NCBI GenBank assembly: GCA_965214605.1 | Contig: OZ243961.1 | Location: 553,917-617,916, forward strand | Length of the DNA stretch: 64,000 nt | Direction: 5' to 3' | From: an uncultured Candidatus Binatia bacterium | Lineage (GTDB): Bacteria > Desulfobacterota > Binatia > Bin18 | Shown here: positions 1-64,000 of the stretch, piece by piece | How positions within the stretch are numbered: position 1 is the stretch's first letter | Layout of the letters: each line of letters opens with the position of its first letter | Translations under genes and position numbers: made by a program | Notes under the pieces: model-generated | The model's input: only the letters and a program-made list of their open reading frames with translations | Databases searched by the model: none | Told to the model about the DNA's origin: nothing

Positions 1-166
1 ATGCCGGCCGACCGCCTAATACCACCGGACGGTTTTCCCGCCGGACAAACCATACTTTTGCCATCCCGATTTTCCTTGCAGCGTCGCGCCTAAAGCCGTC
101 CTTCAGTTGCCAGCTTCTAGGTAAGGTGATAATGGTGGCCGGACCGAGCAGACGGAGGTTGGTGTC

Positions 167-436
167 ATGAAACAGAATACTCATCCACAAGAATACAGAC
201 CGGTTGTTTTTCAGGACGCATCGGCACGATATGCCTTTCTGACCCGGTCGTGTGTGGAAACACACGATACCATCGAATGGGAAGATGGCAAGAGCTATCC
301 CCTATATAAACTCGATATATCTAGTGCTTCCCATCCTTTCTATACCGGGAAACAGCGTATCGTTGATACCGCCGGGCGGGTCGAACGTTTCCGCCGCCGC
401 TACGGGCTCAAGCATGAAGCCCAGGCCGAAGACTAG
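167..436 (+). CDS. rpmE: 50S ribosomal protein L31
   Basis: 89 aa; HPFYTGKQR...GRVERF C-terminal motif typical of L31. Confidence 0.85.
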
Positions 437-549
437 CTCTCCCTCCGTACTCCTGCCCGACAATACACATAAGGGACCCCTCCTCCCATCACTTGTGTGT
501 ATTGCTCGTGTCCATCCTCCATCGGCCCACTAAAAACCGAGGCGTCGGT

Positions 550-1632
550 ATGAGCGAGGCAAGCAATTTAGGTCACAAATTAATCGAAGTTGAAAAGCGC
601 TATCAAACGCTTGAGCAGCAACTCAGTGCATCTGAGGTTATCGCCAACACGAACAAATACGCCAAGCTGGCCAAGGAACATGCCGACCTGGGACGGGTAG
701 TGACGTGTTTTCGCCAGTGGCGCAAAATAGACCAAGAGATACAAGGTAGCCAAGGCCTGCTCAATGATCCTGATCCAGATGTCCGAGCTCTGGCCAGAGA
801 AGAGCTCGTTACCCTGCACCAGGACTACGCCGCCCTTGAGCAACAGCTGCGCCTCTTGCTGCTTCCCAAAGATCCGCTGGATGAAAAAAATGTGCTGTTA
901 GAAATCCGGGCCGGCACCGGTGGCGAAGAGGCAAGCTTGTTTGCCGCCGACCTATGTCGGATGTATACCCGCTACGCCGAACAAAAAAACTGGCGGATGG
1001 AAGTGATGAGTTCAAACCCAACCGGTCTGGGTGGATTCAAGGAAATCGTCACCCTGATTGAGGGCGACGGAGCCTATAGTCGGCTGAAGTTTGAGGGCGG
1101 GGTCCATCGCGTCCAACGTATTCCAGAAACAGAAGCTTCGGGTCGGATTCATACCTCAGCTGTAACGGTGGCCGTTTTACCCGAGGCCGAGGATGTTGAT
1201 GTCCACATTGATGAGAAAGATTTACGTATCGACGTGTATCGGTCCTCCGGTCCGGGTGGTCAGAGCGTCAACACCACAGACTCGGCCGTCCGTATCACCC
1301 ACCTCCCCACCAACTCGGTGGTGATCTGTCAGGACGAAAAATCCCAACACAAGAACAAAGCCAAAGCGCTCAAAATCCTGCGCTCTCGACTGTTGGAAAA
1401 AGCACGCGAAGAGCAGCACCAAGAGATCGCCGCCTCGCGCCGCAGCATGGTCGGCTCGGGCGATCGCTCAGAACGGATTCGGACGTATAATTTTCCACAG
1501 TCGCGGCTGACCGATCACCGAATTAACCTGACCCTCCATACCCTTGAACGAGTTTTAGAAGGCGAGCTTGATCCGATCGTGAATGCCCTCACGACGTCCT
1601 ATCAGGCGGAGGCGCTCAAAGCCGTCAGCTAA
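550..1632 (+). CDS. prfA: peptide chain release factor 1
   Basis: GGQ-type motif [22 protein letters not shown]; RF1-type PET tripeptide region ([17 protein letters not shown]); start set at MSEASNL inside the longer ORF. Confidence 0.9.
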
Positions 1633-1651
1633 GCCGAAGACGCCCCACCTC

Positions 1652-2527
1652 ATGACAGCAACACCCTTGTGGGATTCTTCACTGGCCGCCCTTCTGTCGC
1701 AAGCGACCGCTTTCCTGGCCGGGCATCACATTCCAACCCCGCGCCTCGACGCCGAGGTGTTGCTCGTCCATGTGATAGGTGGGAGTAAAACGGAGCTGTA
1801 CGGGCGTTTGCGCACCGCGCTCGCTCCTCACCAGTGCAAGGCCTTCTGGCAGACAATCAGACGTCGCGCCCGGCGCGAGCCACTGCCGTATATTACCGGC
1901 GTTCAGGAGTTCTGGTCGCTCGAGTTCAGCGTGAACCACCACGTGCTCATTCCACGTCCCGAAACCGAGTTGGTGGTTGAGGTCGTCCTAGACGTGCTGG
2001 GCTCTTTTGCCGCGCCTCGGATCCTCGACCTGGGCACCGGCAGCGCGTGTCTTGCGGTTGCGCTTGCCACCCAGCGGCCGCAGGCTCGACTGTGGGCTTG
2101 CGATGTGTCTGCCGAGGCGCTGATGATAGCGCGCACCAATGCGCTCCATCATCGGGTGGCCGACCGGATCTCCTTTATGCAGGCTGATATGCGGGAGCGG
2201 CTTGCTAGCCCGTCGAGCTTTGACCTGATTGTCACCAATCCTCCCTATATCGCCGAGCCTGACTTCGCCACCCTCCAGGCCGAAGTCCGCGACTGGGAAC
2301 CACGCCTGGCACTCAATGGGGGGAGGGATGGGCTAGATTTTTACCGCTGCTTGCTGCAAGACTGTCCGGTACAACTGCGGCGTGGGGGATGGCTCGTAAT
2401 GGAGATCGGTGCCAGCCAGAGCGAGGCCGTCATGCATATGGCAAGAAGCCAAGACAGTCTGGGCGGCTGTAAGCTCAGCTACGACTATGCTGGCCGGCCG
2501 CGCGTTGTTACCGTTCGCCGACAATAA
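1652..2527 (+). CDS. prmC: release factor glutamine N5-methyltransferase PrmC/HemK
   Basis: directly downstream of prfA; SAM-MTase fold with NPPY motif (IVTNPPYI); start set at internal Met MTATPLW. Confidence 0.85.
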   Translation: MTATPLWDSSLAALLSQATAFLAGHHIPTPRLDAEVLLVHVIGGSKTELYGRLRTALAPHQCKAFWQTIRRRARREPLPYITGVQEFWSLEFSVNHHVLIPRPETELVVEVVLDVLGSFAAPRILDLGTGSACLAVALATQRPQARLWACDVSAEALMIARTNALHHRVADRISFMQADMRERLASPSSFDLIVTNPPYIAEPDFATLQAEVRDWEPRLALNGGRDGLDFYRCLLQDCPVQLRRGGWLVMEIGASQSEAVMHMARSQDSLGGCKLSYDYAGRPRVVTVRRQ

Positions 2528-2571
2528 GCGCTTAGACGAACCCGGTCGAGAGGCGATGATGGGGGGAGGCG

Positions 2572-3870
2572 ATGGATAAGATGATTATACGCGGAGGTCG
2601 GCCTCTCCACGGAGAGATTGAGGTCAGCGGATCGAAGAACGCAGCCCTGCCCTTTTTATTTGCCAGCCTGCTCACTGAGGAAGAGTGCCGGTTCACCAAC
2701 ATGCCCCGGGTGGTCGATATTCGGACCGCTCTGCACCTCTTGACCGAGATGGGGATCGCGGTGCAGTGGCGAGGCGACAACGAGGTTGCGCTGAGGGCTC
2801 AATCGGTTCAACACCTCGAAGCCCCGTACGAGCTGGTCAAGACTATGCGCGCCTCTTTTCTGGTCTTGGGTCCGATACTGGCGCGTTTTGGCCGGGCCAG
2901 AGTTTCAACACCCGGTGGTTGCGCCATTGGTACCCGGCCGGTTGATGTCCACCTGGCTGGTCTGCAACAGCTCGGAGCCACGATCCGTCTGCAAGAAGGC
3001 TATGTTGAGGCCACGGCCAGCCGCCTGTGTGGCGCCCGGATCAGCCTGGATTTTCCGTCTGTTGGAGCTACTGAAAATCTCATGATGGCGGCCACCCTGG
3101 CCGATGGCCCAAGCCAGATCGAAAACGCCGCCTGCGAGCCCGAAATTGTCGAATTGCAAGCTCTACTGAACGCGATGGGCGCGCGGGTCAGCGGTGCCGG
3201 AGGGCCGGTCATTCAGATTGACGGCGTGGCCTCGCTGCACGGTGCCGAGCGTGAGGTCATTCCAGACCGGGTCGAGGCCGGCACCTTCCTGATCGCTGGG
3301 GCTATGACCTCGGGCCAGGTGTTTGTCCGCGGCGCGCGGACCGATCACCTTGACGCCTTTGTCCAAAAACTCCTGGCGGCAGGGGTCGAGCTGGAGACCC
3401 AGAGGGACGGTATTGCAGTCACCGGAGTCGGCCGGCCGAGCCAGGTCGATGTCATCACCTGGCCCTACCCCGGCTTCCCAACCGACTTGCAGGCCCAGAT
3501 GATGGCCCTGCTCACGCTTGGCGATGGTCGTAGCCTGATTACCGAGACTGTATTTGAAAATCGCTTCATGCACGTCCAGGAGCTGGCCCGTTTAGGGGCG
3601 GATATCCACATTCGCCATAACACCGCGGCGGTCAACGGCGTCGCGTTCCTGAGCGGCGCGCCGGTTATGGCAACCGATCTGCGGGCCAGCGTCTCTCTTA
3701 TTCTGGCCGGCCTGGCGGCCCAGGGAAAGACTGAAGTCTCTCGCGTCTACCACCTGGACCGGGGCTATGAGCGTATTGAAGAAAAACTGTCGCAGCTAGG
3801 GGCGGATATTCGGCGGGTAGCGGCTAAAAAAGACGGGACCACGCAAGAGCTGAGACGCACAGTCCAATGA
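2572..3870 (+). CDS. murA: UDP-N-acetylglucosamine 1-carboxyvinyltransferase
   Basis: 432 aa; N-terminus MDKMIIRGG...GSKNAALP and full-length EPSP-synthase-like fold. Confidence 0.9.
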   Translation: MDKMIIRGGRPLHGEIEVSGSKNAALPFLFASLLTEEECRFTNMPRVVDIRTALHLLTEMGIAVQWRGDNEVALRAQSVQHLEAPYELVKTMRASFLVLGPILARFGRARVSTPGGCAIGTRPVDVHLAGLQQLGATIRLQEGYVEATASRLCGARISLDFPSVGATENLMMAATLADGPSQIENAACEPEIVELQALLNAMGARVSGAGGPVIQIDGVASLHGAEREVIPDRVEAGTFLIAGAMTSGQVFVRGARTDHLDAFVQKLLAAGVELETQRDGIAVTGVGRPSQVDVITWPYPGFPTDLQAQMMALLTLGDGRSLITETVFENRFMHVQELARLGADIHIRHNTAAVNGVAFLSGAPVMATDLRASVSLILAGLAAQGKTEVSRVYHLDRGYERIEEKLSQLGADIRRVAAKKDGTTQELRRTVQ

Positions 3871-5258
3871 CGGTTCCCCTACTCAACACATCTGATCCGG
3901 CCTGCGCACGCCGTCTAGACAGCCTGTTCACCAGGGGTGAACAGGCTAGCGATCGGGTTGAAGCCGAGGTCCGGGCGATTTTACAAGACGTCAAACGCCA
4001 GGGAGACCGGGCACTGATCGCCGCCACCAAAAAGTTCGATCGGGTCCGTCTACGCCGTGACACCTTGCGTGTCACCGATCGGGAACTTGACGCGGCGCTA
4101 GCTGGCCTGCCACGGTCCGAACGGACCGCCCTGCAGACCGCTGCCCGACGGATTGGCGCTTTTCACCGCAAACAGCGCCAATCCTCATGGCACTACACGG
4201 ACCGGCTGGGCGTTGGCCTGGGACAGAAAATTACCCCGCTGGAACGGGTCGGCGTGTATGTTCCGGGCGGCAAAGCCGCCTACCCGTCTTCTGTGCTGAT
4301 GAATATCATTCCGGCCAAAGTCGCTGGAGTAGAAGAAGTCGTGGTGGTCTCCCCGCCCTCAGCAGACGGCGAGCACTCAGGTCCGCAACCAGGCGTGCTG
4401 GCCGCGGCTCGTCTGGCCGGGGCCGATACGGTGTTTCGGCTGGGCGGTGCTCAGGCCATTGCCGCCTTAGCCTACGGAACCCAGAGCGTTCCCCGTGTGG
4501 ATAAGATTGTCGGGCCAGGCAATATTTTTGTCGCCACGGCCAAGCGGCTGGTCTACGGTCAGGTTGATATTGATAGCGTGGCGGGTCCAAGTGAGATTCT
4601 GGTGATTGCCGATAGCACGGCCTCAGCCAGCTATATTGCGGCCGATATGCTGTCCCAGGCCGAGCATGACGAAATGGCAGCCCCGCTGTGTCTGACCACC
4701 TCGACACGGCTAGCTGAAGCTGTCGTCGAGGCGCTGAAAGGCCAATTGGCCACGCTCGCCCGCCGTACGATTGCTGCCGCATCGCTCAAGCGCTATGGAG
4801 CGGTGATCGTCGCTCGCGATCGAGCTGAGGTCGTGCGGCTGGCCAATGCCTTAGCCCCCGAACACGTTGAGCTCTTGGTCAAAAATCCACGTTCGTGGCT
4901 GAAAGATATCCGCCACGCTGGCGCCATCTTTGTGGGTGCCTTGTCTACCGAGCCCTTTGGCGACTATATTGCTGGGCCAAACCACATCCTGCCGACTGGG
5001 GGAACGGCACGGTTTTTCTCCCCGCTCGGCGTGTACGATTTTCTCAAGCGAACCAGTATTATCGAGGCATCGGCTCCGGCGTTGCGTAAGCTTGGTCCGC
5101 ACGTTATGCGTCTGGCCGCCATGGAGGGGCTAGAGGCCCATGCTCGGGCAATTGCCTATCGTCTCAACGGAGGCCACTATGACACGGCCAGCAACACCCT
5201 ACAGCCAAGAAAGAGCACCACGCGCGACAACCCTGCATCGCGAAACAAACGAAACTGA
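3867..5258 (+). CDS. hisD: histidinol dehydrogenase
   Basis: 463 aa; SQAEHDEMAAPL and Zn/NAD-binding regions; ATGA overlap with murA stop; 3' end is ~30 aa longer than typical and overlaps hisB. Confidence 0.85.
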   Translation: MTVPLLNTSDPACARRLDSLFTRGEQASDRVEAEVRAILQDVKRQGDRALIAATKKFDRVRLRRDTLRVTDRELDAALAGLPRSERTALQTAARRIGAFHRKQRQSSWHYTDRLGVGLGQKITPLERVGVYVPGGKAAYPSSVLMNIIPAKVAGVEEVVVVSPPSADGEHSGPQPGVLAAARLAGADTVFRLGGAQAIAALAYGTQSVPRVDKIVGPGNIFVATAKRLVYGQVDIDSVAGPSEILVIADSTASASYIAADMLSQAEHDEMAAPLCLTTSTRLAEAVVEALKGQLATLARRTIAAASLKRYGAVIVARDRAEVVRLANALAPEHVELLVKNPRSWLKDIRHAGAIFVGALSTEPFGDYIAGPNHILPTGGTARFFSPLGVYDFLKRTSIIEASAPALRKLGPHVMRLAAMEGLEAHARAIAYRLNGGHYDTASNTLQPRKSTTRDNPASRNKRN

Positions 5259-5802
5259 CATTCGGCTCAGTCTTGAGCTTGATGGGAGCGGTCAGTACCA
5301 GGTCACTACCGGCGTGCCCTTTCTCAACCATATGCTGGAATTGTTCACCCGGCATGGATTTTTTGATCTCACACTCCAGGCTACGGGCGACGTCGAGATT
5401 GATGACCATCATACGGTTGAGGATATCGGACTAGCGCTAGGCGAAGCCTTTCGCATCGCGCTGGGTGACAAACGCGGTATTCGTCGCTTTGGCGAAGCCA
5501 GCGTGCCACTTGACGAAGCCCTAGTGAACTGTGTCGTCGACCTCAGCGGGCGGCCCTTCTTGGCGTATAATCTGTCCGTCCAGCAGGAACGGATTGGAAC
5601 GTTTGCGACCGAGCTGATCCACGACTTTTTTCTGGCCTTTAGCAACCAACTCGGCATGAATCTGCACTTCAACATGACCCAGGGCCGCAATCCGCACCAT
5701 ATTATCGAAGCCGCCTTTAAGGCGTTTGCGCGAGCGCTAGGCAGTGCGGTCGAGTATGACCAGCGCGTAAAAGGGGTGTTATCAACGAAAGGGGTGTTGT
5801 GA
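5179..5802 (+). CDS. hisB: imidazoleglycerol-phosphate dehydratase
   Basis: RETNETDIRLSLELDG ... LNHMLELF ... DDHHTVEDIGLALGEAF motifs; start at MTRPATPY gives 80-bp overlap with the hisD ORF. Confidence 0.8.
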   Translation: MTRPATPYSQERAPRATTLHRETNETDIRLSLELDGSGQYQVTTGVPFLNHMLELFTRHGFFDLTLQATGDVEIDDHHTVEDIGLALGEAFRIALGDKRGIRRFGEASVPLDEALVNCVVDLSGRPFLAYNLSVQQERIGTFATELIHDFFLAFSNQLGMNLHFNMTQGRNPHHIIEAAFKAFARALGSAVEYDQRVKGVLSTKGVL

Positions 5803-6039
5803 AGCAGAGTTGATGAGGAGGTCTCAGACGCGGGGCCCTAAGACTCTCTCAGCCGTAGCCTTGCTCAATTGAAGGCTGCCCGCTCCACCCTGGACCAACA
5901 GAGCAGCGCGGTTTCATATATTGAGCTGCACCAAACGGCGCGCTCTCGCGCAGAGTGCGACCGGCGGCAACTTGACGTGGGAGAAGCCCGCCGAGCCGAA
6001 CGCTCACAGAGGTCCTAACTGGACTAGTCACGCTCAGGG

Positions 6040-6081
6040 CCTCACGCCTAGGACCGGCCCAGACGTGAGGGATGTGTTTTT
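6040..6081. terminator. hairpin plus T-run between convergent hisB and LLM genes
   Basis: CCTCACG-N17-CGTGAGG followed by GATGTGTTTTT. Confidence 0.4.
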
Positions 6082-6112
6082 AACGCCTTAGAAGAGATTG
6101 CATACCCTAAGT

Positions 6113-7186
6113 TCAATCCGGAAAATTGGACATGACTTCTTCCATCAGCATGCGCTGTGAGTTTTCCCAGCCCTCTCGATTCTCCAGTTGATCAAAGGTC
6201 AGGACCAGCAAACAGCCAAACCCGCCGGTGTCTTCAACCATCGCTCCCAGCTTATCGGTAACCGTTCGGGGGGAACCGACCAGCCATACGTACTCGGCCA
6301 GGTATTCCATAGTAACATCGGAATCCGGCACTTCGGGGTGGTGTTTGAACAGGCTGAGCATGCCAAACGACTTGAAGAGTGGCAGCAAATACTCGCTGTA
6401 GACACGGGCCAGCATGCCGTTGAGGGCCTTGTCCTTGGCTTCTTTGTCGGTTTCGGCGATATACACCTCACGCGACACGCGCCAGTCGCTGCGGGAAGCT
6501 CCCCGCCCAGCAGACTCCGCCCCCTCGACAACCGCTTCCCAGTGGGTTTTGAGATAGCCATTGCTCAGCGCGACGCTCATCGGCATAAAACCGCTCGCAC
6601 CACACATCTTGAGGGTGTCCGAGCCAGGCGTCAGACCGGCAATCCCAATCGGTGGATGGGGCTGTTGAAAGGGCTTGATGTGGAACTTGAGGGTGTCCAA
6701 CATCGTGTCAATCCGGTTGACCGTCCAGTAGTTACCTTTAAATTCAAACGGCTCTTCGCTCTCCCACAGTTTGAGAATAATATCCAAAGCCTCTTTGGTC
6801 ATACGCCGGTTCTCGCCACCTGCCCCATCGACGTTGAATAGCTTCCAGTCGCTGGGCAGCCCACTCGTCCCCACCCCGAACATAAACCGTCCCTGGGCGA
6901 TGTGATCCATAAAGGCGACGCGATGGGCGAGTTCGGCCGGATGGTGATAGGGAAGCAGATGGGCACCTGGACACAGCTTGATATTCTGGGTGCGTTGCAA
7001 GCCTTGCGCAATCAGCAGATCAGGGGCGGGGTTGGGCTCCCACGGAGCAGTAAAATGCTCACCCAGCCAAGCTTCGTGGAAACCTAACTTGTCGACCAGT
7101 TCCAGATGGTCGAGATCCCACTGGTGACCGTCATAGAAACTTCTTTCGGGCGGATGCGAAGGCATCATAAACACGCCAGCTTTCAT
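6113..7186 (-). CDS. LLM-class (luciferase-like) flavin-dependent oxidoreductase
   Basis: 357 aa; TIM-barrel LLM signature regions (GFHEAWLGEHF..., NPxP, GxGxS). Confidence 0.7.
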   Translation of the reverse strand: MKAGVFMMPSHPPERSFYDGHQWDLDHLELVDKLGFHEAWLGEHFTAPWEPNPAPDLLIAQGLQRTQNIKLCPGAHLLPYHHPAELAHRVAFMDHIAQGRFMFGVGTSGLPSDWKLFNVDGAGGENRRMTKEALDIILKLWESEEPFEFKGNYWTVNRIDTMLDTLKFHIKPFQQPHPPIGIAGLTPGSDTLKMCGASGFMPMSVALSNGYLKTHWEAVVEGAESAGRGASRSDWRVSREVYIAETDKEAKDKALNGMLARVYSEYLLPLFKSFGMLSLFKHHPEVPDSDVTMEYLAEYVWLVGSPRTVTDKLGAMVEDTGGFGCLLVLTFDQLENREGWENSQRMLMEEVMSNFPD

Positions 7187-7564
7187 ACGTCCTCCTTAAG
7201 AGACACCTTATTTCTTCCTCATAACTTCATCCTGGGCGTCACGCAAGGCCTACCGGAGCCATGCCAGGAAGCTTGCACGGCGTTTAATGAGGATGCTGCG
7301 GGGGACCGGTCGCTGCTCCCCCGCAGAAGAACAGCCTCGAAGCTCGCGATTCGGAAAACAAGCCGGGGGCGCCGGACGACGAGCATATCCAGGGGTTGTG
7401 TCCGGGGAACCGGGGCGTCAATTGTGCCGGGGCGGAGGAACAGGAACTTTCACTATTACCTGACTCGCCGCTACAAGCTCTACGCTCTTTAAACTCCGCC
7501 GGTTCGCCTGCTGTGTCACTCTAGCCACCTATTGTCTTCACGTCCAAACGGAGGAAACCGTCCC

Positions 7565-8495
7565 ATGCAACGACTCCGCTTCACCATCTTGATCCTGACC
7601 TTGGCCGGGTGGGTCATTCCCCGATCGTATGGCCCGGCGGTTCACCGTGGCTCCCGGCTCCTTCATCCGGAAATATCGCCGTGTCCTACACCTAGACGGC
7701 AGACGACTACCTCCGTAAGACCTCTCCAACCAGCTCGGTCAAGACGGTCTCGACACCGGGGGCAAAAACCTCTAGCAGCACACCATCTGGTTTGATGTCA
7801 ACTATGGCTTGTTTGAGTCGGCCGCTCTTGATACACGCCTAGGATATGCAGAGAGTCATATGGTTGCCGATCCGATCAAAGAACGCAGCCCCAGCGGCCT
7901 GGCCGACGTGAGCTTCGGCGTCACCTACCGCCTGCTTGACGAGATGATTAGCGAGAACGAGCTGCTGCCAAGTGTGGTCCTGCGTCTCGGCGGGCTCATT
8001 GGCGGCGACTACGAAACGGGCGCGATCAATTCGCTTGGCGATGGCGGCGACGGGTTCGAGATTTCGGGCTTGGCCGGAAAGTTTTTCGCCGACTGCTTCG
8101 CCCTGTCCGCCGAGCTCGGTTCCCGTAACCGCAATAATGACATCCCGGACAACCTGTTTTTGAGGCTGTCCGGCGGCGTCCTGTGGAACCGCTTAGGGCT
8201 GAGCATCAACTATGAGCGTATCGACACGCCGTGGGGCAGCCTAGATATTGGCTCGGGCGAGTCCCCCGGCGTCTTTATCCCAGCCCGATTTCCTGAGGTG
8301 AAAGAAGAGCTGCAACTCCTCGGTGGCGGTCTCAGCGTCGCACTCACTGACCAGATTACCCTTGGTCTGGCCTATACTGCCGTCGTTGACGGCCGCACCA
8401 CTGCCGATTCTGACGTGTTCAGCGTGTCGCTCGGTTACTCCGTTCGACACCTTCTGAGCAGGGGTGTAACTTCAACGCTGACGTCGCCCGGATAG
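7565..8495 (+). pseudogene. outer-membrane beta-barrel protein, apparently frameshifted between signal peptide and barrel
   Basis: signal peptide MQRLRFTILILTLAGWVIP at 7565 in frame 2; beta-barrel-like body (alternating G/aromatic strands) at 7809..8495 in frame 0; C-terminus does not end in an aromatic residue. Confidence 0.35.
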
Positions 8496-8516
8496 CGGGG
8501 CTGGGGGAATCACAGG

Positions 8517-10649
8517 GTGAAAGCCACACAAGCCCTCGTATTGATCGTGCTCGTGCTGCTCATTGGCTTGTTCTTTGGCTTTGAGCTCCAGCGATTTCTG
8601 ACCATTGAGTACTTCACCGCCCAGCGGGACGCCATTACCGCCTTCCAGACGCAAGCCCCCCTGATCACCGCTGGGACGTTCTTCATCCTGTATGTTGCGG
8701 TCACAGGTTTGTCCCTGCCCGGTGCAGCCCTACTGACCCTCATCGCCGGGGCGCTCTTCGGCTTCCTGCCGGGTGTAATCCTGGTGTCATTCGCGAGTTC
8801 CTTGGGAGCGACTCTGGCGTTTTCCATGGCCCGTTATCTGTTGCGCGACACCGTACGCTCGCGGTTTGCACGCCAGCTGACCGCCATTAACCGCGGCATC
8901 GAAAAAGACGGCGCCTTCTATCTGTTCGCGCTGCGGCTCGTTCCGGCCTTCCCCTTCTTTGCCATCAACCTGGCCATGTCGGTCACACCGCTGTCAACCT
9001 GGACCTTCTACTGGGTCAGCCAAGTCGGCATGTTGGCCGGAACGGTCGTCTACGTCAACGCTGGCGCACAGCTGAGCAAAATTACATCGCTGACCGGCAT
9101 CCTCTCGCCGACACTAATCGTCTCGTTCGCCCTGCTCGGCCTCTTTCCGCTGATCGCCAAAAAGACTCTAACCGCCACCAAGTCACGCGCGGTATTGCGC
9201 CGCTTCAAGAAACCTCAACATTTCGACACCAACCTTGTCGTCATCGGGGCGGGGTCTGGGGGTTTGGTCTGCGCGCTCATCGCTGCCACGGTCAAGGCCA
9301 AGGTGACGTTGATGGAGCGACACCGCATGGGCGGCGACTGCCTGAATACCGGCTGTGTTCCCAGCAAGTCCTTACTGCGTTCGGCAAAGATATTGAGCTA
9401 TACAACAAGAGCCAGGGCATATGGTTTCAAGAACGCCAGTGTAGAGTTCGACTTTGCCGATGTCATGGAGCGGGTGCAGCGAATCATCACCACAATCGAA
9501 CCCAAGGATTCCACCGAGCGCTATACCAGCCTGGGAGTGGATTGTGTCATGGGTGACGCCACTATTGTTTCGCCTTACCGCGTCCGCGTCAACAACCAGG
9601 AGATCACCACTCGCAGCATTATCATTGCCACCGGCGGCACCCCGTTCGTGCCGCCCATCCCAGGCCTTGAGGAAGCCGGCTATTTCACATCGGACACAAT
9701 CTGGGAGCTGCGCACTCTGCCGCGCCGTCTCGTTATTCTTGGCGGCGGTCCCATCGGCTGTGAGCTGGCACAAGCCTTCTCCCGCTTTGGATCATCGGTG
9801 ACGATGGTGGAACGCAACCCGCATCTGTTGATGCGCGAAGATGCTGAAATAAGCGCCTTCGTGCAGGCCCGGTTTACCGCGGAAGGCATTCGCCTCCTCA
9901 CCAACCACACCGCCCTGCGTGTCGAGACCATGGACGGTCGCAAGCAGCTGGTCTGCGAACGCGACGGACAAGAAACAACCGTAGCGTTCGATGCCATTCT
10001 GGTCGCGGTCGGACGACGACCGACGACCGCCGGCCTCGGCCTTGAAACACTCGGCCTTGCTCTGGATAAACGGGGAGCCATTGAGGTTGACGACTACCTG
10101 CGGACCAATATCCCCACCATCTATGCCTGTGGCGATGTGGTTGGTTCCTACCAATTTACCCATACCGCGTCCCATCAGGCCTGGTACGCCACGGTGAACG
10201 CCTTGTTCAGTCCCTTTCGGCAGTTCAAGGTCGACTATTCAGTGATCCCCTGGACGACCTTCACCGACCCCGAAGTGGCGCGCGTCGGCTTGAATGAACA
10301 GGACGCTGCGCGACAGGGTACGCCGGTCGAGGTGACGCGTTACGATCTTGACGATCTCGATCGCGCTCTGGCCGACGAGGAGGGCCGGGGATTTATCAAA
10401 GTGTTGACGCCCCCGGGCAAGGATCGGATCCTCGGCGTCACTATTGTCGGCCACCACGCTGGCGAGCTTATGGCGGAGTTCATCCTAGCGATGAAGTGGG
10501 GGCTGGGACTGAAGAAGATCCTGAGCACAATCCACATCTATCCGACGCTGAGCGAAGCGAACAAATATGCGGCAGGCGTCTGGCGCAGAAACAACGCTCC
10601 TGGTAGCCTGCTCGACTGGGTGGAGAAGTTCCACCGCCTGCGCCGCTAG
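8517..10649 (+). CDS. DedA/TVP38-family membrane domain fused to class I pyridine nucleotide-disulfide oxidoreductase (mercuric reductase/dihydrolipoamide dehydrogenase-like)
   Basis: N-terminal ~230 aa polytopic membrane DedA-like; C-terminal GAGSGG...GGDCLNTGCVPSK redox-active disulfide and FAD/NAD Rossmann motifs. Confidence 0.8.
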   Translation: MKATQALVLIVLVLLIGLFFGFELQRFLTIEYFTAQRDAITAFQTQAPLITAGTFFILYVAVTGLSLPGAALLTLIAGALFGFLPGVILVSFASSLGATLAFSMARYLLRDTVRSRFARQLTAINRGIEKDGAFYLFALRLVPAFPFFAINLAMSVTPLSTWTFYWVSQVGMLAGTVVYVNAGAQLSKITSLTGILSPTLIVSFALLGLFPLIAKKTLTATKSRAVLRRFKKPQHFDTNLVVIGAGSGGLVCALIAATVKAKVTLMERHRMGGDCLNTGCVPSKSLLRSAKILSYTTRARAYGFKNASVEFDFADVMERVQRIITTIEPKDSTERYTSLGVDCVMGDATIVSPYRVRVNNQEITTRSIIIATGGTPFVPPIPGLEEAGYFTSDTIWELRTLPRRLVILGGGPIGCELAQAFSRFGSSVTMVERNPHLLMREDAEISAFVQARFTAEGIRLLTNHTALRVETMDGRKQLVCERDGQETTVAFDAILVAVGRRPTTAGLGLETLGLALDKRGAIEVDDYLRTNIPTIYACGDVVGSYQFTHTASHQAWYATVNALFSPFRQFKVDYSVIPWTTFTDPEVARVGLNEQDAARQGTPVEVTRYDLDDLDRALADEEGRGFIKVLTPPGKDRILGVTIVGHHAGELMAEFILAMKWGLGLKKILSTIHIYPTLSEANKYAAGVWRRNNAPGSLLDWVEKFHRLRR

Positions 10650-10667
10650 GGCCCGTAAGCCCGAGTC

Positions 10668-11519
10668 TCAGGGCTGGTTGAGGCTCCAGTCGTACTCATA
10701 GTCTATTGACCCGCCAAAGTCCTTGAGACGGGCGGCCAGTTCTGCCTCGGCGTACTGTATGAGGTGTTCAAGCACGCCCTTTTCACTGTCGCCGAAGTCC
10801 TCAACGTACCACTTGTAGATGCTTGATACCAGCAGGAAATCATTGTCCACAAAGTCTACACCTCGGGGATGGTTGACGTAGATGCGGGCCGCGTCCTCAA
10901 GTAGCGTCTCCGTATTGGCTGCAGTAAACGCCGTAGCCGAGAGATTGGGACAGCTATAACTGGCGCAGTTCACGGCATAGTGAATCCGGTTATCACGCCA
11001 GATGGGCCGCAGGATGCCATGCTCGATGTTGTTCAAGGTTAGGGGCTGGTCGGCGACTCTGGCCTGGACGTCATTCCAGGGACCGCTGAAGGGGAGCCAG
11101 CCCTGGTGAATTTCACGGATGGAGTCCACCGGATAAGCATCCACCACAACCTGTACGGTCAGCGCATTATAGAAGTTGATCCAGTACGCCTTCTGCTCTG
11201 CCCGGGAATAGTGTCTGGGATCAAGGGCTTGCAGGGAGGTGAGATAATCGGCCAGCTTGGCTGTATCCTCCGCAGCAGCCTTGAGCGCAGCATAGTCAAA
11301 GCGGTTGACACCCGAGGGATGAGTTTTGAGGTAGGTGTTCAGAAGGTTCTGCCAGGTGCTGTGGTCGATCTGTTCAGCGTTTGTCTCAACACTCACATTC
11401 CAACCTGATATCATCTCTGACTCGGGCGCAGCAGTGGCACTAGCGGCCGTTAGCGCCAGACCGATCAGACCTAGGATCAGCCGAGAATATATTCGTATGA
11501 ACCGGAGCCGCTCCACCAC
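10668..11519 (-). CDS. DUF547 domain protein with signal peptide
   Basis: 283 aa; N-terminal hydrophobic signal; YWINFYNALTVQ and later conserved DUF547-type blocks. Confidence 0.55.
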   Translation of the reverse strand: MVERLRFIRIYSRLILGLIGLALTAASATAAPESEMISGWNVSVETNAEQIDHSTWQNLLNTYLKTHPSGVNRFDYAALKAAAEDTAKLADYLTSLQALDPRHYSRAEQKAYWINFYNALTVQVVVDAYPVDSIREIHQGWLPFSGPWNDVQARVADQPLTLNNIEHGILRPIWRDNRIHYAVNCASYSCPNLSATAFTAANTETLLEDAARIYVNHPRGVDFVDNDFLLVSSIYKWYVEDFGDSEKGVLEHLIQYAEAELAARLKDFGGSIDYEYDWSLNQP

Positions 11520-12023
11520 ATCTCCTTTGTGTCTTATCCATAAATTGGGGAATGTGGGCCGTCAAGTGCCGGTCAGACGTCCACGCGAAGCCAACCGGCA
11601 GCGAGATCGCTGACATACCACGCTGTAACGAAGCGCTGGCCAGACCAAGGCTTGCAGCGGAGTGCTCGTCCAGGTTGTGACATACGCCATAAAGGCGATT
11701 GTGACCACCACGGTCCACTCTCAGAGGACACAGCATGGTACAGGCGAGCAGAGAGACCATAGATCGCTGATCGGTGATAGCGCCCAGCACAGGCCCTATA
11801 GCCAGCTCATCCCTACGCCGCACCTGCGGAAGGAGAGGTAGAGGTCGAACACCGGAAAACCGGTCCAGGCAACCACCATAAAGAGAAGAGGTAGGTTGGG
11901 ATCGCTGGAACGTACCAGCAGAACGAGGACGAGGCATCCCACGGTGCGCGACCGCATCCACCATCCGGCGTACGGCTATGCCGAACCTCTTCTCGGCCAC
12001 ACATAACGCCCTTGTCCGCAAGC

Positions 12024-13424
12024 TTAGCGGGGCGGCCGGCACTTCCAGTAGTAGTGGTGCATGGTCGCGCCTTCTTTGCGCCGTCGTAGGCTGAGGACGA
12101 CGCTGTCGCCGACACGCACGTCCTCGGGATCTACGTCGGTCATTTGGCTATACAGACGGCCGCCCCCGTCAAGATCAACCACACTCATAATCGTCGGAGA
12201 ATCTGCAGTGTGGTACAGATGGTCTCGGGTGAAGGTGAAGATATGGCCACTGCGGGACAGTGGGACTTCTTGTAGAGAGTCGTGATTATGGCAGGCAATG
12301 CAAATGCGAGCGATGGGATACTGCTTGGTGCCGCAGCGCGGACACTGCGAGCCGTACAGGCGGACGTTTTGTTTGTCTTCTTTGGCCAAAAAGACGTTCG
12401 ATAGCTCAGGGCCGTCCTGGTGCTCGGCGTAATACGTCCGCATCTTCTTAAAGATCTGGTAGGAAGGGTAGAGGCGCTTCTCACTCAGATGATCGGAGAC
12501 AGACTGAGCGGAAACACGCATTCTCATGTTCTCGGTCGCCCGTAACACGAAACCGTCCGCTCCGTCACCATACCCCAGTAACACCAGACGGTCTCCGGCC
12601 TGAGCGCTCTCCAGAGCGGCGGCCAACAACAAAAACGGTGCGGCACTGCCGCACGCGCCGACCTGGCTGAACAGCGGGTCTTGGATTTGTGCGTCTTGAA
12701 AGCCTAGCTTTTTAGCCGCGCCAATATGTGCCCGCCCGTCTGGGGAGGGCAGAATCAGCTTGGCACAGTCCTGAGCCTGGATATCAAGAGAGTGCAACAA
12801 CCTTGTGCCAACGGCGACGACACTGGCCTGATAGCCCCGTTCAGAGCTAAAGCGCGATGTCTGGGTTTGGATAAAATCGTCGGTATCACGCCGCCATTCG
12901 TCTAGAAAATCGTCCGACCGTGAAGCCGTGCTAAGAATTTCCGCGATCACACCTTCGCGGCCAAGCGTGACCGCACTGCCCGCGTCACCAAACCAGTCTT
13001 CTTCACCTTCACCGGGCTGTCCGTCGCGGACCTCGCCGGCGGCGATCAAAACCTGCGACAGGCGTCCGCTACCAAGAGCGTCTAGGCCAGCGCGGAGGGC
13101 GGTTGTGGCCGAACGCAGACTAGCGCCAAAATCGGCCGTTTCGCATTCCGGCCGCAGATCGCAGGCCGCGGCCAGAAAGCTGGCCGAAGAACGCTGGCGG
13201 AATGGAGCCGAGCTAGAGGCAAAGTACACTCCGTCGATACCGGTCTTGCCGCTGTCCTCAAGACAACGCTGGGCGGCTTCCACACCCAGCGTTAGCGCGT
13301 CCTCATCAAAATAAATTGCTGCACGCTCACCCCGGCCAGAATGACGCGCCCAGGCGTGGCCGACCTGCTCCCGTTCTAAGCGAAAAAAAGGGACGTGGTA
13401 CCCACAGCTGGTAATGCCGATCAT
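12024..13424 (-). CDS. archaeal-type HMG-CoA synthase-like (thiolase-fold) enzyme fused to a C-terminal DUF35 Zn-ribbon/OB-fold domain
   Basis: N-terminus IGITSCGYHVPFFRLEREQVGHAW resembles the archaeal HMGCS family; C-terminal CPRCGTKQYPIARICIACHN Zn-ribbon followed by OB-fold. Confidence 0.65.
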   Translation of the reverse strand: MIGITSCGYHVPFFRLEREQVGHAWARHSGRGERAAIYFDEDALTLGVEAAQRCLEDSGKTGIDGVYFASSSAPFRQRSSASFLAAACDLRPECETADFGASLRSATTALRAGLDALGSGRLSQVLIAAGEVRDGQPGEGEEDWFGDAGSAVTLGREGVIAEILSTASRSDDFLDEWRRDTDDFIQTQTSRFSSERGYQASVVAVGTRLLHSLDIQAQDCAKLILPSPDGRAHIGAAKKLGFQDAQIQDPLFSQVGACGSAAPFLLLAAALESAQAGDRLVLLGYGDGADGFVLRATENMRMRVSAQSVSDHLSEKRLYPSYQIFKKMRTYYAEHQDGPELSNVFLAKEDKQNVRLYGSQCPRCGTKQYPIARICIACHNHDSLQEVPLSRSGHIFTFTRDHLYHTADSPTIMSVVDLDGGGRLYSQMTDVDPEDVRVGDSVVLSLRRRKEGATMHHYYWKCRPPR

Positions 13425-13528
13425 GATCGTGCCTTACGGCGGCGTGCCATATTTAGCCCCCCGTTGGGCTCAGGTCTCAAAAGATATCGGCGCTCTCTTC
13501 CCTCCTCATGGGGAACGCCCCGATTTCT

Positions 13529-13990
13529 TCAGCTCACAGCCGCCTCTTTTTTACGCAGCATACCAGCCCGCCGACAGCGCATAACCACCTCTCCCCGTTG
13601 GTTGGTAGCCCGGTGCTCGAACATCACAACACCCCACTGCGGGCGTGACTTGGATGCGCGCTTTTCCACTACCTCGGTCTCTGCGTACAGCGTATCGCCG
13701 ATAAAGACCGGCTTGGGAAACTTCACCTCTTCGAAACCAAGATTGCCGACCGTCGTGCCCAGGGTGGTATCTCCGACCGACAGGCCAACCGTGAGGCCAA
13801 GGGTAAACAGGCTGTTGACAAGCCGCTGGCCGAACTCGGCCTTCTTGGAAAATTCCTCGTCGAGGTGCAGGGGCTGAGGGTTCATCGTCATGGTCGTAAA
13901 TAGCAGGTTGTCGGTCTCGGTAATTGTTCGTCCCGGCTGGTGGTGGAAGACATCCCCAACGTTGAGTTCCTCAAAATGTTTGCCTGCCAT
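13529..13990 (-). CDS. MaoC-family (R-specific enoyl-CoA) dehydratase
   Basis: hot-dog fold; [15 protein letters not shown]...[23 protein letters not shown]; start set at MAGKHF. Confidence 0.75.
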
Positions 13991-14046
13991 AGGGTCCTCC
14001 TTACCAGATGTGCTGGGCAATGCGGGGTCCGTGCTTGATCTGCACT

Positions 14047-15201
14047 TCAGTGGACGGACAACCGCTTCTGATACCAAATCCTTCCGTCTTTAACCGTCAG
14101 CTGGTTCACGAGCCGCTGCCGACCGATCATATGGTTTTGGTCGGTATCAACGAAATCAAACTCGCCGTCTTCTAAGCGGAACACCGCAATATCGGCGATG
14201 GCCCCGGGCTTAAGCGTCCCGATACGACCCGCCTCACCGAGCACCCGGGCCGGATTCGCCGTGGTGCGGACAATGACGTCCTCCAAGCTCATGCCCAGAT
14301 TCAAGAGCTTGGACATGGTCGTCGGCAGGTCAAACACCGGCCCTCTGGTCGCGCTGCTCAGGGTCAGGTCGGTCGCGATTGTATCGGGATAAAAGCCGGC
14401 ATCCAACACCTGTTTGACAAACGGAAAGGGAAAATGCATACGACCATGGGCGCAGTCAAAGAGAATCCCCTCTTTTTGCGCATCCCAGACTTCTCTCAAA
14501 ATCGCTTTTTTATCGGCCCCCATAATGCCGTGGGTATAGCGATGAAAACAGTGGGTGACAACATCGCCAGGTTTCATGAACGACAGGATTTGCGGAATTG
14601 GCAACAGGGCATCGGTGATATGGACCATCAGCGGTACCTCAGCCATATCGGCTGCCTGGCGGGCTAGGCGCAGCGGCTCGGTCCCTGCAGAATCGGGGAC
14701 AACGTTGTTGCTAAAGCGCAGCTTAACCCCAATGGCGAGGTCCCGATTGGCGCTGATCGTGCGTGCACAGCCCTCAGGGTCGGCATAGGCCATGTGCATG
14801 AGTTCTCCAACCTGAAGATGAATCAAGCCTAAGGCCGAGAGGTGAACAAAGCACCGCAGCCGCACCTGGCTGCGGTCTGCAACCGATTGACGTAGTCCCG
14901 GAAAAGTCGCTGAACCGGCGCTTCCCGCGTCAATAATCGTCGTCACCCCACTTGCCGAGCAGCGCTGATCAGTTGCGCTCCCCATATCATGAGCGTTGAC
15001 AAAAACGTGGGCGTGCAAATCAATCAGGCCGGGACACACTAGCCCGCCGCTGACGTCTCGAACACGCACCGCTTCGGATTCGGGAATATCCGGCTGAACG
15101 GCGGCAATCCTGCCGTTGTGAATCGCGACGTCGGCTTTCCCCCGAAACGGCCAGCCTGGATCAATGACTTGACCGCCTTTGAGTACCAAGTCGTAGGCCA
15201 T
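14047..15201 (-). CDS. amidohydrolase-family metallohydrolase (D-aminoacylase/dihydroorotase-like)
   Basis: [15 protein letters not shown]...[10 protein letters not shown] metal-binding HxH motif; start set at MAYDLV. Confidence 0.7.
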
Positions 15202-15232
15202 AGCGTCCTCTTTTTTCGGTGCTTGCACGCGG

Positions 15233-15943
15233 TTATTTTGCCTGCCAGGTGTTGTGGTGGACAAGCTTGTGGATGGGGATCTTTGGATTGGACGGTTTGC
15301 TAGGTCGCTGGGCAGGATAGCCAATCGTGATCAGGCCAACCGGCCGCACTTGATCGGGCAGGCCCAAGATTTTTGCCACTTCGACCGGGTTATAGGCTCC
15401 CACAAAACAGGCGCCTAAGCCCTGTTCCACAACGCCCAGCAAAATGAGTAACGAGGCAAACGCGGTATCGACCAGACTATAGAAGTTTCCCCGGCTACCA
15501 TAGCGTTTTCCCATGCGCTGTGTGTCGGCACAGGTCGCAATAATCAGCGGAGCGGTCGCCACCGAGGTCTGGCCGAAAGCCGCGGTAGCCAGCTGAGCAC
15601 GCACCTCGGGATCTTGGACAAGGATGAACTCCCAAGGCTGGAGATTGCCCGCACTTGGCGCCCGAACCGCATACTCAAGCAGGCGTTGTACAAGCTCTTC
15701 TGGAACCGGCTCACCCGTGTAGGCCCGAATCATCGCCCGGCGTGTAACAACCGAGGCGAAGGAGGGCGACTCAGCGGATATAGATTCAGCCGCCTCAGCT
15801 TTGGCCTGGGCCAATACAAGCGCGGCCCCGGTGCTTTGGAGCAGCTTGCGACGGGAGACTTTGAGTGGCACTGAAGCGTCCTTCTCGGGAAAACGCGGCT
15901 CGAGACGGCCGCGATACAATCGGCCTATAAGCCCTAGCGCCAC
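15233..15943 (-). CDS. nitroreductase-family flavoprotein with Tat-type signal
   Basis: SRRKLLQSTGAALVLAQAKA twin-arginine motif; nitroreductase fold; 10-bp overlap with qhpB stop. Confidence 0.6.
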   Translation of the reverse strand: MALGLIGRLYRGRLEPRFPEKDASVPLKVSRRKLLQSTGAALVLAQAKAEAAESISAESPSFASVVTRRAMIRAYTGEPVPEELVQRLLEYAVRAPSAGNLQPWEFILVQDPEVRAQLATAAFGQTSVATAPLIIATCADTQRMGKRYGSRGNFYSLVDTAFASLLILLGVVEQGLGACFVGAYNPVEVAKILGLPDQVRPVGLITIGYPAQRPSKPSNPKIPIHKLVHHNTWQAK

Positions 15944-17010
15944 ACAAATCGTAGGACATTTCCCCCACCGGTCTGGGTGGCGCCAAGCTCAATCTTGGTC
16001 AACAGTTCCAGGCTCTCGGCATCAAAAACAGCGATATCGTGCCAGTTGCTGCCGCAGTATATCTTTGTGCCCTGGGGATGGATAAAGGGCATAAAATACG
16101 TATTCGGCAGCGGGCGGCTCTTTTCGATACGACGCGTCTGGAGATCGACCCGCCACAGAGTGTTGTAGGCAAAATAGGCTTTTCTGGTCGTGGGTGACAG
16201 CGCACCGGTCAGCACGTAGGATTCTGGGCTGAAGGGCTGGAGCTCAACCACCTCGACCTCGGGCTCGTCTTGGTTGAGGTCCAAAGAGGCAATGCCGATC
16301 GTGACCTGTCGGGTAATCGTGTCGGTCACAAACGCCCCAAAAGAGATCAAGTGGCCGTGCTCTTGATACGGGTTGCCCAAGGGCAGCCCGTCAGTCCGCC
16401 CGACCCCGGTAATATTCCGATTCAGCAGCGGTAGGCTATCGACCTGCTCCCCGGTTTCGGTATCGTACACAAAGATATCCTGGCCAACACTGAAGACGTA
16501 CAGCTGTTTGCCGTCTTTGGACGAGGCCAGCGACATCACCTGGCGGGGAGCAGGAAAGGTGCGCAGGGTTTGCTGGGTGTTCAGATCAATGACTCGGATA
16601 CGGTTGTCGAGCGCCGTGTAACTGCCCGGCTCTTTTTTGAGCGGCATCTCGTGAATGAACAGCCGGTCGCCCTGAGCACTGGCGTCAATCGCCATTGTGC
16701 GGACTAGCTCGGTATCGCTAGAGAGCGAGAAGCTCGTGACCTGCTTGCCCTCATCAAGGTCGACCATGGCGACGCTCTGTGACAAATTGTTCACCACATA
16801 GGCGTACTGCGGATGAGCAGGATTGGGCGCGATGTTGAGGGCCGGACCACGGCCTTCGAGGGCAATATTTTGCACCACCTCATCGGTCTCAGTATCAATC
16901 ACAACCAGATTGTTGGGATGGACTGAGGCTAACAGATACCAGTTTGCCTGGGCCATATGGGGAAGGCCGACAAGTATGAGGCACAGCAGCAAAGCCTGAC
17001 AAAAGCGCAT
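15934..17010 (-). CDS. qhpB: quinohemoprotein amine dehydrogenase beta subunit (beta-propeller)
   Basis: signal peptide MRFCQALLLCLILVGLPHMAQA; repeated propeller blades; position directly after the gamma subunit in the qhpADCB order. Confidence 0.65.
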   Translation of the reverse strand: MRFCQALLLCLILVGLPHMAQANWYLLASVHPNNLVVIDTETDEVVQNIALEGRGPALNIAPNPAHPQYAYVVNNLSQSVAMVDLDEGKQVTSFSLSSDTELVRTMAIDASAQGDRLFIHEMPLKKEPGSYTALDNRIRVIDLNTQQTLRTFPAPRQVMSLASSKDGKQLYVFSVGQDIFVYDTETGEQVDSLPLLNRNITGVGRTDGLPLGNPYQEHGHLISFGAFVTDTITRQVTIGIASLDLNQDEPEVEVVELQPFSPESYVLTGALSPTTRKAYFAYNTLWRVDLQTRRIEKSRPLPNTYFMPFIHPQGTKIYCGSNWHDIAVFDAESLELLTKIELGATQTGGGNVLRFVWR

Positions 17011-17051
17011 CCAATTCCTTCTTCGCACGACCTCGCCCTCACCCGACCGGT

Positions 17052-17381
17052 CTAGTCGATTTTCGGAAAGACGACTTCCAGGCTCCTCCAGTCTTCCTGG
17101 GTCGAGCCTGAACAGGCTTTGGCCCACTCCGGGGTATTCTGCAAACTATCCGGCACCTGGGCCGGCCACCAACACACATTGGCACAGCTCAGCAGGTCAG
17201 CCTCAACCGGGGCACACATACTGCTTGTCCCGCCCCAGGGATTGGCCTCCCAGCCGGGGTTAAAGATCGTCGTGCAGCCGACCGGCTGGTTCATCCCAAT
17301 AACATCGTCCTGCTCTTGGGCTTGGACCGCCTCAACCCGTTCAGCCTTTTGGTTGCGTGGCTTAAGGTGTTTCATTGGCAT
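17052..17381 (-). CDS. qhpC: quinohemoprotein amine dehydrogenase gamma subunit (Cys/Trp-rich crosslinked subunit precursor)
   Basis: 109 aa; leader then Cys/Trp-rich core (GCTTIF...SMCAPVEADLLSCANVCWWP); sandwiched between the radical-SAM maturase and the beta subunit. Confidence 0.65.
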   Translation of the reverse strand: MPMKHLKPRNQKAERVEAVQAQEQDDVIGMNQPVGCTTIFNPGWEANPWGGTSSMCAPVEADLLSCANVCWWPAQVPDSLQNTPEWAKACSGSTQEDWRSLEVVFPKID

Positions 17382-17430
17382 CTCCTTACGCTTGCCCCTA
17401 GGCCTTTCCGTTCAGCTTTCAACATTCTCT

Positions 17431-18891
17431 TCACGTCAGCTCCTTAGGCGCGTCTCCCCTCCCCCGCAGCACGTAGTGCTCTACAAAGCCGGGGGTCTTG
17501 CGCTCCAACTCCATATAGACCCTGATGCCGTGCTCTGTCCAGGCTCTCAGAAAGTCACAGTAGTGCAGGTTGGGGTGTAAGGCGTCGCCAAACTGGGTCA
17601 TGGCCTCATGATAACACCCGCCACCACACAGCCCACGCACCCAGCAGGTCTGACACACCGTTTTGTTGCCCAGGTGGGCCTTGTTCACAAAGGCATTCAG
17701 CCGGTCATAGGCCAGCCCGTCTCTCACGTTGCCGTGTTTATGCTCCTCGCTGCCGGGGAAACGATGGCACAGATAGACGTCGCCATTGCCGTCCACATCC
17801 AGCAGTCCCAGCCCAGCACCACACGGGAAAAACTTGTTAGTCCCGACATGGATATCGGTCAACAGGGTGCTCAGATTAGCGAAACCAGTATAGCGGCCCT
17901 GTATGGCTCGCTCGACGTATAGGCCGCTGAGCTGTCGAAAACCGGCCAACACCTCGTGCAAGTCTGCCGGCTCTAAACCGTAGTCCGTGCCATTGGTGGA
18001 CGTAACCGGAGAAAACCCGACCTCAAAAAATCCCAAGCCAGTCAGGTGTTCGTACGTCCGCATAATATCGATCGCGTCTTTCGTCACAGTGACCCGCGCC
18101 ACCACCGGGCGGGCAGTATAGCGCTCGAACAGACGCTCCAAGCGGGGCGCCAGCACCTGGTAGGAGCCTTTGCGTTGTCCCGTGGCGGTCACAAATGAGC
18201 GCCGTTTGTCGTGCAAATCCGGCGGGCCATCAATACTGATTGTGATACCAAAGCGATAATCCTGAAAAAAATCAATGACACCATCGGTCAGCAACGTGCC
18301 GTTGGTGGTAATAGAAAAATCGACCCGTTTGTCTTCGGCCCGGGCTTTTTGCTCGGCATAGGTCACGACTTGACGCATCAGTTTGAAGTTCAGTAGGGCC
18401 TCGCCACCAAAAAAAATCAGGTTGACATCCCGACTCTGGCCCGACTTTTGGAACAGAAAATCGACGCTAGCCTGAGCCGTCGACCAGTTCATCTGGACCG
18501 GTGTGGGGCCGTATTTGGCCTCGTCCGGCTCATAACAGTAGGTACAGTGCAGGTTACATTTATTGGCAACATTGATGACCACCGAGCTGACCGGAAACCG
18601 TTCAACATCTAGCTGGGGAATCGATAGTGGTGAGGTCGGCGGATCGGTCTCAAAGATGTCCAAGCGGATAAACTCCCGGACCGTTTCGGCAATCTCCTCA
18701 GCCGAAAACCGGTCGGCCAGCGCAGCGATCAGCTGCTCAAGGCTGCACGCCGGTCGGACCTGGCCGTAGTGCAGGACTGCCTCACACACCGCATCCATCT
18801 CAAACAGAGCCATGCTCTTGGCCGCAACCAAGACGTCCCCCGACTCCGTAGCGAGGGGATAGGCGTTTTCGGGATGGAATCGCAGCTGCAT
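17431..18891 (-). CDS. qhpD: radical SAM/SPASM maturase for QHNDH gamma subunit
   Basis: CNLHCTYCY radical-SAM CxxxCxxC motif; C-terminal SPASM cysteine clusters (CQTCWVRGLCGGGCYHE); start set at MQLRFHPENAY. Confidence 0.8.
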   Translation of the reverse strand: MQLRFHPENAYPLATESGDVLVAAKSMALFEMDAVCEAVLHYGQVRPACSLEQLIAALADRFSAEEIAETVREFIRLDIFETDPPTSPLSIPQLDVERFPVSSVVINVANKCNLHCTYCYEPDEAKYGPTPVQMNWSTAQASVDFLFQKSGQSRDVNLIFFGGEALLNFKLMRQVVTYAEQKARAEDKRVDFSITTNGTLLTDGVIDFFQDYRFGITISIDGPPDLHDKRRSFVTATGQRKGSYQVLAPRLERLFERYTARPVVARVTVTKDAIDIMRTYEHLTGLGFFEVGFSPVTSTNGTDYGLEPADLHEVLAGFRQLSGLYVERAIQGRYTGFANLSTLLTDIHVGTNKFFPCGAGLGLLDVDGNGDVYLCHRFPGSEEHKHGNVRDGLAYDRLNAFVNKAHLGNKTVCQTCWVRGLCGGGCYHEAMTQFGDALHPNLHYCDFLRAWTEHGIRVYMELERKTPGFVEHYVLRGRGDAPKELT

Positions 18892-18902
18892 ACTATCCGT
18901 CC

Positions 18903-20525
18903 TTACTCGATTGGCGGAAAGAGAAACCGGGGCGGCATGACGAGTAAATGCGCCCGTGCGCCAATTGAGCGTTTTGCGTTGGTGGGCTGATACCAGGCTT
19001 CGACCCACACATCGCCGACGTTACCCTCCAACATGCGCCGATCCGGGTTCGGACCGTCCAAGGCCGGGGTGAACAGCCCGGCTTGATCAAGCGTCCCAAC
19101 AAACTTGACATCGTCGTCATTATTGCGCTTGACGTATTCTTCCAGCTGCCAGGTGACCGGCGTGATGCGGCCTAACTTCACATCATCGGCCGTGCCTTTT
19201 TTGCCATCGGCCCCGTTGGTGTAGCCGTCCACCTCAAACTGCTGGAAAATCTTTGGCGCCCGCCCCCCACCCGGACGGGCAAAGCCATGTTCCGGGGAGA
19301 GCCGAATATAGTCGACCGTCTTATACACCGCCAGCCGGAGTTTGCTGCTCACTCCTCGAACATCGACATCCCTCCGGCCCGGTTCGGCCTGCGGGTCGAC
19401 TGTCAGCTCAAGCACCAGGGTATCATCGGCCTGCTGACTCACAGATTGGACCGACACTCCAGCGCCCAAAGACACATCTTCGGCCCGCAGCCCTGGGGGC
19501 AGCTTGATGCCGAACAGCTTCAGCTTTGGCGCGCTGCCAGCCTGTAAGGCGGTCGGGATGCTCGTCAGCAACCGGGCCGGTCCAAGACTCCGATACCACG
19601 TCTCGGTCAAGGCCAGATCACCATAGGCGGTTAGCAGGCGCCGCCCCTTGATCCGTGTCCCGTCTTCGCTGGCAAAAAATATTTCTCTGTGGCTCGTCTG
19701 CGCCTCGCCTTCGCCCAGCTGAGCGAGACCGCGCCACTGAAAGCCGGTGTAGACAATCGCTGTCGTTCGGCCCGACAGCGTCAGACCGTTCGAGAGTTCA
19801 TAGCGAAAGCTCCCGCTGTACCGATCATCCTCTCCGGCTGTCAGCGTTAAACGACCCACATAAGCCCCGCCCCCGCCAGCATCGTGACCGACCACTTTCC
19901 ACTCACCAGAATAGTCAGCCTTGGGTCGGGATTGCCAGTTGGTCCACGCGTCTGTGCGAAAAGGCAGAGCCTTGACCAAATAGGGCACGGCCTGCTGCTT
20001 GGCGTAATCGTACCAAAAGGTCCGGAGCAGCCCGGCCGAGACTGTTTCGTTTTCGATATTCGGCAGCAGGGCCAGTTTCGCGTCAATCAAGCGCTCCCAC
20101 TCTTGGGCGGTTCGGCCTTGGAGGGCGGTTCGGGCGTAGGAGTGGCACTGCACACAGCCGGCTTGCAGAGCCGCTGGCACGTCCTGGCTGGTAACAGTAT
20201 GATCACGGGCCAGAATAGGCTGAAAAGGCGCGACCTCGGCTGGCGCCAGGCCATACAGATCACTCAGGTATTTGACCAGGGTACGGGCTTCGCCAGCTTG
20301 GAGTTCGACCTGGTGAGTCAACACCATGCGCGAGATGGTCATCTCCCAGCCTTCCGGGGTTTTACGCTGGAACTCAATCGCGTCAAATTTACCGTCGGAT
20401 TGGCGTGGGACATGACAGCCCGAGCAGCGGTCTTCCAAAATCGTCCGTGCAGCGTCCGCTTGACCCCAAGCCTGCAAGGGGGCCAAGAGCAGACAGCACA
20501 TGGTAATGAGGAGCGGTATTTTCAT
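18903..20525 (-). CDS. qhpA: quinohemoprotein amine dehydrogenase alpha subunit (di-haem cytochrome c)
   Basis: signal peptide MKIPLLITMCCLLLAPLQAWG; two CxxCH haem motifs (CSGCHV, CVQCHS); ~540 aa. Confidence 0.75.
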   Translation of the reverse strand: MKIPLLITMCCLLLAPLQAWGQADAARTILEDRCSGCHVPRQSDGKFDAIEFQRKTPEGWEMTISRMVLTHQVELQAGEARTLVKYLSDLYGLAPAEVAPFQPILARDHTVTSQDVPAALQAGCVQCHSYARTALQGRTAQEWERLIDAKLALLPNIENETVSAGLLRTFWYDYAKQQAVPYLVKALPFRTDAWTNWQSRPKADYSGEWKVVGHDAGGGGAYVGRLTLTAGEDDRYSGSFRYELSNGLTLSGRTTAIVYTGFQWRGLAQLGEGEAQTSHREIFFASEDGTRIKGRRLLTAYGDLALTETWYRSLGPARLLTSIPTALQAGSAPKLKLFGIKLPPGLRAEDVSLGAGVSVQSVSQQADDTLVLELTVDPQAEPGRRDVDVRGVSSKLRLAVYKTVDYIRLSPEHGFARPGGGRAPKIFQQFEVDGYTNGADGKKGTADDVKLGRITPVTWQLEEYVKRNNDDDVKFVGTLDQAGLFTPALDGPNPDRRMLEGNVGDVWVEAWYQPTNAKRSIGARAHLLVMPPRFLFPPIE

Positions 20526-20634
20526 GTCGTGAGTCTCTTTGTCACAGTTCGGACTGGTAATCTTACACCCAGCGGCCGAGCTTTGAAAGACTCTAAGACA
20601 AGGGGGGAGCAACGCGTCTTGCCGCCGCTCCGGC

Positions 20635-21390
20635 TTGTTGCTAGGACAGAAGCGACACGACGAGAAGGCGATGGGCGCAGTGGATCACAAACCTGACCTC
20701 AGCCAGGCCACCGGAGCGGGTGTTCGCGTTGCCCTGATCGACAGTGGTATTAACGCTACACACTCCCATGTGGGGTCAGTTGCCGGTGGAGTGGGCTTTT
20801 GGATAGCCGACGACGGAACGGTCCAGGAAAACGATGCCTACCCCGACCAACTTGGCCATGGGACTGCTCTGGCCGGGATTGTACGGGCCAAAGCTCCTCA
20901 GGTTGAGCTGTACGCGGTCAAGATCTTCACCCAGCGGCTTGGCGCATCCATTAGGCTGCTCGAAGCCGGCCTAGGCTGGGCCATTACCCAAAAGATCAAG
21001 ATTATTAATCTGAGCCTAGGCACCAATAATCCGCAGCATCGGGAACGGCTGAGCTCGCTCCTTGGGCTGGCTCGGGCCGCAGGATCCATCCTGGTCGCTG
21101 CCTCTCCACCAGGGCGAACCGACGTGTTGCCGGCCGCGCTGCCAGGGGTAATTGGAGTGGCCGGAGACGAACACTGCGGCTGGAACGACTATCGTTACAC
21201 AAACGACGACCCGATTCCTTTTCGTGCCCACTCCCAGCCTCGTCCGCTGCCTGGCTTACCCCAGGAGCGCAACTTCCAGGGCCATAGCTTTGCCTCCGCC
21301 CATGTTTCGGCTAGGCTGGCTTTATTCGCTCAGACCCGTCCACAGCTCAGCCCGGAGGAGGCCCGCCAGTTCTTAACGCCCAAGGGCTGA
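20635..21390 (+). CDS. qhpE: small subtilisin-like serine protease (QhpE-type)
   Basis: S8 catalytic triad blocks ALIDSGI / GHGTALAG / GHSFASAHVS; ~250 aa. Confidence 0.7.
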   Translation: MLLGQKRHDEKAMGAVDHKPDLSQATGAGVRVALIDSGINATHSHVGSVAGGVGFWIADDGTVQENDAYPDQLGHGTALAGIVRAKAPQVELYAVKIFTQRLGASIRLLEAGLGWAITQKIKIINLSLGTNNPQHRERLSSLLGLARAAGSILVAASPPGRTDVLPAALPGVIGVAGDEHCGWNDYRYTNDDPIPFRAHSQPRPLPGLPQERNFQGHSFASAHVSARLALFAQTRPQLSPEEARQFLTPKG

Positions 21391-21407
21391 GCCCAGACCA
21401 CACCCGC

Positions 21408-23159
21408 TTAGCCATCCGCTTGCAGACCTTCCTCTCGCAGGGTTGTTCGGGTTTGACTCGGCAGGGCCGCCACGTCCGTATAGCGGCCTTTCCACCTCAC
21501 CCGTCCGCGGTCCAAAACGAGCACCGGCTCACCCCGGTGTAAGGAGGATAGACGATGGGTGATACAGATGAGGGTGCGGTCTGACATAAACGCCTCTAAG
21601 GTCTCCCGTACCTCGGCCTCAGCGCTTACATCAAGACCGGACAGAGCTTCGTCCAGAACGAGCACCGTTGGCCGTTTGAGTACCGCCCGGGCCAGACCGA
21701 TGCGCTGTCTTTGTCCGGCCGACAGTCGAGTTCCACGCTCACCAACCGCAGTCTGGTAGCCGTCGGGCAGGGAGACAATGAACTCGTGTAGGCCGAGCAT
21801 AGTCGCGGCATCAACCACGTCTTTCTCCGATGCCTCGGGAGTAGCGTAACGCAAATTGTCTAGCAGCGAAGCATTAAATAACACTGGCTCGTGGTCAACC
21901 ACCAGAATATGTTTGCGCAGCCAGGAGACCTCACACGCCGACAGCGGCTGGCCGTCGAGCAGGATGGTCCCAGCCTGCGGCTCGTATAAGCGCACCAGCA
22001 GGTCGGCCAGGGTCGATTTACCGCTCCCGCTCGGCCCCAGCAGGGTGAGGCGTCCACCGGCTGGGATATGAAAACTGACCTGGTCTAAGACCGGCTCAGA
22101 CAGATTGTAGGCAAACGAGACCCTTCGAAACTCGACCTCTCCCCGCAGCCCGGCGAGCCGCTTGCCGTGTCCAAGCCGCTCGACCTGGTCGACATCCAAG
22201 AACTCAAAAATCCGATCAATCGACACCCCGGTCCGTTCAATCCGTAGATATAAATCCATTAACATCTGGAGCGGACTAAAGGCCCGAGTTTGGTAGGCCG
22301 AGAAGGCGACCAGCCCGCCGATACTCAGCTGCCCATCAATCACCAGGTAGCCGCCATATAAGGTGGTCAACGCACCGCCGAGAAACGTGGTAGCGGTCGA
22401 GGCACTGCTGGCAGCATAGCCCAGCATTTCGTAGCGCGTCACCATACTCACAAATTGTCTACCTAGTGCGCCCAACCGCCCGAGCTGCACCTGCTCGACC
22501 CCGAACAGTTTGATAAAGCGTACCGCGGACAGCGATTCGATCAGAAAGGAAGAGAGCCGGGCGTTCAGCTCCCGCACTCGCCGCGTCTCATCGACTAGCC
22601 GGGGGCGAACCTTGTTGACGCCGTACAGCTGTAGCGGCACAACTAGCAGGGCGACCACACACAGCTTCCAGTTCAGCCACACCAAAAAGCCCATGGTTGC
22701 GATCAGGACAAACACGTTCGACACAAAAGTAAAGGCCGCGTCGGTCAGCACCGCCTGGACTTCGGCAATGTCGGTGTTGAGCCGCGACAGCAGGTCACCG
22801 ACCCGATTATGGGTATGAAAACGCAGCGACAGCGCCTGGAGATGGGCAAACACATGCTGACGTAGGGAGAACAGAATATGGGCGGTTATTTGGGTGTAAT
22901 AGTAGCGGTTACAAGCCCCGATCACATAGCCGGCGGCCGTCACCAAGACCATCACTCCGCTCAACACAAACAGCAAGTGCAGATTCTTGGCTAGCAGCAC
23001 GTCGTCAATCAGAATCTTGGTAAAAATTGGCCACAGCAGACCTAGAACAGTTCCAAACAGAGACAGTCCAAAGACCATAATGAGACGCCGGACAAACGGC
23101 GTGACAAAGGGCAGCAGACGGCGGAAGCGTGATAGGGAAGTGACGACGGACGGTCTCAT
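21408..23159 (-). CDS. qhpF: ABC transporter permease/ATP-binding fusion (exporter type, QhpF-like)
   Basis: 6-TM N-domain; Walker A GPSGSGKST, signature LSAGQRQRIGLARA, Walker B LVLDEALSGLD. Confidence 0.8.
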   Translation of the reverse strand: MRPSVVTSLSRFRRLLPFVTPFVRRLIMVFGLSLFGTVLGLLWPIFTKILIDDVLLAKNLHLLFVLSGVMVLVTAAGYVIGACNRYYYTQITAHILFSLRQHVFAHLQALSLRFHTHNRVGDLLSRLNTDIAEVQAVLTDAAFTFVSNVFVLIATMGFLVWLNWKLCVVALLVVPLQLYGVNKVRPRLVDETRRVRELNARLSSFLIESLSAVRFIKLFGVEQVQLGRLGALGRQFVSMVTRYEMLGYAASSASTATTFLGGALTTLYGGYLVIDGQLSIGGLVAFSAYQTRAFSPLQMLMDLYLRIERTGVSIDRIFEFLDVDQVERLGHGKRLAGLRGEVEFRRVSFAYNLSEPVLDQVSFHIPAGGRLTLLGPSGSGKSTLADLLVRLYEPQAGTILLDGQPLSACEVSWLRKHILVVDHEPVLFNASLLDNLRYATPEASEKDVVDAATMLGLHEFIVSLPDGYQTAVGERGTRLSAGQRQRIGLARAVLKRPTVLVLDEALSGLDVSAEAEVRETLEAFMSDRTLICITHRLSSLHRGEPVLVLDRGRVRWKGRYTDVAALPSQTRTTLREEGLQADG

Positions 23160-23289
23160 AGGCGATCCAGCGCTGGACTACGGGGCATATCCGCCCGTCC
23201 TCGCCTCTGGTAGGATCGGGGGGCGCTTGCCCTGTGGCTTTTCTTAGCCGATCGTAGGCCAGTCTACCAGGGGAAGAGACCTTAAATAG

Positions 23290-24834
23290 GTGCGAGCCAT
23301 GGCTCAAACGGAGGAGTTTGCTGGGCTGCCGACGCACAGCGATGTTATCGTGGCCGGCGGCGGACCGGCCGGAGCGACGATCGCCCGCCTGTTATCGGGC
23401 TATGGCCTGCGGGTTGTGGTGCTGGAAAGACACACGTTGCCCCGTTATCAGATCGGCGAATCGCTTACCCCGCGTATTCTGCCCATTTTTGACTTTCTCA
23501 ACATTCGTGCCGAGGTTGAGCGGGCCGGCTTTTTGCCCATTGCCGGCCACACGGTGTGCTGGGGGGAGGCTCAGCCACGCACGACGTATTACAGCCCGGA
23601 CCATAGCCGGCGCGGCTTGCAGGTCTGGCGAGCGGATTTTGATGTCCTGCTCCTAGATCAGGCCCGGCAGGCCGGGGTGCAGGTCTTTGAAGGCCAGGCG
23701 GTTGAGGCGGTCAGCCTGGCCCAGGACAGCGCCGCGGTGCAGGTGCGGACCGCGTCCCAACACCGCATCATGGCAGACTTCTTTATTGACGCGACCGGTC
23801 GCAGCGGGCTGCTGGCACGCCAAGGCTTACGCCGGCGTAATCGTCGCTTTCAGACCCTGGCCCTGACCGCCTATTGGCAAAACGTGGCCGAGCCCGCAGG
23901 CATTGATCGCGGCAACACGCTGATTGAAGCCTACGCCAACGGCATGGTGTGGTCTCTAGCCTTGCATACTGGGCTGAGGAACGTCACGCTGCTGGTCGAC
24001 TGGCGGGCGGGGTCTGACATCCGACGGACTAGCGTGGCCGATTGCTACTACGCGGAGCTTGGGAAAGCCCCCTACATCTCCGGCCTGTTGGCAGGGGCCC
24101 AGATTGCCACCCCACCCCGTGCCACCGACGCCACCCTGTACACCGCGACGCAGTTTGGTGACCCTCGCTTTTTACTCGTGGGAGATGCCGGGCTGTTTAT
24201 CGATCCGCTGTCCTCTGAAGGTGTCCACAAAGCCATGGCCTCAGCCATGACCGGGGCGGTGGTGGCCAACACTCTTCTTCGGCGACCGGCCATGCGGTCC
24301 CATGCGCTCAGCTTTTACGAACGGCGTCAGCGCCAAACCTATATCTCGCACTACCATCAGTCGCTCGCCTATTATCGGCAGGAACAACGCTGGCCCAAGT
24401 CTGCCTTTTGGCGCGCCCGAGCGAGCGAAACTCCCGCCCAGGAGTTCTCGTCCCCTCCACCTGTCTCCCGTCCCCCCGCCTCCCGCAAACTGTCGCACCT
24501 CCAATGGGCACCCGGCGTGTCTGTCCAGCAGCGACCAACAATCGCGGGGACCTATGTCAGCCTGCAGGACACGGTTATCGCCCCCCACTATCCCGATGGC
24601 GTCCGCTTTCTGGATCGGTTATGCCTGCCGACCGTACTCAAAATCATGGCCCAACAGCCCGCTATCGGCGATATTATCTCCGCCTATCTGCACCATCCGG
24701 ATGGACGGGGCTGTCCGCCCGAAGCGGTTCGACAGGGTTTAGCCCGCTGCTTTCAGGAAGGGATTGTGGTCGAGGCGGGGCACGCGGCGGTTCAGCGGGC
24801 TTCGGTCGATGCTTCGGCATTCACCAAACGATAA
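23290..24834 (+). CDS. qhpG: FAD-dependent monooxygenase (QhpG-type)
   Basis: N-terminal FAD dinucleotide motif IVAGGGPAGATIARLL...VLERH; GD motif LVGDAGLFIDPLSSEG. Confidence 0.7.
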   Translation: MRAMAQTEEFAGLPTHSDVIVAGGGPAGATIARLLSGYGLRVVVLERHTLPRYQIGESLTPRILPIFDFLNIRAEVERAGFLPIAGHTVCWGEAQPRTTYYSPDHSRRGLQVWRADFDVLLLDQARQAGVQVFEGQAVEAVSLAQDSAAVQVRTASQHRIMADFFIDATGRSGLLARQGLRRRNRRFQTLALTAYWQNVAEPAGIDRGNTLIEAYANGMVWSLALHTGLRNVTLLVDWRAGSDIRRTSVADCYYAELGKAPYISGLLAGAQIATPPRATDATLYTATQFGDPRFLLVGDAGLFIDPLSSEGVHKAMASAMTGAVVANTLLRRPAMRSHALSFYERRQRQTYISHYHQSLAYYRQEQRWPKSAFWRARASETPAQEFSSPPPVSRPPASRKLSHLQWAPGVSVQQRPTIAGTYVSLQDTVIAPHYPDGVRFLDRLCLPTVLKIMAQQPAIGDIISAYLHHPDGRGCPPEAVRQGLARCFQEGIVVEAGHAAVQRASVDASAFTKR

Positions 24835-25352
24835 TCGCGGACCAAATCGTCCAACAGCACGCCCAAGGCGTCTTCAACGCTGTGGACAAAACTGTTCCGC
24901 AAGGTCAGGGCTAGTTTTCCCTCGGCCCAGGTTGGCGCCAGCATCGTCATCTGCTCGGTCCGGGTCAGGCGGACAATCTGGCGGACTTCCACATCTAGAC
25001 AGTAGGCCAATACCCTGCTCGAATGCTCAACACTGTGCAGTGACACGACCAGCACGGTCGGAAAATCACCTACCTGAAAAGCCGCCCGACGCAGCCGCTT
25101 GTTGGCGACGCCTCGGAGTCGGACACGGTCCATGCCCAGGGCGCGGGCCGTCCGACTCACCGAGCCGATCTCAAGCTGAAAGCCCCTCACGCCATACAGG
25201 GTTGTTGCGTCCGCCCCGGCGTTCAGTCCCAGGGCCGGGGACAGCACCAGCAGCAGGCTTAGTCCCAGACCCAGCACCCACAGGCCCGCCCGGTCAGGAT
25301 GGGCGGGTTCCGAGTGCGCTTCCTCAGATCGCTTCGCTCCACCCTTTTCCAT
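24792..25352 (-). CDS. hypothetical membrane-anchored protein (weak MlaD/MCE-like resemblance)
   Basis: N-terminal TM helix then ~140 aa soluble domain; no confident family assignment. Confidence 0.3.
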   Translation of the reverse strand: MEKGGAKRSEEAHSEPAHPDRAGLWVLGLGLSLLLVLSPALGLNAGADATTLYGVRGFQLEIGSVSRTARALGMDRVRLRGVANKRLRRAAFQVGDFPTVLVVSLHSVEHSSRVLAYCLDVEVRQIVRLTRTEQMTMLAPTWAEGKLALTLRNSFVHSVEDALGVLLDDLVRDYRLVNAEASTEAR

Positions 25353-25373
25353 ACTCGGCCCTCGGCCACGTCC

Positions 25374-25823
25374 TCATCTCTGTCCCCCCTGTTCCTTCTC
25401 ATACTGCAGTCGGACCGCCTTCTCAATCAAACCGAACAGCCGGTCTTGTTTTTCAGCGGAGAGAGAATGGATCGATTTTTGGATTAATTCAGCGCTCTGC
25501 TGCAAATCGCGCGCGCTCGCCTCAGCCCCTTTTTGGGAGAGAACGACAAAGGCATGGCGCTCGTGTTCGGGCAACCCCTGCAGGGCCTCGTCGTACAAAC
25601 GAGCCATCTCTTGTTGTTCGGGTGGGGACAGCAGCTGGCGGCCGAGGCGGGACAGCTCAATGCCCCGGCGGGCGGCGGGCACGCCGGGTTCTTCCAGGAT
25701 CTTGCGCCAGCCCTCTCTGGGGACCGGGCGAGAGTTCCAGGCAAAAATTATCAAGACGCTCGCCACGGCCACAAAAGCCAACACTAACCAAGAGCCGCGT
25801 TTGGATGCAGACGTGCCTGCCAT
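25374..25823 (-). CDS. hypothetical membrane-anchored protein
   Basis: single N-terminal TM (WLVLAFVAVASVLIIFAW) followed by helical soluble region. Confidence 0.35.
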   Translation of the reverse strand: MAGTSASKRGSWLVLAFVAVASVLIIFAWNSRPVPREGWRKILEEPGVPAARRGIELSRLGRQLLSPPEQQEMARLYDEALQGLPEHERHAFVVLSQKGAEASARDLQQSAELIQKSIHSLSAEKQDRLFGLIEKAVRLQYEKEQGGQR

Positions 25824-25903
25824 GACTGTTCATTAAAGGACTTTCAGCCGACCGACAAGGGCGGCTGGCCGTTCCCGAACACCCAGGCTATGCTCTCAAC
25901 ACC

Positions 25904-26524
25904 ATGACCAACCACAATGCCGATCAGCCTATTGCGCTGCCCAAGTTGCTCGGACGGGTTGGTATTTTAGGCGGGACAGAGCAGGACAAGACAAATCTGT
26001 GCCTCGCTCTGGCCCACCAGCACGCCCAGCAACACCGTCCGGTTGTATGTGTCGATGCCCGACGGTACAGGGCCACGGAAATCCAGTTTCGCCTCCTGAT
26101 GCGAGACAAGGCTTGCTATCTTCCCCTCGCCTCTCCAACCCAGCTGCCTCAAGAGGTGCTACGCAGCGTTCTGGGCGCGGTTGCTCAAGGCTTGCGACAC
26201 GGACAGCCCCCTCCCTCCCCCGCCCTCATCCTGATCGATGGTGTAGACGCCGGGGACGGCTGGGAGCGCAGCCTGGCTTTTGTTCTCAGGGCCGGAGCAA
26301 TTGTGGTGTCGTTTCTGAACTCGGCCCTAAAGGCCACCCTTGGTCGCTATGACACGCTCCTTGTCCTGCGCACAGAAGCAGAAGCTGAGGCGGTCAGCCG
26401 GGCGGTAGGTCGCAAAGTGAGCCCAGAGGCAATTGTCAGCCTGCCGTCGGGCCAGGCGTGGCTGATCCATTTGACGCGGGCCTATCGGGTCAGGCTGCCG
26501 GCCGGGCTGATGGACGAAGCCTGA
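25904..26524 (+). CDS. hypothetical protein
   Basis: 206 aa ORF with codon usage like neighbours; degenerate P-loop-like GILGGTEQDKT. Confidence 0.35.
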   Translation: MTNHNADQPIALPKLLGRVGILGGTEQDKTNLCLALAHQHAQQHRPVVCVDARRYRATEIQFRLLMRDKACYLPLASPTQLPQEVLRSVLGAVAQGLRHGQPPPSPALILIDGVDAGDGWERSLAFVLRAGAIVVSFLNSALKATLGRYDTLLVLRTEAEAEAVSRAVGRKVSPEAIVSLPSGQAWLIHLTRAYRVRLPAGLMDEA

Positions 26525-26593
26525 ACCGGGGCCTTTTCCGTTGACAAGGGTGCGCAGAGCAGGGAATAATTCTGAGGGGCAGGGAGCGAGCAT

Positions 26594-27577
26594 ATGCGCA
26601 TTGTCATACTCGGAGCAGGCGGTGTGGGTTCAGTTATCGGCGGCTATTTGGCCCGTAACGGGGCCGATGTCATTATGCTTGCCCGGCCGGGCCATGCGGC
26701 GGCGGTGCAACAGCACGGCTTGCAGGTCAGCGGCCTCGTCAACTTTCGGACTCCGGTCGCCAGCTTTGCCCAGGCCAAGCATATTCAGGAAGCCGATATC
26801 CTTCTCATTACGGTGAAAACCAAGGATATGCAGTCGGCCCTCGCCGGGGTTGCCCATATGCAGATTGGTGGAGCTGCCTCGCTCCAAAACGGCATGATCA
26901 AAAACGACCAGATTGCCCAGGTGTTCGGTCAGGAAAAAGTCATTGGAGCAACCACCATGCTTGGAGCGGCTCTGCGCCGAGACGGTGAGGTCGAATACAC
27001 CCTGGACGGTATCACCTTTTTTGGTGAACTCGACGGGCGCCTCTCAGACCGGGTCAACACGATTGTCCGGGCTTTTGTGGACGCCGAGCTTAAAGCCGGC
27101 GGAGTCACCGACATCATTGCCGTTGAGTGGACCAAACAAGCCTTTCAGAATCCGTTCGCCACGATTTCAGCCATGACCCGCCTGCCCATGCATCGGGTGT
27201 GGGCCAGCCCACAGCTGGCGACGCTGTCGGTCCACATGTTTCGCGAGGTTGCCGCGATTGCCAAGGCCAAGGACGTTGTCCTGTCCGAACAGCCGAGCTG
27301 GAGCCTGTTTAACCTTGAGGTCATGTGTCACGCTCCGTTTGACGAGGCCGTCAAACGGCTGGTCGAGGTCGGCAGGGGGATTGAGGCCGGCGGCCGGACC
27401 CGCATTATTCCGTCCATGCTCCAAGATGTCCGGGCCGGCAAAAAAACCGAGATTGATGAAACCGTCGGCTATGTGTACCAAGAAGGCCGGCGGCTCGGCA
27501 TCCCGGTCCCCTACACCGAGTTCGCCTATCGCAGCGTCAAGGCGATCGAAGAGAATTTTGACGCCCAGGTCGGCTGA
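26594..27577 (+). CDS. panE: 2-dehydropantoate 2-reductase
   Basis: MRIVILGAGGVGSVIGGYLARNGADV Rossmann N-terminus; ApbA/PanE C-domain. Confidence 0.8.
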   Translation: MRIVILGAGGVGSVIGGYLARNGADVIMLARPGHAAAVQQHGLQVSGLVNFRTPVASFAQAKHIQEADILLITVKTKDMQSALAGVAHMQIGGAASLQNGMIKNDQIAQVFGQEKVIGATTMLGAALRRDGEVEYTLDGITFFGELDGRLSDRVNTIVRAFVDAELKAGGVTDIIAVEWTKQAFQNPFATISAMTRLPMHRVWASPQLATLSVHMFREVAAIAKAKDVVLSEQPSWSLFNLEVMCHAPFDEAVKRLVEVGRGIEAGGRTRIIPSMLQDVRAGKKTEIDETVGYVYQEGRRLGIPVPYTEFAYRSVKAIEENFDAQVG

Positions 27578-27583
27578 GACGCT

Positions 27584-28840
27584 CTATGCCTGGTCTGGAA
27601 TCCGCAGAGTCCTGCCAATTCGCAGCCGCGAGTTGCCCAGTTGATTGATCTGCATCAGCGCCCGGACCGAGGTTCCATAGCGGCGAGCGAGGTGTGACAG
27701 AGTATCGCCCCGGCGGATGGTATGCAGACGCGGCTGCCGGACCACGCGCGGCTGCGTCCGGTGGTCTGGAATCCAGAGTTCCTGGCCAACCGCAATGCGC
27801 GAGGTACGCAGTCCATTGGTCCGCATCAGCGTTCGGACCGAGGTGTCGTAGCGGCGGGCGAGATGGCTCAAGGTGTCTCCAGCCCGGACCGTATAGAGTC
27901 GGCTCTTGGCCGAGTCCGCGTTCGGCCTAGGAGCAGATCGGGACCGGGAAGGCGTCCGCGCGGCAAGCTGAACGGGCGACCCCGGAGAGGAGTTCGACGG
28001 TAAAGGGATGCTGAGCCGGTGACCCGCGACAAGTTGCTGCAAATACCACAGGTCGTTGTCCTGACGCAGAGCGTCACGATCAACGCCAAAAGCGCGGGCC
28101 AGATTCAGGGTCGAGTCGCCAATCCGTGAGGTATAGGACAGCGTTGTCCCGTCCAGCTCAAAAACGGCCGGCGAATACGGATCGGGAGAGGCAAGCAGCA
28201 TACCGGCGTGCAGCTGATGGGCGGCAAGTACGGGGTTGTACAGGCGCAGCAGGATCTCTGGGACGCCTGTTGTGCGTGCTGCCGAGGGCCAGTCCTCACC
28301 CGGCCGCACCCGCCGCAGTCGCAGACGTTCGGCCTGACGCCGGATTGCGGGTTCATGCAGGCGCAACACCGATTTATACTGCTCAATCTGTATTACATCA
28401 TGGAGGACGGATAGCGGCAGAGCTGGCCGAGAGGTGAGTACCTGAGGGCCGCCGACATAGGCAGCCAACACATAGTCGTGGCGCTTCAAGCGCTCGGTAA
28501 GCTCGGCAAACCTCCGTATTCCGACTTCAAGATTGGCCTCGGCAGTATTTGCAGTTGCCTCCTCGGGGCCAGTCCGTAAATAGACGTTGCGCTGCAGTTC
28601 GCCCGAGGCGGACACAAAAGAGTCATTCCCTCCAGACTGGTACAGCATCAACGCCCGGGCCAGACGCGGATCAACCCCGTAACGGTCCGCAGCATTAAAC
28701 AGCAGGGCCTCAATCTGCATGCTTTTGCGGTACATACCGACAAAAGACGGGGACAGATCAGGTTTGGCCGACACCGCCTGAGTCCATAGCAACACGGCCA
28801 TGCTCAAAATAAGCTGGCTTCCTAGGCTGCGCTTGCCCAT
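27584..28840 (-). CDS. lytic transglycosylase-like protein with two C-terminal LysM domains
   Basis: signal peptide; SLT-like block; two LysM repeats (YTVRAGDTLSHLARRY... and HTIRRGDTLSHLARRY...). Confidence 0.65.
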   Translation of the reverse strand: MGKRSLGSQLILSMAVLLWTQAVSAKPDLSPSFVGMYRKSMQIEALLFNAADRYGVDPRLARALMLYQSGGNDSFVSASGELQRNVYLRTGPEEATANTAEANLEVGIRRFAELTERLKRHDYVLAAYVGGPQVLTSRPALPLSVLHDVIQIEQYKSVLRLHEPAIRRQAERLRLRRVRPGEDWPSAARTTGVPEILLRLYNPVLAAHQLHAGMLLASPDPYSPAVFELDGTTLSYTSRIGDSTLNLARAFGVDRDALRQDNDLWYLQQLVAGHRLSIPLPSNSSPGSPVQLAARTPSRSRSAPRPNADSAKSRLYTVRAGDTLSHLARRYDTSVRTLMRTNGLRTSRIAVGQELWIPDHRTQPRVVRQPRLHTIRRGDTLSHLARRYGTSVRALMQINQLGNSRLRIGRTLRIPDQA

Positions 28841-29085
28841 TGTCCACCTTTCCTCTCCTCAACAGCTTACGAGCTAGCGTCTGCAAAAACCCTCTGCAAA
28901 AGCTTCAATTGTCGAACTGGGGACTCCTATTATTGCTGTCAAAAGCACAGATCTCAAGCCGGACGAAGAATTTTCTTGCTCCTGCCCTTGGTCAGGTTCC
29001 ATCCACCGCCCCCCGCCATTGAGAAACCCAACTATTTTGCCTATGGTGTGCTAAAGCTGCGTCAACGCCTGTGCGAGGAGGGACA

Positions 29086-29187
29086 ATGGACAGGAGTCAA
29101 GGACAGGGACCGGCCTGGATTGTGTTTTTAGTCTGGATGCTCATTCCGCTCTTGGTTTTCTTTTTGATCGTTACGTTTACCGGCTAA
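29086..29187 (+). CDS. small hydrophobic peptide (33 aa)
   Basis: MDRSQGQGPAWIVFLVWMLIPLLVFFLIVTFTG; strong Shine-Dalgarno GAGGAGGG 5 nt upstream; below the ORF-track size cutoff. Confidence 0.3.
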   Translation: MDRSQGQGPAWIVFLVWMLIPLLVFFLIVTFTG

Positions 29188-29206
29188 GCCGGTTTCAGTA
29201 AGGAAA

Positions 29207-30238
29207 GTGGCTATGAAAACAGGCCGGTTCGTCGCTGGAGCCGTGCTCGGTTGGTTGCTGGGCTTCCCCTTCCTGGTGTTTTGCCAACAGACCGAGCCGG
29301 TCGCAAAAGCCAACGCTGTTCTGGCCACAATCGAAGGCTATTCCATCACCCAATCCGATATTGAGGAACGTACCAAGAGCGACATGCTCCGCCTCAATAA
29401 TCAGATTTACGCGGTCAAGAAACGGGCCGTTAACGCCCTGATTGATGAGCGACTGATGGAGATCGAAGCCGGCAAACATGGCCTCTCGCTCCAGGAGCTG
29501 TTAGAGCGCGAGGTCACAGACAAGGCGAAGGCGGTCACTGAAGAAGAAATCGAGGCATTCTACAAGGCCAACAAAACTCGTCTGGGCAATAAGCCACTGG
29601 ACGAGCTGAGAGACCGTATTGCCCGGCAGTTGCAGGGGGCCGCCCAGCGCGGGCGTCGACAGGCGTTCGTTCAGGAGTTGCGTAAAGCGGCCGCCATCAC
29701 CATGAACCTCAAGCCGCCAATTGTTGAGGTGGCAATTGATGGTGCCCCGACCCTGGGTCCGGCCGAGGCTCCGGTCACCGTGGTCGAGTTTGGCGACTAC
29801 GAATGCCCATACTGCGCCCGAGTTCAGCCCACCCTTCATAAAATCCGAGAGACCTATAAAGGTCAGGTCAAGTTCGTGTTTAAAGACTTCCCGCTATCCA
29901 TTCACCCCCAAGCCCAAAAAGCGGCCGAAGCAGCCCGGTGTGCGGGACAGCAGGACAAGTACTGGGACTATCACGACGTGTTGTTCCGTAATACCAAGGC
30001 CCTGCAAGTTGACAAGCTCAAACAATACGCGGCCGACCTGCAGCTCGACACGACGCGCTTCGACACCTGTTTGGACAGTGGCCAACAGGCGGACGCAGTC
30101 CGCAGGGATCTCGCCCAGGGCTCACAGCTTGGGGTCAGCGGAACCCCCACCTTTTTTATCAACGGCCGCTTTTTTTCCGGGGCACGACAGTTATCGGCCT
30201 TTCAGACAGTGATTGATGAGGTGCTAGCCGCAGACTGA
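29207..30238 (+). CDS. periplasmic thiol:disulfide oxidoreductase, DsbA-family thioredoxin domain with N-terminal helical (SurA-N-like) region
   Basis: signal peptide; VVEFGDYECPYCARV CxxC active site. Confidence 0.75.
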   Translation: MAMKTGRFVAGAVLGWLLGFPFLVFCQQTEPVAKANAVLATIEGYSITQSDIEERTKSDMLRLNNQIYAVKKRAVNALIDERLMEIEAGKHGLSLQELLEREVTDKAKAVTEEEIEAFYKANKTRLGNKPLDELRDRIARQLQGAAQRGRRQAFVQELRKAAAITMNLKPPIVEVAIDGAPTLGPAEAPVTVVEFGDYECPYCARVQPTLHKIRETYKGQVKFVFKDFPLSIHPQAQKAAEAARCAGQQDKYWDYHDVLFRNTKALQVDKLKQYAADLQLDTTRFDTCLDSGQQADAVRRDLAQGSQLGVSGTPTFFINGRFFSGARQLSAFQTVIDEVLAAD

Positions 30239-30261
30239 GTGAGGGGCGGGGAAGCGGCTCA

Positions 30262-31326
30262 TCAGGTTTGCAGCGCAGGCATGACCTGCTCGACAAACCG
30301 CCGCATGCTAGCCAAAACCTGGTTGTGGGGCACCAAGCCGCCTGGGTTAAACCAGCAGATGAGCTGATCCATCTTACACTGCCGGTGGACGGCGCGGATC
30401 TTTTCGACGCACTGCTCGGGCGGACCGTACAGCGCCATAGTATCGTCGATCAGCTCCCAGGTCACGGACTTCTGTCTCTGTCGGACTTCCTGCAAATAGT
30501 CGTAGGATGCCGCCCGACTTTGACCCCGCTCCCCAAGCTCTGCCTGGGTCGTCACCGTCCGAAAATAGTGCATGATACTCGGCTCAACCTGTTGGCGTAC
30601 CTGCAGCTGGCTATCGGCAACATACACGGGAAACAGTACTGCGCTGTCGGCCCGCTTATCCCGATGGCCGGCAGCCCGAAACGCCTGGTGGTAGCCGCCT
30701 AGATGCTGGGCGAGTTTGGGCATGGGATTAATCGGAGAGGCAACAAAGACGGGATAGCCGCGCTGGCCGGCAAAGGCGGCTGTTTCTGGGCTATTGGCCG
30801 CAATCCGCAGCGGCGGGTGCGGTTTTTGGAGCGGCTTGGGCACGACCGAGGTAGAGGGAATCTGGAAATAGCGGCCCTCAAATGCACAGGTGTCCTGGCT
30901 CCAGGCTTGCTCGATAATGGTCAGGGCTTCTTCAAAACGCTCTCGGCTCTCGTCCCTTGACACTCCCAGCCCCTGAAAATGAATGGCGATTGTGCCGCGC
31001 CCCACCCCCAATTCAAGCCGTCCGTTGCTGAGGAGATCAACGGTCGCCGCGTCCTCGGCAGTCCGTAGCGGGTGCTGCAGTGACAGCAGTGCCACGGCCA
31101 ACCCCAAGCGAATGCGCCGCGTCCGCTCGGCCAGGGCCGCCGCAACGATTAATGGCGAGGGCATAATCGAAAACGGTCGGTTAAAGTGCAACTCAGCCAG
31201 CCAGGCCGTATCGAAACCTAGTTCATCCGCGTATTGGATCTGTTCGAGTGTCTCCTGGTATCGGCTGACCTCGTTTTGACCAGGAGCGCAGGGCAGCTGG
31301 TAAAAAAGACCGAATTTCATGGGCAA
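30262..31326 (-). CDS. LLM-class flavin-dependent oxidoreductase (paralog A)
   Basis: MKFGLFYQLP...ETLEQIQYADELGFDTAWLAELHF; ~70% identical to the 47419..48474 product. Confidence 0.75.
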   Translation of the reverse strand: MPMKFGLFYQLPCAPGQNEVSRYQETLEQIQYADELGFDTAWLAELHFNRPFSIMPSPLIVAAALAERTRRIRLGLAVALLSLQHPLRTAEDAATVDLLSNGRLELGVGRGTIAIHFQGLGVSRDESRERFEEALTIIEQAWSQDTCAFEGRYFQIPSTSVVPKPLQKPHPPLRIAANSPETAAFAGQRGYPVFVASPINPMPKLAQHLGGYHQAFRAAGHRDKRADSAVLFPVYVADSQLQVRQQVEPSIMHYFRTVTTQAELGERGQSRAASYDYLQEVRQRQKSVTWELIDDTMALYGPPEQCVEKIRAVHRQCKMDQLICWFNPGGLVPHNQVLASMRRFVEQVMPALQT

Positions 31327-31404
31327 GTCCTTCCGGGCGATGCACTGCGTTTCGGCGTACCCCTCTTGGCCACTCCAAAACGACTATGGTAATTACCTCA
31401 TACT

Positions 31405-32610
31405 ATGTCAGGAAAGAAAAACAAGGCGGGACGCCGCAAGAGTGCACAAGCGGCGATCAGCCCAGCAGCCCTGCCCTTAGCAACCGGTCCGCTGATGCTG
31501 ACACGTATCCTAGCCCTTCTGGGCCTGGGGGTCAGTGCCTATCTGTCTGTGGTGCATTATCAGGCCGAGGCCGAGGATTTAGTGACCTCCCATTTTTGCC
31601 AGGCTGGGTCGGTCATCGACTGTACCTCGGTGCTCAACAGCTCATATGCCACCTTATTTGATCTCCCGGTGGCCCTCTGGGCTATTGGAGCCTACATTAT
31701 CACGCTCGTCCTGACTTTTACCCCCCAGGCGCTCGCCCTGCTTTTTGTGTGTTCATGGCTGTTTGTGTTTGGCCTGTACATGGCCGCTGTCTCGTTCTTC
31801 GCCCTCCAGTCGGTGTGTCTGTTCTGCACGGCACTGTATCTGATCAATATCGGGCTGTTTGTCAGCGCCATCATCTTGGTGCGCTCCTCTGCCGACTTCG
31901 AGCTGAGTCGGTTTGCCTTTGGCCTGCTCGGCTGCGTCATTGTAACCGCTGGGATTGGCTTGTGGCAAAACCAACAAGCTCACCTCACGCCGCTCGATTT
32001 TAGGGCGCCGAGCGCCGAACGCATGGATAGGAGTTTTGTGCAGTTTTACAACGAACAACGCGAGGTGGCGGTCCAAAACCAAGAGCGCTATGTCAAGGGC
32101 GCTCAGGACGCGTCGCTGCGCATTACCGAGTTTGTCGATTTCCGGTGCCCCAGCTGCGCCGTGGCCCATGACTACCTGACCTATCTGCGTGCGGCCAACA
32201 AGGGCGAGGTCCGCGTGGTCTTTCACCACTACCCGCTCGACCAGGCCTGTAACCCTATTGCTCAACAAGTCCATCCCTCGTCTTGCGCTGCAGCCATTGC
32301 CTCGGAGTGCGCCGGCGACCAAGACGCGTTTTGGGCCTATGCCGATCGCCTGTTCGCCAACCAAAAACGCTTCAGTCGCGCGGAGCTAGTCGATCACGCC
32401 GAGGCGCTGGATCTGGACCGTGAGCGGTTCGAGTCCTGCCTCGGAGACACTCGTATGGCAGATCGGGTGCGCCGAGATGTTGAAGAGGGACAGCGGCTTG
32501 GAATCAGCGCCACGCCGACCCTCATCATCAACGGGCGCGTGATCGAGGGACTGCCGCCGCCGAAAAAGCTGGCGACCCTGGTAACGCTGCAGCAGCAGCA
32601 GAATCGGTAA
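31405..32610 (+). CDS. vitamin K epoxide reductase (VKOR) domain fused to thioredoxin/DsbA-like domain
   Basis: VKOR 4-TM core with CxxC-loop Cys (HFCQAGSVIDCTS) and C-terminal EFVDFRCPSCAV thioredoxin CxxC. Confidence 0.75.
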   Translation: MSGKKNKAGRRKSAQAAISPAALPLATGPLMLTRILALLGLGVSAYLSVVHYQAEAEDLVTSHFCQAGSVIDCTSVLNSSYATLFDLPVALWAIGAYIITLVLTFTPQALALLFVCSWLFVFGLYMAAVSFFALQSVCLFCTALYLINIGLFVSAIILVRSSADFELSRFAFGLLGCVIVTAGIGLWQNQQAHLTPLDFRAPSAERMDRSFVQFYNEQREVAVQNQERYVKGAQDASLRITEFVDFRCPSCAVAHDYLTYLRAANKGEVRVVFHHYPLDQACNPIAQQVHPSSCAAAIASECAGDQDAFWAYADRLFANQKRFSRAELVDHAEALDLDRERFESCLGDTRMADRVRRDVEEGQRLGISATPTLIINGRVIEGLPPPKKLATLVTLQQQQNR

Positions 32611-32675
32611 AGGCAGACCTGAGTCCCTGAGTTCAGCCGCAGAGCTTATGCACTGCCCATCAGACTCTGACTCGT

Positions 32676-33350
32676 TTAGCCAACGATAATATGCTCCTTA
32701 GTAATAATCACCGGCAGCTTGCCGGCCGCGATAAAATTCGGCTCGTCAGCCCGGGTTCGCTCGTATTCGGGGGTCGTGGCCGAGAGGCGCATCGCTTGAG
32801 TGCTGTCAAACCAAGTGAGGGCCACGCCGTCGTAGATCGGCGTTTTCCCGCTCTTATAAATTGACGGCCGGGTATGACTCTGAACGTAGCGTCTAATCAC
32901 CGGAATGGCAGCCCCAAGCGGACCATGAATCTCGCGCCAGTGGGTCTGAAAGTCCTCAATCGGCATCCCCGGTTTATGGTTCACAAACTCGACGTTTTTG
33001 ACCCCATCGGCCGGAACCGGGCCGTCTTTGATGAGGTGCTCTTCGGTAATAATCGAGCCTTGGCTGTCTCCGTCCATGAAGTTCGCCTCGTCGCTCTGGA
33101 CTGCGGCAAGCTCTGATGTACCGACCTGGCGACGCATGACCTCGGTATTGTCGAACCACAGCTCGGCCATGCCGTCGTACACGGGTTCTCTCTCACGACG
33201 GTAGCCGGACAGAATGGTGTGGGACTGAACGTAACGACGAATGCCCGGCAGTTTGACCACGATATCGGCGTGGGTGGTTCGCCAGTAGGCCTGAAAGTCC
33301 TCGACCGGCATACCGGCTTTCCGTTTAAAAAAAGCGATCAGTTTGATCAT
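32676..33350 (-). CDS. tandem EthD-domain (dimeric alpha/beta barrel) protein (paralog A)
   Basis: two EthD-like halves (IAFFKRKAGMPVEDFQAYWRTTH... and VNHKPGMPIEDFQTHWREIHG...); start set at MIKLIAFF. Confidence 0.6.
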   Translation of the reverse strand: MIKLIAFFKRKAGMPVEDFQAYWRTTHADIVVKLPGIRRYVQSHTILSGYRREREPVYDGMAELWFDNTEVMRRQVGTSELAAVQSDEANFMDGDSQGSIITEEHLIKDGPVPADGVKNVEFVNHKPGMPIEDFQTHWREIHGPLGAAIPVIRRYVQSHTRPSIYKSGKTPIYDGVALTWFDSTQAMRLSATTPEYERTRADEPNFIAAGKLPVIITKEHIIVG

Positions 33351-33433
33351 ACGTCTTTTCCTCCTACGTCTAGCTATGGCATGCTGTTGGCCTGGGTCAA
33401 GGCACGCGGCGATCCCAAACAGAAGGATACGGC

Positions 33434-34624
33434 ATGGATTTTCAATATTCGTCCGAGCAAGAAGCGTTTCGGAGCGAACTGCGCGGCTGGCTAGAGGCAC
33501 ACCTCCCCAAAGAGCTGTGCGTTGAGGACGCTATGGATGAGCGGGTCGCGCCCGATCGCCCGACGTTTGAGAAACGCCGGGCCTGGCAGCGTACGATGTA
33601 TGAAGCCGGTTGGGTCGGTATTCCGTGGCCCAAAGAGTACGGAGGACGGGGGGCTGGGCTGATGGAGCAAATTGTGTTTGAGGAGGAGTATACGCGGGCC
33701 CAGGCCCCAATCCTGCCCGGTTTCTCGGGGATTGCGCTATGCGGTCCGACCCTTATGCAGTGGGGGACCGAGGCACAGAAAGAGAAGTTTTTAGCCCGTA
33801 TCCTGCGCGGTGACGACATCTGGTGTCAGGGATACTCTGAACCCGGGGCTGGTTCCGACCTGGCCAGTCTCCAGACCCGGGCGGTTGAGGACGGTGATGA
33901 GTTTGTGGTCAACGGTCAGAAGGTCTGGACCTCGGGCGCCCAGTATGCAGATTGGATCTTTATGCTGGTCCGAACCAACCCCGACGCGCCCAAACATCGG
34001 GGCATCAGCTATCTGCTGGTGAATATGAAAACCCCAGGAGTGACGGTTCGGCCCCTGGTGCTGATCAACGGTCATGCCCATTTTAACGAGATCTTTTTTG
34101 AAGACGTGCGGGTGCCCAAAGAAAACCTGGTCGGTCCGCTGAACGAGGGCTGGAAGGTGACCATCACCACCCTGATGTTTGAGCGCGGTATTGCCGGCGG
34201 CGGAAACCAGGGTGACCAGATCAACCGTTTGGCTCAGCTGTCCCGCCGCGTTGACCTCAACGGCCGGCCAGCCTGGGAGCAATCCTGGGTCCGTGACAAA
34301 CTGGTCCAGCTCCACATTGAAAATGAGAGCCTCAAATACACCCGTCTGCGCAGTCTGACCAAACAGCTCAAGGGTCAGCCACCCGGCCCCGAAGGCTCAA
34401 TGCTCAAGCTATGCAGCTCTGAGCTGGGCGTCAGAATCGCCGAGTTTGCCAGTGAATTATTGGGCCACAACGCGATTGTCGATCTGCCGTCCAAAGCCGT
34501 ACCCGATGCACCGCGTTGGGTGAATCGGGTGCTCAGCGCCCGCCAATATACAATTTCGGGCGGGACCAGCGAGATTCAGCGAAATATTATGGGAGAACGC
34601 GTCTTGGGTCTGCCCAAAGGCTAG
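33434..34624 (+). CDS. acyl-CoA dehydrogenase
   Basis: 396 aa; ACAD N/M/C domain pattern (YGGRGAG..., CQGYSEPGAGSDLASLQT). Confidence 0.8.
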   Translation: MDFQYSSEQEAFRSELRGWLEAHLPKELCVEDAMDERVAPDRPTFEKRRAWQRTMYEAGWVGIPWPKEYGGRGAGLMEQIVFEEEYTRAQAPILPGFSGIALCGPTLMQWGTEAQKEKFLARILRGDDIWCQGYSEPGAGSDLASLQTRAVEDGDEFVVNGQKVWTSGAQYADWIFMLVRTNPDAPKHRGISYLLVNMKTPGVTVRPLVLINGHAHFNEIFFEDVRVPKENLVGPLNEGWKVTITTLMFERGIAGGGNQGDQINRLAQLSRRVDLNGRPAWEQSWVRDKLVQLHIENESLKYTRLRSLTKQLKGQPPGPEGSMLKLCSSELGVRIAEFASELLGHNAIVDLPSKAVPDAPRWVNRVLSARQYTISGGTSEIQRNIMGERVLGLPKG

Positions 34625-35163
34625 CCACGTTTGCGCACCTGCCACTCGCTGCGGAGTACGGCCATCAGCAGCGTGTTATAGTAGCGGCCCTCAGCACGGC
34701 GATTTTCGCGCAGCAGCCCCTCGCGGCGGAAACCCGCCTTTTGATAGGCCCGGATACCGCGCGTGTTACGCTCGTCCACATGCAGCCAAACTCGGTTCAG
34801 GTCCAACTGACCAAAAGCATAGTCAAGCATCAGACCGCTCACCTCTACGCCGTAGCCCTTGCCCATCTCGCCGATGAGCAGGCCAAAGCTAGCTTTGCGG
34901 TTGTCCAAATCGAGTTGATGTAACTCAGTGATGCCGATTAGGCCATCGGTATCGCGGCGCACGACGCCGAGCAGCAGGTCGTGCCCAGTGCGGTATAGCC
35001 GCTCAATACCGTCGGCCACAGCCCTGATATCAACCGCTGGGAAAAAGTCGCCCAGGTGTCGGGTCAGATCCCGGCTCTGCAGCCAGGGCACGATTTGCTC
35101 AGCATCACTGCGCTCCAAAGGACGCAGATACACGCGCCCACCCGTTAGCACGGTTTCCTGCAT
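34621..35163 (-). CDS. GNAT-family N-acetyltransferase (RimJ/RimL-like)
   Basis: acetyl-CoA binding block; YLRPLERSDAEQI N-terminus; start set at internal Met. Confidence 0.65.
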   Translation of the reverse strand: MQETVLTGGRVYLRPLERSDAEQIVPWLQSRDLTRHLGDFFPAVDIRAVADGIERLYRTGHDLLLGVVRRDTDGLIGITELHQLDLDNRKASFGLLIGEMGKGYGVEVSGLMLDYAFGQLDLNRVWLHVDERNTRGIRAYQKAGFRREGLLRENRRAEGRYYNTLLMAVLRSEWQVRKRG

Positions 35164-35289
35164 CCATCCTCCATCAACGCCATTGGTGATCTCTTCCCAA
35201 CGTGGTGATCGACTATCAGCGATACTTTTTTGAACCGTCCACATCCTAGCACCGCACCGCTCTTGACGCGAAACCTGAGACCTGCCAGC

Positions 35290-35349
35290 ATGTGGAGTAT
35301 GCGTCTACAGTATTCTCTCAATCGACAGGACTGGTGGTGGCTGCCTTAG
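35290..35349 (+). CDS. trpL: trp operon leader peptide
   Basis: 19-aa ORF MWSMRLQYSLNRQDWWWLP with three consecutive Trp codons, immediately upstream of tandem terminator hairpins and trpE(G). Confidence 0.6.
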   Translation: MWSMRLQYSLNRQDWWWLP

Positions 35350-35384
35350 CAGGTGGCCCGAACCTTATAGTACTGTCTCTATAC

Positions 35385-35462
35385 GGAGCCGCCTTGACCA
35401 ACGAGGCGGCTTTTCTTTTTTCAAAGACCGTCGCCTCGGGGTTGGGTGACGGTCTTTTTTTG
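35385..35462 (+). promoter_or_regulatory. trp attenuator: two consecutive intrinsic-terminator hairpins with U-runs
   Basis: GCCGCCTTG-ACCAA-CGAGGCGGC TTTTCTTTTTT then GACCGTCgcctcggggttgggtGACGGTC TTTTTTT. Confidence 0.6.
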
Positions 35463-35506
35463 GGTCAAGACCCGGCCAACGGGGTAGGACGAAGGAGGAA
35501 GGATTC

Positions 35507-37687
35507 ATGGCCGACGTAGCTGCTCACATCCCCAGCGTGCACACCTACCGCACCCAGGGTGGGATTGATATTCGTCGCAGCATTGAAAGTATCCCACTTC
35601 AGGACGCTATCGAGCCAATCATTGACGGTCTCAATAGTCAGCGCGGCGTCCTTTTGGCGTCAAGCTATGAGTATCCGGGCCGCTATACACGCTGGGACAT
35701 CGGCTTTGTCAATCCCCCCCTATCCCTGAGCTGTCGACAACGAAAATTTCGGCTGTCGGCCCTAAACGAACGCGGCCAGATTCTCCTGCCAGGGCTAGCG
35801 CGGGCATTTGAGGCCCTGCCCGTACTCGCCTCGTCTGAGCGTAACGAGAGTCACATATCAGGCACGGTTCGGGAGGTGGAGAGCCGTTTTGCCGAAGAGC
35901 AACGCAGCAAACAGCCCTCGATCTTTTCGCTGCTCCGAGCGCTCATTGAGCTGTTTGCGTCGGATGAGGACGCCAATCTTGGGCTGTATGGCGCCTTTGG
36001 CTATGATCTGGCCTTTCAGTTCGAACCCCTGCGCCTTCACCTCACCCGCCCCGAAGAGCAACGCGACCTGGTGTTGTATATTCCCGATGAACTAATCGTG
36101 GTTGACCACCGCCGCGAACAGGCGCTGCGCTATCGCTACGATTTCGAGCTTGACGGGCGCTCCACCTACAATTTGCCCCGGGTTGGAACGAGCCAACCCT
36201 ACCAGGGAACAGGTACCGTTGCTCAGGCCTGCGACCATCAACCGGGTGAATACGCCGAAGGCGTTCGGGTGGCCCGCCAAGCATTCCAGCGCGGCGACCT
36301 GTTTGAGGTCGTGCCGGGTCAGACCTTTTTTGAGGTCTGTCCTACGCCGCCCTCAGAACTGTTTCGACGTCTGCGTGAGCGCAATCCATCCCCGTACGGA
36401 TTTCTGATCAACCTCGGCCAAGCCGAATACCTAGTTGGCGCGTCCCCCGAGATGTACGTCCGGGTGGAGGGCGACCGGGTGGAGACCTGCCCGATTTCCG
36501 GCACAATCGCCCGCGGTCGGGATCCGATCAACGATGCCAGCCAAATCTTGCGGCTGCTCAACTCCCGCAAAGACGAGTCTGAGCTGACCATGTGTACAGA
36601 TGTTGACCGCAACGATAAATCCCGGATCTGTCAACCGGGTAGCGTACGGGTGATTGGGCGGCGACAGATTGAGATGTATTCGCGACTGATTCACACGGTC
36701 GATCATGTTGAGGGTCGCCTACGGCCCGAGTTTGATGCCCTGGATGCGTTTTTGGCCCACACCTGGGCGGTGACGGTCACCGGTGCGCCAAAAGCGTGGG
36801 CCATGCAGTTTATTGAGGAGCACGAAAAATCACCCCGCGCCTGGTACGGCGGGGCCGTCGGTCTGCTCGGCTTTAATGGCAATATGAATACAGGGCTCAC
36901 CCTGCGTACGATTCGGCTCAAAGACGGCGTGGCCCAAGTCCGAGCCGGGGCCACCCTGTTATACGACTCCAACCCGGACGATGAAGAACGCGAAACCCAT
37001 ATCAAAGCGTCTGCCTTCTTGGATGCTATTCGTCGCCCGAGTGAAAGCCAAGGCGAGCGGTCGTTGGAAGTCGCTAGCCCAGGCCGGGGTAAACGGATTC
37101 TGCTAGTCGATCATCAAGACTCTTTTGTGCATACCTTGGCCAACTATTTGCGTCAGACCGGGGCCGAGGTCTTGACCCTCCGAGCCGGTTTTTCGCACCA
37201 TGAATTTGAGGCCCGGCAACCTGACCTCGTCGTCCTGTCGCCCGGTCCAGGCCAACCGTCGGATTTTGATGTTTCCGGCACTTTGGCGGCCGTACTTGAA
37301 CGCCAGCTGCCCGTTTTTGGCGTGTGTCTCGGTTTACAGGGTATTGTCGAGCACTTCGGCGGCGAACTGTCCGTGCTGCCTTACCCAATGCATGGCAAAG
37401 CGTCAGCCGTGCGGGTGGTGGGCGGACGGATTTTTGAGGGCCTCCCGCGCGAGCTCACGGCAGGCCGCTATCACTCTCTGTTCGCCCGCAAAGACCGGCT
37501 GCCCTCCCAACTCCACATCACCGCGGAGAGCGATGATGGTGTGATCATGGCGGTTGAGCACCGTGAGCTGCCGATTGCCGCTGTCCAGTTTCATCCCGAG
37601 TCTATTTTGACTCTGGATGAAGACTATGGCCTGCGCCTGATGTATAACGTGGTAGTCAGCCTATGCGCCGACGCAGGCCTTCCCTAG
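35507..37687 (+). CDS. trpE: anthranilate synthase, fused component I/II TrpE(G)
   Basis: 726 aa; N-terminus matches rhizobial-type TrpE(G) (GGIDIRRS...SYEYPGRYTRWDIGFVNPPL); C-terminal class-I glutamine amidotransferase (GVCLGLQG). Confidence 0.85.
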   Translation: MADVAAHIPSVHTYRTQGGIDIRRSIESIPLQDAIEPIIDGLNSQRGVLLASSYEYPGRYTRWDIGFVNPPLSLSCRQRKFRLSALNERGQILLPGLARAFEALPVLASSERNESHISGTVREVESRFAEEQRSKQPSIFSLLRALIELFASDEDANLGLYGAFGYDLAFQFEPLRLHLTRPEEQRDLVLYIPDELIVVDHRREQALRYRYDFELDGRSTYNLPRVGTSQPYQGTGTVAQACDHQPGEYAEGVRVARQAFQRGDLFEVVPGQTFFEVCPTPPSELFRRLRERNPSPYGFLINLGQAEYLVGASPEMYVRVEGDRVETCPISGTIARGRDPINDASQILRLLNSRKDESELTMCTDVDRNDKSRICQPGSVRVIGRRQIEMYSRLIHTVDHVEGRLRPEFDALDAFLAHTWAVTVTGAPKAWAMQFIEEHEKSPRAWYGGAVGLLGFNGNMNTGLTLRTIRLKDGVAQVRAGATLLYDSNPDDEERETHIKASAFLDAIRRPSESQGERSLEVASPGRGKRILLVDHQDSFVHTLANYLRQTGAEVLTLRAGFSHHEFEARQPDLVVLSPGPGQPSDFDVSGTLAAVLERQLPVFGVCLGLQGIVEHFGGELSVLPYPMHGKASAVRVVGGRIFEGLPRELTAGRYHSLFARKDRLPSQLHITAESDDGVIMAVEHRELPIAAVQFHPESILTLDEDYGLRLMYNVVVSLCADAGLP

Positions 37688-37808
37688 CAGACGCCCCACA
37701 GTCGCGTCGCTGGGCAGAGGCAGGCCGCACGGATTGCCAGGCGACCCGACTCACTCCGGCTCGGTCACCGGGGTCCAGGCAGCCACTCCCGGCACCGCAA
37801 CGAGCAGG
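37599..37808. repeat. direct repeat copy A (3' end of trpE(G) plus 3' end of an MFS-like frame), ~85% identical to 41678..41886
   Basis: direct sequence comparison in this window. Confidence 0.8.
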
Positions 37809-38300
37809 TCCCAGAATGCGGCTGGTTCGTCGAGGTCGAAAATCAGTGGGGGAATGCTGGGGCCGTGGCGGTGGATGTGCCACTCCAAACCGGTGGTAAA
37901 AGCGATACGGGCATCGAACCCGGTGGTTTCCCTGATGATTTGAGCCGCGTGTTTCGTGTCGCTGAGGTTGCCTGACGGCTGACACCTCAGCAGTATGGCC
38001 GGTGTGCCGCCGGAGTATAGTGTGTAACTTCCCGGGTGCTCTGGCGACGGTTCGCGATGCGCAGCGGTGAATCCAATGGCGTCCAGTATGGGATTGATGA
38101 CGGCTTCTTGGGTGATGCCTGTCGAACGTTGCAGGTTGATGTCGCGCTGAGCGGCGGCGTTCTGGGCGTCGGCGATGGTCTGAGTCAGTGCCGCGCGGTG
38201 CGCTTCGGCGCGATGCTTCGCATCGTCTTGATGGTGTGATCTTCGTGCATTGTCCCTTTTGCTCCTTCGCTTCCAGTGGACTCGTGATGTAGTAGTGACG
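37753..38300 (-). pseudogene. restriction-endonuclease-like (HsdR N-terminal/Mrr-like) domain ORF lacking a canonical start
   Basis: frame with no ATG reads ...INPILDAIGF...AILLRCQPSGNLSD...IAFTTGLEWHIH..., resembling the type I R-subunit N-terminal domain family; C-terminally in-frame with the MFS-tail copy VAVPGVAAWTPVTEPE. Confidence 0.3.
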
Positions 38301-38764
38301 CCGGCAGTCCTGCCGTATCACAGGCGCATAACGATTCGCAAAAATCCCAGGCGCCGATTCTGTGCTTGCGCTCCGATCGGCGCCGGCTTGATACCTTCCC
38401 TTGGGGTCGGCGACTCTTTGCCTTCGTCTTGCTCTTGTGCTGTTCTGAGCAGCGGAATCGCCTGATTCTATGGTTGCCGGTACCGGGGGATGGTACAGTT
38501 TTGGCCGCGGCAGGACGGGCAAGTCGAAGGCTGGGGCGGTCTGTCTGTCCTGCCGGGTCTGTCGGTTGCGCTCTCTTTGCCAATATCCGTAGCAGATCCG
38601 TCGTTGGCAGACTGCGCAGCGTGGGCCGGCTGGGTCGGCATGGTCGGCTATTGGGGCAGGTGTGGCAGATGATGATGTCGTCGGCTATATGTCCTCTCTG
38701 GTAGGGCTGTGCAAAGGCTATCCGGGTCATGCAGTGTGTGGACGAATTGAGTGCGAGCTTCGGA

Positions 38765-39935
38765 AACGGTTTTCGTTTGGCTCGCGGCGGCACGGCAGTT
38801 GCTCTGGTTTACGGAGGGCGGGATTGCGTGCTCCCGGGATGGCGTCACGCGGGGATTGCATCCCCCTCTCATCTCCAGCTAGTATCCGCAACAGGGGGGC
38901 ATCGCCCATGCCCAAGAGGTTTGAGGACACGACGAGATCCATGATCCGCCCCGTGCAGACGTCAAAATCAATGAACCTGAACTTGGTGCGCCGGCCTGTT
39001 CCGGCAACTCAACGCGCAGCAACCGCTCAGCGTTTCGCACGGCAAACAGCGCAGCAACCTGCGCGCTAGGACGGAGAGAACGACCATGAGCGCTACACTG
39101 AGCCCCGCAGAACGCGCCCGCTTTCTCCAGGCGCTGAAGGAGGACTCCGACTTCCGCGAGGCGGTACGCCAGCACCTCCTGAGCGACGCACTGCTGGAAC
39201 TGCCGGAAAAATTCGCCCAGTTCGCCGCCTACGTCAACGAATTTATCGCCAACACCAACGAATTTATCGCCAACACCAACAAATTTATCGCCGACCAAAA
39301 GGCATTCAATACCCGCACCGAAGAACGCCTGGACCGGATTGACGACCGTCTGGACCGTGTTGAAGGCCGTCTGGACCGTGTTGAAGGCCGTCTGGACCGT
39401 GTTGAAGGCCGTCTGGACCGTGTTGAAGGCCGTCTGGACCGGATTGACAACCATCTGGACCGGATTGACAACCGGCTGGACCGGATTGACGACAGCATCG
39501 GCATCCTGAAAGGCAACGCAGCGCGACGTCTGCTCAGAGATCACCTCGAAGGCGTCCTAGAACTCGTAGGCGTAGAGGATTTCGTAAGAATCCTGTCCAG
39601 CAGCGACCTGATTCGCCTGATGCGCACCTCAGGCATGGCTCGCGAGATACCCTACGGAGAACGGCGGAGTTTCTATGCCGCCGATCTGGTCATCGAAGCC
39701 GCCGACGCAACGGGTGCCCCCTGTTATATCACGGCCGAGGGGTCCTTCACCGCGGATAAGCGGGACAGCAGCCGGGCGATTCGGAATGCCGCATTCCTGA
39801 CCCGGCTTACCGGCCACCCGGCCTCCCCTGTCGTTGCCAGCATGAGGAACGACTACGAAGTGCAAGAGCTGGTCAATCAGGAAACCATCCGCTGGTTCCA
39901 GCTGGACGAGCGGGACCTCGAAGCGGATTAGGACG
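38765..39935. repeat. tandem duplication unit 1 (~1.2 kb: 320-bp leader plus repeat-protein gene)
   Basis: near-identical to 39995..41095 apart from internal 21-bp repeat copy number. Confidence 0.8.
39086..39931 (+). CDS. hypothetical protein with variable heptad (21-bp) tandem repeats and conserved C-terminal domain, copy 1
   Basis: 281 aa; (FIANTNE/K)x2 ... (RLDRVEG)x4 (RLDRIDN)x2 coiled-coil repeats; C-terminal ~150 aa identical to copy 2. Confidence 0.6.
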   Translation: MSATLSPAERARFLQALKEDSDFREAVRQHLLSDALLELPEKFAQFAAYVNEFIANTNEFIANTNKFIADQKAFNTRTEERLDRIDDRLDRVEGRLDRVEGRLDRVEGRLDRVEGRLDRIDNHLDRIDNRLDRIDDSIGILKGNAARRLLRDHLEGVLELVGVEDFVRILSSSDLIRLMRTSGMAREIPYGERRSFYAADLVIEAADATGAPCYITAEGSFTADKRDSSRAIRNAAFLTRLTGHPASPVVASMRNDYEVQELVNQETIRWFQLDERDLEAD

Positions 39936-39994
39936 TGATACGATCGCCGTGCCGCGGCCAGCCAAATTCCAGCAAGTGCTTATAGCACCGGTTC

Positions 39995-41095
39995 GCTTTG
40001 GCCAGCGGTTTTCGTTTGGCTCGCGGCGGCACGGCAGTTGCTCTGGTTTACGGAGGGCGGGATTGCGTGCTCCCGGGATGGCGTCACGCGGGGATTGCAT
40101 CCCCCTCTCATCTCCAGCTAGTATCCGCAACAGGGGGGCATCGCCCATGCCCAAGAGGTTTGAGGACACGACGAGATCCATGATCCGCCCCGTGCAGACG
40201 TCAAAATCAATGAACCTGAACTTGGTGCGCCGGCCTGTTCCGGCAACTCAACGCGCAGCAACCGCTCAGCGTTTCGCACGGCAAACAGCGCAGCAACCTG
40301 CGCGCTAGGACGGAGAGAACGACCATGAGCGCTACACTGAGCCCCGCAGAACGCGCCCGCTTTCTCCAGGCGCTGAAGGAGGACTCCGACTTCCGCGAGG
40401 CGGTACGCCAGCACCTCCTGAGCGACGCACTGCTGGAACTGCCGGAAAAATTCGCCCAGTTCGCCGCCTACGTCAACGAATTTATCGCCAACACCAACGA
40501 ATTTATCGCCAACACCAACAAATTTATCGCCAACACCAACAAATTTATCGCCAACACCAACAAATTTATCGCCAACACCAACGAATTTATCGCCGACCAA
40601 AAGGTCTTCAATGCCCGCACCGAAGAACGCCTAGACCGGATTGACGACAACATCGGCATCCTGAAAGGCAACGCAGCGCGACGTCTGCTCAGAGATCACC
40701 TCGAAGGCGTCCTAGAACTCGTAGGCGTAGAGGATTTCGTAAGAATCCTGTCCAGCAGCGACCTGATTCGCCTGATGCGCACCTCAGGCATGGCTCGCGA
40801 GATACCCTACGGAGAACGGCGGAGTTTCTATGCCGCCGATCTGGTCATCGAAGCCGCCGACGCAACGGGTGCCCCCTGTTATATCACGGCCGAGGGGTCC
40901 TTCACCGCGGATAAGCGGGACAGCAGCCGGGCGATTCGGAATGCCGCATTCCTGACCCGGCTTACCGGCCACCCGGCCTCCCCTGTCGTTGCCAGCATGA
41001 GGAACGACTACGAAGTGCAAGAGCTGGTCAATCAGGAAACCATCCGCTGGTTCCAGCTGGACGAGCGGGACCTCGAAGCGGATTAGGACGTGATA
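39995..41095. repeat. tandem duplication unit 2
   Basis: see unit 1. Confidence 0.8.
40325..41086 (+). CDS. hypothetical protein with variable heptad tandem repeats, copy 2
   Basis: 253 aa; (FIANTNE/K)x5 and no RLDRVEG block; otherwise identical to copy 1. Confidence 0.6.
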   Translation: MSATLSPAERARFLQALKEDSDFREAVRQHLLSDALLELPEKFAQFAAYVNEFIANTNEFIANTNKFIANTNKFIANTNKFIANTNEFIADQKVFNARTEERLDRIDDNIGILKGNAARRLLRDHLEGVLELVGVEDFVRILSSSDLIRLMRTSGMAREIPYGERRSFYAADLVIEAADATGAPCYITAEGSFTADKRDSSRAIRNAAFLTRLTGHPASPVVASMRNDYEVQELVNQETIRWFQLDERDLEAD

Positions 41096-41677
41096 CGACC
41101 GCCGTGCCACCGCATATTTGCCGGCTGGCGCCACCACCGGACAAGTGAGCGGTGCCAGCCGTTCCCGAAACGGCCGCGCAGTTGCCGGAACCACCCCTGC
41201 GATTTCGCGGGTGTCTCAAATAATCAGACTGAATTTCAGGAGACATCACTATTCAGCGCTGAGTCGCGAGGTCTAGCCCGTAGCGTTCCGCTGATTGTGC
41301 CGTCGGGAGACTGCTCGGCCGGGGAGGCGCTGGCGAGCTGTGGTTCGGGGAGGCTGTCGCCATCGGCGAACATCCAGACCACATCAATGGGGTAGGCGTT
41401 GTTGGTGAGTACCACGTTGCGCAACGCCGTCTTGAGGTCCTCGGGCACCATATCGCGGCGTCCGTGCTGATAGGGGCGCCGGGATGAGAGCCGGGGCCGC
41501 CTACTGTGGCGTGTGTCCTTGTTTGGGGACGACGAGGAGTGTCGGGGGGAGAGGCGTGGAGTGCCTGTGGGCAAAATCTCTCGCTTTGATGCCGGGGGGG
41601 CCGGCGGGCTGCCCCGTTTGGGTGGCTGGGGACTGCCCGCGGACTGCCGGGCCGGCGATTAGGTGATGAGCCCGCCG

Positions 41678-41886
41678 AGTCTATTGTGACTCTGGATGAA
41701 GACGATGGCCTGCGCCTGAGGTATAACGGGAGCGCTGGCCGAGGCGCCGCCGCCGGCCTTCCCCGGCAGACGGCCCCCAGGCGCATCGCCGGGCAGAGAC
41801 AGGCCACACGGATTGCCCGGCGCCCCGCCTCACTCCAACTCGGTCACCGGGGTCCAGGCAGCCACTCCCAACACCGCAACGATCAT
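41678..41886. repeat. direct repeat copy B (degraded trpE(G) 3'-end copy plus the authentic MFS 3' end)
   Basis: aligns to 37599..37808; trpE tail reads VTLDEDDGLRLRYNGSAG... instead of LTLDEDYGLRLMYNVVVSLCADAGLP*. Confidence 0.8.
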
Positions 41887-43107
41887 CAGCCCGCTGGTGG
41901 CCGCGCAGGTGAGAAGAGGGCCGAGCCAATCGACCAGGACCCCAGCCAGCGGCGCCCCGATCAGGCCGGTCGTTCCCATAAACCCGAGGGTGTAGACCGA
42001 CAGGATCCGAGCCCGGTGGGAGGGCCGCGCCTGCTCTTGGAACACCGTCCGGCCGGCGCTCATAAAAATAGAGGCGCTCGTCCCCCATACCCCCACCACT
42101 AGCAAGGCTCCCCAGAAGGGCAGGCCAAACGACAGACTGCCAATGCAGCCGGCCCCGACGACCAGTGCCGTCACTTGGGCTCGTCCCTTACGCCGGATCC
42201 CACCGCGCCACAGGATGGTCCCTGCGCCAAAGATCGTGCCTAGTGGAAAGGCCATATTGAGCGTGGCGAGCTGAGCCACGTCGCCGCCATAGAAGTCCCG
42301 GACCAGCAACGGCAGGACGACCAGATAGGGACCGATAAAGCCGACCCCGACCACCATCACCAGTAACTGGAGTGGACGTAGGACCGGCGACCCAAAGACC
42401 TCCCGAACGCCCGCAACAAGGTCGCTCAGGCGAGCCCGCGTCTGCCCTGCTGTACTGCGTAACGATGGGGGGGGAAGTTTGCGCAACGTGGGCGCTCCAG
42501 CCAGCAAAACGAGCCCATGCATACACAGGGCCGGGACAATCCCCAGCCAACGCGCGCTGCCGGCCAAGAGCGCCCCCAGTGCTTGCGATGCCCACTGCGT
42601 CAGCGTCATACCAGCAACCGCCCGGAGCATGTTCGGTCCGGCAACTTCTGACAGCAGGGCGTCACGTGCCGGCATGGCAAACGCCTGCACCGTGCCCATA
42701 CCCAGGGCATAGCCAATCAGCAGGCTCATCGACAGCCAGCCCTTGGCCACAACGGCCACCAAACACCCGGACAGGGTGGCGGCGACGAGGTGTAGCCCAA
42801 TCAATAGCGTCCGACGATCGTTGCGGTCGGCCACCATCCCGCCGAGCAGAACCAGCAGGGTCGAGGGCAGCATGAGCGCGCTCTGGGCAATACCGACCCA
42901 ATCGGCATCGGCCTGCAAAACGCCGACAACCAACCATGAAAACAACACGCCCTGCATGCCAAAGGCGGTAAACCACGAGCCAAGGCCGGCCACGAACCAC
43001 AGGTAGAAGACCGGTTGCGAAGATGAGGAGGTTATGACCCGCCGCCCGGCGAGGGCGGGATGTGCTTGTTCATCGACCGTGAGTTTAACCGGGGGTGAGC
43101 TTGGCAC
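41830..43107 (-). CDS. MFS transporter
   Basis: 12-TM pattern, 425 aa. Confidence 0.75.
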   Translation of the reverse strand: MPSSPPVKLTVDEQAHPALAGRRVITSSSSQPVFYLWFVAGLGSWFTAFGMQGVLFSWLVVGVLQADADWVGIAQSALMLPSTLLVLLGGMVADRNDRRTLLIGLHLVAATLSGCLVAVVAKGWLSMSLLIGYALGMGTVQAFAMPARDALLSEVAGPNMLRAVAGMTLTQWASQALGALLAGSARWLGIVPALCMHGLVLLAGAPTLRKLPPPSLRSTAGQTRARLSDLVAGVREVFGSPVLRPLQLLVMVVGVGFIGPYLVVLPLLVRDFYGGDVAQLATLNMAFPLGTIFGAGTILWRGGIRRKGRAQVTALVVGAGCIGSLSFGLPFWGALLVVGVWGTSASIFMSAGRTVFQEQARPSHRARILSVYTLGFMGTTGLIGAPLAGVLVDWLGPLLTCAATSGLMIVAVLGVAAWTPVTELE

Positions 43108-43128
43108 GTATCATCCTCATTCAGGGGC

Positions 43129-43914
43129 TTATTGCTCTTCGTACCACTGGATTGCGCCCCGCAGCCCACGCTCTTTTCTGACGCGCCGAATCTCGTCATT
43201 GCCCGAGCCAAAGTGAAAAATGGCATCATATTCGGCGCCCGCCAGAACCGTGCTCCGAAAGCCTTGCAGATCCATGGCGCGGTTGATCGCCAATTTCTCC
43301 AACCGCAGCTTTTCCGCCGGCACCTTGGCCACCCGCCGGGCGTACCGATAGGTTTCGGCCTCCAGAGCGTCGGCCGGAAAGGTCCGGGTGGCAAAACCCA
43401 TGGCCTCGGCCTCTTTACCGCTGATCTGACTGCCTGGCAAAAACGCCATATATTTGGTCCGGTGCGGCCCGACCATCCAGTTCCACATTGAGCTCACAAA
43501 GCCCGCCCCGGCGGGGAGCGAGGGAAAGCCGAGTCGGGCATCGTCGGCCATGAAAATGACATCCGAGCAGGCACAGATCTGACTCGCCCCGGCCAGGCAG
43601 TAGCCATGGACCATGGCAATCACCGGCTTGGGCAACTCGCGCAGGCTGAGCCAACGTTCAATCATTGTTTGGAGTTCGGTTCGGTCGCCATCAACGGTTT
43701 TCGCTCCCCCGCCGCCGGCCAGGTCATAGCCGGCCGAAAACGCCCGTCCAGCGCCCCGAATGATAAGGACTTTGATCTCCTCATCGCAACCAGCCAAGGC
43801 AATTGCCTGAGAAAATTCGTCTAACAACGCCGGGTTCATGGCGTTCAGCTTCTCGGGTCGATTGAGCGTCAGCGTTCCGATCCGGTCCTGTTTGTCCAAG
43901 AGTACCAGGTCCAT
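43129..43914 (-). CDS. enoyl-CoA hydratase/isomerase (crotonase family)
   Basis: MDLVLLDKQDRIGTLTLNRPEKLNAMN; oxyanion-hole blocks. Confidence 0.8.
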   Translation of the reverse strand: MDLVLLDKQDRIGTLTLNRPEKLNAMNPALLDEFSQAIALAGCDEEIKVLIIRGAGRAFSAGYDLAGGGGAKTVDGDRTELQTMIERWLSLRELPKPVIAMVHGYCLAGASQICACSDVIFMADDARLGFPSLPAGAGFVSSMWNWMVGPHRTKYMAFLPGSQISGKEAEAMGFATRTFPADALEAETYRYARRVAKVPAEKLRLEKLAINRAMDLQGFRSTVLAGAEYDAIFHFGSGNDEIRRVRKERGLRGAIQWYEEQ

Positions 43915-44082
43915 AAGCCCCTCCCGTGCAGACCGTCCTTTGGCTTTTCCCCGCTCTGCACTTGTCCAGCCAAGCATTCAGAACCGTCTGAGTCTAGAGG
44001 CCCCGAGGCCGGACACGCCTAGCGCGCTTGCATAACACACAAAAAACCGGACATAATCCGCCGCCAAACAGGAGGAAACACG

Positions 44083-44700
44083 ATGAGCGAATCTACACTT
44101 CCCGAAGCCTGGGTCCGTATCCCGACCGAAGCCCAAGTTCGAGCAAAACTTCCGACAGGGACAAAGACAGGGCCGTACGATTTTGGCTTTGTGCCGGCCA
44201 TGGGGCGCCTGCTGAGTAGCCACAGCCGGATCGGTCCGCACTTCATCAATCTGTACAGAGAAATTATGTTCGCACCAGGCCAGCTCAGTCGCCAGGAACG
44301 CGAGATGATTGCCGCCGTCACTGCCGTAAGCCAAGACTGCTCCTATTGAACCAACTCTCACGTAGAGTTTCTGCGTGTGGAAACCGGGAATAGTCATTTG
44401 GTTGAGGCGATTCGCGCCAAGCAATGGCGTGAGCTGTCAAGCCTAACGGCCCGGCAGCGAGCCCTGTGTAGCCTAGCCGAGAAACTGAGCGCCAGCCCGA
44501 CCCGTATGATCGAGGCAGACTGGCAGCCGCTCCGCGAGCTAGGCTTCGACGATGAGGCGTGTTTGGAAGTCGCCCATATTGTCGGCATTTTTAATTATCT
44601 GACTCGCTTAGCCGACGGTTTTGGCCTACAGCTCGACGCCAAGATCCAGCAGGCCGCGGCAACAGGCGTGGCGCTTGGCCCCCCATCCCAATCAGTCTGA
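44083..44700 (+). CDS. AhpD-like/carboxymuconolactone-decarboxylase-family protein with in-frame TGA (candidate selenocysteine) at 44347
   Basis: ORFs 44083..44349 and 44377..44700 are one reading frame; junction reads VSQDCSY-TGA-TNSHVEFL, i.e. the family's C-x-x-C-x-x-x-H core with TGA at the second Cys. Confidence 0.55.
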
Positions 44701-44721
44701 GTAGGGGACGCGAAAAAATCT

Positions 44722-45433
44722 ATGGCGGCCTATGCAATTGGCGATGCCCAGGGCTGCTTTGCCGGTCCGATGGCGCTGTCAGAGGCGATTTGTTTCAATC
44801 GGAGGCGCCATACTCTGTGGTTTACGGGCGACCTAGTCAATCGGAGGCCTGACTCGCTTGGGATCGTGCGCTTTGTCCCCGACCCCGTCCCACGGACGGG
44901 ATGGAGCCTGAGGGACCATGGCCTCCATCTGCTAGCCGTTGCCCACGGTCAGCGCAAACTGCATCCTAAGGATACGCTGAGGGATATCCTCGAAACGCCC
45001 GACCGTGATATACTGCTTGACTGGCTCCGACACAGTCCTCTGCTACACCACGACGAGGTTACCCCTGATGACCACCGATCATAGTTCACTCTGCGAAAAT
45101 CGGCGCGTCAGTCTAATCCACGCTGGTCTGCCACCGCGTTGGCCCCTAGCCGGGGTCCAACGCCACGCCCGAGCGGTCGAAACCGGTCTACAGGGACCCG
45201 ACTTGGCCGCTTGCCTGGTCGGGATCACCCACAAAACGTGCCGGACAACGCCTAGCGCTGTCCCCCCCTCGCCTTCCCCTACCACCACCTGCTTGACCCG
45301 AAGCTGCTCCTATAGTGCCGAGGGGGTGCTTGACGTAGTGTACAAGGGTCCGTTGGGGACGCAGCCCTGCCTGCCGTGGTTTGCCGCGCCATACCAGGCC
45401 CACGCCGGCCAAGAGATTATCTTTGGCCACTAG
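44722..45433 (+). pseudogene. apaH: bis(5'-nucleosyl)-tetraphosphatase (symmetrical) ApaH, frameshifted and C-terminally truncated
   Basis: N-terminal 120 aa (AIGDAQGC...LWFTGDLVNRRPDSL...LLDWLRHSPLLHHDE) in one frame, C-terminal ApaH blocks (LIHAGLPPRW..., LPWFAAP...EIIFGH) in another (45005..45433), ending prematurely. Confidence 0.6.
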
Positions 45434-45607
45434 GCCACTTTGGATGGGGAATTTATGGTCTGGACACGGCCGGTGTGTAGGACGGCCGGCTAACCGCGAT
45501 GAGTCTAGAAACCAAACGTCGAACCAGCGTTGCCTGCCGAGATATAGTGGCGTGTGGAGCCTTAGAATCCGGCTCTCCCTCGTCTCTCAGGCGTTCAGAG
45601 ATCGCAT

Positions 45608-47386
45608 ATGCCTACTGAGCTGAGCAAGGTCCTTCTCCATCGAGGGGTACTCCAACGGCTGCGTCTGGCATCCGGGAGCGTCCTGTTTTGCTATGTCGGC
45701 CTGCACCTGCTCAACCATGCGCTAGGCTTGGTTTCCCTAGCGGCAATGGAGGCCGGCCGCACCTGGTTTCTCTTTGTGTGGCGCAGCCCGGTCGGCTCGC
45801 TGCTCTTATACAGCTCGCTGAGTGCACATGTAGCTCTGGCCCTGGTCTCAGTCTACCACTACCGCCACTCCCGTCTTTCACCCCGCGAGCGGTTTCAGTT
45901 TGTGTTCGGCTTTCTCATCCCCCCGCTATTGATCCCCCATATCGTTGGTACCCGTCTGGCTCACGACTGGTACCAGATGAACGATTCATACACCTTTCTC
46001 GTTCTGCGCTACTCGGTGCTGAGCCCCGGGCTCGGCATTATGCAGTCTCTCCAACTCGTCTTGACCTGGCTACACGGCTGCATGGGTCTTTACTCCTGGC
46101 TGCGCCTCAAGCCTTGGTACCCGCGCGCGGCCATGACCCTCTACAGCCTAGCCCTACTGCTGCCGGTGCTGGCCGTGCTCGGCTTCAGTCAGGCTGGACA
46201 GGAAGTTGCCCGCCTAGCCCAGCAGCCGGGCTGGACCGAACAGCTGTTCCAGACCGTCAATACGCTAAGCCCAGCCCAAGAGGCGCTGCTGCAGCAAACC
46301 GGTTTATTGATGATCGGCGGCTATGCGCTCAGTGTGGCCGGGGTGTATCTCATCCGGGTCGTCCAGCGGCGCTATCTTCGGTCTCAGCGGGCGATCCAGA
46401 TTACCTATCCCCACGGTCAAACCCTGACCGCTCCCCAGGGTGCCAGCGTGCTGCAAATCAGCCGCCGGGCCGGCATCCAGCACGCCTCGGTCTGTGGTGG
46501 ACGCGGCCGGTGTTCAACCTGTCGGGTGCGGATCGTGCAGGGCCTTGAGTTGCTGCCAACCAGCAACGAAGCAGAGCGGCGCGTGCTGAGACGGGTCGGC
46601 GCCCCGCCAAACGTCCGCTTGGCCTGCCAGCTACGGCCGACCCACGACCTGACCGTTATTCCGCTCCTACCCGCCAGAGCCCAGGCCAGAGAGGGTTTTG
46701 CTCAGGCTGGCTATTTGGCCGGCCAGGAGAGAGAGATTGCCGTTTTATTTGCCGATTTACGCGGTTTTACCCGCATCTCCGAACATAAGCTGCCCTACGA
46801 TGTGGTGTTTCTGCTAAACCGATATTTCGAGGTCGTCGGCAATGCCATTGAGCGGGCAGGCGGTATTGCCAATCAGTTCACCGGCGACGGCGTGATGGCC
46901 CTATTCGGGGTGCAGAGCACCCCCCGAACGGCCAGCCGCCAGGCCCTAGCCGCGGCCGTGGCGATGGTCCAGGGTCTGGCCGAGCTCAGTCTGCTCCTAG
47001 CCGAGGAACTCGATGCGCCGCTCAGGCTAGGTATCGGGATTCATACCGGACCGGCCGTTGTCGGTCGTATGGGCCGGGGGGTGGCCTCGTACCTGACCGC
47101 GGTCGGTGATACCGTGCATGTTGCCAGCCGCCTCCAAGACCTGACCAAGGAGTATCAGTGTCAGATGGTGATTTCCGAACAGCTAGCCGCCTATGCCGGC
47201 CTTGATGCGACCCCCTTCCTCCGCCATGAATTGACGGTCCGTAACCGTGGCGAGCCGATTGTGATTCGGGTCATCAAAGACGTCCGTGCGGTGGAGATTC
47301 AGACGCTGGCCGACAAGATGGACGAGACAAGCGAGATGAGCAGGACAGGCAAGACCGTTCGGCCAGATCAGCATCAGGCCTCCTAG
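45608..47386 (+). CDS. membrane-anchored adenylate/guanylate cyclase with plant-type 2Fe-2S ferredoxin domain
   Basis: N-terminal 5-6 TM segments; CGGRGRCSTCRV ferredoxin cysteines; class III cyclase domain (IAVLFADLRGFT...). Confidence 0.7.
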   Translation: MPTELSKVLLHRGVLQRLRLASGSVLFCYVGLHLLNHALGLVSLAAMEAGRTWFLFVWRSPVGSLLLYSSLSAHVALALVSVYHYRHSRLSPRERFQFVFGFLIPPLLIPHIVGTRLAHDWYQMNDSYTFLVLRYSVLSPGLGIMQSLQLVLTWLHGCMGLYSWLRLKPWYPRAAMTLYSLALLLPVLAVLGFSQAGQEVARLAQQPGWTEQLFQTVNTLSPAQEALLQQTGLLMIGGYALSVAGVYLIRVVQRRYLRSQRAIQITYPHGQTLTAPQGASVLQISRRAGIQHASVCGGRGRCSTCRVRIVQGLELLPTSNEAERRVLRRVGAPPNVRLACQLRPTHDLTVIPLLPARAQAREGFAQAGYLAGQEREIAVLFADLRGFTRISEHKLPYDVVFLLNRYFEVVGNAIERAGGIANQFTGDGVMALFGVQSTPRTASRQALAAAVAMVQGLAELSLLLAEELDAPLRLGIGIHTGPAVVGRMGRGVASYLTAVGDTVHVASRLQDLTKEYQCQMVISEQLAAYAGLDATPFLRHELTVRNRGEPIVIRVIKDVRAVEIQTLADKMDETSEMSRTGKTVRPDQHQAS

Positions 47387-47418
47387 CGGTCTAACCCAAC
47401 GGGAAGGAACGTCCAAGC

Positions 47419-48474
47419 GTGAAATTTGGTCTGTTCTATCAACTGCCCTGCGCGCCTGAGCAAGACCCGTCGACCCGTTATCAGGAAACGCTCGAACAGA
47501 TTCAATACGCTGACGAACTCGGCTTTGATACGGCTTGGCTGGCAGAGCTGCATTTTAATCCTCATTTCTCGGTCATGCCCGCACCACTAGTCTTTGCCGC
47601 GGTCATTGCTCAGCATACCAAACGCATTCGTCTCGGCACAGCAGTCGCCCTGCTGCCCCTCCAGCACCCGCTACGAACCGCCGAGGAAGCGGCGGTGGTC
47701 GATGTCTTGAGCCACGGCCGCCTGGAACTCGGCGTCGGTCGGGGGGAGATTGCGATTCACTTTCAGGGCTTTGATGTGCCGCGCGAACAAGGTCGGGAGC
47801 GCTTTATCGAAGCCCTGTCGCTTATCCACCACGCCTGGACGCACGAGACGTGCAGCTTTGACGGCAAATACTTCCATGTTCCAGAGACGACCATCGTGCC
47901 TAAACCCGTCCAACATCCCCATCCGCCTATGCGGATTGCGGCCAACAGTCCTGAGACGGCCATGTTTGCCGGTCAGCAGGGCTATCCGGTGTTTGTTGCC
48001 TCTCCGATCAACCGCCACAACAAATTATCTGAACATATCGGTCGCTACCAAACAGCCCTTCGTGATGCGGGCCACGACGTGAGCAAACAAGACGTGGCGA
48101 TTACCTTCCCGGTTTTTGTGGCTGACAGTTTGGAGCAGGTCCGCCGTTGCGTCGAGCCGAGTTTCCTCAACTACTTTCGGGCCATCGGTATCCAAGCACG
48201 CCTCGGGGCACGCGACGATTCGGCCAAATATGACTACCTGCGCGCCATCGTCAAACGGACCGAATCCATGACTTGGGAGCGCATCGAGGCCAGCATGGGG
48301 CTGTACGGACCGTCGAGACGGTGTATCGACAAGATTCAGGATATCGCCACCAACTGCCGCATGGACCAGCTCATCTGTTGGTTTAATCCGGGTGGCTTAG
48401 TGCCCCATCATGAGGTCTTGACCAGCATGCGGCGGTTTGCCGAAGAGGTCATGCCCGCAGTGCGCCACCTTTAG
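47419..48474 (+). CDS. LLM-class flavin-dependent oxidoreductase (paralog B)
   Basis: MKFGLFYQLPCAPEQDP...; ~70% identical to the 30262..31326 product. Confidence 0.75.
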   Translation: MKFGLFYQLPCAPEQDPSTRYQETLEQIQYADELGFDTAWLAELHFNPHFSVMPAPLVFAAVIAQHTKRIRLGTAVALLPLQHPLRTAEEAAVVDVLSHGRLELGVGRGEIAIHFQGFDVPREQGRERFIEALSLIHHAWTHETCSFDGKYFHVPETTIVPKPVQHPHPPMRIAANSPETAMFAGQQGYPVFVASPINRHNKLSEHIGRYQTALRDAGHDVSKQDVAITFPVFVADSLEQVRRCVEPSFLNYFRAIGIQARLGARDDSAKYDYLRAIVKRTESMTWERIEASMGLYGPSRRCIDKIQDIATNCRMDQLICWFNPGGLVPHHEVLTSMRRFAEEVMPAVRHL

Positions 48475-48566
48475 GATCTTCTGCTTGCCGTGCCACCGAA
48501 ACATTCGTAGACTCTGCTCCCTTCGGGAGTTGCCCTGGGAGGAGCCTGAAACGAGGAGAGGGCGCT

Positions 48567-49250
48567 ATGCTACACCTACATTTTCTGATTCAACGCAAAG
48601 ATGGGATCAGTCGTCAGGACTTTTCAGCTCACTGGCGGAATATCCACGCTCCCCTGGCCGTCAAAATACCCGGCATCCACCGTTATGTTCAAAACCACAC
48701 CCCACCGTTTCTCAGTAGAAACCCGGCCTATGACGGGATTGTTGAAATCTGGATGGACGATGAGGCAGCGGTCAAAGCGGCGTTTGACAGTCTGGAGTAT
48801 CGCAATGGTGCCTATGTTGACGAACCCAACTTTGTTGACCTCAAGCAAGTGATCCGTCTCCGCACTCACGACGAGGTGATACTGCCCGGCGACCCGATCG
48901 GTAAAGACGCAGACCTCATCAAACGCGTCTCCTTTATCAAGCGTAAACCAGGTATGAGTCCTGAAGAGTTTTCGCGCTACTGGCGTAAGGTGCACGGCCC
49001 GCTAGCCCTAGCTCTGCCCGGTCTACGTCGCTACGTACAGTGCCACGTTGTCCCGTCGACGTATGAAAAAGGCGAGCCGGCCTATGACGGAGTGGCCCAG
49101 ATTTGGTTTGAGACGCTGGCCGACCTGCAGTACGCCATGGACTCATCAGAGTACAAACGGAGTGCTCAGGCTGACGGCCTCAAGTTTGTTGACCCCGAGC
49201 GGATCATGCATGTGCTGAGCGAAGAAAATCGGGTGATATGGCCGGAATAA
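48567..49250 (+). CDS. tandem EthD-domain protein (paralog B)
   Basis: two EthD-like halves (LIQRKDGISRQDFSAHWRNIHAP... / IKRKPGMSPEEFSRYWRKVHGP...). Confidence 0.6.
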   Translation: MLHLHFLIQRKDGISRQDFSAHWRNIHAPLAVKIPGIHRYVQNHTPPFLSRNPAYDGIVEIWMDDEAAVKAAFDSLEYRNGAYVDEPNFVDLKQVIRLRTHDEVILPGDPIGKDADLIKRVSFIKRKPGMSPEEFSRYWRKVHGPLALALPGLRRYVQCHVVPSTYEKGEPAYDGVAQIWFETLADLQYAMDSSEYKRSAQADGLKFVDPERIMHVLSEENRVIWPE

Positions 49251-49289
49251 GCAGGGAGATGCCCGTTCTCTGCCTTCGATCTCTTCCGC

Positions 49290-49795
49290 TCACGCTTGCT
49301 GCCGAACAGTCGGTGAGGCTTCTGACCTTTGCAGGGATGGCTGAGCAAACAACGCGAAAAACCGCTCCCACGTCCGCGGTCGCCCAACGGCGCTGTCCGG
49401 CCAGAGCAGCGCCGTAGCCACCCCTATCGCACAGTTCAGTCCCAATCCGCACAGCCCCGAATCAAACACCCAGATGTGGCCGACGCCGCCGAGCGTCAGT
49501 CCCCCCACTGTCAGGACTCCGACGCCAAGATCGGCCAGGGTCGCGCGGCCTGAAAACCGCGGCCAGTAGAGGCCCAGGATCAAGGGCGGATAGAGCTGCA
49601 TAACGTATTGCCGCTAAACTTGGTGGCCAACATAGCAAAAAAGAGCACGACTGGCCCGGTTGTCTTACCGCCCAGAAAATAGTCTCTGGCACTCCAGGTG
49701 CGGCCGGACCGAAAGGCCCAATAGCCGATCAGGATGTGGCTCAGCAGATACAGGCTGAGAATCAGTAACGCCTCAAACCCCAGCCCGTCGGTCAT
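49290..49795 (-). pseudogene. remnant of a sodium:solute symporter (SSF) gene
   Basis: 70-aa N-terminal SSF fragment (49580..49795) and a C-terminal TM fragment (49290..49601) in different frames; ~0.5 kb total versus ~1.5 kb expected. Confidence 0.4.
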
Positions 49796-50013
49796 GCGTC
49801 TTCCTCGCCGTCAAGGACGGAGGAGGCCAGACGCCAGTGACGTGCGCTCACACAGCCAGCAAAAATCACGACCAGGGCGGAGGCAGCCAGACAGACAAGA
49901 AACCACAGGCCCCCCCACCAGCGGTTCGTGCCTCCCGGCAAAGAAATACGGCACCGTGAAAAAGAGCAGAACGCCGGAGATCATCCAGATCTAGGCTTGC
50001 AACGGCTCTCTCA

Positions 50014-50805
50014 TCAATCCAGCCCGGTATAATCAAACTCCATCGGCGTGATATCCCCCGCCGTGATCGCTCGAATCCGCTCAGCCGACAGCGGATAGCT
50101 GAACTGCTCGTTGCGCATATGGAGGCGCTGGAGCAGGATTTTGCCGACCATGTCGACAATCTCTTGCCATTCGGTCGGAGATAGCTGCTGCTGAGCCAGG
50201 CCCACATAGCCGGCCCGCATATGTCCAATCTCGTCGTTGTAGACCTGCTCGCAGGCCCTGGCGATACGGTTATTGAGCTGGCCCGAGCCGGCCAGCCGCA
50301 TACCGGCCGAGTACATACTACAGTAGCCGCCCTCAGTAAAACGCACGGCAAAATAGCCCAAGCGACCCCGCTGCTCGCGATATTCATAGCGCAGACGGGC
50401 CAGTTCGTCGTCAGACTGCCAGCCAACCAACGCGTGCGGGTTCAGCTTCTCCCCACTCAGCCAGTCATAGATATCGGCAAACAGGCAGTAATGGGCAAAC
50501 TCCGTGCGCAGATCGTCAATAACGTCAAGCACGGTGTGGCGATCAACCTGGAGGTCGATTTTATCAAAGACCTCGCTCAGATAGGCAACCGGTCCCTGAA
50601 ACAGCCCTTTTTTCTTATCCCCAACCCCAGAGCCCCAAATCTCCTTAAAACACTGGCGGCGTAGCCACACCAGATCAGTATCGGGCGTCCGCATTGGGCT
50701 CTGAAAATACGTCCACACCACCTCGGCCTCACCCGCCCAGTAGGGCGCGGCGAGATCGACCAAACGTTTGAGCTGAGGATTAATCTGCCGTTTGGCATTC
50801 ATCAT
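50014..50805 (-). CDS. hypothetical ferritin-like/diiron-type protein with two ExxH motifs
   Basis: EFAH...EIGH spacing typical of diiron carboxylate proteins; last gene of the thiolase operon; start uncertain (50805 or 50859). Confidence 0.4.
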   Translation of the reverse strand: MMNAKRQINPQLKRLVDLAAPYWAGEAEVVWTYFQSPMRTPDTDLVWLRRQCFKEIWGSGVGDKKKGLFQGPVAYLSEVFDKIDLQVDRHTVLDVIDDLRTEFAHYCLFADIYDWLSGEKLNPHALVGWQSDDELARLRYEYREQRGRLGYFAVRFTEGGYCSMYSAGMRLAGSGQLNNRIARACEQVYNDEIGHMRAGYVGLAQQQLSPTEWQEIVDMVGKILLQRLHMRNEQFSYPLSAERIRAITAGDITPMEFDYTGLD

Positions 50806-50818
50806 TTTCTTCCGTCGT

Positions 50819-51517
50819 TCATGGCTCGGCATTCCGATCAATCTCATCTCCCAGCTCACAAATCCCCTGATAGAATAGCTTGCAGCCCGTCAGCGCCAGT
50901 TCCATCCCGTCCAGCACTTCCTGACGTTCATGCTCCGTGGCGACATGCCGGGAGATTGGCTCCCAGACCTTCCGTCCGGCGTGATCGTCATCGGCCTTGG
51001 TGTGGTAGGTAAAGAAGAACACCTGCTCATCGTTCAGATCATAGGTCTGCTTCCAGGCCTCGGCCCGAAAATTATGCGCGCCCTGCATAGCGGTGAGGAT
51101 AAACTCATCGACTGAGGTGGCTAACCAGCCAGCCACCCAGTGCCGCGTGCGGGCAAGGTGCTCCCACACACTCAGGGCCACATTGACCAGGGGAACGGGC
51201 CGGGTGGTGTCCATCTGTTCGTTGGTGAGACCGACGTTGCGGCCCATCTCCCACAGCAGTGTGGTGTGGGGCTGGGCAATCTGATCGTCATACACCAGCT
51301 CTTCACGCATCTGACCGATGGTTTTACGGACAACGGCCAGGTCTGGACAGCGACTGATCCAGGCTGGTCGAATGACTGCGCTAAACAGCCGATTGCGCAG
51401 AATATGCTGTAGGATGAAGGCCTGCCCGCGCCCGGGTGTCAAAGGCTCGACCAACCACGGGACTTGGGGAGCGGTTTCAAGGGCACGTTTGCAGATTTCG
51501 TCAACAATAGTGTTCAT
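50819..51517 (-). CDS. heme-oxygenase-like fold protein (TenA/PqqC/CADD family)
   Basis: 232 aa all-helical; conserved YHTKADDDHAG block of the TenA/PqqC-like iron-containing redox enzyme family. Confidence 0.5.
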   Translation of the reverse strand: MNTIVDEICKRALETAPQVPWLVEPLTPGRGQAFILQHILRNRLFSAVIRPAWISRCPDLAVVRKTIGQMREELVYDDQIAQPHTTLLWEMGRNVGLTNEQMDTTRPVPLVNVALSVWEHLARTRHWVAGWLATSVDEFILTAMQGAHNFRAEAWKQTYDLNDEQVFFFTYHTKADDDHAGRKVWEPISRHVATEHERQEVLDGMELALTGCKLFYQGICELGDEIDRNAEP

Positions 51518-51529
51518 ATCTCATCCTCA

Positions 51530-52696
51530 TTACGGCTGCCCCAACACCGCGACACACGACACCGCACCCGGCCCGCCAACGTTGTGGACCAAACCCAGCC
51601 TGGAATTTTGGATCTGACGCGGGCCGGCTTGGCCACGCAGCTGAGTCACAATCTCATACACCATACGGACTCCGCTAGCCCCGATGGGATGCCCAAAAGA
51701 CTTGAGGCCACCGCTTGGATTAACCGGGATATCGCCGTCCAGAGCGGTCCGCCCTTCTTCAATCAGGGTAGCCCCCCGGCCTTTGGGGACAAAACCCAAG
51801 TCTTCATAATTGGTGATTTCGGTCCAGCTAAAACAGTCGTGGACCTCGGCCACGTCGATCTCCATGAGCGGGTCGGTAATGCCGGCCATGGCGTAGGCCT
51901 GGGCCGAGGCGTGCTCAGTAGCCTGAAAGCCGAGGTAGTCATAGCTCGGGTCCATAAAGGGCCGACCGCTGCTCACCGCTAGGCCCACCCCTTTTACCAA
52001 AATATAGTCATCGCGGTATTCTTTGGCCAGATCCGACCGACACACCACAACCGCGGCCGCCCCATCGGTCGTCGGACAGCAGTCATACAGGCCGAACGGA
52101 TAGGCCACGATGGGCGCGGTCAGGACTTCTTCGGCAGAGACGGTCTTTTGCAGATGAGCCTTGGGATTCAACGAGCCGTTGTAGTGATTTTTGACCGACA
52201 CCTTGGCCAGGCTCTCACGGGTCAGTCCATAGGTGTGCATATAGCGGGTAGCAGCCAGGGCAAACAGACCCGGCGCGGTTGACCCGTCATTATAGTAGGG
52301 ATGCACGCCCTCACGCGCCAAGCCACGCCCCGGACGGTCTTTGTACTTCTCCACCCCGAGCACCAAGGCCATATCGTACAGCCCGGCCGCCACGGCTATG
52401 ACCGCGTGACGGAAGGCATCGGTTCCGGTCGCGCAAAAATTCTCGACCCGGGAGATTGGTTTATTGTACAGACGCAGCGCATCGCCCAAGGAGACCGCGG
52501 CCTTACCGTGTCCCTGGGCGGGTGAATAGGTGCCAAGCCAGGCCGCGTCAATCTCGTCAGGGGCAATCTTAGCGTCGTGAAAAGCGGCAAACGCCGCCTC
52601 AACCGCCATTTCTTCGTAACCCTGATCAACATTGTCCCCAAACTTAATGCAGCCTGCCCCAATGACAGCAACCTGATCTTTGATGGAAGCGGACAT
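51530..52696 (-). CDS. thiolase-family protein (SCP-x/archaeal-type acetyl-CoA acetyltransferase-like)
   Basis: VAVIGAGCIKFGDN N-terminal active-site Cys region; C-terminal GHPIGASGVRMVYE block. Confidence 0.75.
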   Translation of the reverse strand: MSASIKDQVAVIGAGCIKFGDNVDQGYEEMAVEAAFAAFHDAKIAPDEIDAAWLGTYSPAQGHGKAAVSLGDALRLYNKPISRVENFCATGTDAFRHAVIAVAAGLYDMALVLGVEKYKDRPGRGLAREGVHPYYNDGSTAPGLFALAATRYMHTYGLTRESLAKVSVKNHYNGSLNPKAHLQKTVSAEEVLTAPIVAYPFGLYDCCPTTDGAAAVVVCRSDLAKEYRDDYILVKGVGLAVSSGRPFMDPSYDYLGFQATEHASAQAYAMAGITDPLMEIDVAEVHDCFSWTEITNYEDLGFVPKGRGATLIEEGRTALDGDIPVNPSGGLKSFGHPIGASGVRMVYEIVTQLRGQAGPRQIQNSRLGLVHNVGGPGAVSCVAVLGQP

Positions 52697-53948
52697 GACT
52701 TCTCCCTTCTGCAACAGCTGTCGTGTTCCCCCCTACTAGCAGCTTGGACAAGAGCCATGACCAACGTCGCAATCCCTGCCCCTTGCAGCCGCAAAGCCCG
52801 CTACCACTGCGCCTTTGTGGCCGGGTGGTCATCGTCTGTCTGAGACGCTTCTCCGATAGCTCTGGCTCTGGCTTCGGCCTGACACTAGTCCATCCCGGTC
52901 TTTTACAACTCTTTGGCTCTAGTCCGTGTGTCAAAAGCCATGACTTGGCTCTCCCCTTTCCTGCCCAATATACCCCCTATTAAGGAAGAAAACAGCGGGG
53001 AAAACTTTGCTATCTCACCTTAAACACCTATAGGGAGGTATTGTCTGATTGCCAGGCATGTCAAGCCGCGGCCTGCTTGCCTCGCCCCCAGCCTCTCCCG
53101 CGCCGGGAGGGGGGAAAGCCTCCGCCTACAGCAGGTGAAATTGGCACAGTACTCTGGCCACCTCCGGATCGCTACGCTGTTCTAACGCCCAGAACACCTC
53201 TCTCAGCTCCTCCAACCGCAGGCGGTTGCCGCTGAGGTCATCTTCCAGGCTCCCCACCTGCCTGCGCAAAGGTCCAACTCATCGTTCGTCGGTTCCGCAG
53301 CACAAAGCCTCTGCTAAGCCGCCACGAGTGTGCTACAGGCACTCTAGTAGCCTCAGGGTCAACTGAAATTGGCGGGCAAACCGTGCGGCCATGTCCTCCC
53401 GCAGTTGGTGAGAACGCCTAGCCGTATCGGTCCAGAGTTGCTCATTCTGTTGGGCCCGCAGCTGGCCCATCTCCGCCGGCAACCGACCGATGTCTCCACG
53501 CAATTGCTGGGACCGCGTCCGCCAACCCCGCTTGTCGGGCTTCGAGTCGTATCAGACGCCTCGGTCAAGGTCGGGGATAGCTCTCCGGGGCGGGCAAGAA
53601 CACTATGACCAAAACCCCCGGGAGGAAGGATTAACTCATGGCGGCATTCAAGGTCGGATGCCGGAAATGTCAAGTCATGTGGAAAAGGGGATCAGCCTGA
53701 CTCGACTGACGGGGCCGTTATGGCATCCACAGCTTCTCCTCAGCAGGGGTAAGCCAAGGCGGCATAATATCGAAAGGGGCGAGCCAGCAACCGCAGCGGC
53801 TCGGTCCCCCCTCCCCTCCTCTCTCCAAGGGGAGGAAAGTGCAGACGGAGACACGACTCGCCAGCGGCTCAATTCCTGGTCTTGCTTGTTTCAAATCCCA
53901 TGTCTAGGCTGTGTTGGGAAAGCTCTTCAGCAGACGAATAGGAGAGAT

Positions 53949-56900
53949 ATGAGACGACAACATCACAGTGGTCAGAACGCTCGTGACTGGCGGCGCCAAA
54001 TAGCAGCCTCTGCGGAGAAACAACAAGAAAGCGTCTTCACATATAAGTTTGGACTGAGCATACAAGAGGGAGATTTAGACTTTGCCGCGGCCACTCGAAC
54101 CTACGACATCACCGAAGGGATTTTATGCGGGAGCTTAATCGGCTTGATATGCGCTGTGCATCTGTCCGGGTTTCGCCTATTTTCCAAGAGCGGGGAGACA
54201 CGCCAGTTCCGAAATCGAAGTCGATATCCCGAAGACGCATTCACCAAGGCGTTCCGCGCTCATACGGAAATCATAAACCCTGACATTACGATTCAGTCAA
54301 TTGAGGCTGTCTTCGCCGCACCTCCGCGAAAGAAAATAGCCTGGTCAGCGGACACCCTTGGGAAGCGGCTGTTTCAAACCTGGAACAATCGCTCCCCAAA
54401 AGACGCAGAGAGAGAGCACCCAGAATTTTTACTGGCCCAGGGAATCGCTTGCGAAGTCGCCAAACAGTTCTCCGGATGGAAGGAACTCGCCGACAATGTA
54501 AGCGGTGCACTGGCCTGCGCTGACAGATATCTGGCGACCCTGGGAGACTCCTTTCCAAAACTCAGTAACCTGCCACCCGGAACCACGATCAATCCAGACT
54601 CTTGTACGCTTGCCTACGATCCCGAATCGCCCTTCGTTGAGATGGTTGGTAACGAAGAAAACTGGCTCCATCAGGTAGTGGCGGTTTGTGCTGGCAGGCT
54701 GAAACGAGACATGCCCGATCGTGACCTATCCTCGTCTGATTTTGCAAAGCGTCTGAACGACGCTGTTGTTACTAGTCAGCACAATGGACTGTCTTGGTTA
54801 TTCGGCAACGGCCTACGCTACCTTCGGAAATCAAGCATTGAGCGGATTACCGAAAACCTTGATGTTCCACACGGGAAGCGCCAACGAGTTGAACAACTCA
54901 AAGCCTTTGCCGACGCGCTTCCTGACAATCCATTTTTCGACACCAATGGCTATGCCGAGTTTCGTACCTCCGTCGGTGGCAAGATCGCCTCATGGGTCTC
55001 GAACTACTGGAAGCGCATTTGCGAACTTGCGACGTTGCATTCTCAGCCGCCGGATATCGCTATTCCCGAAACGCTGCAAGATCCCGATAACGCCTTTCTG
55101 TTTTCTGGTCAGCACACCAACGCTGCCGGCCTCATAGACCTCTCTAATCGCATCCCTGAGCGGGTCAAAAAAGCCGGCAATGCGCTTGTTGTTCTGCGTG
55201 GAAGTTGTATTCCTGGACCGGAAGATATCGCCGTCGTTGAATCCGTTGCCGATGAGATGACCGAACTCACTGGGCAACTCTCCATGCTCGACAACCGCAT
55301 TCGGCAGGAAACCGAACGCGCCAAAGACGCCGAAAACGAAAAACGTGCCAAGGTCCTAGAATCCCTCAGGCCAAACATTCCCAAAGGTCTCAAGGATCTG
55401 CCCAAACTAAACAGCATATCAGGCGGCACCGTGGACGCTACCGGTGAGATCAAACGGCTGGAAGCCGACCTGAACTCCGTCATACGAGCACGCCGTGAGC
55501 ACTTCCGGCAACTCTCTGAATGGGCGGACAGTAACGCAGGCGGCCTTGATCCCCTGCCCATCCTTAAAGAACGCGAACAAGAGGCGCTTTCCGACCGAAA
55601 CATGGACCTCGATTGTGCAGCTGAATACGCTATCCGGCGTCTGCTTGATCGCATCGGCGTCATGTCGCATCGACTGTCGCCAAGTGTAGCCGAGCAAATC
55701 CGGACCGCCATGACGCCGCTTTTTCGCAGGAAAAAAGAGGCAAACCGCTACTTCTACAATCGCAACGGCAGGATCTATCGGCATCCCTTCAGCACCTCAC
55801 GTCACCAGGCTTATGCCATAGACGTAGAGCGTGCCCACGCAACCGATTGGCTCTTGTGGTTGGAGGAGCGGACGACAGAAATCCGTAACGCTCTGCGCGC
55901 GGATCAGACACGCCTACGCGATCTTCTGTTGATGGAAGCTTTTGTCCTGACGACACGGCTCGGCGGTCTCTCTGATCGTGTACCGGGGGATCTGGCGAAA
56001 CCGGAAAACGACTGTCTCAACATTCCTCCCCTGCTCAAAGCGCAGCTCGAGGCTAGGGAGGTTTCGCGCGATGTGGCCGTGCGCGCCTTCAATCTGTTCA
56101 ATAGTGCTATCAATGGTCTGTCGTTTCGCGCCTTCCGTGATAGTTTCATTGTTCGCGTTAAGTTTCAGCGCCAAGATCGCGAAGAAGTATTTTATGTCCC
56201 GAAGGAACGCCCCTGGCAGGCACCAGCTGACTATGATTCAGCCAAGGGTGAGATATCTAAGGGCTTGAAGCTCTCCGCAGTCGTGCGTGACCAAACCGGG
56301 GCTGTTCTGCCGCGTGAGACAGCCAAGGGCTTGAGTAAGGCGAAGTTTCCCGAGCCGGGTACGCGTGCCCTGCTGCGTCAATCGCCTCATGACTGGTTCG
56401 TCGAACTCGATGTCCGCTCTACCCAGGCTTCGGAGTTGGCAGGGCTGCCCGTCAAGAAGAACAAAGACGGACTCAAGCGCTGGAAAGTCCTGAAAAAGCC
56501 GGCCTTTCGACTAGTCGGGCCGCCCTCGTTCAAGACGCAGCTCGACCGCGCTCTGACAAGCGGAGAGGTGAAGCTCGGCGACTACACGCTCATCATTGAC
56601 CAGCTCTTCAAACAGTCCTTGTACGTCGAAGGTGAGGAGATACACCTTTTGGCTGAACCGGTAAAGATTCGGGCAGAACTGGCGGTTCCAGTAATAGACA
56701 ACCGGCCGTATCCCAAGTCTGAAACCGACTTGATATTTAACAAGATCGTTGCCATAGACCTTGGCGAGCGACGGGTCGGCTACGCGGTCTTCTCGCTCAT
56801 AGACTTCGTGGAAAACGGTTGCCAAAATCCGATCAAGGTGGGGAGCGTCGCCATTCCCGCTTTCAGGAAACTGATGGCCGCGGTCCGCCGCCACCGCGGG

Positions 56901-57734
56901 TCGCGGCAGCCCAACCAGAAGGTCGACCAAACCTACTCGAGAGCGCTGATGCAGTTCCGAGAAAACGTGGTGGGAGACGTCTGCTCTCGCATTGAGACCT
57001 TGTGCGAATACTTCGGCGGATTTCCCGTACTCGAAAGTTCGGTGGGAAATTTCGAGACAGGGGGCCGCCAGCTGGAGATGATCTATGGTTCAGTCCTGCG
57101 CCGCTACACTTTCTCCGAAGTGAAAGCCCATAAAGCCACCCGTAGCCATCATTGGTTCACAGCGGACACCTGGAAGCATCCCTACGTCTACACCTACACC
57201 TACACCTGGAATAAGAGAGAAAAGCAATATTCCGGCCCATCCAAGCCGCTGAAGATATTCCCCGGCGTCACGATCAACCCGGCCGGCACCAGCCAGACTT
57301 GCCAGCATTGTAAGCGGAATGCCCTTCAGGCGCTGCGTAACATGACGGACAAGGTCGAAGTGGGAGAAGACGGCCGCGTAGTCCTCGGAAACGGGACGAT
57401 ACGGCTTCTCGAACGAGCCGATTATCTTCCTTCCGAACGAAGAAAATTTCGTCACAACAAAGCAAGGCCGCCGCTAAACGTGCCTGCCCAGAAAGGATCC
57501 CGGCTAAGCCGCGACATCACGCGTATCGCCAGACGAAACATGCGGCAACCCCCATCTTCCACAATGTCACCCGATACCACACAGTCTCGCTTCAAATGCG
57601 TGTACGTTGACTGCGGCTATGAGGGGCATGCCGACGAAAATGCCGCAATTAACATCGGCCGGCGTTTTTTGGAACGGATCGATATGGAAACGTCGAGAGG
57701 GACGTGCCGGGACTTGACCGGGCAGCGAGAATGA
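53949..57734 (+). CDS. cas12: Cas12-family (type V) CRISPR effector, ~1261 aa
   Basis: C-terminal TnpB-like core: RuvC-I IVAIDLGERRVGYAV, RuvC-II VLESSVGNFE, Zn-finger CQHCKRN...CVYVDCGY, RuvC-III GHADENAAINIGRRF; large N-terminal REC-like region; SD GGAGAG before the ATG at 53949; upstream part of the 53490 ORF looks non-coding. Confidence 0.75.
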   Translation: MRRQHHSGQNARDWRRQIAASAEKQQESVFTYKFGLSIQEGDLDFAAATRTYDITEGILCGSLIGLICAVHLSGFRLFSKSGETRQFRNRSRYPEDAFTKAFRAHTEIINPDITIQSIEAVFAAPPRKKIAWSADTLGKRLFQTWNNRSPKDAEREHPEFLLAQGIACEVAKQFSGWKELADNVSGALACADRYLATLGDSFPKLSNLPPGTTINPDSCTLAYDPESPFVEMVGNEENWLHQVVAVCAGRLKRDMPDRDLSSSDFAKRLNDAVVTSQHNGLSWLFGNGLRYLRKSSIERITENLDVPHGKRQRVEQLKAFADALPDNPFFDTNGYAEFRTSVGGKIASWVSNYWKRICELATLHSQPPDIAIPETLQDPDNAFLFSGQHTNAAGLIDLSNRIPERVKKAGNALVVLRGSCIPGPEDIAVVESVADEMTELTGQLSMLDNRIRQETERAKDAENEKRAKVLESLRPNIPKGLKDLPKLNSISGGTVDATGEIKRLEADLNSVIRARREHFRQLSEWADSNAGGLDPLPILKEREQEALSDRNMDLDCAAEYAIRRLLDRIGVMSHRLSPSVAEQIRTAMTPLFRRKKEANRYFYNRNGRIYRHPFSTSRHQAYAIDVERAHATDWLLWLEERTTEIRNALRADQTRLRDLLLMEAFVLTTRLGGLSDRVPGDLAKPENDCLNIPPLLKAQLEAREVSRDVAVRAFNLFNSAINGLSFRAFRDSFIVRVKFQRQDREEVFYVPKERPWQAPADYDSAKGEISKGLKLSAVVRDQTGAVLPRETAKGLSKAKFPEPGTRALLRQSPHDWFVELDVRSTQASELAGLPVKKNKDGLKRWKVLKKPAFRLVGPPSFKTQLDRALTSGEVKLGDYTLIIDQLFKQSLYVEGEEIHLLAEPVKIRAELAVPVIDNRPYPKSETDLIFNKIVAIDLGERRVGYAVFSLIDFVENGCQNPIKVGSVAIPAFRKLMAAVRRHRGSRQPNQKVDQTYSRALMQFRENVVGDVCSRIETLCEYFGGFPVLESSVGNFETGGRQLEMIYGSVLRRYTFSEVKAHKATRSHHWFTADTWKHPYVYTYTYTWNKREKQYSGPSKPLKIFPGVTINPAGTSQTCQHCKRNALQALRNMTDKVEVGEDGRVVLGNGTIRLLERADYLPSERRKFRHNKARPPLNVPAQKGSRLSRDITRIARRNMRQPPSSTMSPDTTQSRFKCVYVDCGYEGHADENAAINIGRRFLERIDMETSRGTCRDLTGQRE

Positions 57735-57841
57735 GCCACCATCGTTCCTATTCTCTTCCAGGCCCAAGGACTTATCATCCATACCTCAACCTGGAAGACG
57801 TCCCCGCCTCCCCGGACGCCCTTCAAAGAGGGGAGGCATCA

Positions 57842-58897
57842 TCACCTTACCAGCTTTGAAGAGGAATGGGAGGTAAGGGGAATATCGCCTGGCAGCCGAT
57901 AGGAGACCTTTGGCGGACGCCCGCCTTTACGTTCACCCGCGGCGGGAACGATAAACCGGCGCATGTCGCCGGCCAGGTAAGCCCGCAGCGCCAACACGCT
58001 TCCATGCAACAGATTTTTACGGCGCACAAACTGGTGGGTAGCGGGAACGTAGACAACCTTCTCCATATCGTTCTTCAGCCCGGACAAAGTGGCTTTGGTC
58101 AGCGAGTCAGAGGCATTGTCCGGGGGATGGGTCCGGCAGGCCCCGGCAACGGCCTCTTCAATCATGTACCGGGCTGGCTCCATGAGATCGTAGACAAGTC
58201 CCATGTAGTCGGTCCCTTCATGCAGGAATCCGTGACTGGGCGAAAGCCGGTGGATTAACAACCAGCGCAAGAGTACCCCAGACAGGAACATGGACCCTGC
58301 ATCAAGGGCGGCTGGTAAAGGCCCCTCCCCTCTGCGAGTGATATCAGGGTATCCCATCCGAGTGAAATATCTCCGCCAATATCTGCGTGATTGCTCGGCT
58401 TCCCAGGCCCGTATCTGTCCAAGATTCCGTGTACGCGCCAGCCGTTTGTAGACAGCGCTTGGCATGGGCAGTGTGTTCTCTACCGCCCGAAAACGTTCAC
58501 GTACTAGAGTCCGCGCAATATAGGCACGTTTAGATTTATTTGTCCGGGTAACGATCTGTCTGGTCAAAATATCGTCGGCATCGACTCTGGGAGCTGGCAA
58601 GAAAATCGCTGGGCGGCTGATGTTGCGGCGGTGAACAAGGAGGGGCACTCGGCGAAAGGCAAGTTCGTCAATGAGAGCGACCGGAATCTGGCCAGTCGCG
58701 CCGTAGAACATGATGCAATCAAGCTGCGACAGCTCAGTATCGACCTCGCCTCCGTTATATGTGAACCGCCATAAGTTCTTTTTGAGCCTTGCTACCTGAG
58801 AGACGTATGGTAGCCACAAGGTCGTCTTGCTTCTCCGCTTGGTTGATTTCCATGTCCAAAGAGAATTTGGATGTTGAAATTGATCAATTTTAACCAT
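57842..58897 (-). CDS. cas1: CRISPR-associated endonuclease Cas1
   Basis: Cas1 blocks LDCIMFYGATGQIPVALIDELAFRRVPLLV and HGFLHEGTDYMGLVYDLMEPARYMIEEAV; no cas2 or cas4 adjacent. Confidence 0.85.
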   Translation of the reverse strand: MVKIDQFQHPNSLWTWKSTKRRSKTTLWLPYVSQVARLKKNLWRFTYNGGEVDTELSQLDCIMFYGATGQIPVALIDELAFRRVPLLVHRRNISRPAIFLPAPRVDADDILTRQIVTRTNKSKRAYIARTLVRERFRAVENTLPMPSAVYKRLARTRNLGQIRAWEAEQSRRYWRRYFTRMGYPDITRRGEGPLPAALDAGSMFLSGVLLRWLLIHRLSPSHGFLHEGTDYMGLVYDLMEPARYMIEEAVAGACRTHPPDNASDSLTKATLSGLKNDMEKVVYVPATHQFVRRKNLLHGSVLALRAYLAGDMRRFIVPAAGERKGGRPPKVSYRLPGDIPLTSHSSSKLVR

Positions 58898-58958
58898 ATA
58901 TGTCCTCAGTAAGAAAATCGAAAAATCATTGTAATATAAATATTTATCTGGTATACCT

Positions 58959-59623
58959 CCAGTTCTGAAGGGGAATTAGAGGCCGAAAAATATGAGTTCT
59001 GAAGGGGAATTAGAGGGTGTGGAGCATGACGCAATCCAGTTCTGAAGGGGAATTAGAGGCTGAAATACGGGCGTTCCTCCAGTTCTGAAGGGGAATTAGA
59101 GGTTCTCAACAGCATGAGGAGTCCAGTTCTGAAGGGGAATTAGAGGTTCTCAACAGCATGAGGAGTCCAGTTCTGAAGGGGAATTAGAGGTTCTCAACAG
59201 CATGAGGAGTCCAGTTCTGAAGGGGAATTAGAGGTTCTCAACAGCATGAGGAGTCCAGTTCTGAAGGGGAATTAGAGGTTCTCAACAGCATGAGGAGTCC
59301 AGTTCTGAAGGGGAATTAGAGGTTCTCAACAGCATGAGGAGTCCAGTTCTGAAGGGGAATTAGAGGTTCTCAACAGCATGAGGAGTCCAGTTCTGAAGGG
59401 GAATTAGAGGTTCTCAACAGCATGAGGAGTCCAGTTCTGAAGGGGAATTAGAGGTTCTCAACAGCATGAGGAGTCCAGCAGGGGAATTAGAGGTTCTCAA
59501 CAGCATGAGGAGTCCAGTTCTGAAGGGGAATTAGAGGCACGCGCATGACGCACCCCCCAGTTCTGAAGGGGAATTAGAGGATGGAAGGCTTCGGGCTGCC
59601 CAGTTCTGAAGGGGAATTAGAGG
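58959..59623 (+). CRISPR. CRISPR array, 16 repeats of 24 nt (CCAGTTCTGAAGGGGAATTAGAGG) with 18-20 nt spacers; AT-rich leader at 58898..58958
   Basis: period 43-44 bp; 6 distinct spacers, one present in 10 tandem copies; second repeat lacks 5' CCA; one repeat is truncated (59475..59493). Confidence 0.85.
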
Positions 59624-59644
59624 CAGGGAGGGAGGGCTGGAATC

Positions 59645-60370
59645 TCATCGCTGTCCAAGTCGAATCGCCTCGGCCAGGTCTACCGCGCCGGTGTAGAGGG
59701 CGCGGCCGATAATCAGGCCGTGTATACCGTCCGCTTTACATGGCCGCAGCCGCTCAATGTCTTCAAGACTGGCCACGCCACCAGAGGCAATAACAGGAAT
59801 CTGAATTGCCCGAGCCAAGAGCCGGGTGGCTTCGATATTCACCCCTAGGGATGTACCGTCACGGATAATATCGGTGTAGACAATCTCACCAACGCCCATA
59901 TCTTGGCACTGTTCGGCAAGTTGCGTCGCCTCAAGCTCAGTCGCTTCAGTCCAGCCTTGGACAGCGACTTTCCCGTCCCGGGCATCAATGCCAACCGTAA
60001 TCCGGCCCAAAAAGCGTCTACATGCCTCAGCTACAATCTGAGGCTGCCGATAGGCTACTGTGCCCAGAATTGCACGCTGTACCCCGAGTGAGAACATCTG
60101 CTCAATCGCCGCTAGGCTGCGCAGTCCACCGCCGAGCTGAACCGGAATATGTAAGGATTGGCAGATTTTTTCTATAGCGTCAGTGTTCACGCCTGCGCCT
60201 GACATGGCGCCGTCAAGATCAACTAGGTGGAGCCGAGCGGCTCCGGCGTCTTGCCAGCGCTGTGCCACGGCGACCGGATCGTCGGAGTAGATGGTCGCCT
60301 GAGCCATATCACCTTGGTAGAGACGCACACACTGACCGGCCTTGAGGTCGATGGCGGGGATAATCTCCAT
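59645..60370 (-). CDS. hisA: 1-(5-phosphoribosyl)-5-[(5-phosphoribosylamino)methylideneamino]imidazole-4-carboxamide isomerase
   Basis: MEIIPAIDLKAGQCVRLYQGDM...; TIM-barrel HisA blocks; start set at MEIIPAID. Confidence 0.85.
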   Translation of the reverse strand: MEIIPAIDLKAGQCVRLYQGDMAQATIYSDDPVAVAQRWQDAGAARLHLVDLDGAMSGAGVNTDAIEKICQSLHIPVQLGGGLRSLAAIEQMFSLGVQRAILGTVAYRQPQIVAEACRRFLGRITVGIDARDGKVAVQGWTEATELEATQLAEQCQDMGVGEIVYTDIIRDGTSLGVNIEATRLLARAIQIPVIASGGVASLEDIERLRPCKADGIHGLIIGRALYTGAVDLAEAIRLGQR

Positions 60371-60375
60371 AGGAA

Positions 60376-61038
60376 TCACAGAGGAGGGTGGTGGTCGGTC
60401 ACAAATTTGCCGAAGTTGGCCAAGATTTGTAGGCCGACGGCCTGGCTTTTTTCTGGGTGAAATTGGGTAGCGAAGATATTGCCTGACCAAACACTCGACG
60501 CAAAATGGATGCCGTACTCGGTGGTGGTGGCCACGATGGCCGGGTCTGTTGGGATCGGATAATAGGAGTGAACAAAATACACCGCCGCGCCCTCGGGTAT
60601 CTTGGCCAAATGGGGGGCTGGTCGCTCAATGTGGAGCTGGTTCCAGCCCATATGGGGGATTTTTTGTGGACCGTTGTCGGTTGTCAGCAGAGCAGGATCA
60701 AAGCGCTCGACCGTGCCTTTAAGGATGTCCAAACCTTGCTCCCGGCCAAACTCGTAACTTTCTGAAAACAGGATCTGCATACCGACACAAATCCCAAGCA
60801 GCGGCGTGCCGCTGTTGGCCACCCGATGGACGGTTTCGATAAGCCTACATTTAGCCAGCCCGTCCATACACGCGCTAAACGCGCCCACGCCCGGCAGTAC
60901 TACTCCCGCGGCAGCCTCAATGCGGGCAGCGTCCCTGGTGATTTCAGCCGGGTAGCCCATCTTCTCGCAGGCTTTTTGGACACTCCGCAGATTGCCCATA
61001 CCATAGTCAATAATCGCAATTGTGCCGAGAGGCATTCT
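60376..61038 (-). CDS. hisH: imidazole glycerol phosphate synthase, glutamine amidotransferase subunit
   Basis: MPLGTIAIIDYGMGNLRSV...GICVGMQ; start set at MPLGTIAI. Confidence 0.85.
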   Translation of the reverse strand, partial: RMPLGTIAIIDYGMGNLRSVQKACEKMGYPAEITRDAARIEAAAGVVLPGVGAFSACMDGLAKCRLIETVHRVANSGTPLLGICVGMQILFSESYEFGREQGLDILKGTVERFDPALLTTDNGPQKIPHMGWNQLHIERPAPHLAKIPEGAAVYFVHSYYPIPTDPAIVATTTEYGIHFASSVWSGNIFATQFHPEKSQAVGLQILANFGKFVTDHHPPL

Positions 61039-61051
61039 CTCTCCTCCGCTC

Positions 61052-61135
61052 CCTCCCTCTCCCTCTAATTCCCCTTCGGAGCTGGCCAGAGATATAGGTA
61101 TAGGGCATAGGACATCGGCTATTTCACAATCACAC
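61052..61135 (+). ncRNA. candidate tracrRNA-like element: 24-nt anti-repeat followed by an 8-bp hairpin
   Basis: CCTCTAATTCCCCTTCGGAGCTGG is the reverse complement of the CRISPR repeat except two A-to-G changes that give G-U pairs with a plus-strand crRNA; followed by GGCTATTT-N15-AAATAGCC. Confidence 0.35.
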
Positions 61136-61169
61136 TGCAAAATAGCCGTGTATTAAAGTGGCGTGTTGT

Positions 61170-61892
61170 CTATTCCGGAACCGGCCGCGCCCGCTGGTTG
61201 TAGAGCATCTTGCGCAGGCGGTCTTTCTCTTCCTGCGACAGCTTGGAGAAGTCCATGGACAGCTCGCTGCCAACGGCCATGCCTTTTTTCACCCCGTCCC
61301 GTTCCGAGAGTTCCTCAAACCAGCGTTTGAAATATTTAAACTCGTTGATGTCCTGTCCCTGGGCCTCCCAGCTGACCGTCCAGGGATAACAAATCATATC
61401 GGCGATCGTATACTCATCACCGGCCAGATAAGGCTGCCGATAGAGCTGATTATTTAAGACGCCAAACAGACGGTTGACCTCATCTGTGAAACGCCGCACT
61501 GCATATGTCTGATCACCCTGTTCATCGCCCAAGCGCCGAAAATGACCACACTCTCCGCTTTTGGGGCCTTGGTTGGCCATCTGCCACATGACCCACTGGT
61601 TGACGACGTAACGCCCCCGCACGTCTTGGGGATAGAACTTGCCGGCCTTCTCGGCAATATACATCATCATTGCTCCAGATTCAAAAATACTGATCGGCTC
61701 GCCCCCGCCCAAGGGATCGTGGTCGACCATGGCGGGCATCCGGTTGTTAGGACAGATCTGTAGAAATTCGTCCGTGAACTGATCTCCACGGCCAATGTTG
61801 CAGGGGATCATATTGTAGGCTATGTCACACTCTTCGAGCAGAATAGTCACCTTTTTGCCGTTTGGCGTGGGCCAATAGTGTAAGTCAATCAT
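61170..61892 (-). CDS. glutathione S-transferase family protein (Nu-class/YghU-like)
   Basis: 240 aa; GST N- and C-domains (MIDLHYWPTPNGKK...). Confidence 0.75.
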   Translation of the reverse strand: MIDLHYWPTPNGKKVTILLEECDIAYNMIPCNIGRGDQFTDEFLQICPNNRMPAMVDHDPLGGGEPISIFESGAMMMYIAEKAGKFYPQDVRGRYVVNQWVMWQMANQGPKSGECGHFRRLGDEQGDQTYAVRRFTDEVNRLFGVLNNQLYRQPYLAGDEYTIADMICYPWTVSWEAQGQDINEFKYFKRWFEELSERDGVKKGMAVGSELSMDFSKLSQEEKDRLRKMLYNQRARPVPE

Positions 61893-62021
61893 GCTGCGTA
61901 CCTCCTTTTTTCCGATATCGACCGACCGGACGTTATGCCACCCTACACCGATTCGACTGACTGGAACAAGCAGGTCTGGATGCGCAAGCGCCGGGATCTT
62001 GCCTGTCGCCGAGCGAACGGC

Positions 62022-62624
62022 TTACGCATCTGTCCACTCGGTATTCCAGCGTGGAAAAAAACGCGGCACCCGCCGGCAGTATGCAGCATAGGCCTGGCCA
62101 AAACGCTGGTGTAATTCCCGCTCTTCAAACACGACAATCACATACAACAGGGGCAGACTCAGTGCCGCCCATACGTATAAGATCAGATAATTGGCCACAA
62201 AGGCGAAGCCTAGCACTGATAGAAACACTTCTAGATAGCGCGGGTGTCGTATCCGGGCATAAATCCCCTCCTGTAACAAGCTGGACGGTTGGCTCTGAGA
62301 GCGCAGTTCGGGGAGACCGATCATGATACGCAGGGTCAAATATTTGCGGTGCTGGAGTGCAAGCGCGCCTGCTCCGCTCAGACACACTACGGCCAGTCCC
62401 AGACAGACGGCGTTTGTCTCGTACTTGGTGGCCAACAGCGCACCGCGAACTACAAACAGGCCTCCGCCAAGCATGCTCAGCTCGGCTCCCACCAGACCAT
62501 ACGTCCAGCCCACCCCCCGTTTACGCCAAAATTCGGCAAAAGGGTGGATGCACAGCCAGAACAACAGCCCCGGCGGGAGGCCGATCAGAAACGCGAACGC
62601 AATCCCGTAGCGCAACTCATCCAT
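62022..62624 (-). CDS. isoprenylcysteine carboxyl methyltransferase (ICMT/phospholipid methyltransferase) family membrane protein
   Basis: multi-TM; C-terminal RHPRY...VFEERELHQRFG motif; start set at MDELRYG. Confidence 0.6.
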   Translation of the reverse strand: MDELRYGIAFAFLIGLPPGLLFWLCIHPFAEFWRKRGVGWTYGLVGAELSMLGGGLFVVRGALLATKYETNAVCLGLAVVCLSGAGALALQHRKYLTLRIMIGLPELRSQSQPSSLLQEGIYARIRHPRYLEVFLSVLGFAFVANYLILYVWAALSLPLLYVIVVFEERELHQRFGQAYAAYCRRVPRFFPRWNTEWTDA

Positions 62625-62822
62625 TAGGTGCACGCCGACCCTCCGCTCCCAACCGACCGCAAGGTCCCCAACTCCATAACAGCCGATATCACCATTCCTA
62701 GGTATGAAGCACCCCCCAATCAGCCCGAGACACCAGGCGGCCTGCCTCCCTCCCCTTGTCTCTTCCCAGATCAGAATAGTACAACCGCTTAGAAGACAAC
62801 ATCTTGTTGCGGACATCCGAGA

Positions 62823-63887
62823 TTGGAGGATATGATGCTGAGGGCACTTGCAGTGTGTAGCGGAAAAGGTGGTGTAGGCAAAACGCTGTTATCGGCCAGT
62901 CTGGCCCGGATTATTCAGCAAGCAGAAAACTGCAACGTCTTGGCAGTCGATTTAGACCTAACAGTCAGTGGGCTAACCCTCTTGTCGTTTCACAATAAAC
63001 TTGAGCTTGATCAAGTCCCAATCTCACTCTTTGACTACCTGACCGGTGATGACAATGCCCAAAGTGCGCTGTTCGGAGCCTTACAGGCCGCCGTCACATC
63101 AAGGGGCGAATATCCTTCGGCCGTGCTCTACCAGCGTCTAGATCACGTTTTTGTCCTGCCCGCCTCCACAGAAAGTGAGCGTCCGGACTGGAGCCGGTCT
63201 GCCCAGATTGAACTCGACCTGGCGATTGAAAAAATTGCCCAGCTGCGACATTTTGCCGCTGAGTCGCTGGACATCGACTATCTGATTTTTGATACTCAAG
63301 CTGGCTTGGGCAGCCTCAGTCTGGCCGCGGCAACGCTCAGCGATATGACCCTTATCGTGATGGAAGAAGACGATATCAGCTGGTTCACCGCGCTGCGCAT
63401 GTTCACCGAAATTACCGAGTTGAACAGACGCCTCAAAAACCGCTCGCGCAGCTACTTCCTGGCCAACAAAGTCCAAGCTGGGCTGATGGATATGGCCAGC
63501 AAACTGAAAGCCTTTTCCTTTCTGCCACCGATCCCGTTCGATAGCTGGATGCAGCGTCTGGTGTCGAACTCGACCGCCGTTGTCCTTGAAAAAGAGTTTG
63601 AAGACAGCGACTTCTTTCGTCGTTTACAAACCCGGGTGTGGCGAGAAATGGCCAGCCTTTTTGGACTCAGCCAGAGTCCCCAAAAAAATGCCTCGTTTAG
63701 CTGGTGGCGGCAGCTCAAGGGACCGGTCGAGCCAATGCCGAAAGCCAAGCCCACAGCGTCGTCCCCCCCTCCCCGCCTCAGCCCGAATTTCCAGAACAGT
63801 CAGCCAGAAAAAACCACGCCCTCCGCCGCCAAAGCCCAGCCTGCTGACCAACCTCACCGGTTAGACGTCAAAAGTGAAGTCCGTTGA
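62823..63887 (+). CDS. ParA/MinD-family P-loop ATPase with Pro/Ser-rich C-terminal tail
   Basis: deviant Walker A AVCSGKGGVGKT; 354 aa. Confidence 0.6.
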   Translation: MEDMMLRALAVCSGKGGVGKTLLSASLARIIQQAENCNVLAVDLDLTVSGLTLLSFHNKLELDQVPISLFDYLTGDDNAQSALFGALQAAVTSRGEYPSAVLYQRLDHVFVLPASTESERPDWSRSAQIELDLAIEKIAQLRHFAAESLDIDYLIFDTQAGLGSLSLAAATLSDMTLIVMEEDDISWFTALRMFTEITELNRRLKNRSRSYFLANKVQAGLMDMASKLKAFSFLPPIPFDSWMQRLVSNSTAVVLEKEFEDSDFFRRLQTRVWREMASLFGLSQSPQKNASFSWWRQLKGPVEPMPKAKPTASSPPPRLSPNFQNSQPEKTTPSAAKAQPADQPHRLDVKSEVR

Positions 63888-63897
63888 TCTAATGTGA

Positions 63898-64000
63898 CGG
63901 AATCAGGACGACTTTCCCCGTCGTACGTCGGGCGGCCAGATAGCGATGGGCATCGGCCGCGTGGGCAAGGGGAAACGTCCGGTCCATAACAGGCCGCAGG
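63898..64000 (-). CDS. C-terminal fragment of a zinc-type alcohol dehydrogenase/quinone oxidoreductase (MDR family); gene continues beyond the window
   Basis: minus-strand frame reads ...[25 protein letters not shown]. Confidence 0.4.

Follow-up and report, generated by a model that had tools for sequence, protein, structure and literature searches.

A predicted quinohemoprotein amine dehydrogenase and its cofactor-maturation system in an uncultured Candidatus Binatia bacterium

The DNA analyzed here, a 64,000-nucleotide stretch from a Candidatus Binatia bacterium (the window), very probably carries the genes for a working quinohemoprotein amine dehydrogenase (QHNDH, EC 1.4.9.1 type) together with a complete system for maturing its cofactor. 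An earlier note on this DNA had proposed seven qhp genes, and all seven open reading frames (ORFs) are present in the ORF list on the strands given in Table 1, with the motifs it had named (two CxxCH, radical SAM/SPASM cysteines, a small ORF rich in Cys and Trp, and protease, ABC and FAD signatures) found within them. The genes are uninterrupted, each qhp protein retains its cofactor and catalytic motifs intact, and the signal-peptide cleavage sites agree with the mature N-termini of the crystallized subunits in PDB alignments. The locus is a further copy of a well-known periplasmic amine-oxidizing enzyme, ordinary apart from its uncultured Binatia host and an adjoining nitroreductase-family gene.

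Table 1. Features of the qhp region, in window coordinates
Feature	Position	Strand	Description
Nitroreductase-family (FMN) gene	15233..15871	(-)	twin-arginine signal (motif-level call); 62 nt downstream of qhpB, same strand
qhpB	15934-17127 (mechanical ORF, 397 aa); likely 15934..17010	(-)	probable beta subunit, Sec-signal beta-propeller
qhpC	17052-17381 (mechanical ORF, 109 aa); probable start M3 at 17375	(-)	gamma-subunit precursor
qhpD	17431-19008 (mechanical ORF, 525 aa); likely 17431..18891	(-)	radical SAM/SPASM enzyme
qhpA	18903-20612 (mechanical ORF, 569 aa); likely 18903..20525	(-)	alpha subunit, Sec-signal di-haem cytochrome c
qhpA/qhpE divergent intergenic region	20526..20670	.	bounded by inferred gene starts; presumed control region
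qhpE	20635-21390 (mechanical ORF, 251 aa); likely 20671..21390	(+)	small subtilisin-like leader peptidase
qhpF	21408-23159 (583 aa)	(-)	half-size ABC exporter, TMD + NBD
qhpF/qhpG divergent intergenic region	23160..23289	.	bounded by ORF list
qhpG	23290-24834 (514 aa)	(+)	FAD-dependent peptidyl-tryptophan dihydroxylase

Several mechanical ORFs are too long at their 5' ends when set against gene lengths in relatives (541-542 aa called for qhpA, 358 aa for qhpB) and the mature N-termini in PDB alignments. The likely true starts in Table 1 were set from these two sources and remove the seeming overlaps of qhpC with qhpB and of qhpD with qhpA. The qhpA-D-C-B order, which the earlier note had likened to known clusters, is indeed that of the annotated Paracoccus pantotrophus, Pseudomonas nitroreducens, Novosphingobium and Leisingera clusters. 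In the ORF list, qhpA and qhpE are divergent, qhpE and qhpF converge, their stop codons lying 17 nt apart, and qhpF and qhpG are divergent with a spacing of 130 nt. The divergent-convergent-divergent orientation of the E, F and G genes is thus as first described; it carries no novelty, however, as the order and strand of qhp genes vary according to Oozeki et al. (2021, PMC7876137). The layouts of four proteobacterial plasmid qhp clusters likewise differ from one another.

Identification of QhpA to QhpG by profile search held for five of the seven proteins: QhpA, QhpC, QhpD, QhpE and QhpG exceed curated NCBIfam equivalog cut-offs, whereas QhpB finds its best match in the expected family below the cut-off and QhpF has no dedicated model. 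NCBIfam profile E-values range from 1e-39 to 1e-166, far beyond chance. QhpA scores 434.5 bits with QH_alpha (cut-off 274), matches four Pfam QHNDH alpha domains, and carries a signal peptide and two CxxCH motifs (CSGCH at 63 and CVQCH at 153); its only PDB matches are the QHNDH alpha chains 1JMX_A (1.5e-78) and 1JJU_A (1.3e-64). The top NCBIfam match of QhpB is QH_beta (E 6.4e-52, covering 3-325 of the 338 profile positions; next family 4e-9), at 176.7 bits against a curated cut-off of 223.2. In the PDB it matches 1JJU_B (2e-33) and 1JMX_B (6e-29), with the next entry at 4e-8, at least 20 orders of magnitude behind. These matches favor the proposed QHNDH-type propeller, which would be seven-bladed, over unrelated propeller families, and the position of qhpB directly after qhpC is that of known operons. 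A MauB identity for the propeller was rejected, with no MauB model matched.

The gamma-subunit precursor QhpC scores 131.9 bits with QH_gamma (cut-off 50) and matches 1JJU_C (2e-25) and 1JMX_G (5e-24), aligning without gaps to the crystallized gamma subunits across the cross-link core. Every cross-link position is kept, as had been anticipated: C7, E16, C27, D33, C37, C41, W43 and D49, which correspond to residues 36, 45, 56, 62, 66, 70, 72 and 78 of the protein encoded here. From the presence of these residues, thioether cross-links Cys7-Glu16, Cys27-Asp33 and Cys41-Asp49 are predicted, with Cys37/Trp43 as the pair forming the tryptophylquinone cofactor (CTQ). All eight residues, including the catalytic Asp33, are invariant in an 11-sequence alignment from Paracoccus, Pseudomonas and Binatia. 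The protein has 5 Cys and 6 Trp; its leader spans about 27-29 aa, and the 80 aa of the mature peptide include the CTQ site.

The neighboring maturation genes complete the set, with functions for QhpD, E, F and G taken from Oozeki et al. (2021, PMC7876137). QhpD scores 552 bits with quino_hemo_SAM (cut-off 453), shares 39-41% identity with the proteins annotated as peaB/qhpD in Paracoccus and Pseudomonas, and contains CNLHCTYC (CX3CX2C) and seven C-terminal SPASM cysteines (396, 414, 452, 455, 461, 465 and 484). Its matches extend to peptide maturases such as PapB and SCIFF (1e-60 to 1e-86), and the combination of leader peptide, protease and exporter resembles that of RiPP pathways, so the cluster might be read as a natural-product system in which a ranthipeptide- or sactipeptide-like SPASM enzyme, a protease and an ABC exporter make a secreted Cys-rich peptide. 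Such a reading is hardly credible: the maturase matches all fall under their cut-offs while quino_hemo_SAM lies above its own, the peptide is QH_gamma at full length, CTQ Trp/Cys pair and catalytic Asp included, and genes for full-length alpha and beta subunits flank its own. As a QHNDH component, QhpE passes its model (QH_SP/QhpE, NF049966) narrowly, at 170.8 bits against 165; it has the triad motifs D36SG, H75GT and GHS218FA and is 35% identical to a qhp-linked S8 peptidase of Paracoccus pantotrophus. QhpF contains Pfam ABC_membrane and ABC_tran domains with Walker A and LSAGQ motifs; a C39 peptidase domain is absent by Pfam, and in NCBIfam it matched generic ABC exporters and no family-specific model. 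Its family, its identity to qhp-linked exporters (38% over 543 aa in Pseudomonas nitroreducens, 29% in Paracoccus) and its synteny with qhpE and qhpG throughout the Binatia loci support its assignment as the predicted gamma-subunit exporter.

QhpG exceeds its model (NF049967, 284.2 bits against 240) and carries the flavin motif GGGPAG. Its C-terminal small domain aligns with 7CTQ, in a comparison whose profile included a Paracoccus QhpG and which is not fully independent. Scores with the LodB and GoxB models (161 and 113 bits) lie under their 400-bit cut-offs. The best single-sequence PDB match is the halogenase CmlS, and a halogenase identity was considered; the CmlS model reaches 206 bits against a cut-off of 900. 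This identity was rejected because the catalytic lysine (CmlS K71) is Ile in QhpG and the WxWxIP motif is degenerate, while the QhpG model is passed and the C-terminal QhpG domain is present. Among five mutagenesis-validated residues of the Paracoccus denitrificans enzyme, three are kept (E42, R47 and W183), with R70 replaced by His and R314 by Ser (numbering of PMC7876137). R70 and R314 are surface arginines that mutagenesis found important in Paracoccus QhpG, and their replacement is a point against the assignment.

A pathway can be proposed from the characterized Paracoccus and Pseudomonas systems and the residues conserved here. QhpC would be synthesized in the cytoplasm with its leader of about 27-29 residues, QhpD would install the three thioethers (Cys7-Glu16, Cys27-Asp33 and Cys41-Asp49), and QhpG would dihydroxylate Trp43. 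The leader would then be cut off by QhpE and the peptide exported via QhpF. In the periplasm, QhpC would assemble with Sec-exported QhpA, bearing two c haems, and the QhpB propeller, and the Cys37-Trp43 quinone would be completed there. The mature enzyme would convert primary amines to aldehyde and ammonia, with the haems relaying electrons from CTQ to a soluble acceptor.

Comparison with relatives bears on whether the cluster is in use. The same arrangement (G< F> E< A>D>C>B>) is found again in many of them, and about 45 Binatia loci have the cluster intact, with amino-acid identities of 50-93%, a conservation that implies purifying selection. In the three closest relatives about 3 kb separate qhpG and qhpF, with two called genes there in two of the three. 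Second structural A-C-B sets exist in relatives; a search of the window for one gave none. A remnant, decaying or silent, in a metagenome-assembled genome would accord with a relative in which qhpD is split into two ORFs and with the lack of an identified regulator nearby, there being no qhpR-type AraC/HTH gene among the ORFs scanned in the window. Such decay is nonetheless very improbable here, given seven uninterrupted genes, intact catalytic and cofactor motifs throughout and orthologues conserved over those loci. An AraC regulator is present in the Paracoccus and Leisingera clusters, as an accessory rather than a defining feature. The scanned ORFs of the window also gave no aldehyde dehydrogenase gene and no cytochrome c or cupredoxin acceptor candidate, the CxxCH scan returning QhpA alone. 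A promoter/terminator scan of 11500-26700 stayed at shuffled background (6 found against 4.8 expected, and 20 against 14.1), so operon boundaries were not drawn. Rfam gave no match at gathering thresholds across the whole window.

The gene that follows qhpB is a candidate lineage-specific accessory of the cluster. Its product matches Pfam Nitroreductase (2.6e-30), and its start is fixed by a 100% identical 212-aa database protein. A tblastn search against plasmids gave core-domain homologues only, at <=34% identity. The N-terminus, SRRKLLQ-STGAALVLAQAKA-EA, combines a twin arginine, a hydrophobic stretch and an AKA (AxA) site, and the [ST]RRxxLQ motif is kept in nearly all of about 48 orthologues; the Tat signal is a motif-level call, the TAT model being unmatched in NCBIfam/Pfam searches. 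Of the primary Binatia clusters, which carry the maturation genes, 47/47 have a nitroreductase gene after qhpB; of the secondary A-C-B sets, 0/21 do. This distribution is expected of a maturation factor rather than of a structural partner. The adjacency to qhpB is retained in four loci where the downstream amidohydrolase, MaoC and thiolase-like genes are displaced or absent.

QhpC in Binatia also shows some peculiarities. Relative to the Paracoccus and Pseudomonas gamma subunits it has a one-residue insertion ahead of the DW motif and a fifth, extra cysteine at residue 90, which is conserved and has an acidic residue at +6/+7, inside the known thioether spacing of +6 to +9. A fifth cysteine is shared by a sizeable subfamily of gamma subunits.

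Together, the two observations allow an extended Binatia variant of QHNDH to be conceived, though it is unlikely on present evidence. The Tat-exported nitroreductase-fold flavoprotein, one per maturation set, might act as an eighth component, either by finishing CTQ as an oxidase or by serving the enzyme as redox partner or electron sink, and the fifth Cys might add a cross-link, as a fourth QhpD thioether to Glu/Asp at +6/+7. As an oxidase, it would oxidize 6,7-dihydroxy-Trp and form the Cys37-Trp43 link. In favor of this variant are the gene's distribution, its persistence beside qhpB and the thioether-like spacing of the fifth Cys; the conserved twin-arginine motif makes a periplasmic location probable. 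NAD(P)H is unavailable in the periplasm, so that an oxidase or dehydrogenase role suits the protein better than that of an NAD(P)H-dependent reductase. Peptide-oxidizing enzymes with the nitroreductase fold are known, among them albonoursin synthase (8UC3), which is included in its PDB matches at 7e-19, and the literature (PMC7876137) assigns no enzyme to the final step of CTQ formation. Against this stand several considerations. All of the loci belong to one lineage with generally conserved synteny, so the adjacency may simply be inherited. Proteobacterial CTQ matures without such a gene, which is missing from the four proteobacterial qhp clusters examined. The sole distant fifth-Cys QhpC homologue with readable context has a different neighborhood, with no nitroreductase-family gene called downstream. 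The motif-level Tat call also weighs here, as do the DW-motif Asp, which is conserved even in gamma sequences without the fifth Cys, and a sixth Cys in the gamma subunits of some lineages, which suggests a disulfide. The literature searched gave nothing on QHNDH together with a nitroreductase. Strictly co-located and putatively periplasmic, the flavoprotein is a concrete candidate for the reaction that completes CTQ, or else for a part in electron transfer.

Another QHNDH copy alters nothing fundamental. What modest value it adds lies partly in the host: the qhp system occurs widely, and often in duplicate, in the uncultured phylum Binatota, and to our knowledge the described physiology of that phylum (methylotrophy, alkane degradation) does not include QHNDH. 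The literature searched yielded no paper linking Binatota with quinohemoprotein amine dehydrogenase. Since the system is widespread yet missing from the described physiology, primary-amine oxidation may have been overlooked as a trait of this lineage, which is distributed globally.

QHNDH is a textbook case of a cofactor derived from protein by RiPP-like chemistry, and the Binatia cluster has, with QhpB and QhpF as probable counterparts, all seven components in common with the qhp systems of Paracoccus denitrificans and Pseudomonas putida (1JJU, 1PBY, 1JMX, 1JMZ; QhpG 7CTQ). Both have the A-D-C-B core, two haem c sites, a SPASM radical SAM enzyme, a small S8 protease, an ABC exporter and an FAD dihydroxylase, and their gamma subunits have identical cross-link and CTQ residues behind a leader of about 28 aa with no Sec signal. 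They differ in host (Binatia versus Pseudomonadota) and in sequence, with identities of 24-49% and a Binatia beta subunit below the curated cut-off. The Binatia E, F and G genes lie upstream on alternating strands, the scanned ORFs gave no adjacent AraC qhpR or aldehyde dehydrogenase gene, and the putative Tat nitroreductase gene after qhpB is additional, as are the fifth Cys and the one residue inserted ahead of the DW motif.

Methylamine dehydrogenase (mau, TTQ cofactor) was reported earlier in Binatota genomes (PMC8262859). The mau and qhp enzymes are alike as periplasmic tryptophylquinone amine dehydrogenases in which a propeller subunit accompanies a small, cross-linked subunit bearing the cofactor. 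In mau, the di-haem protein MauG makes TTQ in the periplasm, and disulfides stabilize the small subunit; the cofactor genes here are instead QhpD/E/F/G, and MauA, MauB and MauG models gave no match in NCBIfam/Pfam searches. The LodA and GoxA oxidases, with LodB and GoxB, also use CTQ and a flavoprotein maturase of the QhpG superfamily, but are single large proteins without a radical SAM enzyme, protease, exporter or haem subunit. Finally, the maturases PapB, SCIFF ScfB and CteB are likewise radical SAM/SPASM enzymes that place thioethers on a leader-bearing, Cys-rich peptide; QhpD reaches 290 bits with PapB, below its 340-bit cut-off, and its product here is predicted to be an enzyme subunit rather than a secreted peptide.

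An ORF list for positions 13000-28000 agrees exactly with the earlier note on the coordinates and strands of the seven ORFs that it had read as a complete quinohemoprotein amine dehydrogenase (QHNDH) cluster, and every motif that it had named was found in its ORF (table). QhpA, QhpD, QhpC, QhpE and QhpG score above the cut-offs of their dedicated NCBIfam models, and curated models would annotate the cluster automatically. All four alpha-subunit domains of QhpA and the gamma domain of QhpC are matched in Pfam, and the sole matches of QhpA in the PDB are the two QHNDH alpha chains. QhpB falls below its cut-off and matches almost the full QH_beta profile (E 6e-52; next family 4e-9). Among solved structures it best matches the beta chains of QHNDH, 1JJU_B at 2e-33 and 1JMX_B at 6e-29, with the following match at 4e-8, and it is predicted to be a divergent beta subunit and no unrelated propeller.

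Features of the window, with likely starts of the qhp genes and their NCBIfam scores
Feature	Position	Strand	Description
qhpA	start 20525		569-aa ORF; two CxxCH; QH_alpha, 434.5 bits (cut-off 274)
qhpD	start 18891		525-aa ORF; CX3CX2C and SPASM tail with seven cysteines; quino_hemo_SAM, 552 bits (cut-off 453)
qhpC	start 17375		109-aa ORF; five Cys, six Trp; QH_gamma, 131.9 bits (cut-off 50)
qhpC fifth Cys	17112-17114		residue 90
qhpB	start 17010		QH_beta, 176.7 bits (cut-off 223.2)
qhpE	start 20671		251-aa ORF; subtilase Asp/His/Ser motifs; QH_SP, 170.8 bits (cut-off 165)
qhpF			583-aa ORF; ABC signature and Walker A
qhpG			514-aa ORF; GxGxxG; QhpG, 284.2 bits (cut-off 240)
Nitroreductase-family gene	15233-15871	minus	next after qhpB; Pfam 2.6e-30
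Downstream catabolic genes	12024-15201		amidohydrolase, MaoC-type hydratase, thiolase-like/DUF35 (ChsH2 OB-fold)
Genes adjoining qhpG	24792-26524		three genes, each without a family match
Thiol-oxidoreductase gene	29207-30238		periplasmic product
Thiol-oxidoreductase gene	31405-32610		periplasmic product
Candidate type V CRISPR-Cas locus	53490-59640		
1414-aa ORF	53490-57734	plus	sole Pfam match: C-terminal Cas12f1-like TNB zinc ribbon
Cas1	57842-58897	minus	
CRISPR array	58958-59640		repeat of about 25 nt, TCCAGTTCTGAAGGGGAATTAGAGG

QhpF, for which there is no dedicated family model, has the TMD-NBD architecture of an exporter and shares 38% identity over 543 residues with the ABC protein from the qhp cluster of Pseudomonas nitroreducens and 29% identity with the exporter of the Paracoccus pantotrophus cluster. 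In a single-sequence search, QhpG scores higher against the halogenase CmlS (169 bits) than against the crystallised Paracoccus QhpG, 7CTQ (81 bits); CmlS is also the nearest fold to Paracoccus QhpG according to the structure paper (PMC7876137). The halogenase catalytic lysine is replaced by Ile in the window protein and the WxWxIP motif is degenerate. Its QhpG-specific C-terminal domain aligns with 7CTQ, in a comparison that is not independent since the profile contained a Paracoccus sequence. Mutagenesis of the Paracoccus enzyme showed five residues to be important (PMC7876137); Glu42, Arg47 and Trp183 are kept here, while Arg70 is changed to His and Arg314 to Ser.

The gamma subunit aligns gap-free with 1JJU_C and 1JMX_G across the cross-link core. 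In mature numbering (window residue minus 29) it has Cys7, Glu16, Cys27, Asp33, Cys37, Cys41, Trp43 and Asp49, eight residues that are invariant in an alignment of 11 sequences including Paracoccus, Pseudomonas and Binatia, as are those of the leader motif MKHL..N.KA. Neither outcome that the earlier note named as refuting its reading was found: the cross-link positions of QhpC align, and QhpB matches QH_beta best, not unrelated propellers. By analogy with the characterised qhp system (PMC7876137), QhpC would be cross-linked by QhpD in the cytoplasm, Trp43 would be dihydroxylated by QhpG, the leader would be cut off by QhpE and the peptide exported via QhpF. In the periplasm, the gamma peptide would join Sec-exported QhpA and QhpB, Cys-tryptophylquinone (CTQ) would be completed after assembly, and electrons from amine oxidation would travel from CTQ to an acceptor by way of the two haems. 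Support for these steps within the window consists of residue and motif conservation.

Several of the mechanically called qhp ORFs start too far 5'. The likely starts were set from the called gene lengths of close relatives and from mature N-termini in alignments with the crystallised subunits, and with them the apparent gene overlaps vanish. The qhpA/qhpE intergenic region then measures about 145 nt and that between qhpF and qhpG 130 nt; the stops of the convergent genes qhpE and qhpF are 17 nt apart. A promoter and terminator scan gave background level only, and Rfam returned zero matches at gathering thresholds.

The arrangement is shared widely among relatives. A QhpC scan of species-representative genomes found 48 loci, most of them titled Candidatus Binatia or Binatota and the remainder bearing older or evidently wrong bin labels, for instance Deltaproteobacteria. 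The public MAG records with L013, L015, L029, L030, L038, L046, L051 and L052 are titled 'uncultured Enterobacteriaceae' or 'Klebsiella pneumoniae'; their qhp clusters are of Binatia type (70-77% QhpC identity) with the same synteny, and these labels are evidently wrong. The closest QhpC are 91-93% identical, and tblastn of the window proteins against all loci found the arrangement G< F> E< A> D> C> B> repeated down to about 50% identity, usually followed by nitroreductase, amidohydrolase, MaoC-hydratase and thiolase-like/DUF35 genes. In L003, a locus from a close relative, qhpD (8473-9934) is broken into a 203-aa and a 261-aa ORF, which is either a frameshift/pseudogene or an assembly error. 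Many relatives have an additional A-C-B set that lacks maturation genes and lies either in tandem or at another place in the genome; one was sought in the window and none was found. Such sets, lacking qhpD, qhpE, qhpF and qhpG, occur at L005-L007, L016-L022, L025-L027, L032-L037, L044, L047, L049 and L050, and a DUF4412-like gene separates C from B in those tandem sets for which gene calls were read (L005-L007). Because these secondary sets are devoid of maturation genes, one maturation set may serve several QHNDH isoenzymes per Binatia genome.

The nitroreductase-family protein has the N-terminal sequence VPLKVSRRKLLQSTGAALVLAQAKA-EA, which looks like a twin-arginine signal, and [ST]RRxxLQ with a hydrophobic stretch is kept in nearly all orthologues. 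In a genome scan covering close relatives, the gene directly follows qhpB in 47 of the 47 D-containing clusters that have space for it downstream, against 0 of the 21 secondary A-C-B sets, and it stays beside qhpB where the downstream catabolic genes are displaced. This synteny argument is weakened by the shared ancestry of all loci. The nearest solved structures are generic NADH oxidase/nitroreductase proteins and albonoursin synthase, which is peptide-oxidising. The periplasm supplies no NAD(P)H; since a periplasmic location would cut the protein off from it, we infer that it more plausibly acts as an oxidase or in electron transfer than as a reductase. The putative Tat flavoprotein is a lead, not a finding.

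The amidohydrolase, MaoC and thiolase-like genes follow the nitroreductase gene on its strand and are conserved downstream in most relatives, although sometimes displaced; their products are probably cytoplasmic, as all lack signal peptides. Next to qhpG, minus-strand genes for membrane-anchored proteins of 186 and 149 aa converge on it, and a 206-aa protein is encoded on the plus strand. Across Binatia, the genes for the 149-aa and 206-aa proteins keep their synteny with qhpG (40-90% identity); a counterpart of the 186-aa gene is present in L003. The thiol-oxidoreductase genes, about 7 kb or less from the cluster, encode a DsbA-like protein that includes a SurA-N-like region, in one case, and a VKOR-DsbA fusion in the other. 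Elsewhere in the window are several luciferase-like monooxygenase, thiolase, enoyl-CoA hydratase and acyl-CoA dehydrogenase genes, as well as what looks like a type V CRISPR-Cas locus. The spacers of its array are unusually short, about 18-19 nt, and the same spacer occupies nine consecutive units.

Gamma subunits of Binatia carry a fifth cysteine, in the motif A/G-C-S-G-x-x-x-E-D-W, which the crystallised Paracoccus and Pseudomonas proteins lack. When 1.84 billion cluster representatives were searched, 130 QhpC family members were found; many of those from outside Binatia also have this cysteine, and a few have a sixth one close to the C-terminus (LC[FY]VPD in some lineages). The single distant fifth-Cys locus with readable context (L060) has a different neighbourhood. 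An acidic residue follows the fifth cysteine at +6/+7, which fits the +6 to +9 spacing of the known thioethers, so a fourth cross-link is conceivable. The fifth cysteine, too, is a lead and no finding.

The main genome paper on Binatota treats only mau-type methylamine dehydrogenase (PMC8262859), and the literature searched held no paper linking Binatota with QHNDH. Annotated plasmid clusters provide the comparison: G< A D C B E F > in Paracoccus pantotrophus, after which come AraC regulator and aldehyde dehydrogenase genes; F G A D C B E > in Pseudomonas nitroreducens; G A D C B F E > in Leisingera, with an aldehyde dehydrogenase after it and an AraC gene upstream; and A D C B F E > in Novosphingobium. 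The window ORFs scanned include no AraC regulator, aldehyde dehydrogenase or further c-type cytochrome. Unlike the Binatia loci, these four proteobacterial clusters have no nitroreductase gene, and plasmid homologues of it are distant only. Among the clusters compared, the A-D-C-B core is constant and the positions of E, F and G vary, and published work already describes qhp gene order and strand as variable. The divergent, convergent, divergent arrangement of E, F and G described in the earlier note is thus correct as an observation but is no novelty.

Follow-up and report, generated by a model that had tools for sequence, protein, structure and literature searches.

The luciferase-like flavin monooxygenase (LLM) genes and tandem-EthD genes that lie close together in a 64-kb stretch of a Candidatus Binatia chromosome (the window) probably do not form a conserved LLM+EthD system. 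What the window most likely holds is three separate things, which neighbour each other through lineage-level conservation of gene order. These would be a disulfide-oxidation unit consisting of pep33, SurA_N-DsbA and VKOR-DsbA, two paralogous cytoplasmic LLMs of the FMN type, and a pair of distantly related tandem-EthD proteins. All of them are uncharacterised members of known families. The open reading frames listed in an earlier note on this DNA were all present at their coordinates (Table 1).

Table 1. Features of the window and the matches that identify them
Feature	Position	Strand	Evidence
pep33, 33-aa single-pass hydrophobic peptide, MDRSQGQGPAWIVFLVWMLIPLLVFFLIVTFTG	29086..29187	+	Translation, conservation
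DsbA-type thiol oxidase, exported or membrane-anchored, SurA_N-like N-terminus	29207..30238	+	PF13462 123.7 bits, PF01323 86.3 bits, SurA_N_3 weak; CPYC motif at residue 200
LLM-A, cytoplasmic luciferase-like flavin monooxygenase	30262..31320 (ORF to 31326)	-	PF00296 241.2 bits (cut-off 27.9), profile positions 1-309 of 314
VKOR-DsbA fusion	31405..32610	+	PF07884 72.5 bits (cut-off 27.5), PF13462 94.6 bits, PF01323 62.2 bits
EthD2_A, tandem-EthD, pseudo-dimeric ferredoxin-like barrel	32676..33350	-	PF07110 115.9 bits (cut-off 22) in two stretches; TIGR02118 112.7 bits (cut-off 30.5)
Acyl-CoA dehydrogenase (ACAD), PimC-like	33434..34624	+	PF02771, PF02770, PF00441; TIGR03204 300 bits, below cut-off
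Membrane 2Fe-2S ferredoxin + class III adenylate/guanylate cyclase protein	45608..47386	+	PF00111, PF00211
LLM-B, paralogue of LLM-A, FMN-type	47419..48474	+	PF00296 229.6 bits (cut-off 27.9), profile positions 1-307 of 314
EthD2_B, tandem-EthD	48567..49250	+	PF07110 146.7 bits (cut-off 22) in two stretches; TIGR02118 134.2 bits (cut-off 30.5)

Because the strands alternate through six genes between positions 29207 and 35244, LLM-A and EthD2_A cannot be on one transcript; they are separated by the oppositely oriented VKOR gene. The only adjacent LLM and EthD genes on the same strand are those of LLM-B and EthD2_B, with a gap of 92 bp, and co-transcription is possible for this pair alone. The earlier note had placed each LLM next to an EthD protein, which is correct for B and incorrect for A. 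The two LLMs share 66% identity over 351 aa (the figure had been put at ~70%), as against 38% for the two EthD2 proteins. This unequal divergence and the position of EthD2_A and EthD2_B in separate deep clades of the tandem-EthD family disfavour a block duplication, and the A and B pairs were on these grounds rejected as copies of one block.

The genes for pep33, SurA_N-DsbA and VKOR-DsbA, all on the plus strand, constitute a Binatia disulfide-oxidation unit, and the Pfam matches bear out the DsbA-like protein and the VKOR fusion that had been described as flanking module A. Its first gene, pep33, is separated from the DsbA ORF by 19 bp and is preceded by a GGAGG Shine-Dalgarno sequence, 6 nt upstream of the start. 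The Pfam search matched no family to it. The frame and the Shine-Dalgarno sequence were kept in at least nine related loci (L001-L009, L014, L019, L166, L167, L169), indicating that the tiny hydrophobic peptide noticed earlier is a real gene, and its differences were distributed as 100:46:9 over the third, first and second codon positions. The DsbA protein, for which ATG at 29213 is the likelier start, has a single hydrophobic segment, at its N-terminus. It scored 125 bits with NF041057 (Rcas_1661 family thioredoxin-like (seleno)lipoprotein; cut-off 190), only the thioredoxin part being covered. In its orthologues the first CxxC position is occupied by Cys or by an in-frame TGA (selenocysteine); the window copy has Cys.

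The VKOR-DsbA fusion has six hydrophobic segments and contains a loop cysteine pair (Cys65/Cys73), a C138LFC141 motif and C248PSC in its DsbA/BdbD-like domain. In an alignment with 6WV9 (vertebrate VKOR-like), Cys65 and Cys73 fall on its loop cysteine pair and C138LFC141 on its CVIC motif, positions which we take to be C43, C51, C132 and C135 in the numbering of that chain. Its relatives in the PDB are Synechococcus VKOR-Trx (3KP9/4NV6), BdbD and actinobacterial DsbA, with BdbD and DsbA as the top relatives of the C-terminal domain. Like the Synechococcus protein, it has a VKOR domain with several transmembrane helices, a loop cysteine pair and a last catalytic helix that contains a CxxC, followed by a periplasmic C-terminal thioredoxin-fold domain bearing a CxxC. 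This fused domain, however, is of the DsbA/BdbD type (PF01323/PF13462) and includes a helical insert; it is not a plain thioredoxin. As in the VKOR-DsbA pairs of Actinobacteria, a distinct DsbA gene adjoins the VKOR gene. In contrast to these two systems, there is a SurA_N-like domain in the partner DsbA, whose orthologues alternate between Sec and Cys, the unit is led by a conserved gene for a 33-aa peptide, and an antisense LLM gene lies between both Dsb genes in this lineage. By analogy with the families concerned, DsbA would oxidise exported proteins, and the VKOR domain would re-oxidise either DsbA or the DsbA domain to which it is fused, via the loop cysteines and CLFC and would hand the electrons to a membrane quinone.

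LLM-A sits antisense between DsbA (convergent, 23 bp gap) and VKOR (divergent, 84 bp from the LLM-A ATG at 31320), and both genes flank it in nearly all loci of the LLM-A clade with visible flanks. Disulfide genes beside a flavoenzyme had been regarded as unusual; the arrangement turned out to be conserved within a Binatia group. Around 20 loci of the clade, from many species, keep the divergent VKOR and the convergent DsbA, with VKOR identity down to ~40%, and L170 retains LLM-A and its VKOR neighbourhood though it lacks DsbA. This conservation would be consistent with a functional tie, LLM-A being for example co-regulated with VKOR and acting on the quinone pool or a redox-related metabolite; the common intergenic region of 84 bp could serve such co-regulation. 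We consider such a tie very improbable. LLM-A has neither a signal peptide nor a hydrophobic membrane segment and is therefore cytoplasmic, whereas the active sites of DsbA and VKOR face the periplasm. The disulfide unit is intact without LLM-A in L166 and L167, where an 81-82-aa Nitr_red_assoc gene occupies the LLM slot, and in L169, where pep32, DsbA and VKOR are contiguous (43 bp gap), so that there is no sign of the LLM being functionally linked to the disulfide genes. Two members of the LLM-A clade (L018 and L021) had no VKOR or DsbA in their visible flank; the flank of L024 is visible on the downstream side only. The whole surrounding block (ApbA, LysM/SLT, ACAD, GNAT) is conserved to an equal degree, and the adjacency of LLM-A, VKOR and DsbA is therefore what general synteny leads one to expect. 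To our knowledge, no LLM chemistry is linked to VKOR.

On the VKOR tree, the divergent LLM-A/VKOR adjacency brackets lineages that are devoid of it. It is thus old and not a recent insertion, an observation that counts against the reading as separate neighbours.

Both LLMs match PF00296 over nearly the whole profile, in agreement with their earlier designation as monooxygenases. The top solved relatives of LLM-A were RslO1 (7BIP) and LuxA; chains of the RslO1/LuxA type scored 105-141 bits, RslO1 and LuxA as the best of them 134-141 bits, compared with at most 63 bits for F420 enzymes (Mer, FGD, hydroxymycolate dehydrogenase). In a HMMER alignment to 1BRL_A, H, R, R, S and T were found at the positions of LuxA His45, Arg107, Arg125, Ser176 and Thr179, which are presumably the FMN phosphate-binding and catalytic residues of the LuxA-FMN structure. 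Among 75 family members, these equivalents were invariant in A/B and in the 53-62% clades and nearly so in more distant clades (9-10 of 10-11). The F420 or FMN signatures for which a check had been proposed thus point to LLM-A and LLM-B being FMN-type enzymes (LuxA/RslO1-like), not F420 enzymes. Neither reached the curated cut-off of any named NCBIfam LLM subfamily: the best match, TIGR04020 (MupA/Atu3671), scored 146 and 158 bits for a cut-off of 244, TIGR03619 (F420 family) 130 bits for a cut-off of 167, and others, including TIGR03560, were still further below theirs.

The alignment with LuxA (1BRL/3FGC) and RslO1 (7BIP) is colinear and full-length (1-349 with LuxA 1-352; 110-141 bits), and the TIM-barrel LLM domain of PF00296 is shared, but identity is only ~25-30%, as estimated by eye from the HMMER alignments, and Leu replaces LuxA His44. 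Unlike in the LuxA and RslO1 systems, no LuxB-like partner, lux, polyketide or flavin reductase genes lie near LLM-A or LLM-B; a Pfam scan of the window's called genes, apart from some short or doubtful ORFs, detected no flavin reductase (PF01613 or similar). As two-component enzymes, both LLMs would depend on a reductase for reduced FMN, and this partner, if any, is encoded elsewhere. The window contains three LLM genes. LLM genes are abundant in Binatia genomes of this kind, and 'multiple ladA homologues' have been reported for Binatota (PMC8262859).

The earlier note had read the LLM+EthD pairing as a conserved two-component function, and the neighbourhood survey that it proposed mostly contradicts this. 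We scanned 80 genomic loci of the LLM-A/B family with an EthD HMM and found EthD adjacent in just three (L025, L026 and L055), with an LLM-B 89-91% identical. In the sister clade (L023, L027, L029; 72-73%), no EthD was present within 10 kb in full 10-kb flanks, the contig of a further member, L022, being too short to judge. Neither was any found within 10 kb of the family members of 62% identity or less (~50 loci). In the LLM-A clade, EthD lies 2.3-9 kb off, beyond VKOR, in part of the clade and is otherwise missing; four loci (L001-3 and L008) keep VKOR, LLM-A and DsbA and lack EthD2_A and ACAD as well as the entire B cassette. Conserved neighbours differ between LLM subclades (amidohydrolase, CMD-like, glyoxalase-like). 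The pair was consequently rejected as a conserved unit of the LLM family, adjacency being confined to L025, L026 and L055.

EthD2_A is convergent with VKOR and divergent from the ACAD gene, which is kept beside its orthologues (L004, L006, L007, L009, L010, L016, L020, L167). EthD2_B follows LLM-B, which is itself preceded, at 32 bp, by the gene for the ferredoxin-cyclase protein with its four N-terminal hydrophobic segments; the latter gene is also upstream of LLM-B in L026 and L055 and absent in L025. LLM-B has an exact copy with the same neighbours on a second contig, and a protein 100% identical to EthD2_B is encoded on a 4.31 Mb contig. That EthD2_A and EthD2_B each comprise two EthD domains, as had been proposed, was confirmed by the two PF07110 stretches and by our own HMM. 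EthD2_B is predicted to adopt a ferredoxin-like alpha+beta barrel fold: its AlphaFold2 model (pLDDT 95.3, pTM 0.90) has a beta-alpha-beta-beta-alpha-alpha-beta arrangement in each half, and Foldseek matched it to tandem ferredoxin-like barrel proteins and to CTB10, the top single-domain structural match (21-25% identity). With scores above threshold for PF07110 and TIGR02118 and a ferredoxin-like barrel, these proteins belong to the EthD/TIGR02118 family, but they differ from Rhodococcus EthD, a homodimer of a ~10-kDa protein, in that two EthD domains are fused in a chain of ~225 aa. Two alpha+beta barrel halves fused in a single chain of ~220-260 aa are also found in 3ZPH/4C9S (bacterial chalcone isomerase), 5F9P (anthrone-oxidase-like), PenE (9KDP) and the putative monooxygenases 3F44 and 3MCS. 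With these tandem barrel enzymes, EthD2_B gave TM-scores of 0.55-0.69 and Foldseek E-values of 1e-9 to 1e-6, but the identity is only 10-16% and they belong to other Pfam families (ABM and others); the resemblance is one of fold only.

An analogy with P450 ether cleavage had been drawn from the role of EthD, and it is unsupported here. No P450 heme-binding motif was found in any window ORF of at least 80 aa, and the Pfam matches of the called genes included no P450 or ferredoxin reductase; the sole 2Fe-2S domain found is that of the cyclase protein. Unlike in ethRABCD, no P450, ferredoxin reductase or AraC regulator lies near EthD2_A or EthD2_B, their neighbours being an LLM, an acyl-CoA dehydrogenase or a ferredoxin-cyclase. 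An eth-type P450 ether-cleavage system was rejected because the window lacks the EthB P450 and the EthA ferredoxin reductase.

We also surveyed 80 metagenome loci from the EthD side, which yielded 23 observable tandem-EthD lineages after clustering at 70%. An LLM was adjacent in 3 of the 23 (one syntenic clade and two singletons), each with a different LLM subfamily, and the pair was therefore also rejected as a conserved unit of the tandem-EthD family. No LLM adjoined the EthD2_B relatives L171, L172 and L086. In L171, the nearest outgroup of EthD2_B, the EthD2_B orthologue is immediately preceded by a ferredoxin-cyclase orthologue (69% identical), and there is no LLM. Any cooperation between LLM-B and EthD2_B would be a recent, lineage-specific arrangement, in which the LLM might oxygenate a substrate, probably one derived from lipid, and the barrel protein, which is cofactor-free, might act on the product or bind it.

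At least five LLM subfamilies that are distant from each other (LLM-B, the 'X' clade, L121, L154 and L166) have a member no more than one gene away from a tandem-EthD gene, and in L174 an LLM of a sixth subfamily is two genes away. Non-adjacent LLMs are rare in the metagenome flanks (one lineage in ~129 kb). This proximity exceeds naive chance expectation and counts against the reading as separate neighbours; a weak recurrent association of tandem-EthD and LLM genes is possible.

Tandem-EthD proteins could alternatively be facultative accessory partners of two-component LLMs, LLM-B and EthD2_B being a working pair and LLM-A and EthD2_A a loosened one. The 92-bp gap of the former, free of any terminator-like site, and its retention in L025, L026 and L055 would agree with this, as would the independent location of tandem-EthD genes beside other LLM subfamilies (a clade of 12 divergent pairs, L121, L154, L166), the flavin reductase gene divergent from the EthD2 gene of L172, and the resemblance of the tandem-EthD fold to cofactor-free oxygenases and isomerases that act downstream of another oxygenase. 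A parallel case is the EthAB P450 system, for which EthD is essential in vitro (PMC7934444). We nevertheless find the accessory role unlikely, since the pairing is absent from 20 of the 23 tandem-EthD lineages and from all but the closest LLM relatives, and no LLM accompanies the nearest outgroup of EthD2_B. The 12 divergent pairs have further neighbours in common and were therefore counted as one event, and adenylate cyclases equally adjoin tandem-EthD genes, in two independent clades. LLM genes being dense in these genomes, the enrichment is marginal (p ~0.005 to 0.1 by our own estimate, which varies with the assumed background).

The reading as three separate neighbours is thus the one that we favour. 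A wider version of the accessory role, in which tandem-EthD proteins are a widespread facultative class repeatedly recruited beside unrelated LLM subfamilies and flavin reductases, appears slightly less likely still. If true, the requirement of the P450 EthB system for EthD, itself unexplained, would have a counterpart among flavoenzymes.

The earlier note had read this region as two modules, each a luciferase-like monooxygenase (LLM) next to a tandem-EthD protein, one of them embedded in disulfide machinery. Its domain calls were borne out by profile matches: LLM-A and LLM-B match PF00296 over their full length (241 and 230 bits), EthD2_A and EthD2_B contain two PF07110 domains each, and the VKOR fusion combines PF07884 with a DsbA-like domain. 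The LLMs are indeed paralogues, at 66% identity rather than about 70%. Adjacency to an EthD gene holds for LLM-B (same strand, 92 bp) and fails for LLM-A, where the strands alternate and the VKOR gene lies between LLM-A and EthD2_A. EthD2_A and EthD2_B share 38% identity, versus 66% for the LLMs. Because of this unequal divergence, and because the EthD proteins fall into separate clades, duplication of an LLM-EthD pair as a block was ruled out. A third LLM of the window (PF00296, 136 bits) belongs to another subfamily and has no EthD gene nearby.

Positions of the features discussed, in window coordinates
Feature	Coordinates	Strand	Remark
LLM of another subfamily	6113-7186	-	
VTT/DedA-disulfide oxidoreductase fusion	8517-10649	+	710 aa
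Beta-propeller/radical SAM gene set	15934-24834		
pep33	29086-29187	+	
SurA_N-DsbA	29207-30238	+	
LLM-A	30262-31320	-	
VKOR-DsbA fusion	31405-32610	+	
EthD2_A	32676-33350	-	
Acyl-CoA dehydrogenase (ACAD)	33434-34624	+	
GNAT	34621-35244	-	
Tandem paralogues	39086-39931, 40325-41086	+	
Short ORFs, apparent gene fragments	44722-45433		flank of B cassette
Weak metallophosphatase match	44722-45084		
Membrane 2Fe-2S ferredoxin/adenylate cyclase	45608-47386	+	~12 kb beyond A region
LLM-B	47419-48474	+	
EthD2_B	48567-49250	+	
Short ORFs, apparent gene fragments	49290-49795		flank of B cassette
Gene for 1414-aa protein and Cas1 gene	53490-57734, 57842-58897	+, -	
CRISPR-like array	58958-59640		

An alignment of the LLM family served as query against one genome per species and gave 80 loci with flanks of up to 10 kb, nearly all from Binatia MAGs (a few labels were obviously wrong). 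Genes in high-GC loci were called with a GC3-based caller, the flanks were searched with the window's proteins and an EthD HMM (48 domain copies), and the results were mapped onto the LLM tree. The closest relatives of LLM-B (L025, L026 and L055; 89-91% identity) have an EthD2 gene 50-70 bp downstream. Its sister clade (72-73%) showed no EthD within 10 kb at L023, L027 and L029, the contig of L022 being too short, and none was found within 10 kb of some 50 members with identities of 62% or below. Within the LLM-A clade (67-88%), EthD2 is either absent (L001-3, L008, L017) or separated from the LLM by 2.3-9 kb, on the other side of VKOR. Other LLM subclades have conserved neighbours of their own, e.g. 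an amidohydrolase or a CMD-like protein. The density of LLM genes is high, with three in the window and several per 20 kb at many loci; 'multiple ladA homologues' have been described in Binatota (PMC8262859).

The tandem-EthD architecture defines a large family (466 matches at E<=1e-10 among the candidates scored). In the 80 metagenome loci surveyed from the EthD side, the gene found most often next to EthD was an LLM (15 loci). A single syntenic clade, in which the LLM is of another subfamily and divergently transcribed, accounts for twelve of these loci; they count as one event because further neighbours are common to them. When the proteins were clustered at 70% identity, an adjacent LLM was found in 3 of the 23 observable lineages; in about 129 kb of outer flank altogether, one lineage had a non-adjacent LLM. 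The EthD2_A orthologue of L166 is divergent from an LLM just 32% identical to the A/B family, with an ACAD following. The neighbours of EthD2_B relatives were a divergent flavin reductase at L172 (60% identity) and an unrelated LLM two genes away at L174 (59%). At L171, which holds the nearest outgroup of the B pair (69%), the orthologue of the ferredoxin-cyclase (69%) lies directly upstream, with no LLM. Adenylate cyclases also adjoin tandem-EthD genes in two independent clades; in the other (L098, L103, L104, L109) a different, ~750-aa membrane adenylate cyclase is convergent with the EthD gene.

Since LLM and EthD were each found without the other, the pairing is separable in both directions. 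Adjacency being confined to the close relatives of LLM-B and to those few EthD lineages, the neighbourhood survey mostly speaks against the conserved two-component function proposed in the earlier note, and LLM-EthD is at best a weak recurrent association. Searching the literature for EthD in combination with luciferase-like monooxygenase yielded no paper, and a scan of the relevant gaps for promoters and terminators gave nothing above chance level.

The EthD genes also come and go. In L001-3 and L008, whose LLM-A is 88% identical to that of the window, EthD2_A and the ACAD are missing and a DUF445 gene stands in their stead; the cassette of cyclase, LLM-B and EthD2_B is missing in its entirety too, next to a truncated enoyl-CoA hydratase gene. 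In the window this cassette has apparent gene fragments on both flanks, those downstream being apparent pieces of a sodium:solute symporter (translations judged by eye); at L171 the SSF gene is intact at the corresponding place. The cassette's first protein (orthologue at 3183-4895 of L171) joins a class III adenylate cyclase domain to a 2Fe-2S ferredoxin domain and has four membrane segments at its N terminus, an architecture that suggests a redox-sensing cyclase.

The AlphaFold2 model of EthD2_B was confident (pLDDT 95.3) and showed two ferredoxin-like beta-alpha-beta units fused to each other. Foldseek matched the tandem barrel to bacterial chalcone isomerase, the anthrone-oxidase-like 5F9P, PenE and the putative monooxygenases 3F44 and 3MCS, and the single domains to the EthD-family protein CTB10. 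BH0200 (2FTR) was the only relative detectable by sequence among solved structures. Each half keeps the motifs W, H, YxQxH, DG and DE..F. In the eth system P450 activity needs EthD, which was interpreted as an electron carrier (PMC7934444); that system is absent here.

The cysteines of the VKOR fusion (loop pair Cys65/Cys73, CLFC at 138, CPSC at 248) align with the catalytic cysteines of a solved VKOR, and SurA_N-DsbA carries a CPYC motif and, at its N terminus, a single hydrophobic anchor. The tiny SD-preceded hydrophobic peptide, pep33, matched no Pfam family. In its relatives (nine aligned loci and three later ones) the frame, the GGAGG site and the pattern MDxSQGQGPAW-hydrophobic-TFTG are kept throughout, and differences at third versus second codon positions stand at 100:9. 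Judged by this conservation, pep33 is a real gene. Wherever flanks are visible in the LLM-A clade, the LLM is, with few exceptions, transcribed divergently from VKOR-DsbA and convergently with SurA_N-DsbA; the wider A block (ApbA, LysM/SLT, ACAD, GNAT) is likewise conserved.

Three loci, whose VKOR fusions are more distantly related, lack LLM-A from this arrangement. In L169, pep32 (the relatives' version of pep33), DsbA and VKOR-DsbA directly follow one another on the same strand, with a gap of 43 bp. In L166 (4597-4842) and L167 (4641-4889 (-)), an 81-82-aa Nitr_red_assoc protein (PF09655) is encoded antisense between DsbA and VKOR-DsbA, where the window has LLM-A. These loci suggested a recent insertion of LLM-A into a Dsb operon. 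In the VKOR-fusion tree (neighbour-joining, without support values), however, they nest among LLM-bearing lineages, which makes loss or replacement no less likely and the LLM-A/VKOR adjacency probably old. The Dsb unit can clearly do without LLM-A. LLM-A itself lacks both a signal peptide and membrane segments, which places it in a different compartment from DsbA. We concluded that the predicted functional unit is pep33, DsbA and VKOR-DsbA, with LLM-A a passenger in it.

The SurA_N-DsbA genes of nine loci (L004, L009, L010, L011, L015, L017, L020, L166, L167) have an in-frame TGA at the first CxxC cysteine (…DYQ*PYCARV…) and were cut in two by gene callers; this position is Cys in the window and eight other loci. 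Such a pattern is typical of the Sec/Cys alternation of a selenoprotein family, which SurA_N-DsbA may represent. Elsewhere in the window a VTT/DedA-type membrane domain is fused to a pyridine-nucleotide-disulfide oxidoreductase, and L167 and L169 have a stand-alone VTT-domain gene just upstream of pep32.

The cofactor type of the LLMs, a check proposed in the earlier note, was addressed by ranking matches. Their nearest solved structures are FMN enzymes, LuxA and RslO1 (7BIP), the latter described as an FMN-dependent luciferase-like monooxygenase (PMC8093152). F420 enzymes scored below half as high, and no curated NCBIfam subfamily cut-off, FMN or F420, was reached. The equivalents of LuxA His45, Arg107, Arg125, Ser176 and Thr179 are, across 75 family members, invariant in A/B and the 53-62% clades and nearly so in more distant clades (9-10 of 10-11); His44 is replaced by Leu in the LLM-A/B family. 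We take the roles of these residues to be those in the LuxA-FMN structure. An F420-dependent enzyme was rejected because of the PDB and NCBIfam ranking and the conserved FMN-phosphate residues, and the LLMs were assigned, from their sequences, to the FMN type. A LadA-type alkane monooxygenase was discarded on a weak and partial TIGR03860 match, and a four-cysteine metal site linking the LLMs to redox machinery on Cys315, not kept beyond the A/B clade. Neither a flavin reductase nor a P450 was found in the window by Pfam scans of called genes and, for P450, by the heme-binding motif in ORFs of 80 aa or more.

Other features were noted in passing. In the CRISPR-like array a 25-nt repeat (CCAGTTCTGAAGGGGAATTAGAGG) occurs about 15 times. 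The spacers are unusually short (~19 nt), and about nine in a row are identical (TTCTCAACAGCATGAGGAG). The array adjoins a Cas1 gene and the gene for the 1414-aa protein, whose sole Pfam match is a C-terminal Cas12f1-like TNB domain. A set encoding a beta-propeller protein, a radical SAM enzyme, an S8 peptidase, an ABC exporter and a Trp-halogenase-type FAD monooxygenase looks like a maturation cluster for quinohemoprotein amine dehydrogenase; the equivalent position in L001 and L004 carries an annotated gene for the QH-AmDH gamma subunit. The tandem paralogues (80% identical overall, ends identical) differ solely in a central coiled-coil repeat tract (RLDRVEG vs FIANTN repeats).

These genes, uncharacterised themselves, belong to known families. 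What looked like 'two modules' results from families rich in paralogues and from lineage synteny, ordinary synteny being what was shown. The LLM-EthD hypothesis is thereby reduced to a facultative association of low probability. If it were true, the poorly understood EthD family would gain its first general partner, and luciferase-like monooxygenases a newly defined accessory component; both would help in annotating the many LLM genes of hydrocarbon- or lipid-degrading uncultured bacteria. In LLM-rich genomes such as those of Binatia, repeated adjacency of an LLM to another gene within one window is no evidence of a module. The positive results are the assignment of these LLMs to the FMN rather than the F420 type and the definition of a Binatia disulfide unit made of a conserved 33-aa peptide, a putative Sec/Cys SurA_N-DsbA and a VKOR-DsbA fusion.

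Follow-up and report, generated by a model that had tools for sequence, protein, structure and literature searches.

The window analyzed here, a stretch of 64,000 nucleotides of DNA from a Candidatus Binatia bacterium, contains upstream of its fused anthranilate synthase gene, trpE(G), what is probably a ribosome-mediated attenuator in which two terminators placed in series would be controlled by a single ribosome stall, through a shift of pairing register along seven RNA segments. This is a known kind of element, and what is new in it is the combination of tandem terminators with a register-shift chain. A first-pass annotation of the DNA had described it as a classical trp attenuator. All the elements of such an attenuator are indeed present, but the second terminator needs an additional antiterminator, formed by segments 4 and 5 (4:5; helices are named below by the segments that pair), which lies outside the classical four-segment model.

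The trpE(G) Gene and Its Surroundings

The gene downstream of the leader had been read as a fused trpE(G), and this identity was borne out by matches to TIGR01815 (TrpE-clade3; 1178.6 bits) and NF010081 (1184.2 bits) and by the presence of a fused glutamine amidotransferase domain. The gene and its translation signal are located as follows:

35492 to 35498, + strand: Shine-Dalgarno sequence of trpE(G), AAGGAGG, 8 nt before the ATG at 35507
35507 to 37687, + strand: trpE(G), fused anthranilate synthase of 726 amino acids, monocistronic, the next gene being on the minus strand

No other trp genes lie between about 21 and 48 kb, and none was found in the window. The closest trpE(G) loci belong to Candidatus Binatia MAGs (L001, L026, and L201; 88–91% amino-acid identity), and none of them is rhizobial.

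A GNAT gene (Acetyltransf_3; 34621–35244, minus strand) is divergent from the leader and is syntenic in several Binatia-type loci (L201–L203, L205, L207, and L208); the promoters of the GNAT gene and of the leader have in common a 45-nt intergenic stretch that reaches to the leader promoter. Ten kilobases upstream of trpE(G), the region 23290–24834 (+) codes for a FAD-dependent enzyme with a Trp_halogenase Pfam match (7e-24) and with no evident link to the attenuator. Tandem repeats were also observed in the window. A 44-nt unit is repeated 12.5 times, with 92% matches, at 58995–59537, and it is probably non-coding since its period is no multiple of three; repeats of 21 nt (seven codons) occur at 39235–39493 and 40474–40594, in or beside ORFs 39086–39931 (which shows a weak DUF7310 coiled-coil match) and 40325–41086.

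A Tryptophan-Rich Leader ORF on a Putatively Leaderless Transcript

The leader had been annotated as a Trp-rich peptide of 19 codons. The corresponding ORF exists at 35290–35349 (+) and reads MWSMRLQYSLNRQDWWWLP followed by a stop codon, with four Trp codons, three of them consecutive, and a peptide ending in WWWLP; its likelier start, however, is the ATG at 35299. The elements around this start are:

35263 to 35268, + strand: putative -35 hexamer TTGACG, with a 17-nt spacer to the -10 hexamer, conserved in relatives
35286 to 35291, + strand: putative, unmapped -10 hexamer CAGCAT, overlapping the ATG at 35290
35299 to 35349, + strand: trpL-like leader ORF, MRLQYSLNRQDWWWLP followed by TAG, 16 codons, putatively on a leaderless mRNA
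35332 to 35340, + strand: three consecutive Trp codons, the putative ribosome-stalling and sensing site, with no variation in these columns of alignments A1 and A2

A start at the ATG at 35290 was rejected because it overlaps the conserved -10 hexamer and the ATG itself is not conserved in relatives. The leader probably starts at 35299, with 16 codons and three Trp, and the Trp at codon 2 of the 19-codon reading would probably fall outside the transcript. An arrangement of TTGAC[GT], 17 nt, and [CA]AnnAT is shared by the window and 13 Binatia-type relatives, and in locus L012 it takes the form TTGACG, 17 nt, TATGAT. The position of the -10 hexamer is conserved relative to both the -35 hexamer and the start codon (15 loci), and an in-frame ATG or GTG is found 6, 7, or 10 nt past the -10 hexamer in 15 of 15 loci, giving peptides of 15–17 amino acids. 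A scan for consensus promoters made no call at 35263–35291, where the -10 hexamer matches at only three of six positions.

Since this promoter geometry puts the transcript start at the ATG at 35299, and no Shine-Dalgarno sequence precedes either this ATG or the one at 35290, we infer that the trpE(G) leader transcript probably starts at or adjacent to 35299 and that the mRNA is leaderless. The S. meliloti trpL transcript begins at the A of its ATG and is leaderless (PMC6614838). Counting against a leaderless model, in many relatives the transcript would have to begin with GTG as its start codon.

Small ORFs with WWW or WW that end a few codons later are found 100–230 nt upstream of trpE(G) in most of 80 related loci. 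The sequence TGGTGGTGG occurs three times in the window against 0.7 expected, the other two copies being in unrelated sequence. The overlapping 75-aa ORF at 35292–35519 had been suspected of being spurious, and same-frame stop codons in L201, L001, L026, and L203 showed this suspicion to be right.

Two Predicted Terminators and the Terminating Register

Two GC-rich hairpins with T runs had been claimed to precede the trpE(G) ATG, and both were located there (T1 and T2). The segments and hairpins of the leader are:

35324 to 35377, + strand: extended 1:2 structure, -23.7 kcal/mol, in which an outer stem (35324–33 with 35368–77) encloses the 1:2 hairpin
35339 to 35346, + strand: segment 1, GGCUGCCU, the last Trp, Leu, and Pro codons, pairing with segment 2
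35351 to 35360, + strand: segment 2, AGGUGGCCCG, pairing with segment 1 or segment 3, and 5' strand of antiterminator 1
35384 to 35396, + strand: segment 3, CGGAGCCGCCUUG, pairing with segment 2 (antiterminator 1) or segment 4 (T1)
35402 to 35410, + strand: core of segment 4, CGAGGCGGC, 3' arm of T1, pairing with segment 3 or segment 5
35430 to 35438, + strand: core of segment 5, GUCGCCUCG, 5' arm and loop of T2, pairing with segment 4 or segment 6
35385 to 35422, + strand: terminator 1 (T1, 3:4 hairpin), stem at 35385–35413 of 12 pairs and -19.6 kcal/mol, U-rich tail at 35411–35422
35423 to 35461, + strand: terminator 2 (T2, 5:6 hairpin), stem at 35423–35457 of 14 pairs and -21.6 kcal/mol, U7 at 35455–35461

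T1, whose tail is TCTTTTTT, and T2 are the two strongest terminator-like sites within positions 25001–45000 of the window, and the leader region folds more stably than shuffled sequences (z = -4.0). Conservation was followed in 25 leaders that share the second hairpin, namely the window, 14 loci from a genome scan, the metagenome locus L100, and nine loci reached through protein homologues. In alignments of relatives, 95–96% of cells in T1 were paired, and T2 showed compensatory changes at six pairs among the 25 leaders. The 1:2 hairpin (35339–46 with 35351–58; -10.9 kcal/mol) keeps seven of its eight pairs in at least 24 of the 25, and in a set of 38 sequences it had 97.6% of cells paired, or 96.9% when taken together with T1.

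Equilibrium folds of the complete leader consisted of 1:2, T1, and T2, and both terminators were always present, with or without a ribosome mask. Since these folds always contain both terminators, the model proposed below relies on the order of folding.

In several relatives (L002–L004, L007, L010, and L204–L208) the sequence CGUCCG, corresponding to Arg-Pro codons within leader codons 3–6, is complementary to CGGACG just after segment 2. Its pairing would make an outer stem round 1:2, and the equivalent in the clade of the window is placed differently, at 35324–33 with 35368–77.

A Predicted First Antiterminator That Depends on Ribosome Position

Folding of the nascent RNA was calculated with RNA extending only to 35394–35401 and with a ribosome footprint masked at the 5' side. 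The footprints are assumed: a mask ending at 35344–35350 represents a ribosome with its A site on any of the three Trp codons, and one ending at 35359 a ribosome at the UAG codon. With masks ending at 35344–35350, the minimum-energy nascent fold was 2:3 (-18.7 kcal/mol), in which AGGUGGCCCG (35351–60) pairs with CGG-A-GCCGCCU (35384–94); the helix itself has an energy of -18.1 kcal/mol. When the mask ended at 35359, 2:3 was lost and the energy fell to -5.1 kcal/mol, so that 2:3 is the minimum-energy nascent fold only when the mask ends at 35344–35350. The folding check proposed with the first-pass annotation was run in this way and yielded an antiterminator incompatible with the terminator: it is 2:3, it depends on ribosome position, and it is conserved. 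In alignment A1, 96% of the cells of 2:3 were paired, and in alignment A4, which covers more lineages (38 sequences), 91.1%, against 29–56% for slid controls.

A Predicted Second Antiterminator and the Balance Between Registers

Segment 4 is also complementary to segment 5. The 4:5 helix, lengthened by pairing of 35396–99 with 35440–43, reaches -22.7 kcal/mol; it is as stable as T2 (-21.6 kcal/mol) and is transcribed before it. When 2:3 was held, the minimum-energy fold of the RNA to 35457, the end of the T2 stem, had 4:5 in place of T2; the full-length equilibrium fold of the window leader with 2:3 enforced retained T2. With segment 1 masked, 2:3 plus 4:5 amounts to -40.8 kcal/mol versus -41.2 kcal/mol for T1 plus T2. 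Under such a mask the two registers would be about equal, and the read-through register would be the first to form. Without a mask, the terminating register gains from -10.9 kcal/mol (1:2) to -23.7 kcal/mol (with the outer stem). The two registers are in this respect thermodynamically coherent.

The 4:5 pairing is kept in all of the 25 relatives, with 92.6% of cells paired. As a duplex it equals 3:4 and 5:6 in strength in almost every relative, and when segment 5 was shuffled for comparison the median z was -3.1. Conservation extends to a base in the loop of T2, C35437, which is kept in 23 of 25 sequences and whose partner in 4:5 is G35403. Segments 3 (GCCGCCU) and 5 (GUCGCCU) are similar strings, and since segment 5 resembles segment 3, the 4:5 complementarity could partly be a legacy of hairpin duplication.

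A further segment lies downstream of T2:

35467 to 35472, + strand: segment 7, AAGACC, pairing with the 3' end of segment 6 (35451–56) in the read-through conformation

The 6:7 helix had 91.6% of cells paired and three pairs with compensatory changes, and it would be formed only after the T2 decision. A chain extending to the Shine-Dalgarno sequence, through pairing of GAGG in segment 6 with CUCC, was rejected for now, with no consistent change in accessibility (0.45 vs 0.48).

Conservation and Covariation of Both Registers

In the 25 leaders, the terminating register had 90.8% of cells paired and 11 pairs changed on both sides, and the read-through register 93.8% of cells paired and eight pairs changed on both sides; slid controls gave 32–57%, relative to which these percentages are inflated because the helices were defined from the window sequence, and none of 500 shuffles reached the observed values. 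T2 and 6:7 covary clearly. The pair 35427:35453 is A-U in 17 sequences and G-C in eight, and position 35455 changes jointly with both of its partners, 35425 and 35468. Covariation in 2:3 and 4:5 is thin, consisting mostly of changes from G-C to G-U, and only one 4:5 pair is changed on both sides. Segments 2 to 5 are nearly invariant and GC-rich. Near-invariance of 2:3 and 4:5 fits segments that would each serve two partners, although it is weaker evidence than covariation. One relative, L030, shows a coherent change through segments 1 to 5 (GGCAGC with GCUGCC).

A U run follows 5:6 in 13 of the 25 relatives, namely the clade of the window, L203, the L007 type, the L008 type, and L012; these counts were taken from tail composition in the alignment, an ungapped terminator scanner having missed T2 stems that contain mismatches. 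The remaining 12 keep the 5:6 hairpin without a U run, and because of them the ancestral role of 5:6 may have been other than termination. Locus L012 (2300–2456), from a Chloroflexia-labelled MAG, has 3:4 without a U run and carries a U run only after 5:6. Since 5:6 is its only terminator, and judging from its sequence, the Trp codons of L012 must reach that terminator via 2:3 and 4:5, which would make this locus a natural control.

Proposed Mechanism

The model that we propose is as follows. When tryptophan is plentiful, the ribosome would read the three UGG codons, arrive at the UAG codon at 35347–49, and cover segment 2. After its release, 1:2 would re-form and segments 3 and 4 would make T1; a polymerase escaping T1 would then meet 5:6, that is, T2. 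With T1 and T2 in series, the two escape probabilities would consequently multiply to give basal read-through. Under a shortage of charged tRNA-Trp, the ribosome would stall on 35332–40 with segment 1 covered. Segment 2 would then pair with segment 3 (antiterminator 1), and segment 4, thus freed, would engage segment 5 (antiterminator 2) ahead of the synthesis of segment 6. T1 and T2 would both remain unformed, and trpE(G) would be transcribed. If there is no translation, 1:2 and the outer stem would hold the RNA in the terminating register. In this scheme the ribosome footprints, the folding order, and actual termination are what we infer around the elements and energies described above.

Distribution of the Leader Family

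Scanning the region with Rfam revealed no family, T-box, or riboswitch at threshold. The best match, at 35325–35416, was RcsR1 (RF02552), with 22.4 bits against a gathering threshold of 60 and E = 0.1; RcsR1 is another name for rnTrpL, the attenuator RNA of trpE(G) in S. meliloti. No RcsR1 match at E up to 1 was obtained in nine related loci, L075, L074, and the alphaproteobacterial ones among them. Filing the element under RF02552 was rejected on account of the sub-threshold score, not reproduced in the nine relatives. The Rfam family Trp_leader (RF00513) had no match at E up to 10.

A covariance model was trained only on the 25 Binatia-type cores and gave one match in the window. Full-length matches, correct in position and strand, were obtained in untrained loci upstream of trpE(G): L079 (Actinomycetota, 5e-9), L045 (Sphingomonadales, about 2e-7), L056 (Rhodospirillaceae, about 1e-6), and L074 (Bartonella, 0.02), to be read with the proviso that invariant UGG codons raise covariance scores. 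Further untrained matches were found in Polyangiaceae (L058), Methylomirabilota/Rokubacteria, Dormiibacterota, Acidobacteriota, and Myxococcota, and a Chloroflexota MAG label is also among the family, although phylum labels from MAGs may be wrong. The picture that emerges is of one leader family accompanying trpE(G) widely, including in Alphaproteobacteria, and it suggests joint movement of trpE(G) and its regulator.

Outside the Binatia-type group, the majority of members possess only one terminator. Single-terminator relatives (L016, L020, L021, L024, L029, and others) carry after T1 an element UCGCC(C/U)C that resembles segment 5, and the same loci have a CCGGCUCCUC...GAGGAG hairpin over the Shine-Dalgarno sequence, which may be a translational stage. 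Scanning metagenomes with the pattern TGGTGGTGGN{36,52}GGAGCCGCC yielded matches that were nearly all due to chance in coding DNA, and only L100 and L162 were genuine.

Other trpE(G) genes have different upstream regions. The leader is absent upstream of trpE(G) (upstream of position 2501) in L006, L009, L037, and L042, which are Binatia and related loci; immediately before the gene, the last three have in common GCGTGACTTT(T/G)CT(G/A)AC, possibly an operator bound by a protein. Two Chloroflexi-labelled loci, L049 (about 100–231) and L066 (about 200–335), have no WWW leader and show instead a T-box-like GGGTGGCACCACG followed by a hairpin. These two GGGTGGCACCACG loci, of which L049 is cut at its 5' end, matched no Rfam family at gathering threshold.

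Taking these observations together, we tentatively picture a modular "domino" attenuator, in which one stall on three Trp codons would flip seven segments and disarm two terminators, variants would use the first, the second, or both hairpins, and the cassette, related to rnTrpL, would have travelled with trpE(G) across many phylum labels; RNAs released at the terminators, about 120 and 165 nt long, may in addition act in trans. We rate this wider picture, taken as a whole, at slightly less than an even chance.

Alternative Explanations

The register shift over both terminators has to be weighed against an arrangement in which only T1 is regulated, as in the classical four-segment model, and 5:6 is an unregulated backstop, a leaky terminator, or a leftover of T1 duplication, with the 4:5 complementarity as a by-product. 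The similarity between segments 3 and 5 (GCCGCCU vs GUCGCCU), the thin covariation specific to 4:5, and the retention of T2 in the full-length equilibrium fold of the window with 2:3 enforced are all in its favor. Nevertheless, an unregulated stem of 14 pairs followed by U7 downstream would cancel induction, 4:5 is maintained in 25 of 25 relatives across deep divergence (92.6% of cells, including the base in the T2 loop), it is as stable as T2 and earlier transcribed, and in L012 the sole terminator is 5:6. We regard this arrangement as unlikely. A mainly translational or mRNA-stability switch, made of 5:6 with its alternatives 4:5 and 6:7, would leave the U run of the window clade as incidental. 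It would account for the 12 of 25 relatives that conserve 5:6 but lack the U run, for the covariation of 6:7, which forms too late for termination, and for a CUCC anti-Shine-Dalgarno element just past segment 7 in many relatives. This element has been lost, however, in the clade of the window, the U run reappears in each of the five separate sub-lineages listed above, and constrained partition functions gave Shine-Dalgarno accessibilities of 0.45 versus 0.48 between registers, with the read-through register higher in 15 of 25; such a switch as the main function appears very improbable.

The leader could also serve chiefly to produce a trans-acting sRNA like rnTrpL, perhaps together with a peptide like peTrpL, with T1 and T2 isoforms of about 120 and 165 nt regulating other trp operons and attenuation in cis being only partial. 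In S. meliloti, termination in the trpE(G) leader yields rnTrpL, which targets trpDC in trans (PMC6614838), and peTrpL is functional in its own right (PMC7298713); here the best sub-threshold Rfam match is to RcsR1, the synonym of rnTrpL, and trpE(G) lies apart from other trp genes. The RcsR1 score is nonetheless far under threshold (22.4 vs 60), and a role of this kind would add to attenuation in cis and not compete with it, so as the principal function we judge it decidedly unlikely. Hardly credible, finally, is an element that senses no translation at all, with the small ORF arising by chance and a protein, a metabolite, or a tRNA (T-box) acting on the hairpins. It is true that the leader is missing, and other motifs stand upstream, in some trpE(G) relatives from Binatia and Chloroflexi, but no Rfam riboswitch, T-box, or other family reached threshold, the Trp codons do not vary, loci with many phylum labels agree in frame, stop position, and peptide length, and the antiterminator tracks ribosome position just as the classical model demands. 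The reading that we prefer thus remains a ribosome-mediated attenuator in which one stall would control two terminators.

Comparison with Known Systems

Attenuation by leader peptides is a textbook mechanism, but nearly all work on it concerns Proteobacteria and Actinobacteria. Naville and Gautheret (2010) described it as known only in Proteobacteria, Actinobacteria and, through their own work, some Firmicutes (PMC2965389). Searches of the literature, whose incomplete coverage makes them weak evidence, found no leader-peptide attenuator with two terminators and no trp regulation in Binatia. With two terminators and one sensor, the repression ratio should multiply without a second sensor, which constitutes a testable design principle, and the stalling signal may be checked a second time some tens of nucleotides further on. 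The alignment and the covariance model are ready for annotating leaders that are now missed by gene callers and by Rfam.

The first-pass annotation had likened the architecture to that of rhizobial trpE(G). The leader is related to the rhizobial one, but its host is Candidatus Binatia and the rhizobial attenuator, with three mutually exclusive stem-loops, has one terminator (PMC6614838). As in trpL/rnTrpL of Sinorhizobium meliloti, Agrobacterium, and Bradyrhizobium, WWW or WW lies in the C-terminal half of the peptide (peptides in PMC7298713), and 1:2, the antiterminator, and the terminator exclude one another (PMC6614838). Both stand upstream of a monocistronic fused trpE(G), and the mRNA is leaderless in S. 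meliloti and putatively so here. Unlike rhizobial rnTrpL, the window adds a second terminator, the 4:5 antiterminator, and the 6:7 helix; rnTrpL is an RNA of about 110 nt with a single terminator (SL3), whereas the window has two, with release at T1 expected at about 120 nt.

The geometry of E. coli trpL opposes 1:2 plus 3:4 to 2:3, and a ribosome at the stop codon masks segment 2. The window shares with it the tandem Trp codons, the same segment logic, and a similar spacing between the Trp codons and the terminator end (about 89 nt here). It differs in that E. coli trpL depends on a Shine-Dalgarno sequence, has two Trp codons, and precedes an operon, whereas the leader in the window is putatively leaderless, with three Trp codons, two terminators, and a single gene. 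Enterobacterial his attenuators have six segments, with A:B, C:D, and E:F opposed to B:C and D:E, and only E:F is a terminator; a six-segment attenuator of the his type was reportedly described by Johnston et al. in 1980. In the window, as in the his leader, the stall would propagate by a register shift over at least six alternately complementary segments with two exclusive registers. Unlike in the his leader, U runs follow both 3:4 and 5:6, and the regulatory codons and the downstream gene differ. L012 is arranged exactly as the his leader, with the last hairpin alone as terminator. Two serial terminators in one 5' leader are known from the rimP-leader of some Gammaproteobacteria and from tandem riboswitches (PMC2965389). 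Neither of these has a leader peptide, and tandem riboswitches provide a separate sensor for each terminator, whereas in the window one sensor would serve both.

Follow-up and report, generated by a model that had tools for sequence, protein, structure and literature searches.

The locus between trpE(G), encoding a fused anthranilate synthase, and a convergent MFS transporter gene raises the question of how some 3.9 kb of DNA came to separate the two genes, by what route it arrived, and why both gene ends are present twice around it. Throughout, the window is the whole stretch of DNA that was analyzed, 64,000 nt in length.

A duplicated junction around an insert

A repeat search identified a direct repeat of 211 nt at 37596-37806 and 41675-41885, aligned without gaps and with 31 mismatches (85.3% identity); the copies lie 4079 nt apart from start to start and form a family of only two members. 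BLAST comparison of the left with the right copy gave E-values of 1e-36 to 1e-64, well beyond chance, and homology begins and ends abruptly at both copies, which directly abut the 3,868 nt of unique DNA between them (37807-41674). A sequence-only reading of the locus had described direct repeats of ~210 bp and ~85% identity that duplicate both 3′ ends, and this description is borne out, its coordinates being off by about 3 nt at each end. Within each copy the order is trpE(G) tail, 63-nt spacer, and MFS tail, and the features of the region are as follows.

35507-37687, plus strand: trpE(G), fused anthranilate synthase, 726 aa, the intact left flank (Pfam Chorismate_bind, 1.3e-66; GATase, 2.1e-42)
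37596-37806: left repeat copy, comprising the functional trpE tail (37596-37687), the 63-nt spacer (37688-37750), and a dead MFS-tail remnant in minus-strand sense (37751-37806)
37751-38250, minus strand: orphan pseudo-ORF, with ATG at 38250, a frameshift near 38190, and a stop at 37751-37753 (six-frame translation)
38251-38766, no strand: noncoding stretch, G+T-rich on the plus strand (composition profile)
38767-39953, plus strand: tandem cassette 1, a 319-nt upstream region followed by gene A (39086-39931, 281 aa)
39954-40005, no strand: filler of 52 nt between the cassettes (repeat search)
40006-41191, plus strand: tandem cassette 2, the upstream region, gene B (40325-41086, 253 aa), and the original downstream flank
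41236-41451, minus strand: small ORF P0121, 71 aa, weakly related to uncharacterized proteins of ~82 aa
41452-41674, no strand: GC-rich noncoding DNA that closes the insert on the right and runs on into the GC-enriched arm of the right repeat copy
41675-41885: right repeat copy, comprising a dead trpE-tail remnant (41675-41766), the spacer (41767-41829), and the functional MFS 3′ end (41830-41885)
41830-43107, minus strand: MFS transporter, 425 aa, the intact, native right flank (Pfam MFS_1, MFS_3)

The left copy thus consists of the last 92 nt of trpE(G), the spacer, and the last 56 nt of the minus-strand MFS frame. The full-length 3′ end of trpE(G), whose product terminates in SLCADAGLP, is kept at the left copy only, and the full-length MFS 3′ end at the right copy only. 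The MFS remnant in the left copy reads LVAVPGVAAWTPVTEPE up to its stop codon and, compared with outgroups, has Pro in place of Leu at two codons (CTG→CCG). In the right copy the trpE tail is degraded, has lost its stop, and reads ESIVTLDEDDGLRLRYNGSAGRG..., and the genuine MFS 3′ end encodes ...IVAVLGVAAWTPVTELE before its stop. The earlier assignment of an intact trpE(G) stop to the left copy, and of an intact MFS C terminus with a degraded trpE tail to the distal one, agrees with these sequences. The insert is bracketed by two complete direct copies of one segment, and nothing else is duplicated; because it lies exactly between two complete copies, duplication and insertion were one event.

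Relatives, origin, and age

In L001, L026, and L170, whose trpE(G) products are 88-90% identical in amino acid sequence to that of the locus, the trpE(G)/MFS junction is empty and compact, with stop codons 26-29 nt apart, as expected if the DNA between the repeats is an insertion, as the sequence-only reading had held. The nearest sister clades (L167, L168, L173, L174, and L169) have other content at the junction and no duplication. The 211-nt repeats were found in no relative examined, and the same arrangement with identical repeats, which that reading had named as evidence against an insertion, is therefore absent from them. The junction is a changeable one: a full OEP gene converges on the MFS gene in L171, the C-terminal half of OEP is retained between trpE and MFS in L167, L168, L173, and L174, and five different states of the junction occur among close relatives.

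Such OEP genes point to junction content that was lost in some lineages, and the insert could on that account be the remnant of an ancestral gene block, an RND/OEP efflux operon as in L171 with a relic in L167, the compact junctions being deletions. However, tblastn and tblastx detected no trace of OEP or RND in the insert, and both repeat copies keep trpE tail, spacer, and MFS tail contiguous, which requires that the junction was compact before the insert; this explanation is very improbable. Equally hard to credit is a metagenome assembly artifact, in which two related strains or species would have been joined chimerically at the homologous junction. The genome was indeed assembled from the metagenome of a community that includes several related Binatia, but L166, an independent short-read assembly from another sample, matches the cargo, small ORF, right repeat, and MFS gene at 99.9% identity and so confirms the right of the two junctions, both flanks show the same divergence pattern to four relatives, and the right-copy trpE tail is a decayed pseudogene rather than another strain's working gene.

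The two copies share derived states and a spacer without counterpart in any relative, and because relatives lack these derived states, the event is placed within this lineage. In the displaced trpE tail, it is the right copy that has the derived state at 12 of the 13 polarizable differences, and 10 of these lie at codon positions 1 and 2. Differences concentrated at these positions indicate that the tail was not recently copied from the working gene of a related strain. Judging from this codon pattern, most of the divergence of the displaced tail built up after its death as a gene end, and the event is old; the distance between the copies is ~0.16-0.18, against a distance of 0.40 at fourfold sites to L167.

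We conclude with high confidence that ~3.9 kb of accessory DNA entered a compact junction in a single event after the split from the nearest sampled relatives, duplicating 211 nt, and that the insert is a fixed relic, now without mobility genes. The ancestor very probably had a compact convergent junction consisting of the trpE(G) stop, 63 nt, and the MFS stop. Afterward, the left copy continued to serve as the end of trpE(G) and the right copy as that of the MFS gene, and what was left over in each became a dead remnant and decayed.

Contents of the insert and the cargo protein

The pseudo-ORF runs in frame into the left-copy MFS-tail remnant. No homolog of it was detected in Pfam or NCBIfam (E ≤ 10), PADLOC, PHROGs, or a database of 5.8 billion proteins, so the label of a restriction-enzyme-like (HsdR N-terminal-like) pseudo-ORF is not borne out. 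Stop-free frames of 38251-38766 gave no Pfam match and the stretch gave no Rfam family; those of the right end (41452-41674) likewise gave no Pfam match, and positions 41251-41674 are 67% GC. Each cassette start takes part in an inverted repeat of 21 nt that is completed by the first 13 nt of the filler. Gene A encodes three NEFIANT-type and eight LDRVEGR-type heptads, and gene B six NEFIANT-type and one LDR-type. Gene calling on the independent contig L166 likewise reports the 71-aa ORF. Very probably, the only clearly maintained genes of the insert are the two tandem copies of a gene for a coiled-coil/PD-(D/E)XK-fold protein, possibly together with the 71-aa ORF. The tandemly duplicated repeat-protein gene had been recognized as cargo from the letters alone; the 71-aa ORF had been missed, and the nuclease fold sits in the C-terminal domain of the repeat protein, not in the pseudo-ORF, which is an orphan.

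The cargo protein consists of an N-terminal helical module, a long coiled-coil stalk, and a C-terminal PD-(D/E)XK nuclease-fold domain, in which the restriction-endonuclease-like α/β core fold is present. No family membership at the sequence level was found in Pfam, NCBIfam, or PADLOC. Among 45 homologs, D172 and E190 are invariant, and so is a Ser that stands where the D...(D/E)xK motif canonically has Lys (E190-x-S192). The protein, a putative nuclease, thus departs from the canonical catalytic motif, although another basic residue, such as R198, might take the place of the Lys. NucS/EndoMS, which are PD-(D/E)XK-fold proteins, serve as a comparison for the cargo protein only: in addition to having Ser for the canonical Lys, the cargo protein adds the N-terminal helical module and the long stalk of variable heptad number. 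The number of heptads differs between homologs, and stalk length varies in one-heptad increments, even between the two tandem copies, which are otherwise 99-100% identical. The doubling of the cassette is recent.

Profile searches of every ORF and stop-free frame of 37751-41830 detected no integrase, resolvase, rve, or transposase, intact or decayed, in keeping with the earlier statement that no integrase remains inside the insert. No recombinase was found among the other window ORFs scanned, and no reverse transcriptase in the insert frames or those window ORFs. In the repeat search, the two ends of the insert did not pair as inverted repeats. The insert has no remnants of phage or conjugation genes, and viral, phage, and plasmid collections yielded no element related to it. 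A transposon or insertion sequence was rejected, there being no transposase and no terminal inverted repeats, and the duplication measuring 211 nt rather than being short. A diversity-generating retroelement was rejected as well: there is no reverse transcriptase, and the differences affect not only A (9) in the left copy but also T (11), G, and C. For an integrase-mediated element, an empty target site (L001, L026, and L170) and intact genes were found, and a recombinase was not.

Possible routes of insertion and meaning of the locus

The differences between the repeat copies have an unusual composition. Of the 31, 16 (52%) belong to the A:T↔C:G class, compared with 35 of the 328 substitutions (11%) that the lineage itself accumulated in the flanks (p ~ 1e-6) and, when only noncoding DNA is counted, 2 of 19 (p ~ 0.007). 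The unusual A:T→C:G changes occur in one arm only, the part of the right copy that comprises the trpE tail and spacer and adjoins the 67%-GC end of the insert, and the dead remnants grew GC-richer although the dominant change in the lineage is G:C→A:T. The direction of change flips at the MFS stop (20 vs. 5 on one side, 0 vs. 5 on the other; p = 0.002), the same boundary that divides constrained from unconstrained sequence, and the longest run identical between the copies, 31 nt at 37760-37790, is located at this switch. This A:T→C:G spectrum in one arm weakly supports a crossover with an incoming arm.

The mechanism that we consider the likeliest, though only tentatively, is a single reciprocal crossover in which the junction on the chromosome recombined with a homologous arm of ~211 nt on incoming DNA. 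The incoming DNA would probably have been circular, and its arm a copy of this junction captured at an earlier time, from this lineage or a sister lineage. Recombination would have been either RecA-dependent (Campbell type) or catalyzed in trans by a recombinase since lost; the crossover may have occurred near the MFS stop, at about 37750-37790. On this view the GC-enriched arm of the right copy, made up of trpE tail and spacer, would have arrived with the insert. A Campbell single crossover predicts two direct copies with sharp ends, possibly chimeric, and the arrangement fits. The direction switch is compatible with such chimerism but inseparable from differential constraint, because in situ decay predicts the same partition at the boundary between functional and nonfunctional sequence. 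Campbell- or att-type integration had been proposed in the sequence-only reading; its two complete copies around the insert are found as predicted, but neither a significant core, a recombinase remnant, nor a flank mosaic accompanies them, and other models give the same footprint. A run of 31 identical nt is within what chance allows for 211 nt with 31 mismatches (P = 0.15) and demonstrates no core site, and no integrase or recombinase stands in the insert or the scanned window ORFs to catalyze the exchange. The donor circle is hypothetical, and 211 nt at 85% identity is a poor substrate for RecA, recombination over such a stretch being very inefficient; that objection presumes that the arms were already so diverged at the time of the event. 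An arm copying a lineage-specific junction needs prior capture, which makes the model less parsimonious, and homologs of the cargo gene elsewhere have no flanking long direct repeats and were found on no phages or plasmids.

Greater parsimony, one event followed by decay, belongs to an in situ target duplication, in which two opposite-strand nicks ~211 nt apart, or a template switch, would have allowed linear foreign DNA to be ligated and the overhangs filled, the initially identical copies then decaying where nonfunctional. The insert lying exactly between two complete, sharp-ended copies agrees with this, as do a near-uniform mismatch density along the repeat (17%, 16%, and 9% in its three parts), the lack of a significant identical core, recombinase, or mosaic tract in the flanks, and the coalescence of the copies within this lineage. 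The implied age is plausible, at a neutral distance of ~0.09 per copy vs. ~0.2 per lineage to L167. Against it stand the A:T↔C:G excess, the enrichment of the remnants in GC against the prevailing mutational direction, and a spacer whose divergence does not exceed that of the tails, even though it is unconstrained in both copies and each tail in just one; these numbers are small. We know of no bacterial mechanism that routinely makes target duplications of ~200 nt, and overall we regard this route as rather unlikely, if a serious contender.

Homology-facilitated illegitimate recombination of linear DNA, by transformation or similar, would need neither a recombinase nor a circular intermediate, in agreement with their absence. 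One end would be anchored by homology in trpE or MFS and the other joined illegitimately just past the junction, for example between sister chromosomes, displacing one 3′ end. This is a documented route for placing cargo beside a conserved anchor and shifting the old 3′ end back (PMC5361080, PMC3240628), and the trpE/MFS junction is variable between lineages. However, sliding-window identity against five relatives, with limited resolution for a closely related donor, revealed no mosaic or unusually diverged donor tract in trpE or MFS beside the junction; the divergence of MFS tracks that of trpE in every comparison, and the high GC of the MFS gene is common to its orthologs. No microhomology is evident at either repeat boundary, and had the trpE tail come from a donor gene in working order, its differences would be expected chiefly at synonymous sites, which is not the case. 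The process also normally deletes recipient DNA rather than duplicating it, as the description in PMC5361080 indicates as well, and we consider it unlikely here.

Known systems resemble the locus in part. The proposed crossover would leave the footprint known from prophage e14 at icd in E. coli K-12, a precedent in which the element brings a substitute 3′ end and a displaced pseudo-3′ end, icdC, of ~163 bp is left behind (PMC6379469, PMC13626634). As with e14 and the lambdoid phage 21 at icd, the Binatia locus has a gene 3′ end intact on one side and a nonidentical, displaced pseudo-3′ end on the other. Unlike the Binatia insert, which has no recombinase, e14 has site-specific recombination genes of its own and remains able to excise; the icd/icdC differences are conservative and largely synonymous, whereas the Binatia trpE tail is changed at codon positions 1 and 2 and has lost its stop; and the Binatia repeat takes in the 3′ ends of both convergent genes together with the spacer between them and has no significant identical core. 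Type VI secretion (T6SS) effector-immunity and Rhs arrays acquire cargo beside a conserved anchor, the former 3′ end moving downstream as a remnant, without an integrase (PMC5361080). The Binatia locus shares these traits, but such arrays grow by repeated displacement within one gene family, whereas here a single event involved two unrelated convergent genes, both gene ends are duplicated, and the anchors hold no detectable donor tract. CIME-like remnants and "grounded" prophages (the concept is that of PMC6379469) likewise combine direct repeats, a missing recombination module, pseudogenes with a few maintained accessory genes, and absence from relatives; unlike them, this locus lacks an att core and any remnant of phage or conjugation genes, and the viral, phage, and plasmid collections yielded no autonomous relative of it.

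A highly improbable further route would make the insertion recombinase-free and the work of the cargo itself. A dimer of the putative nuclease, spaced by its stalk, would cut two sites ~200 nt apart, and the capture of the cassette in the staggered break would yield the 211-nt duplication, the A:T→C:G changes being scars of error-prone fill-in. Were this true, sponge-associated bacteria would harbor a selfish gene cassette of a new kind, driven by a nuclease.

By whichever route it formed, the locus is a real, immobile, and fairly ordinary relic. It offers a clean, well-bounded case of accessory genes that settled between convergent housekeeping genes in an uncultured symbiont lineage and disrupted neither, and it shows what such scars look like after long decay. 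It also marks the trpE/MFS junction as a lineage-variable spot and illustrates that a long imperfect direct repeat alone does not identify a mobile element. Two by-products of the analysis may prove more useful than the insertion. One is a local substitution spectrum in which A:T→C:G transversions dominate and which, if confirmed in other dead DNA of the genome, would be informative on mutation or repair in the lineage; the other is an uncharacterized and widespread protein family that carries a nuclease fold on a coiled-coil stalk.

Duplicated ends of trpE(G) and the MFS gene

A repeat search of 36000-43500 and of the whole window returned a single long two-copy repeat family, 37596-37806 and 41675-41885, at the junction between convergent trpE(G) and MFS transporter genes. 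The copies are 211 nt long, lie 4079 nt apart, and align without gaps at 85% identity (31 mismatches; BLAST E-values of 1e-36 to 1e-64 for the copy-to-copy match), with an abrupt start and end to the homology in the pairwise alignment. The sequence-only reading, in which the ends of both genes occur twice at about 85% identity, was thus correct save for coordinates off by about 3 nt, as was its assignment of the intact MFS end and a degraded trpE tail to the distal copy.

Repeat copies and flanking genes
35507-37687, + strand: trpE(G), encoding a 726-aa fused anthranilate synthase (Pfam Chorismate_bind and GATase)
37596-37806: left copy, comprising the last 92 nt of trpE(G), a 63-nt spacer, and the final 56 nt of the MFS reading frame on the opposite strand
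41675-41885: right copy, comprising a trpE tail with no stop and 12 of 30 residues changed, the spacer, and the true MFS 3′ end
41830-43107, − strand: MFS transporter gene (425 aa)

The window comes from an uncultured Candidatus Binatia lineage. The closest TrpE relatives were 88% identical in the GTDB species set and 80% identical in JGI metagenomes, and closer relatives were reached via the MFS protein in a larger protein database, which supplied loci L169, L167, and L170 together with L166, a second, independent representative of the window strain. Exact look-ups of the window TrpE(G) and cargo protein gave no match. Among species-level relatives the best are L001 and L026 (TrpE(G) 88% identical to that of the window at the amino acid level), in which ~29 nt separate the stop of trpE(G) from that of the orthologous MFS gene; the gap is 26 nt in L170 (TrpE 90%, MFS 81%). 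The junction of L169 (88% nucleotide identity) holds 1.5 kb of DNA that is unrelated and seems to be non-coding; that of L167, L168, L173, and L174 (87% nucleotide identity) consists of 833 nt in which a REP-like palindrome accompanies an OEP/TolC-type gene cut down to its C-terminal half; and in the more distant L171 a full OEP gene ends an RND operon converging on the MFS gene, with no trpE nearby. Counted across close relatives, the trpE(G)/MFS junction occurs in five or more states. The truncated OEP/TolC-type protein of the sister clade (211 aa; L167 11291-12121, also in L168, L173, and L174) matches the C-terminal half of the full-length L171 OEP (8321-9598) at 84% identity.

Tail duplication, which by the earlier reading would have pointed to an ancient local duplication had relatives shared the arrangement, was found in none of the junction relatives compared, and the empty site that it proposed to seek is represented by the compact junctions of L001, L026, and L170. 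These junctions, and the contiguous tails and spacer of the two copies, show that the insertion reading is right. Because trpE tail, spacer, and MFS tail are contiguous in both copies, the junction must have been compact immediately before the event, a conclusion that needs no relatives. The insert directly abuts a complete copy on either side, which marks its arrival and the duplication as a single event; this position at the copy boundary likewise makes a separate duplication with later insertion unlikely. L166, an independent short-read contig from another sample, reproduces 40521-43150 at 99.9% identity, which rules out an assembly accident at the right junction. The insert has no sequence in common with the junctions of L167, L168, L169, L173, L174, or L171, and no trace of OEP/RND operon remnants, considered as its origin, was detected in it.

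We also considered whether the MFS gene is foreign given its high GC content (64%), and rejected this because the L001 and L026 orthologs are equally GC-enriched relative to their trpE genes and the MFS and trpE genes diverge in step in every comparison. Nucleotides 856-990 of the window MFS gene (~42118-42252) are 71-79% identical to all five relatives, which are mutually 83-87% identical there; this window-specific divergence is mid-gene rather than beside the junction. A protein more than 90% identical to the sister-clade MFS is encoded at L172 7001-8290 in a wholly different neighborhood, with ParE/Phd, MazE/PIN, and HicA toxin–antitoxin modules and an MmeI-type restriction-modification gene, a sign that some genomes may have relocated or duplicated the MFS gene itself.

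The insert and its cargo family

The insert occupies 37807-41674, and its cargo consists of tandem genes A and B, encoding a coiled-coil stalk protein with a C-terminal PD-(D/E)XK nuclease-fold domain.

Features of the insert
38250 (start), − strand: frameshifted orphan ORF, in frame into the MFS-tail remnant
38767-39953: first cassette
38776-38796, 39946-39966, and 40015-40035: 21-nt inverted repeat (19/21 complementary), at the start of each cassette and the end of the first
39086-39931: gene A (281 aa; 3 NEFIANT-type and 8 LDRVEGR-type heptads)
39954-40005: 52-nt filler
40006-41191: second cassette
40325-41086: gene B (253 aa; 6 NEFIANT-type heptads and 1 LDRVEGR-type heptad)
41236-41451, − strand: 71-aa ORF with weak relatives of ~82 aa
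Right end: GC-rich, non-coding
38251-38766: non-coding DNA (~0.5 kb)

The tandemly duplicated repeat-protein gene had been recognized from the sequence, and the reported absence of an integrase is borne out by a scan in which no stop-free frame in the non-cargo parts of the insert matched a recombinase or transposase. The label "restriction-enzyme-like" for the orphan ORF is unsupported, no homolog having been found in Pfam, NCBIfam, PADLOC, PHROGs, or a search of 5.8 billion proteins. The 71-aa ORF matched no family in those four databases, and the matches of the cargo itself in them were dismissed as coiled-coil noise. There is no tRNA in the window, and Rfam gave only sub-threshold chance matches over 37000-42500.

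Genes A and B have expanded different heptad arrays, LDRVEGR in the former and NEFIANT in the latter. Outside these arrays, in the flanks and the N- and C-terminal regions, they are 99-100% identical, so their duplication in tandem is either recent or homogenized. It was not a simple unequal crossover, because the downstream arm of the inverted repeat spans the point where cassette homology gives way to the filler. More than 200 cargo homologs have lengths that step by 7 aa (210, 217, 224 and so on to 329 aa), so that stalk length appears to be the trait that evolves fast in this family.

No further copy of the insert was detected near trpE(G) in 165 loci or elsewhere in the window. Cargo homologs elsewhere are single genes in unrelated neighborhoods, some beside transposase or TnpB fragments and defense-type genes, and their loci have neither long flanking direct repeats, a conserved terminal inverted repeat, nor the 21-nt inverted repeat of the cassette ends. 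In viral, phage, and plasmid records the cargo is absent save for one distant match on a Thermomicrobium roseum megaplasmid. Homologs from related Binatia (L082 6298-12537; L083-L085 around 8001-8765) lie in defense-island-like contexts with transposase fragments, SIR2, Uma2, HigB toxin, a TnpB (Cas12f-like TNB) fragment, a Cas_APE2256 (PF09651) protein, and a PDDEXK_9 ATPase.

A TNB domain of Cas12f1-like type is also encoded elsewhere in the window, at the C terminus of a 1414-aa ORF (53490-57734, + strand) followed by a cas1 gene (57842-58897, − strand) and an array (58990-59624) of the 22-nt repeat AGTTCTGAAGGGGAATTAGAGG with spacers of 21-22 nt, at whose center about nine 44-nt units are 100% identical, spacer included. 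The region 53490-59624 resembles a type V CRISPR-Cas locus in which repeats and spacers are unusually short and one spacer is reiterated.

Age of the event and divergence of the copies

The two MFS tails have about ten derived states in common, including C→W, Q→P, and R→E in the protein, the trpE tails share one derived site and a C-terminal extension, and the 63-nt spacer is present in both copies and in no relative. The copies therefore coalesce inside the window lineage, more recently than its divergence from L167 and L169. The copy-to-copy distance of ~0.16-0.18, against a window-L167 distance of 0.40 at 4-fold sites, indicates that the event is old, and would put it about 40-45% as deep as the window-L167 split, assuming decay in place. 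Polarization with four outgroups assigned 12 of 13 trpE-tail differences to the right copy, 10 of those 12 at codon positions 1 and 2, so the right trpE tail has been dead for essentially all its divergence. The two GG/AA sites in the MFS tail both derive from CTG codons, now TTG (synonymous) in the functional copy and CCG (Pro) in the remnant.

More than half of the differences between the copies (16/31) are A:T↔C:G transversions, and where polarizable these are A:T→C:G in the trpE-tail and spacer arm of the right copy (15 of 26 differences between 41675-41829 and 37596-37750). That arm is GC-enriched and borders the insert at its 67%-GC end. The lineage's own substitutions in 8.7 kb of flanking DNA are 74% transitions and 11% A:T↔C:G (p ~1e-6 versus the repeat pair), and its non-coding DNA alone has 2/19 (p ~0.007). 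Of the five MFS-tail differences, four are ordinary transitions and the fifth is a G/T transversion. A Rho-utilization explanation of the G-rich arm was discarded, as the two strands are evenly affected (8 T→G, 7 A→C), and the difference pattern also led us to reject a diversity-generating retroelement pair. An A:T→C:G excess of this kind would be expected from 8-oxo-dGTP misincorporation or from a stay in a genome with another mutational bias.

Mechanism and known analogs

Four routes yield such a footprint, and the evidence separating crossover, in-situ, and illegitimate routes is thin. Only the substitution spectrum is asymmetric. Its transversions, the GC-enriched arm, and the ordinary MFS-tail changes suggest that the arm from 41675 to ~41829 may have traveled with the insert, evolving under a different regime, with the exchange point near the MFS stop. 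For this reason we tentatively favor a reciprocal crossover, in which the junction would have recombined with a homologous arm on incoming DNA, either by Campbell-type integration or by a recombinase, as for e14 at icd. The partition of direction of change at the MFS stop is significant (p = 0.002) but alone indecisive between models, because it coincides with the functional/non-functional boundary. The Campbell- or att-type mechanism proposed from the sequence is plausible and fits the footprint; it is unproven, the longest identical run between copies being 31 nt (P = 0.15), with no significant identical core and no recombinase. One-step duplication in situ by a staggered break or template switch, with capture of linear DNA and subsequent decay, would leave the same footprint and is a rather doubtful alternative, as decay in place is at odds with the excess of A:T↔C:G differences over the lineage's flanking substitutions.

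The closest described architecture to the window insertion is that of prophage e14 (and phage 21) in icd, where the element brings a substitute 3′ end and a displaced 163-bp pseudo-icd lies at the far side (PMC6379469; PMC13626634). Unlike e14, the window insert has no recombinase, its displaced trpE tail decayed non-synonymously, its repeat covers two convergent gene ends, and that repeat has no demonstrable core. A second analog is found in T6SS and Rhs loci, where old 3′ ends displaced by incoming modules are ascribed to homology-facilitated illegitimate recombination (PMC5361080); as an origin of the window insertion this process is improbable, neither trpE(G) nor the MFS gene containing a mosaic tract. 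By their defining tests, the insert does not qualify as a transposon or insertion sequence, a diversity-generating retroelement pair, or an autonomous integrative element.

The observation is real. The scar is a decayed, non-autonomous islet bracketed by duplicated target, a new example of a kind of scar already known, and its interest is modest overall; further attention is best given to the A:T→C:G spectrum and to the family of nuclease-fold proteins with variable stalks.
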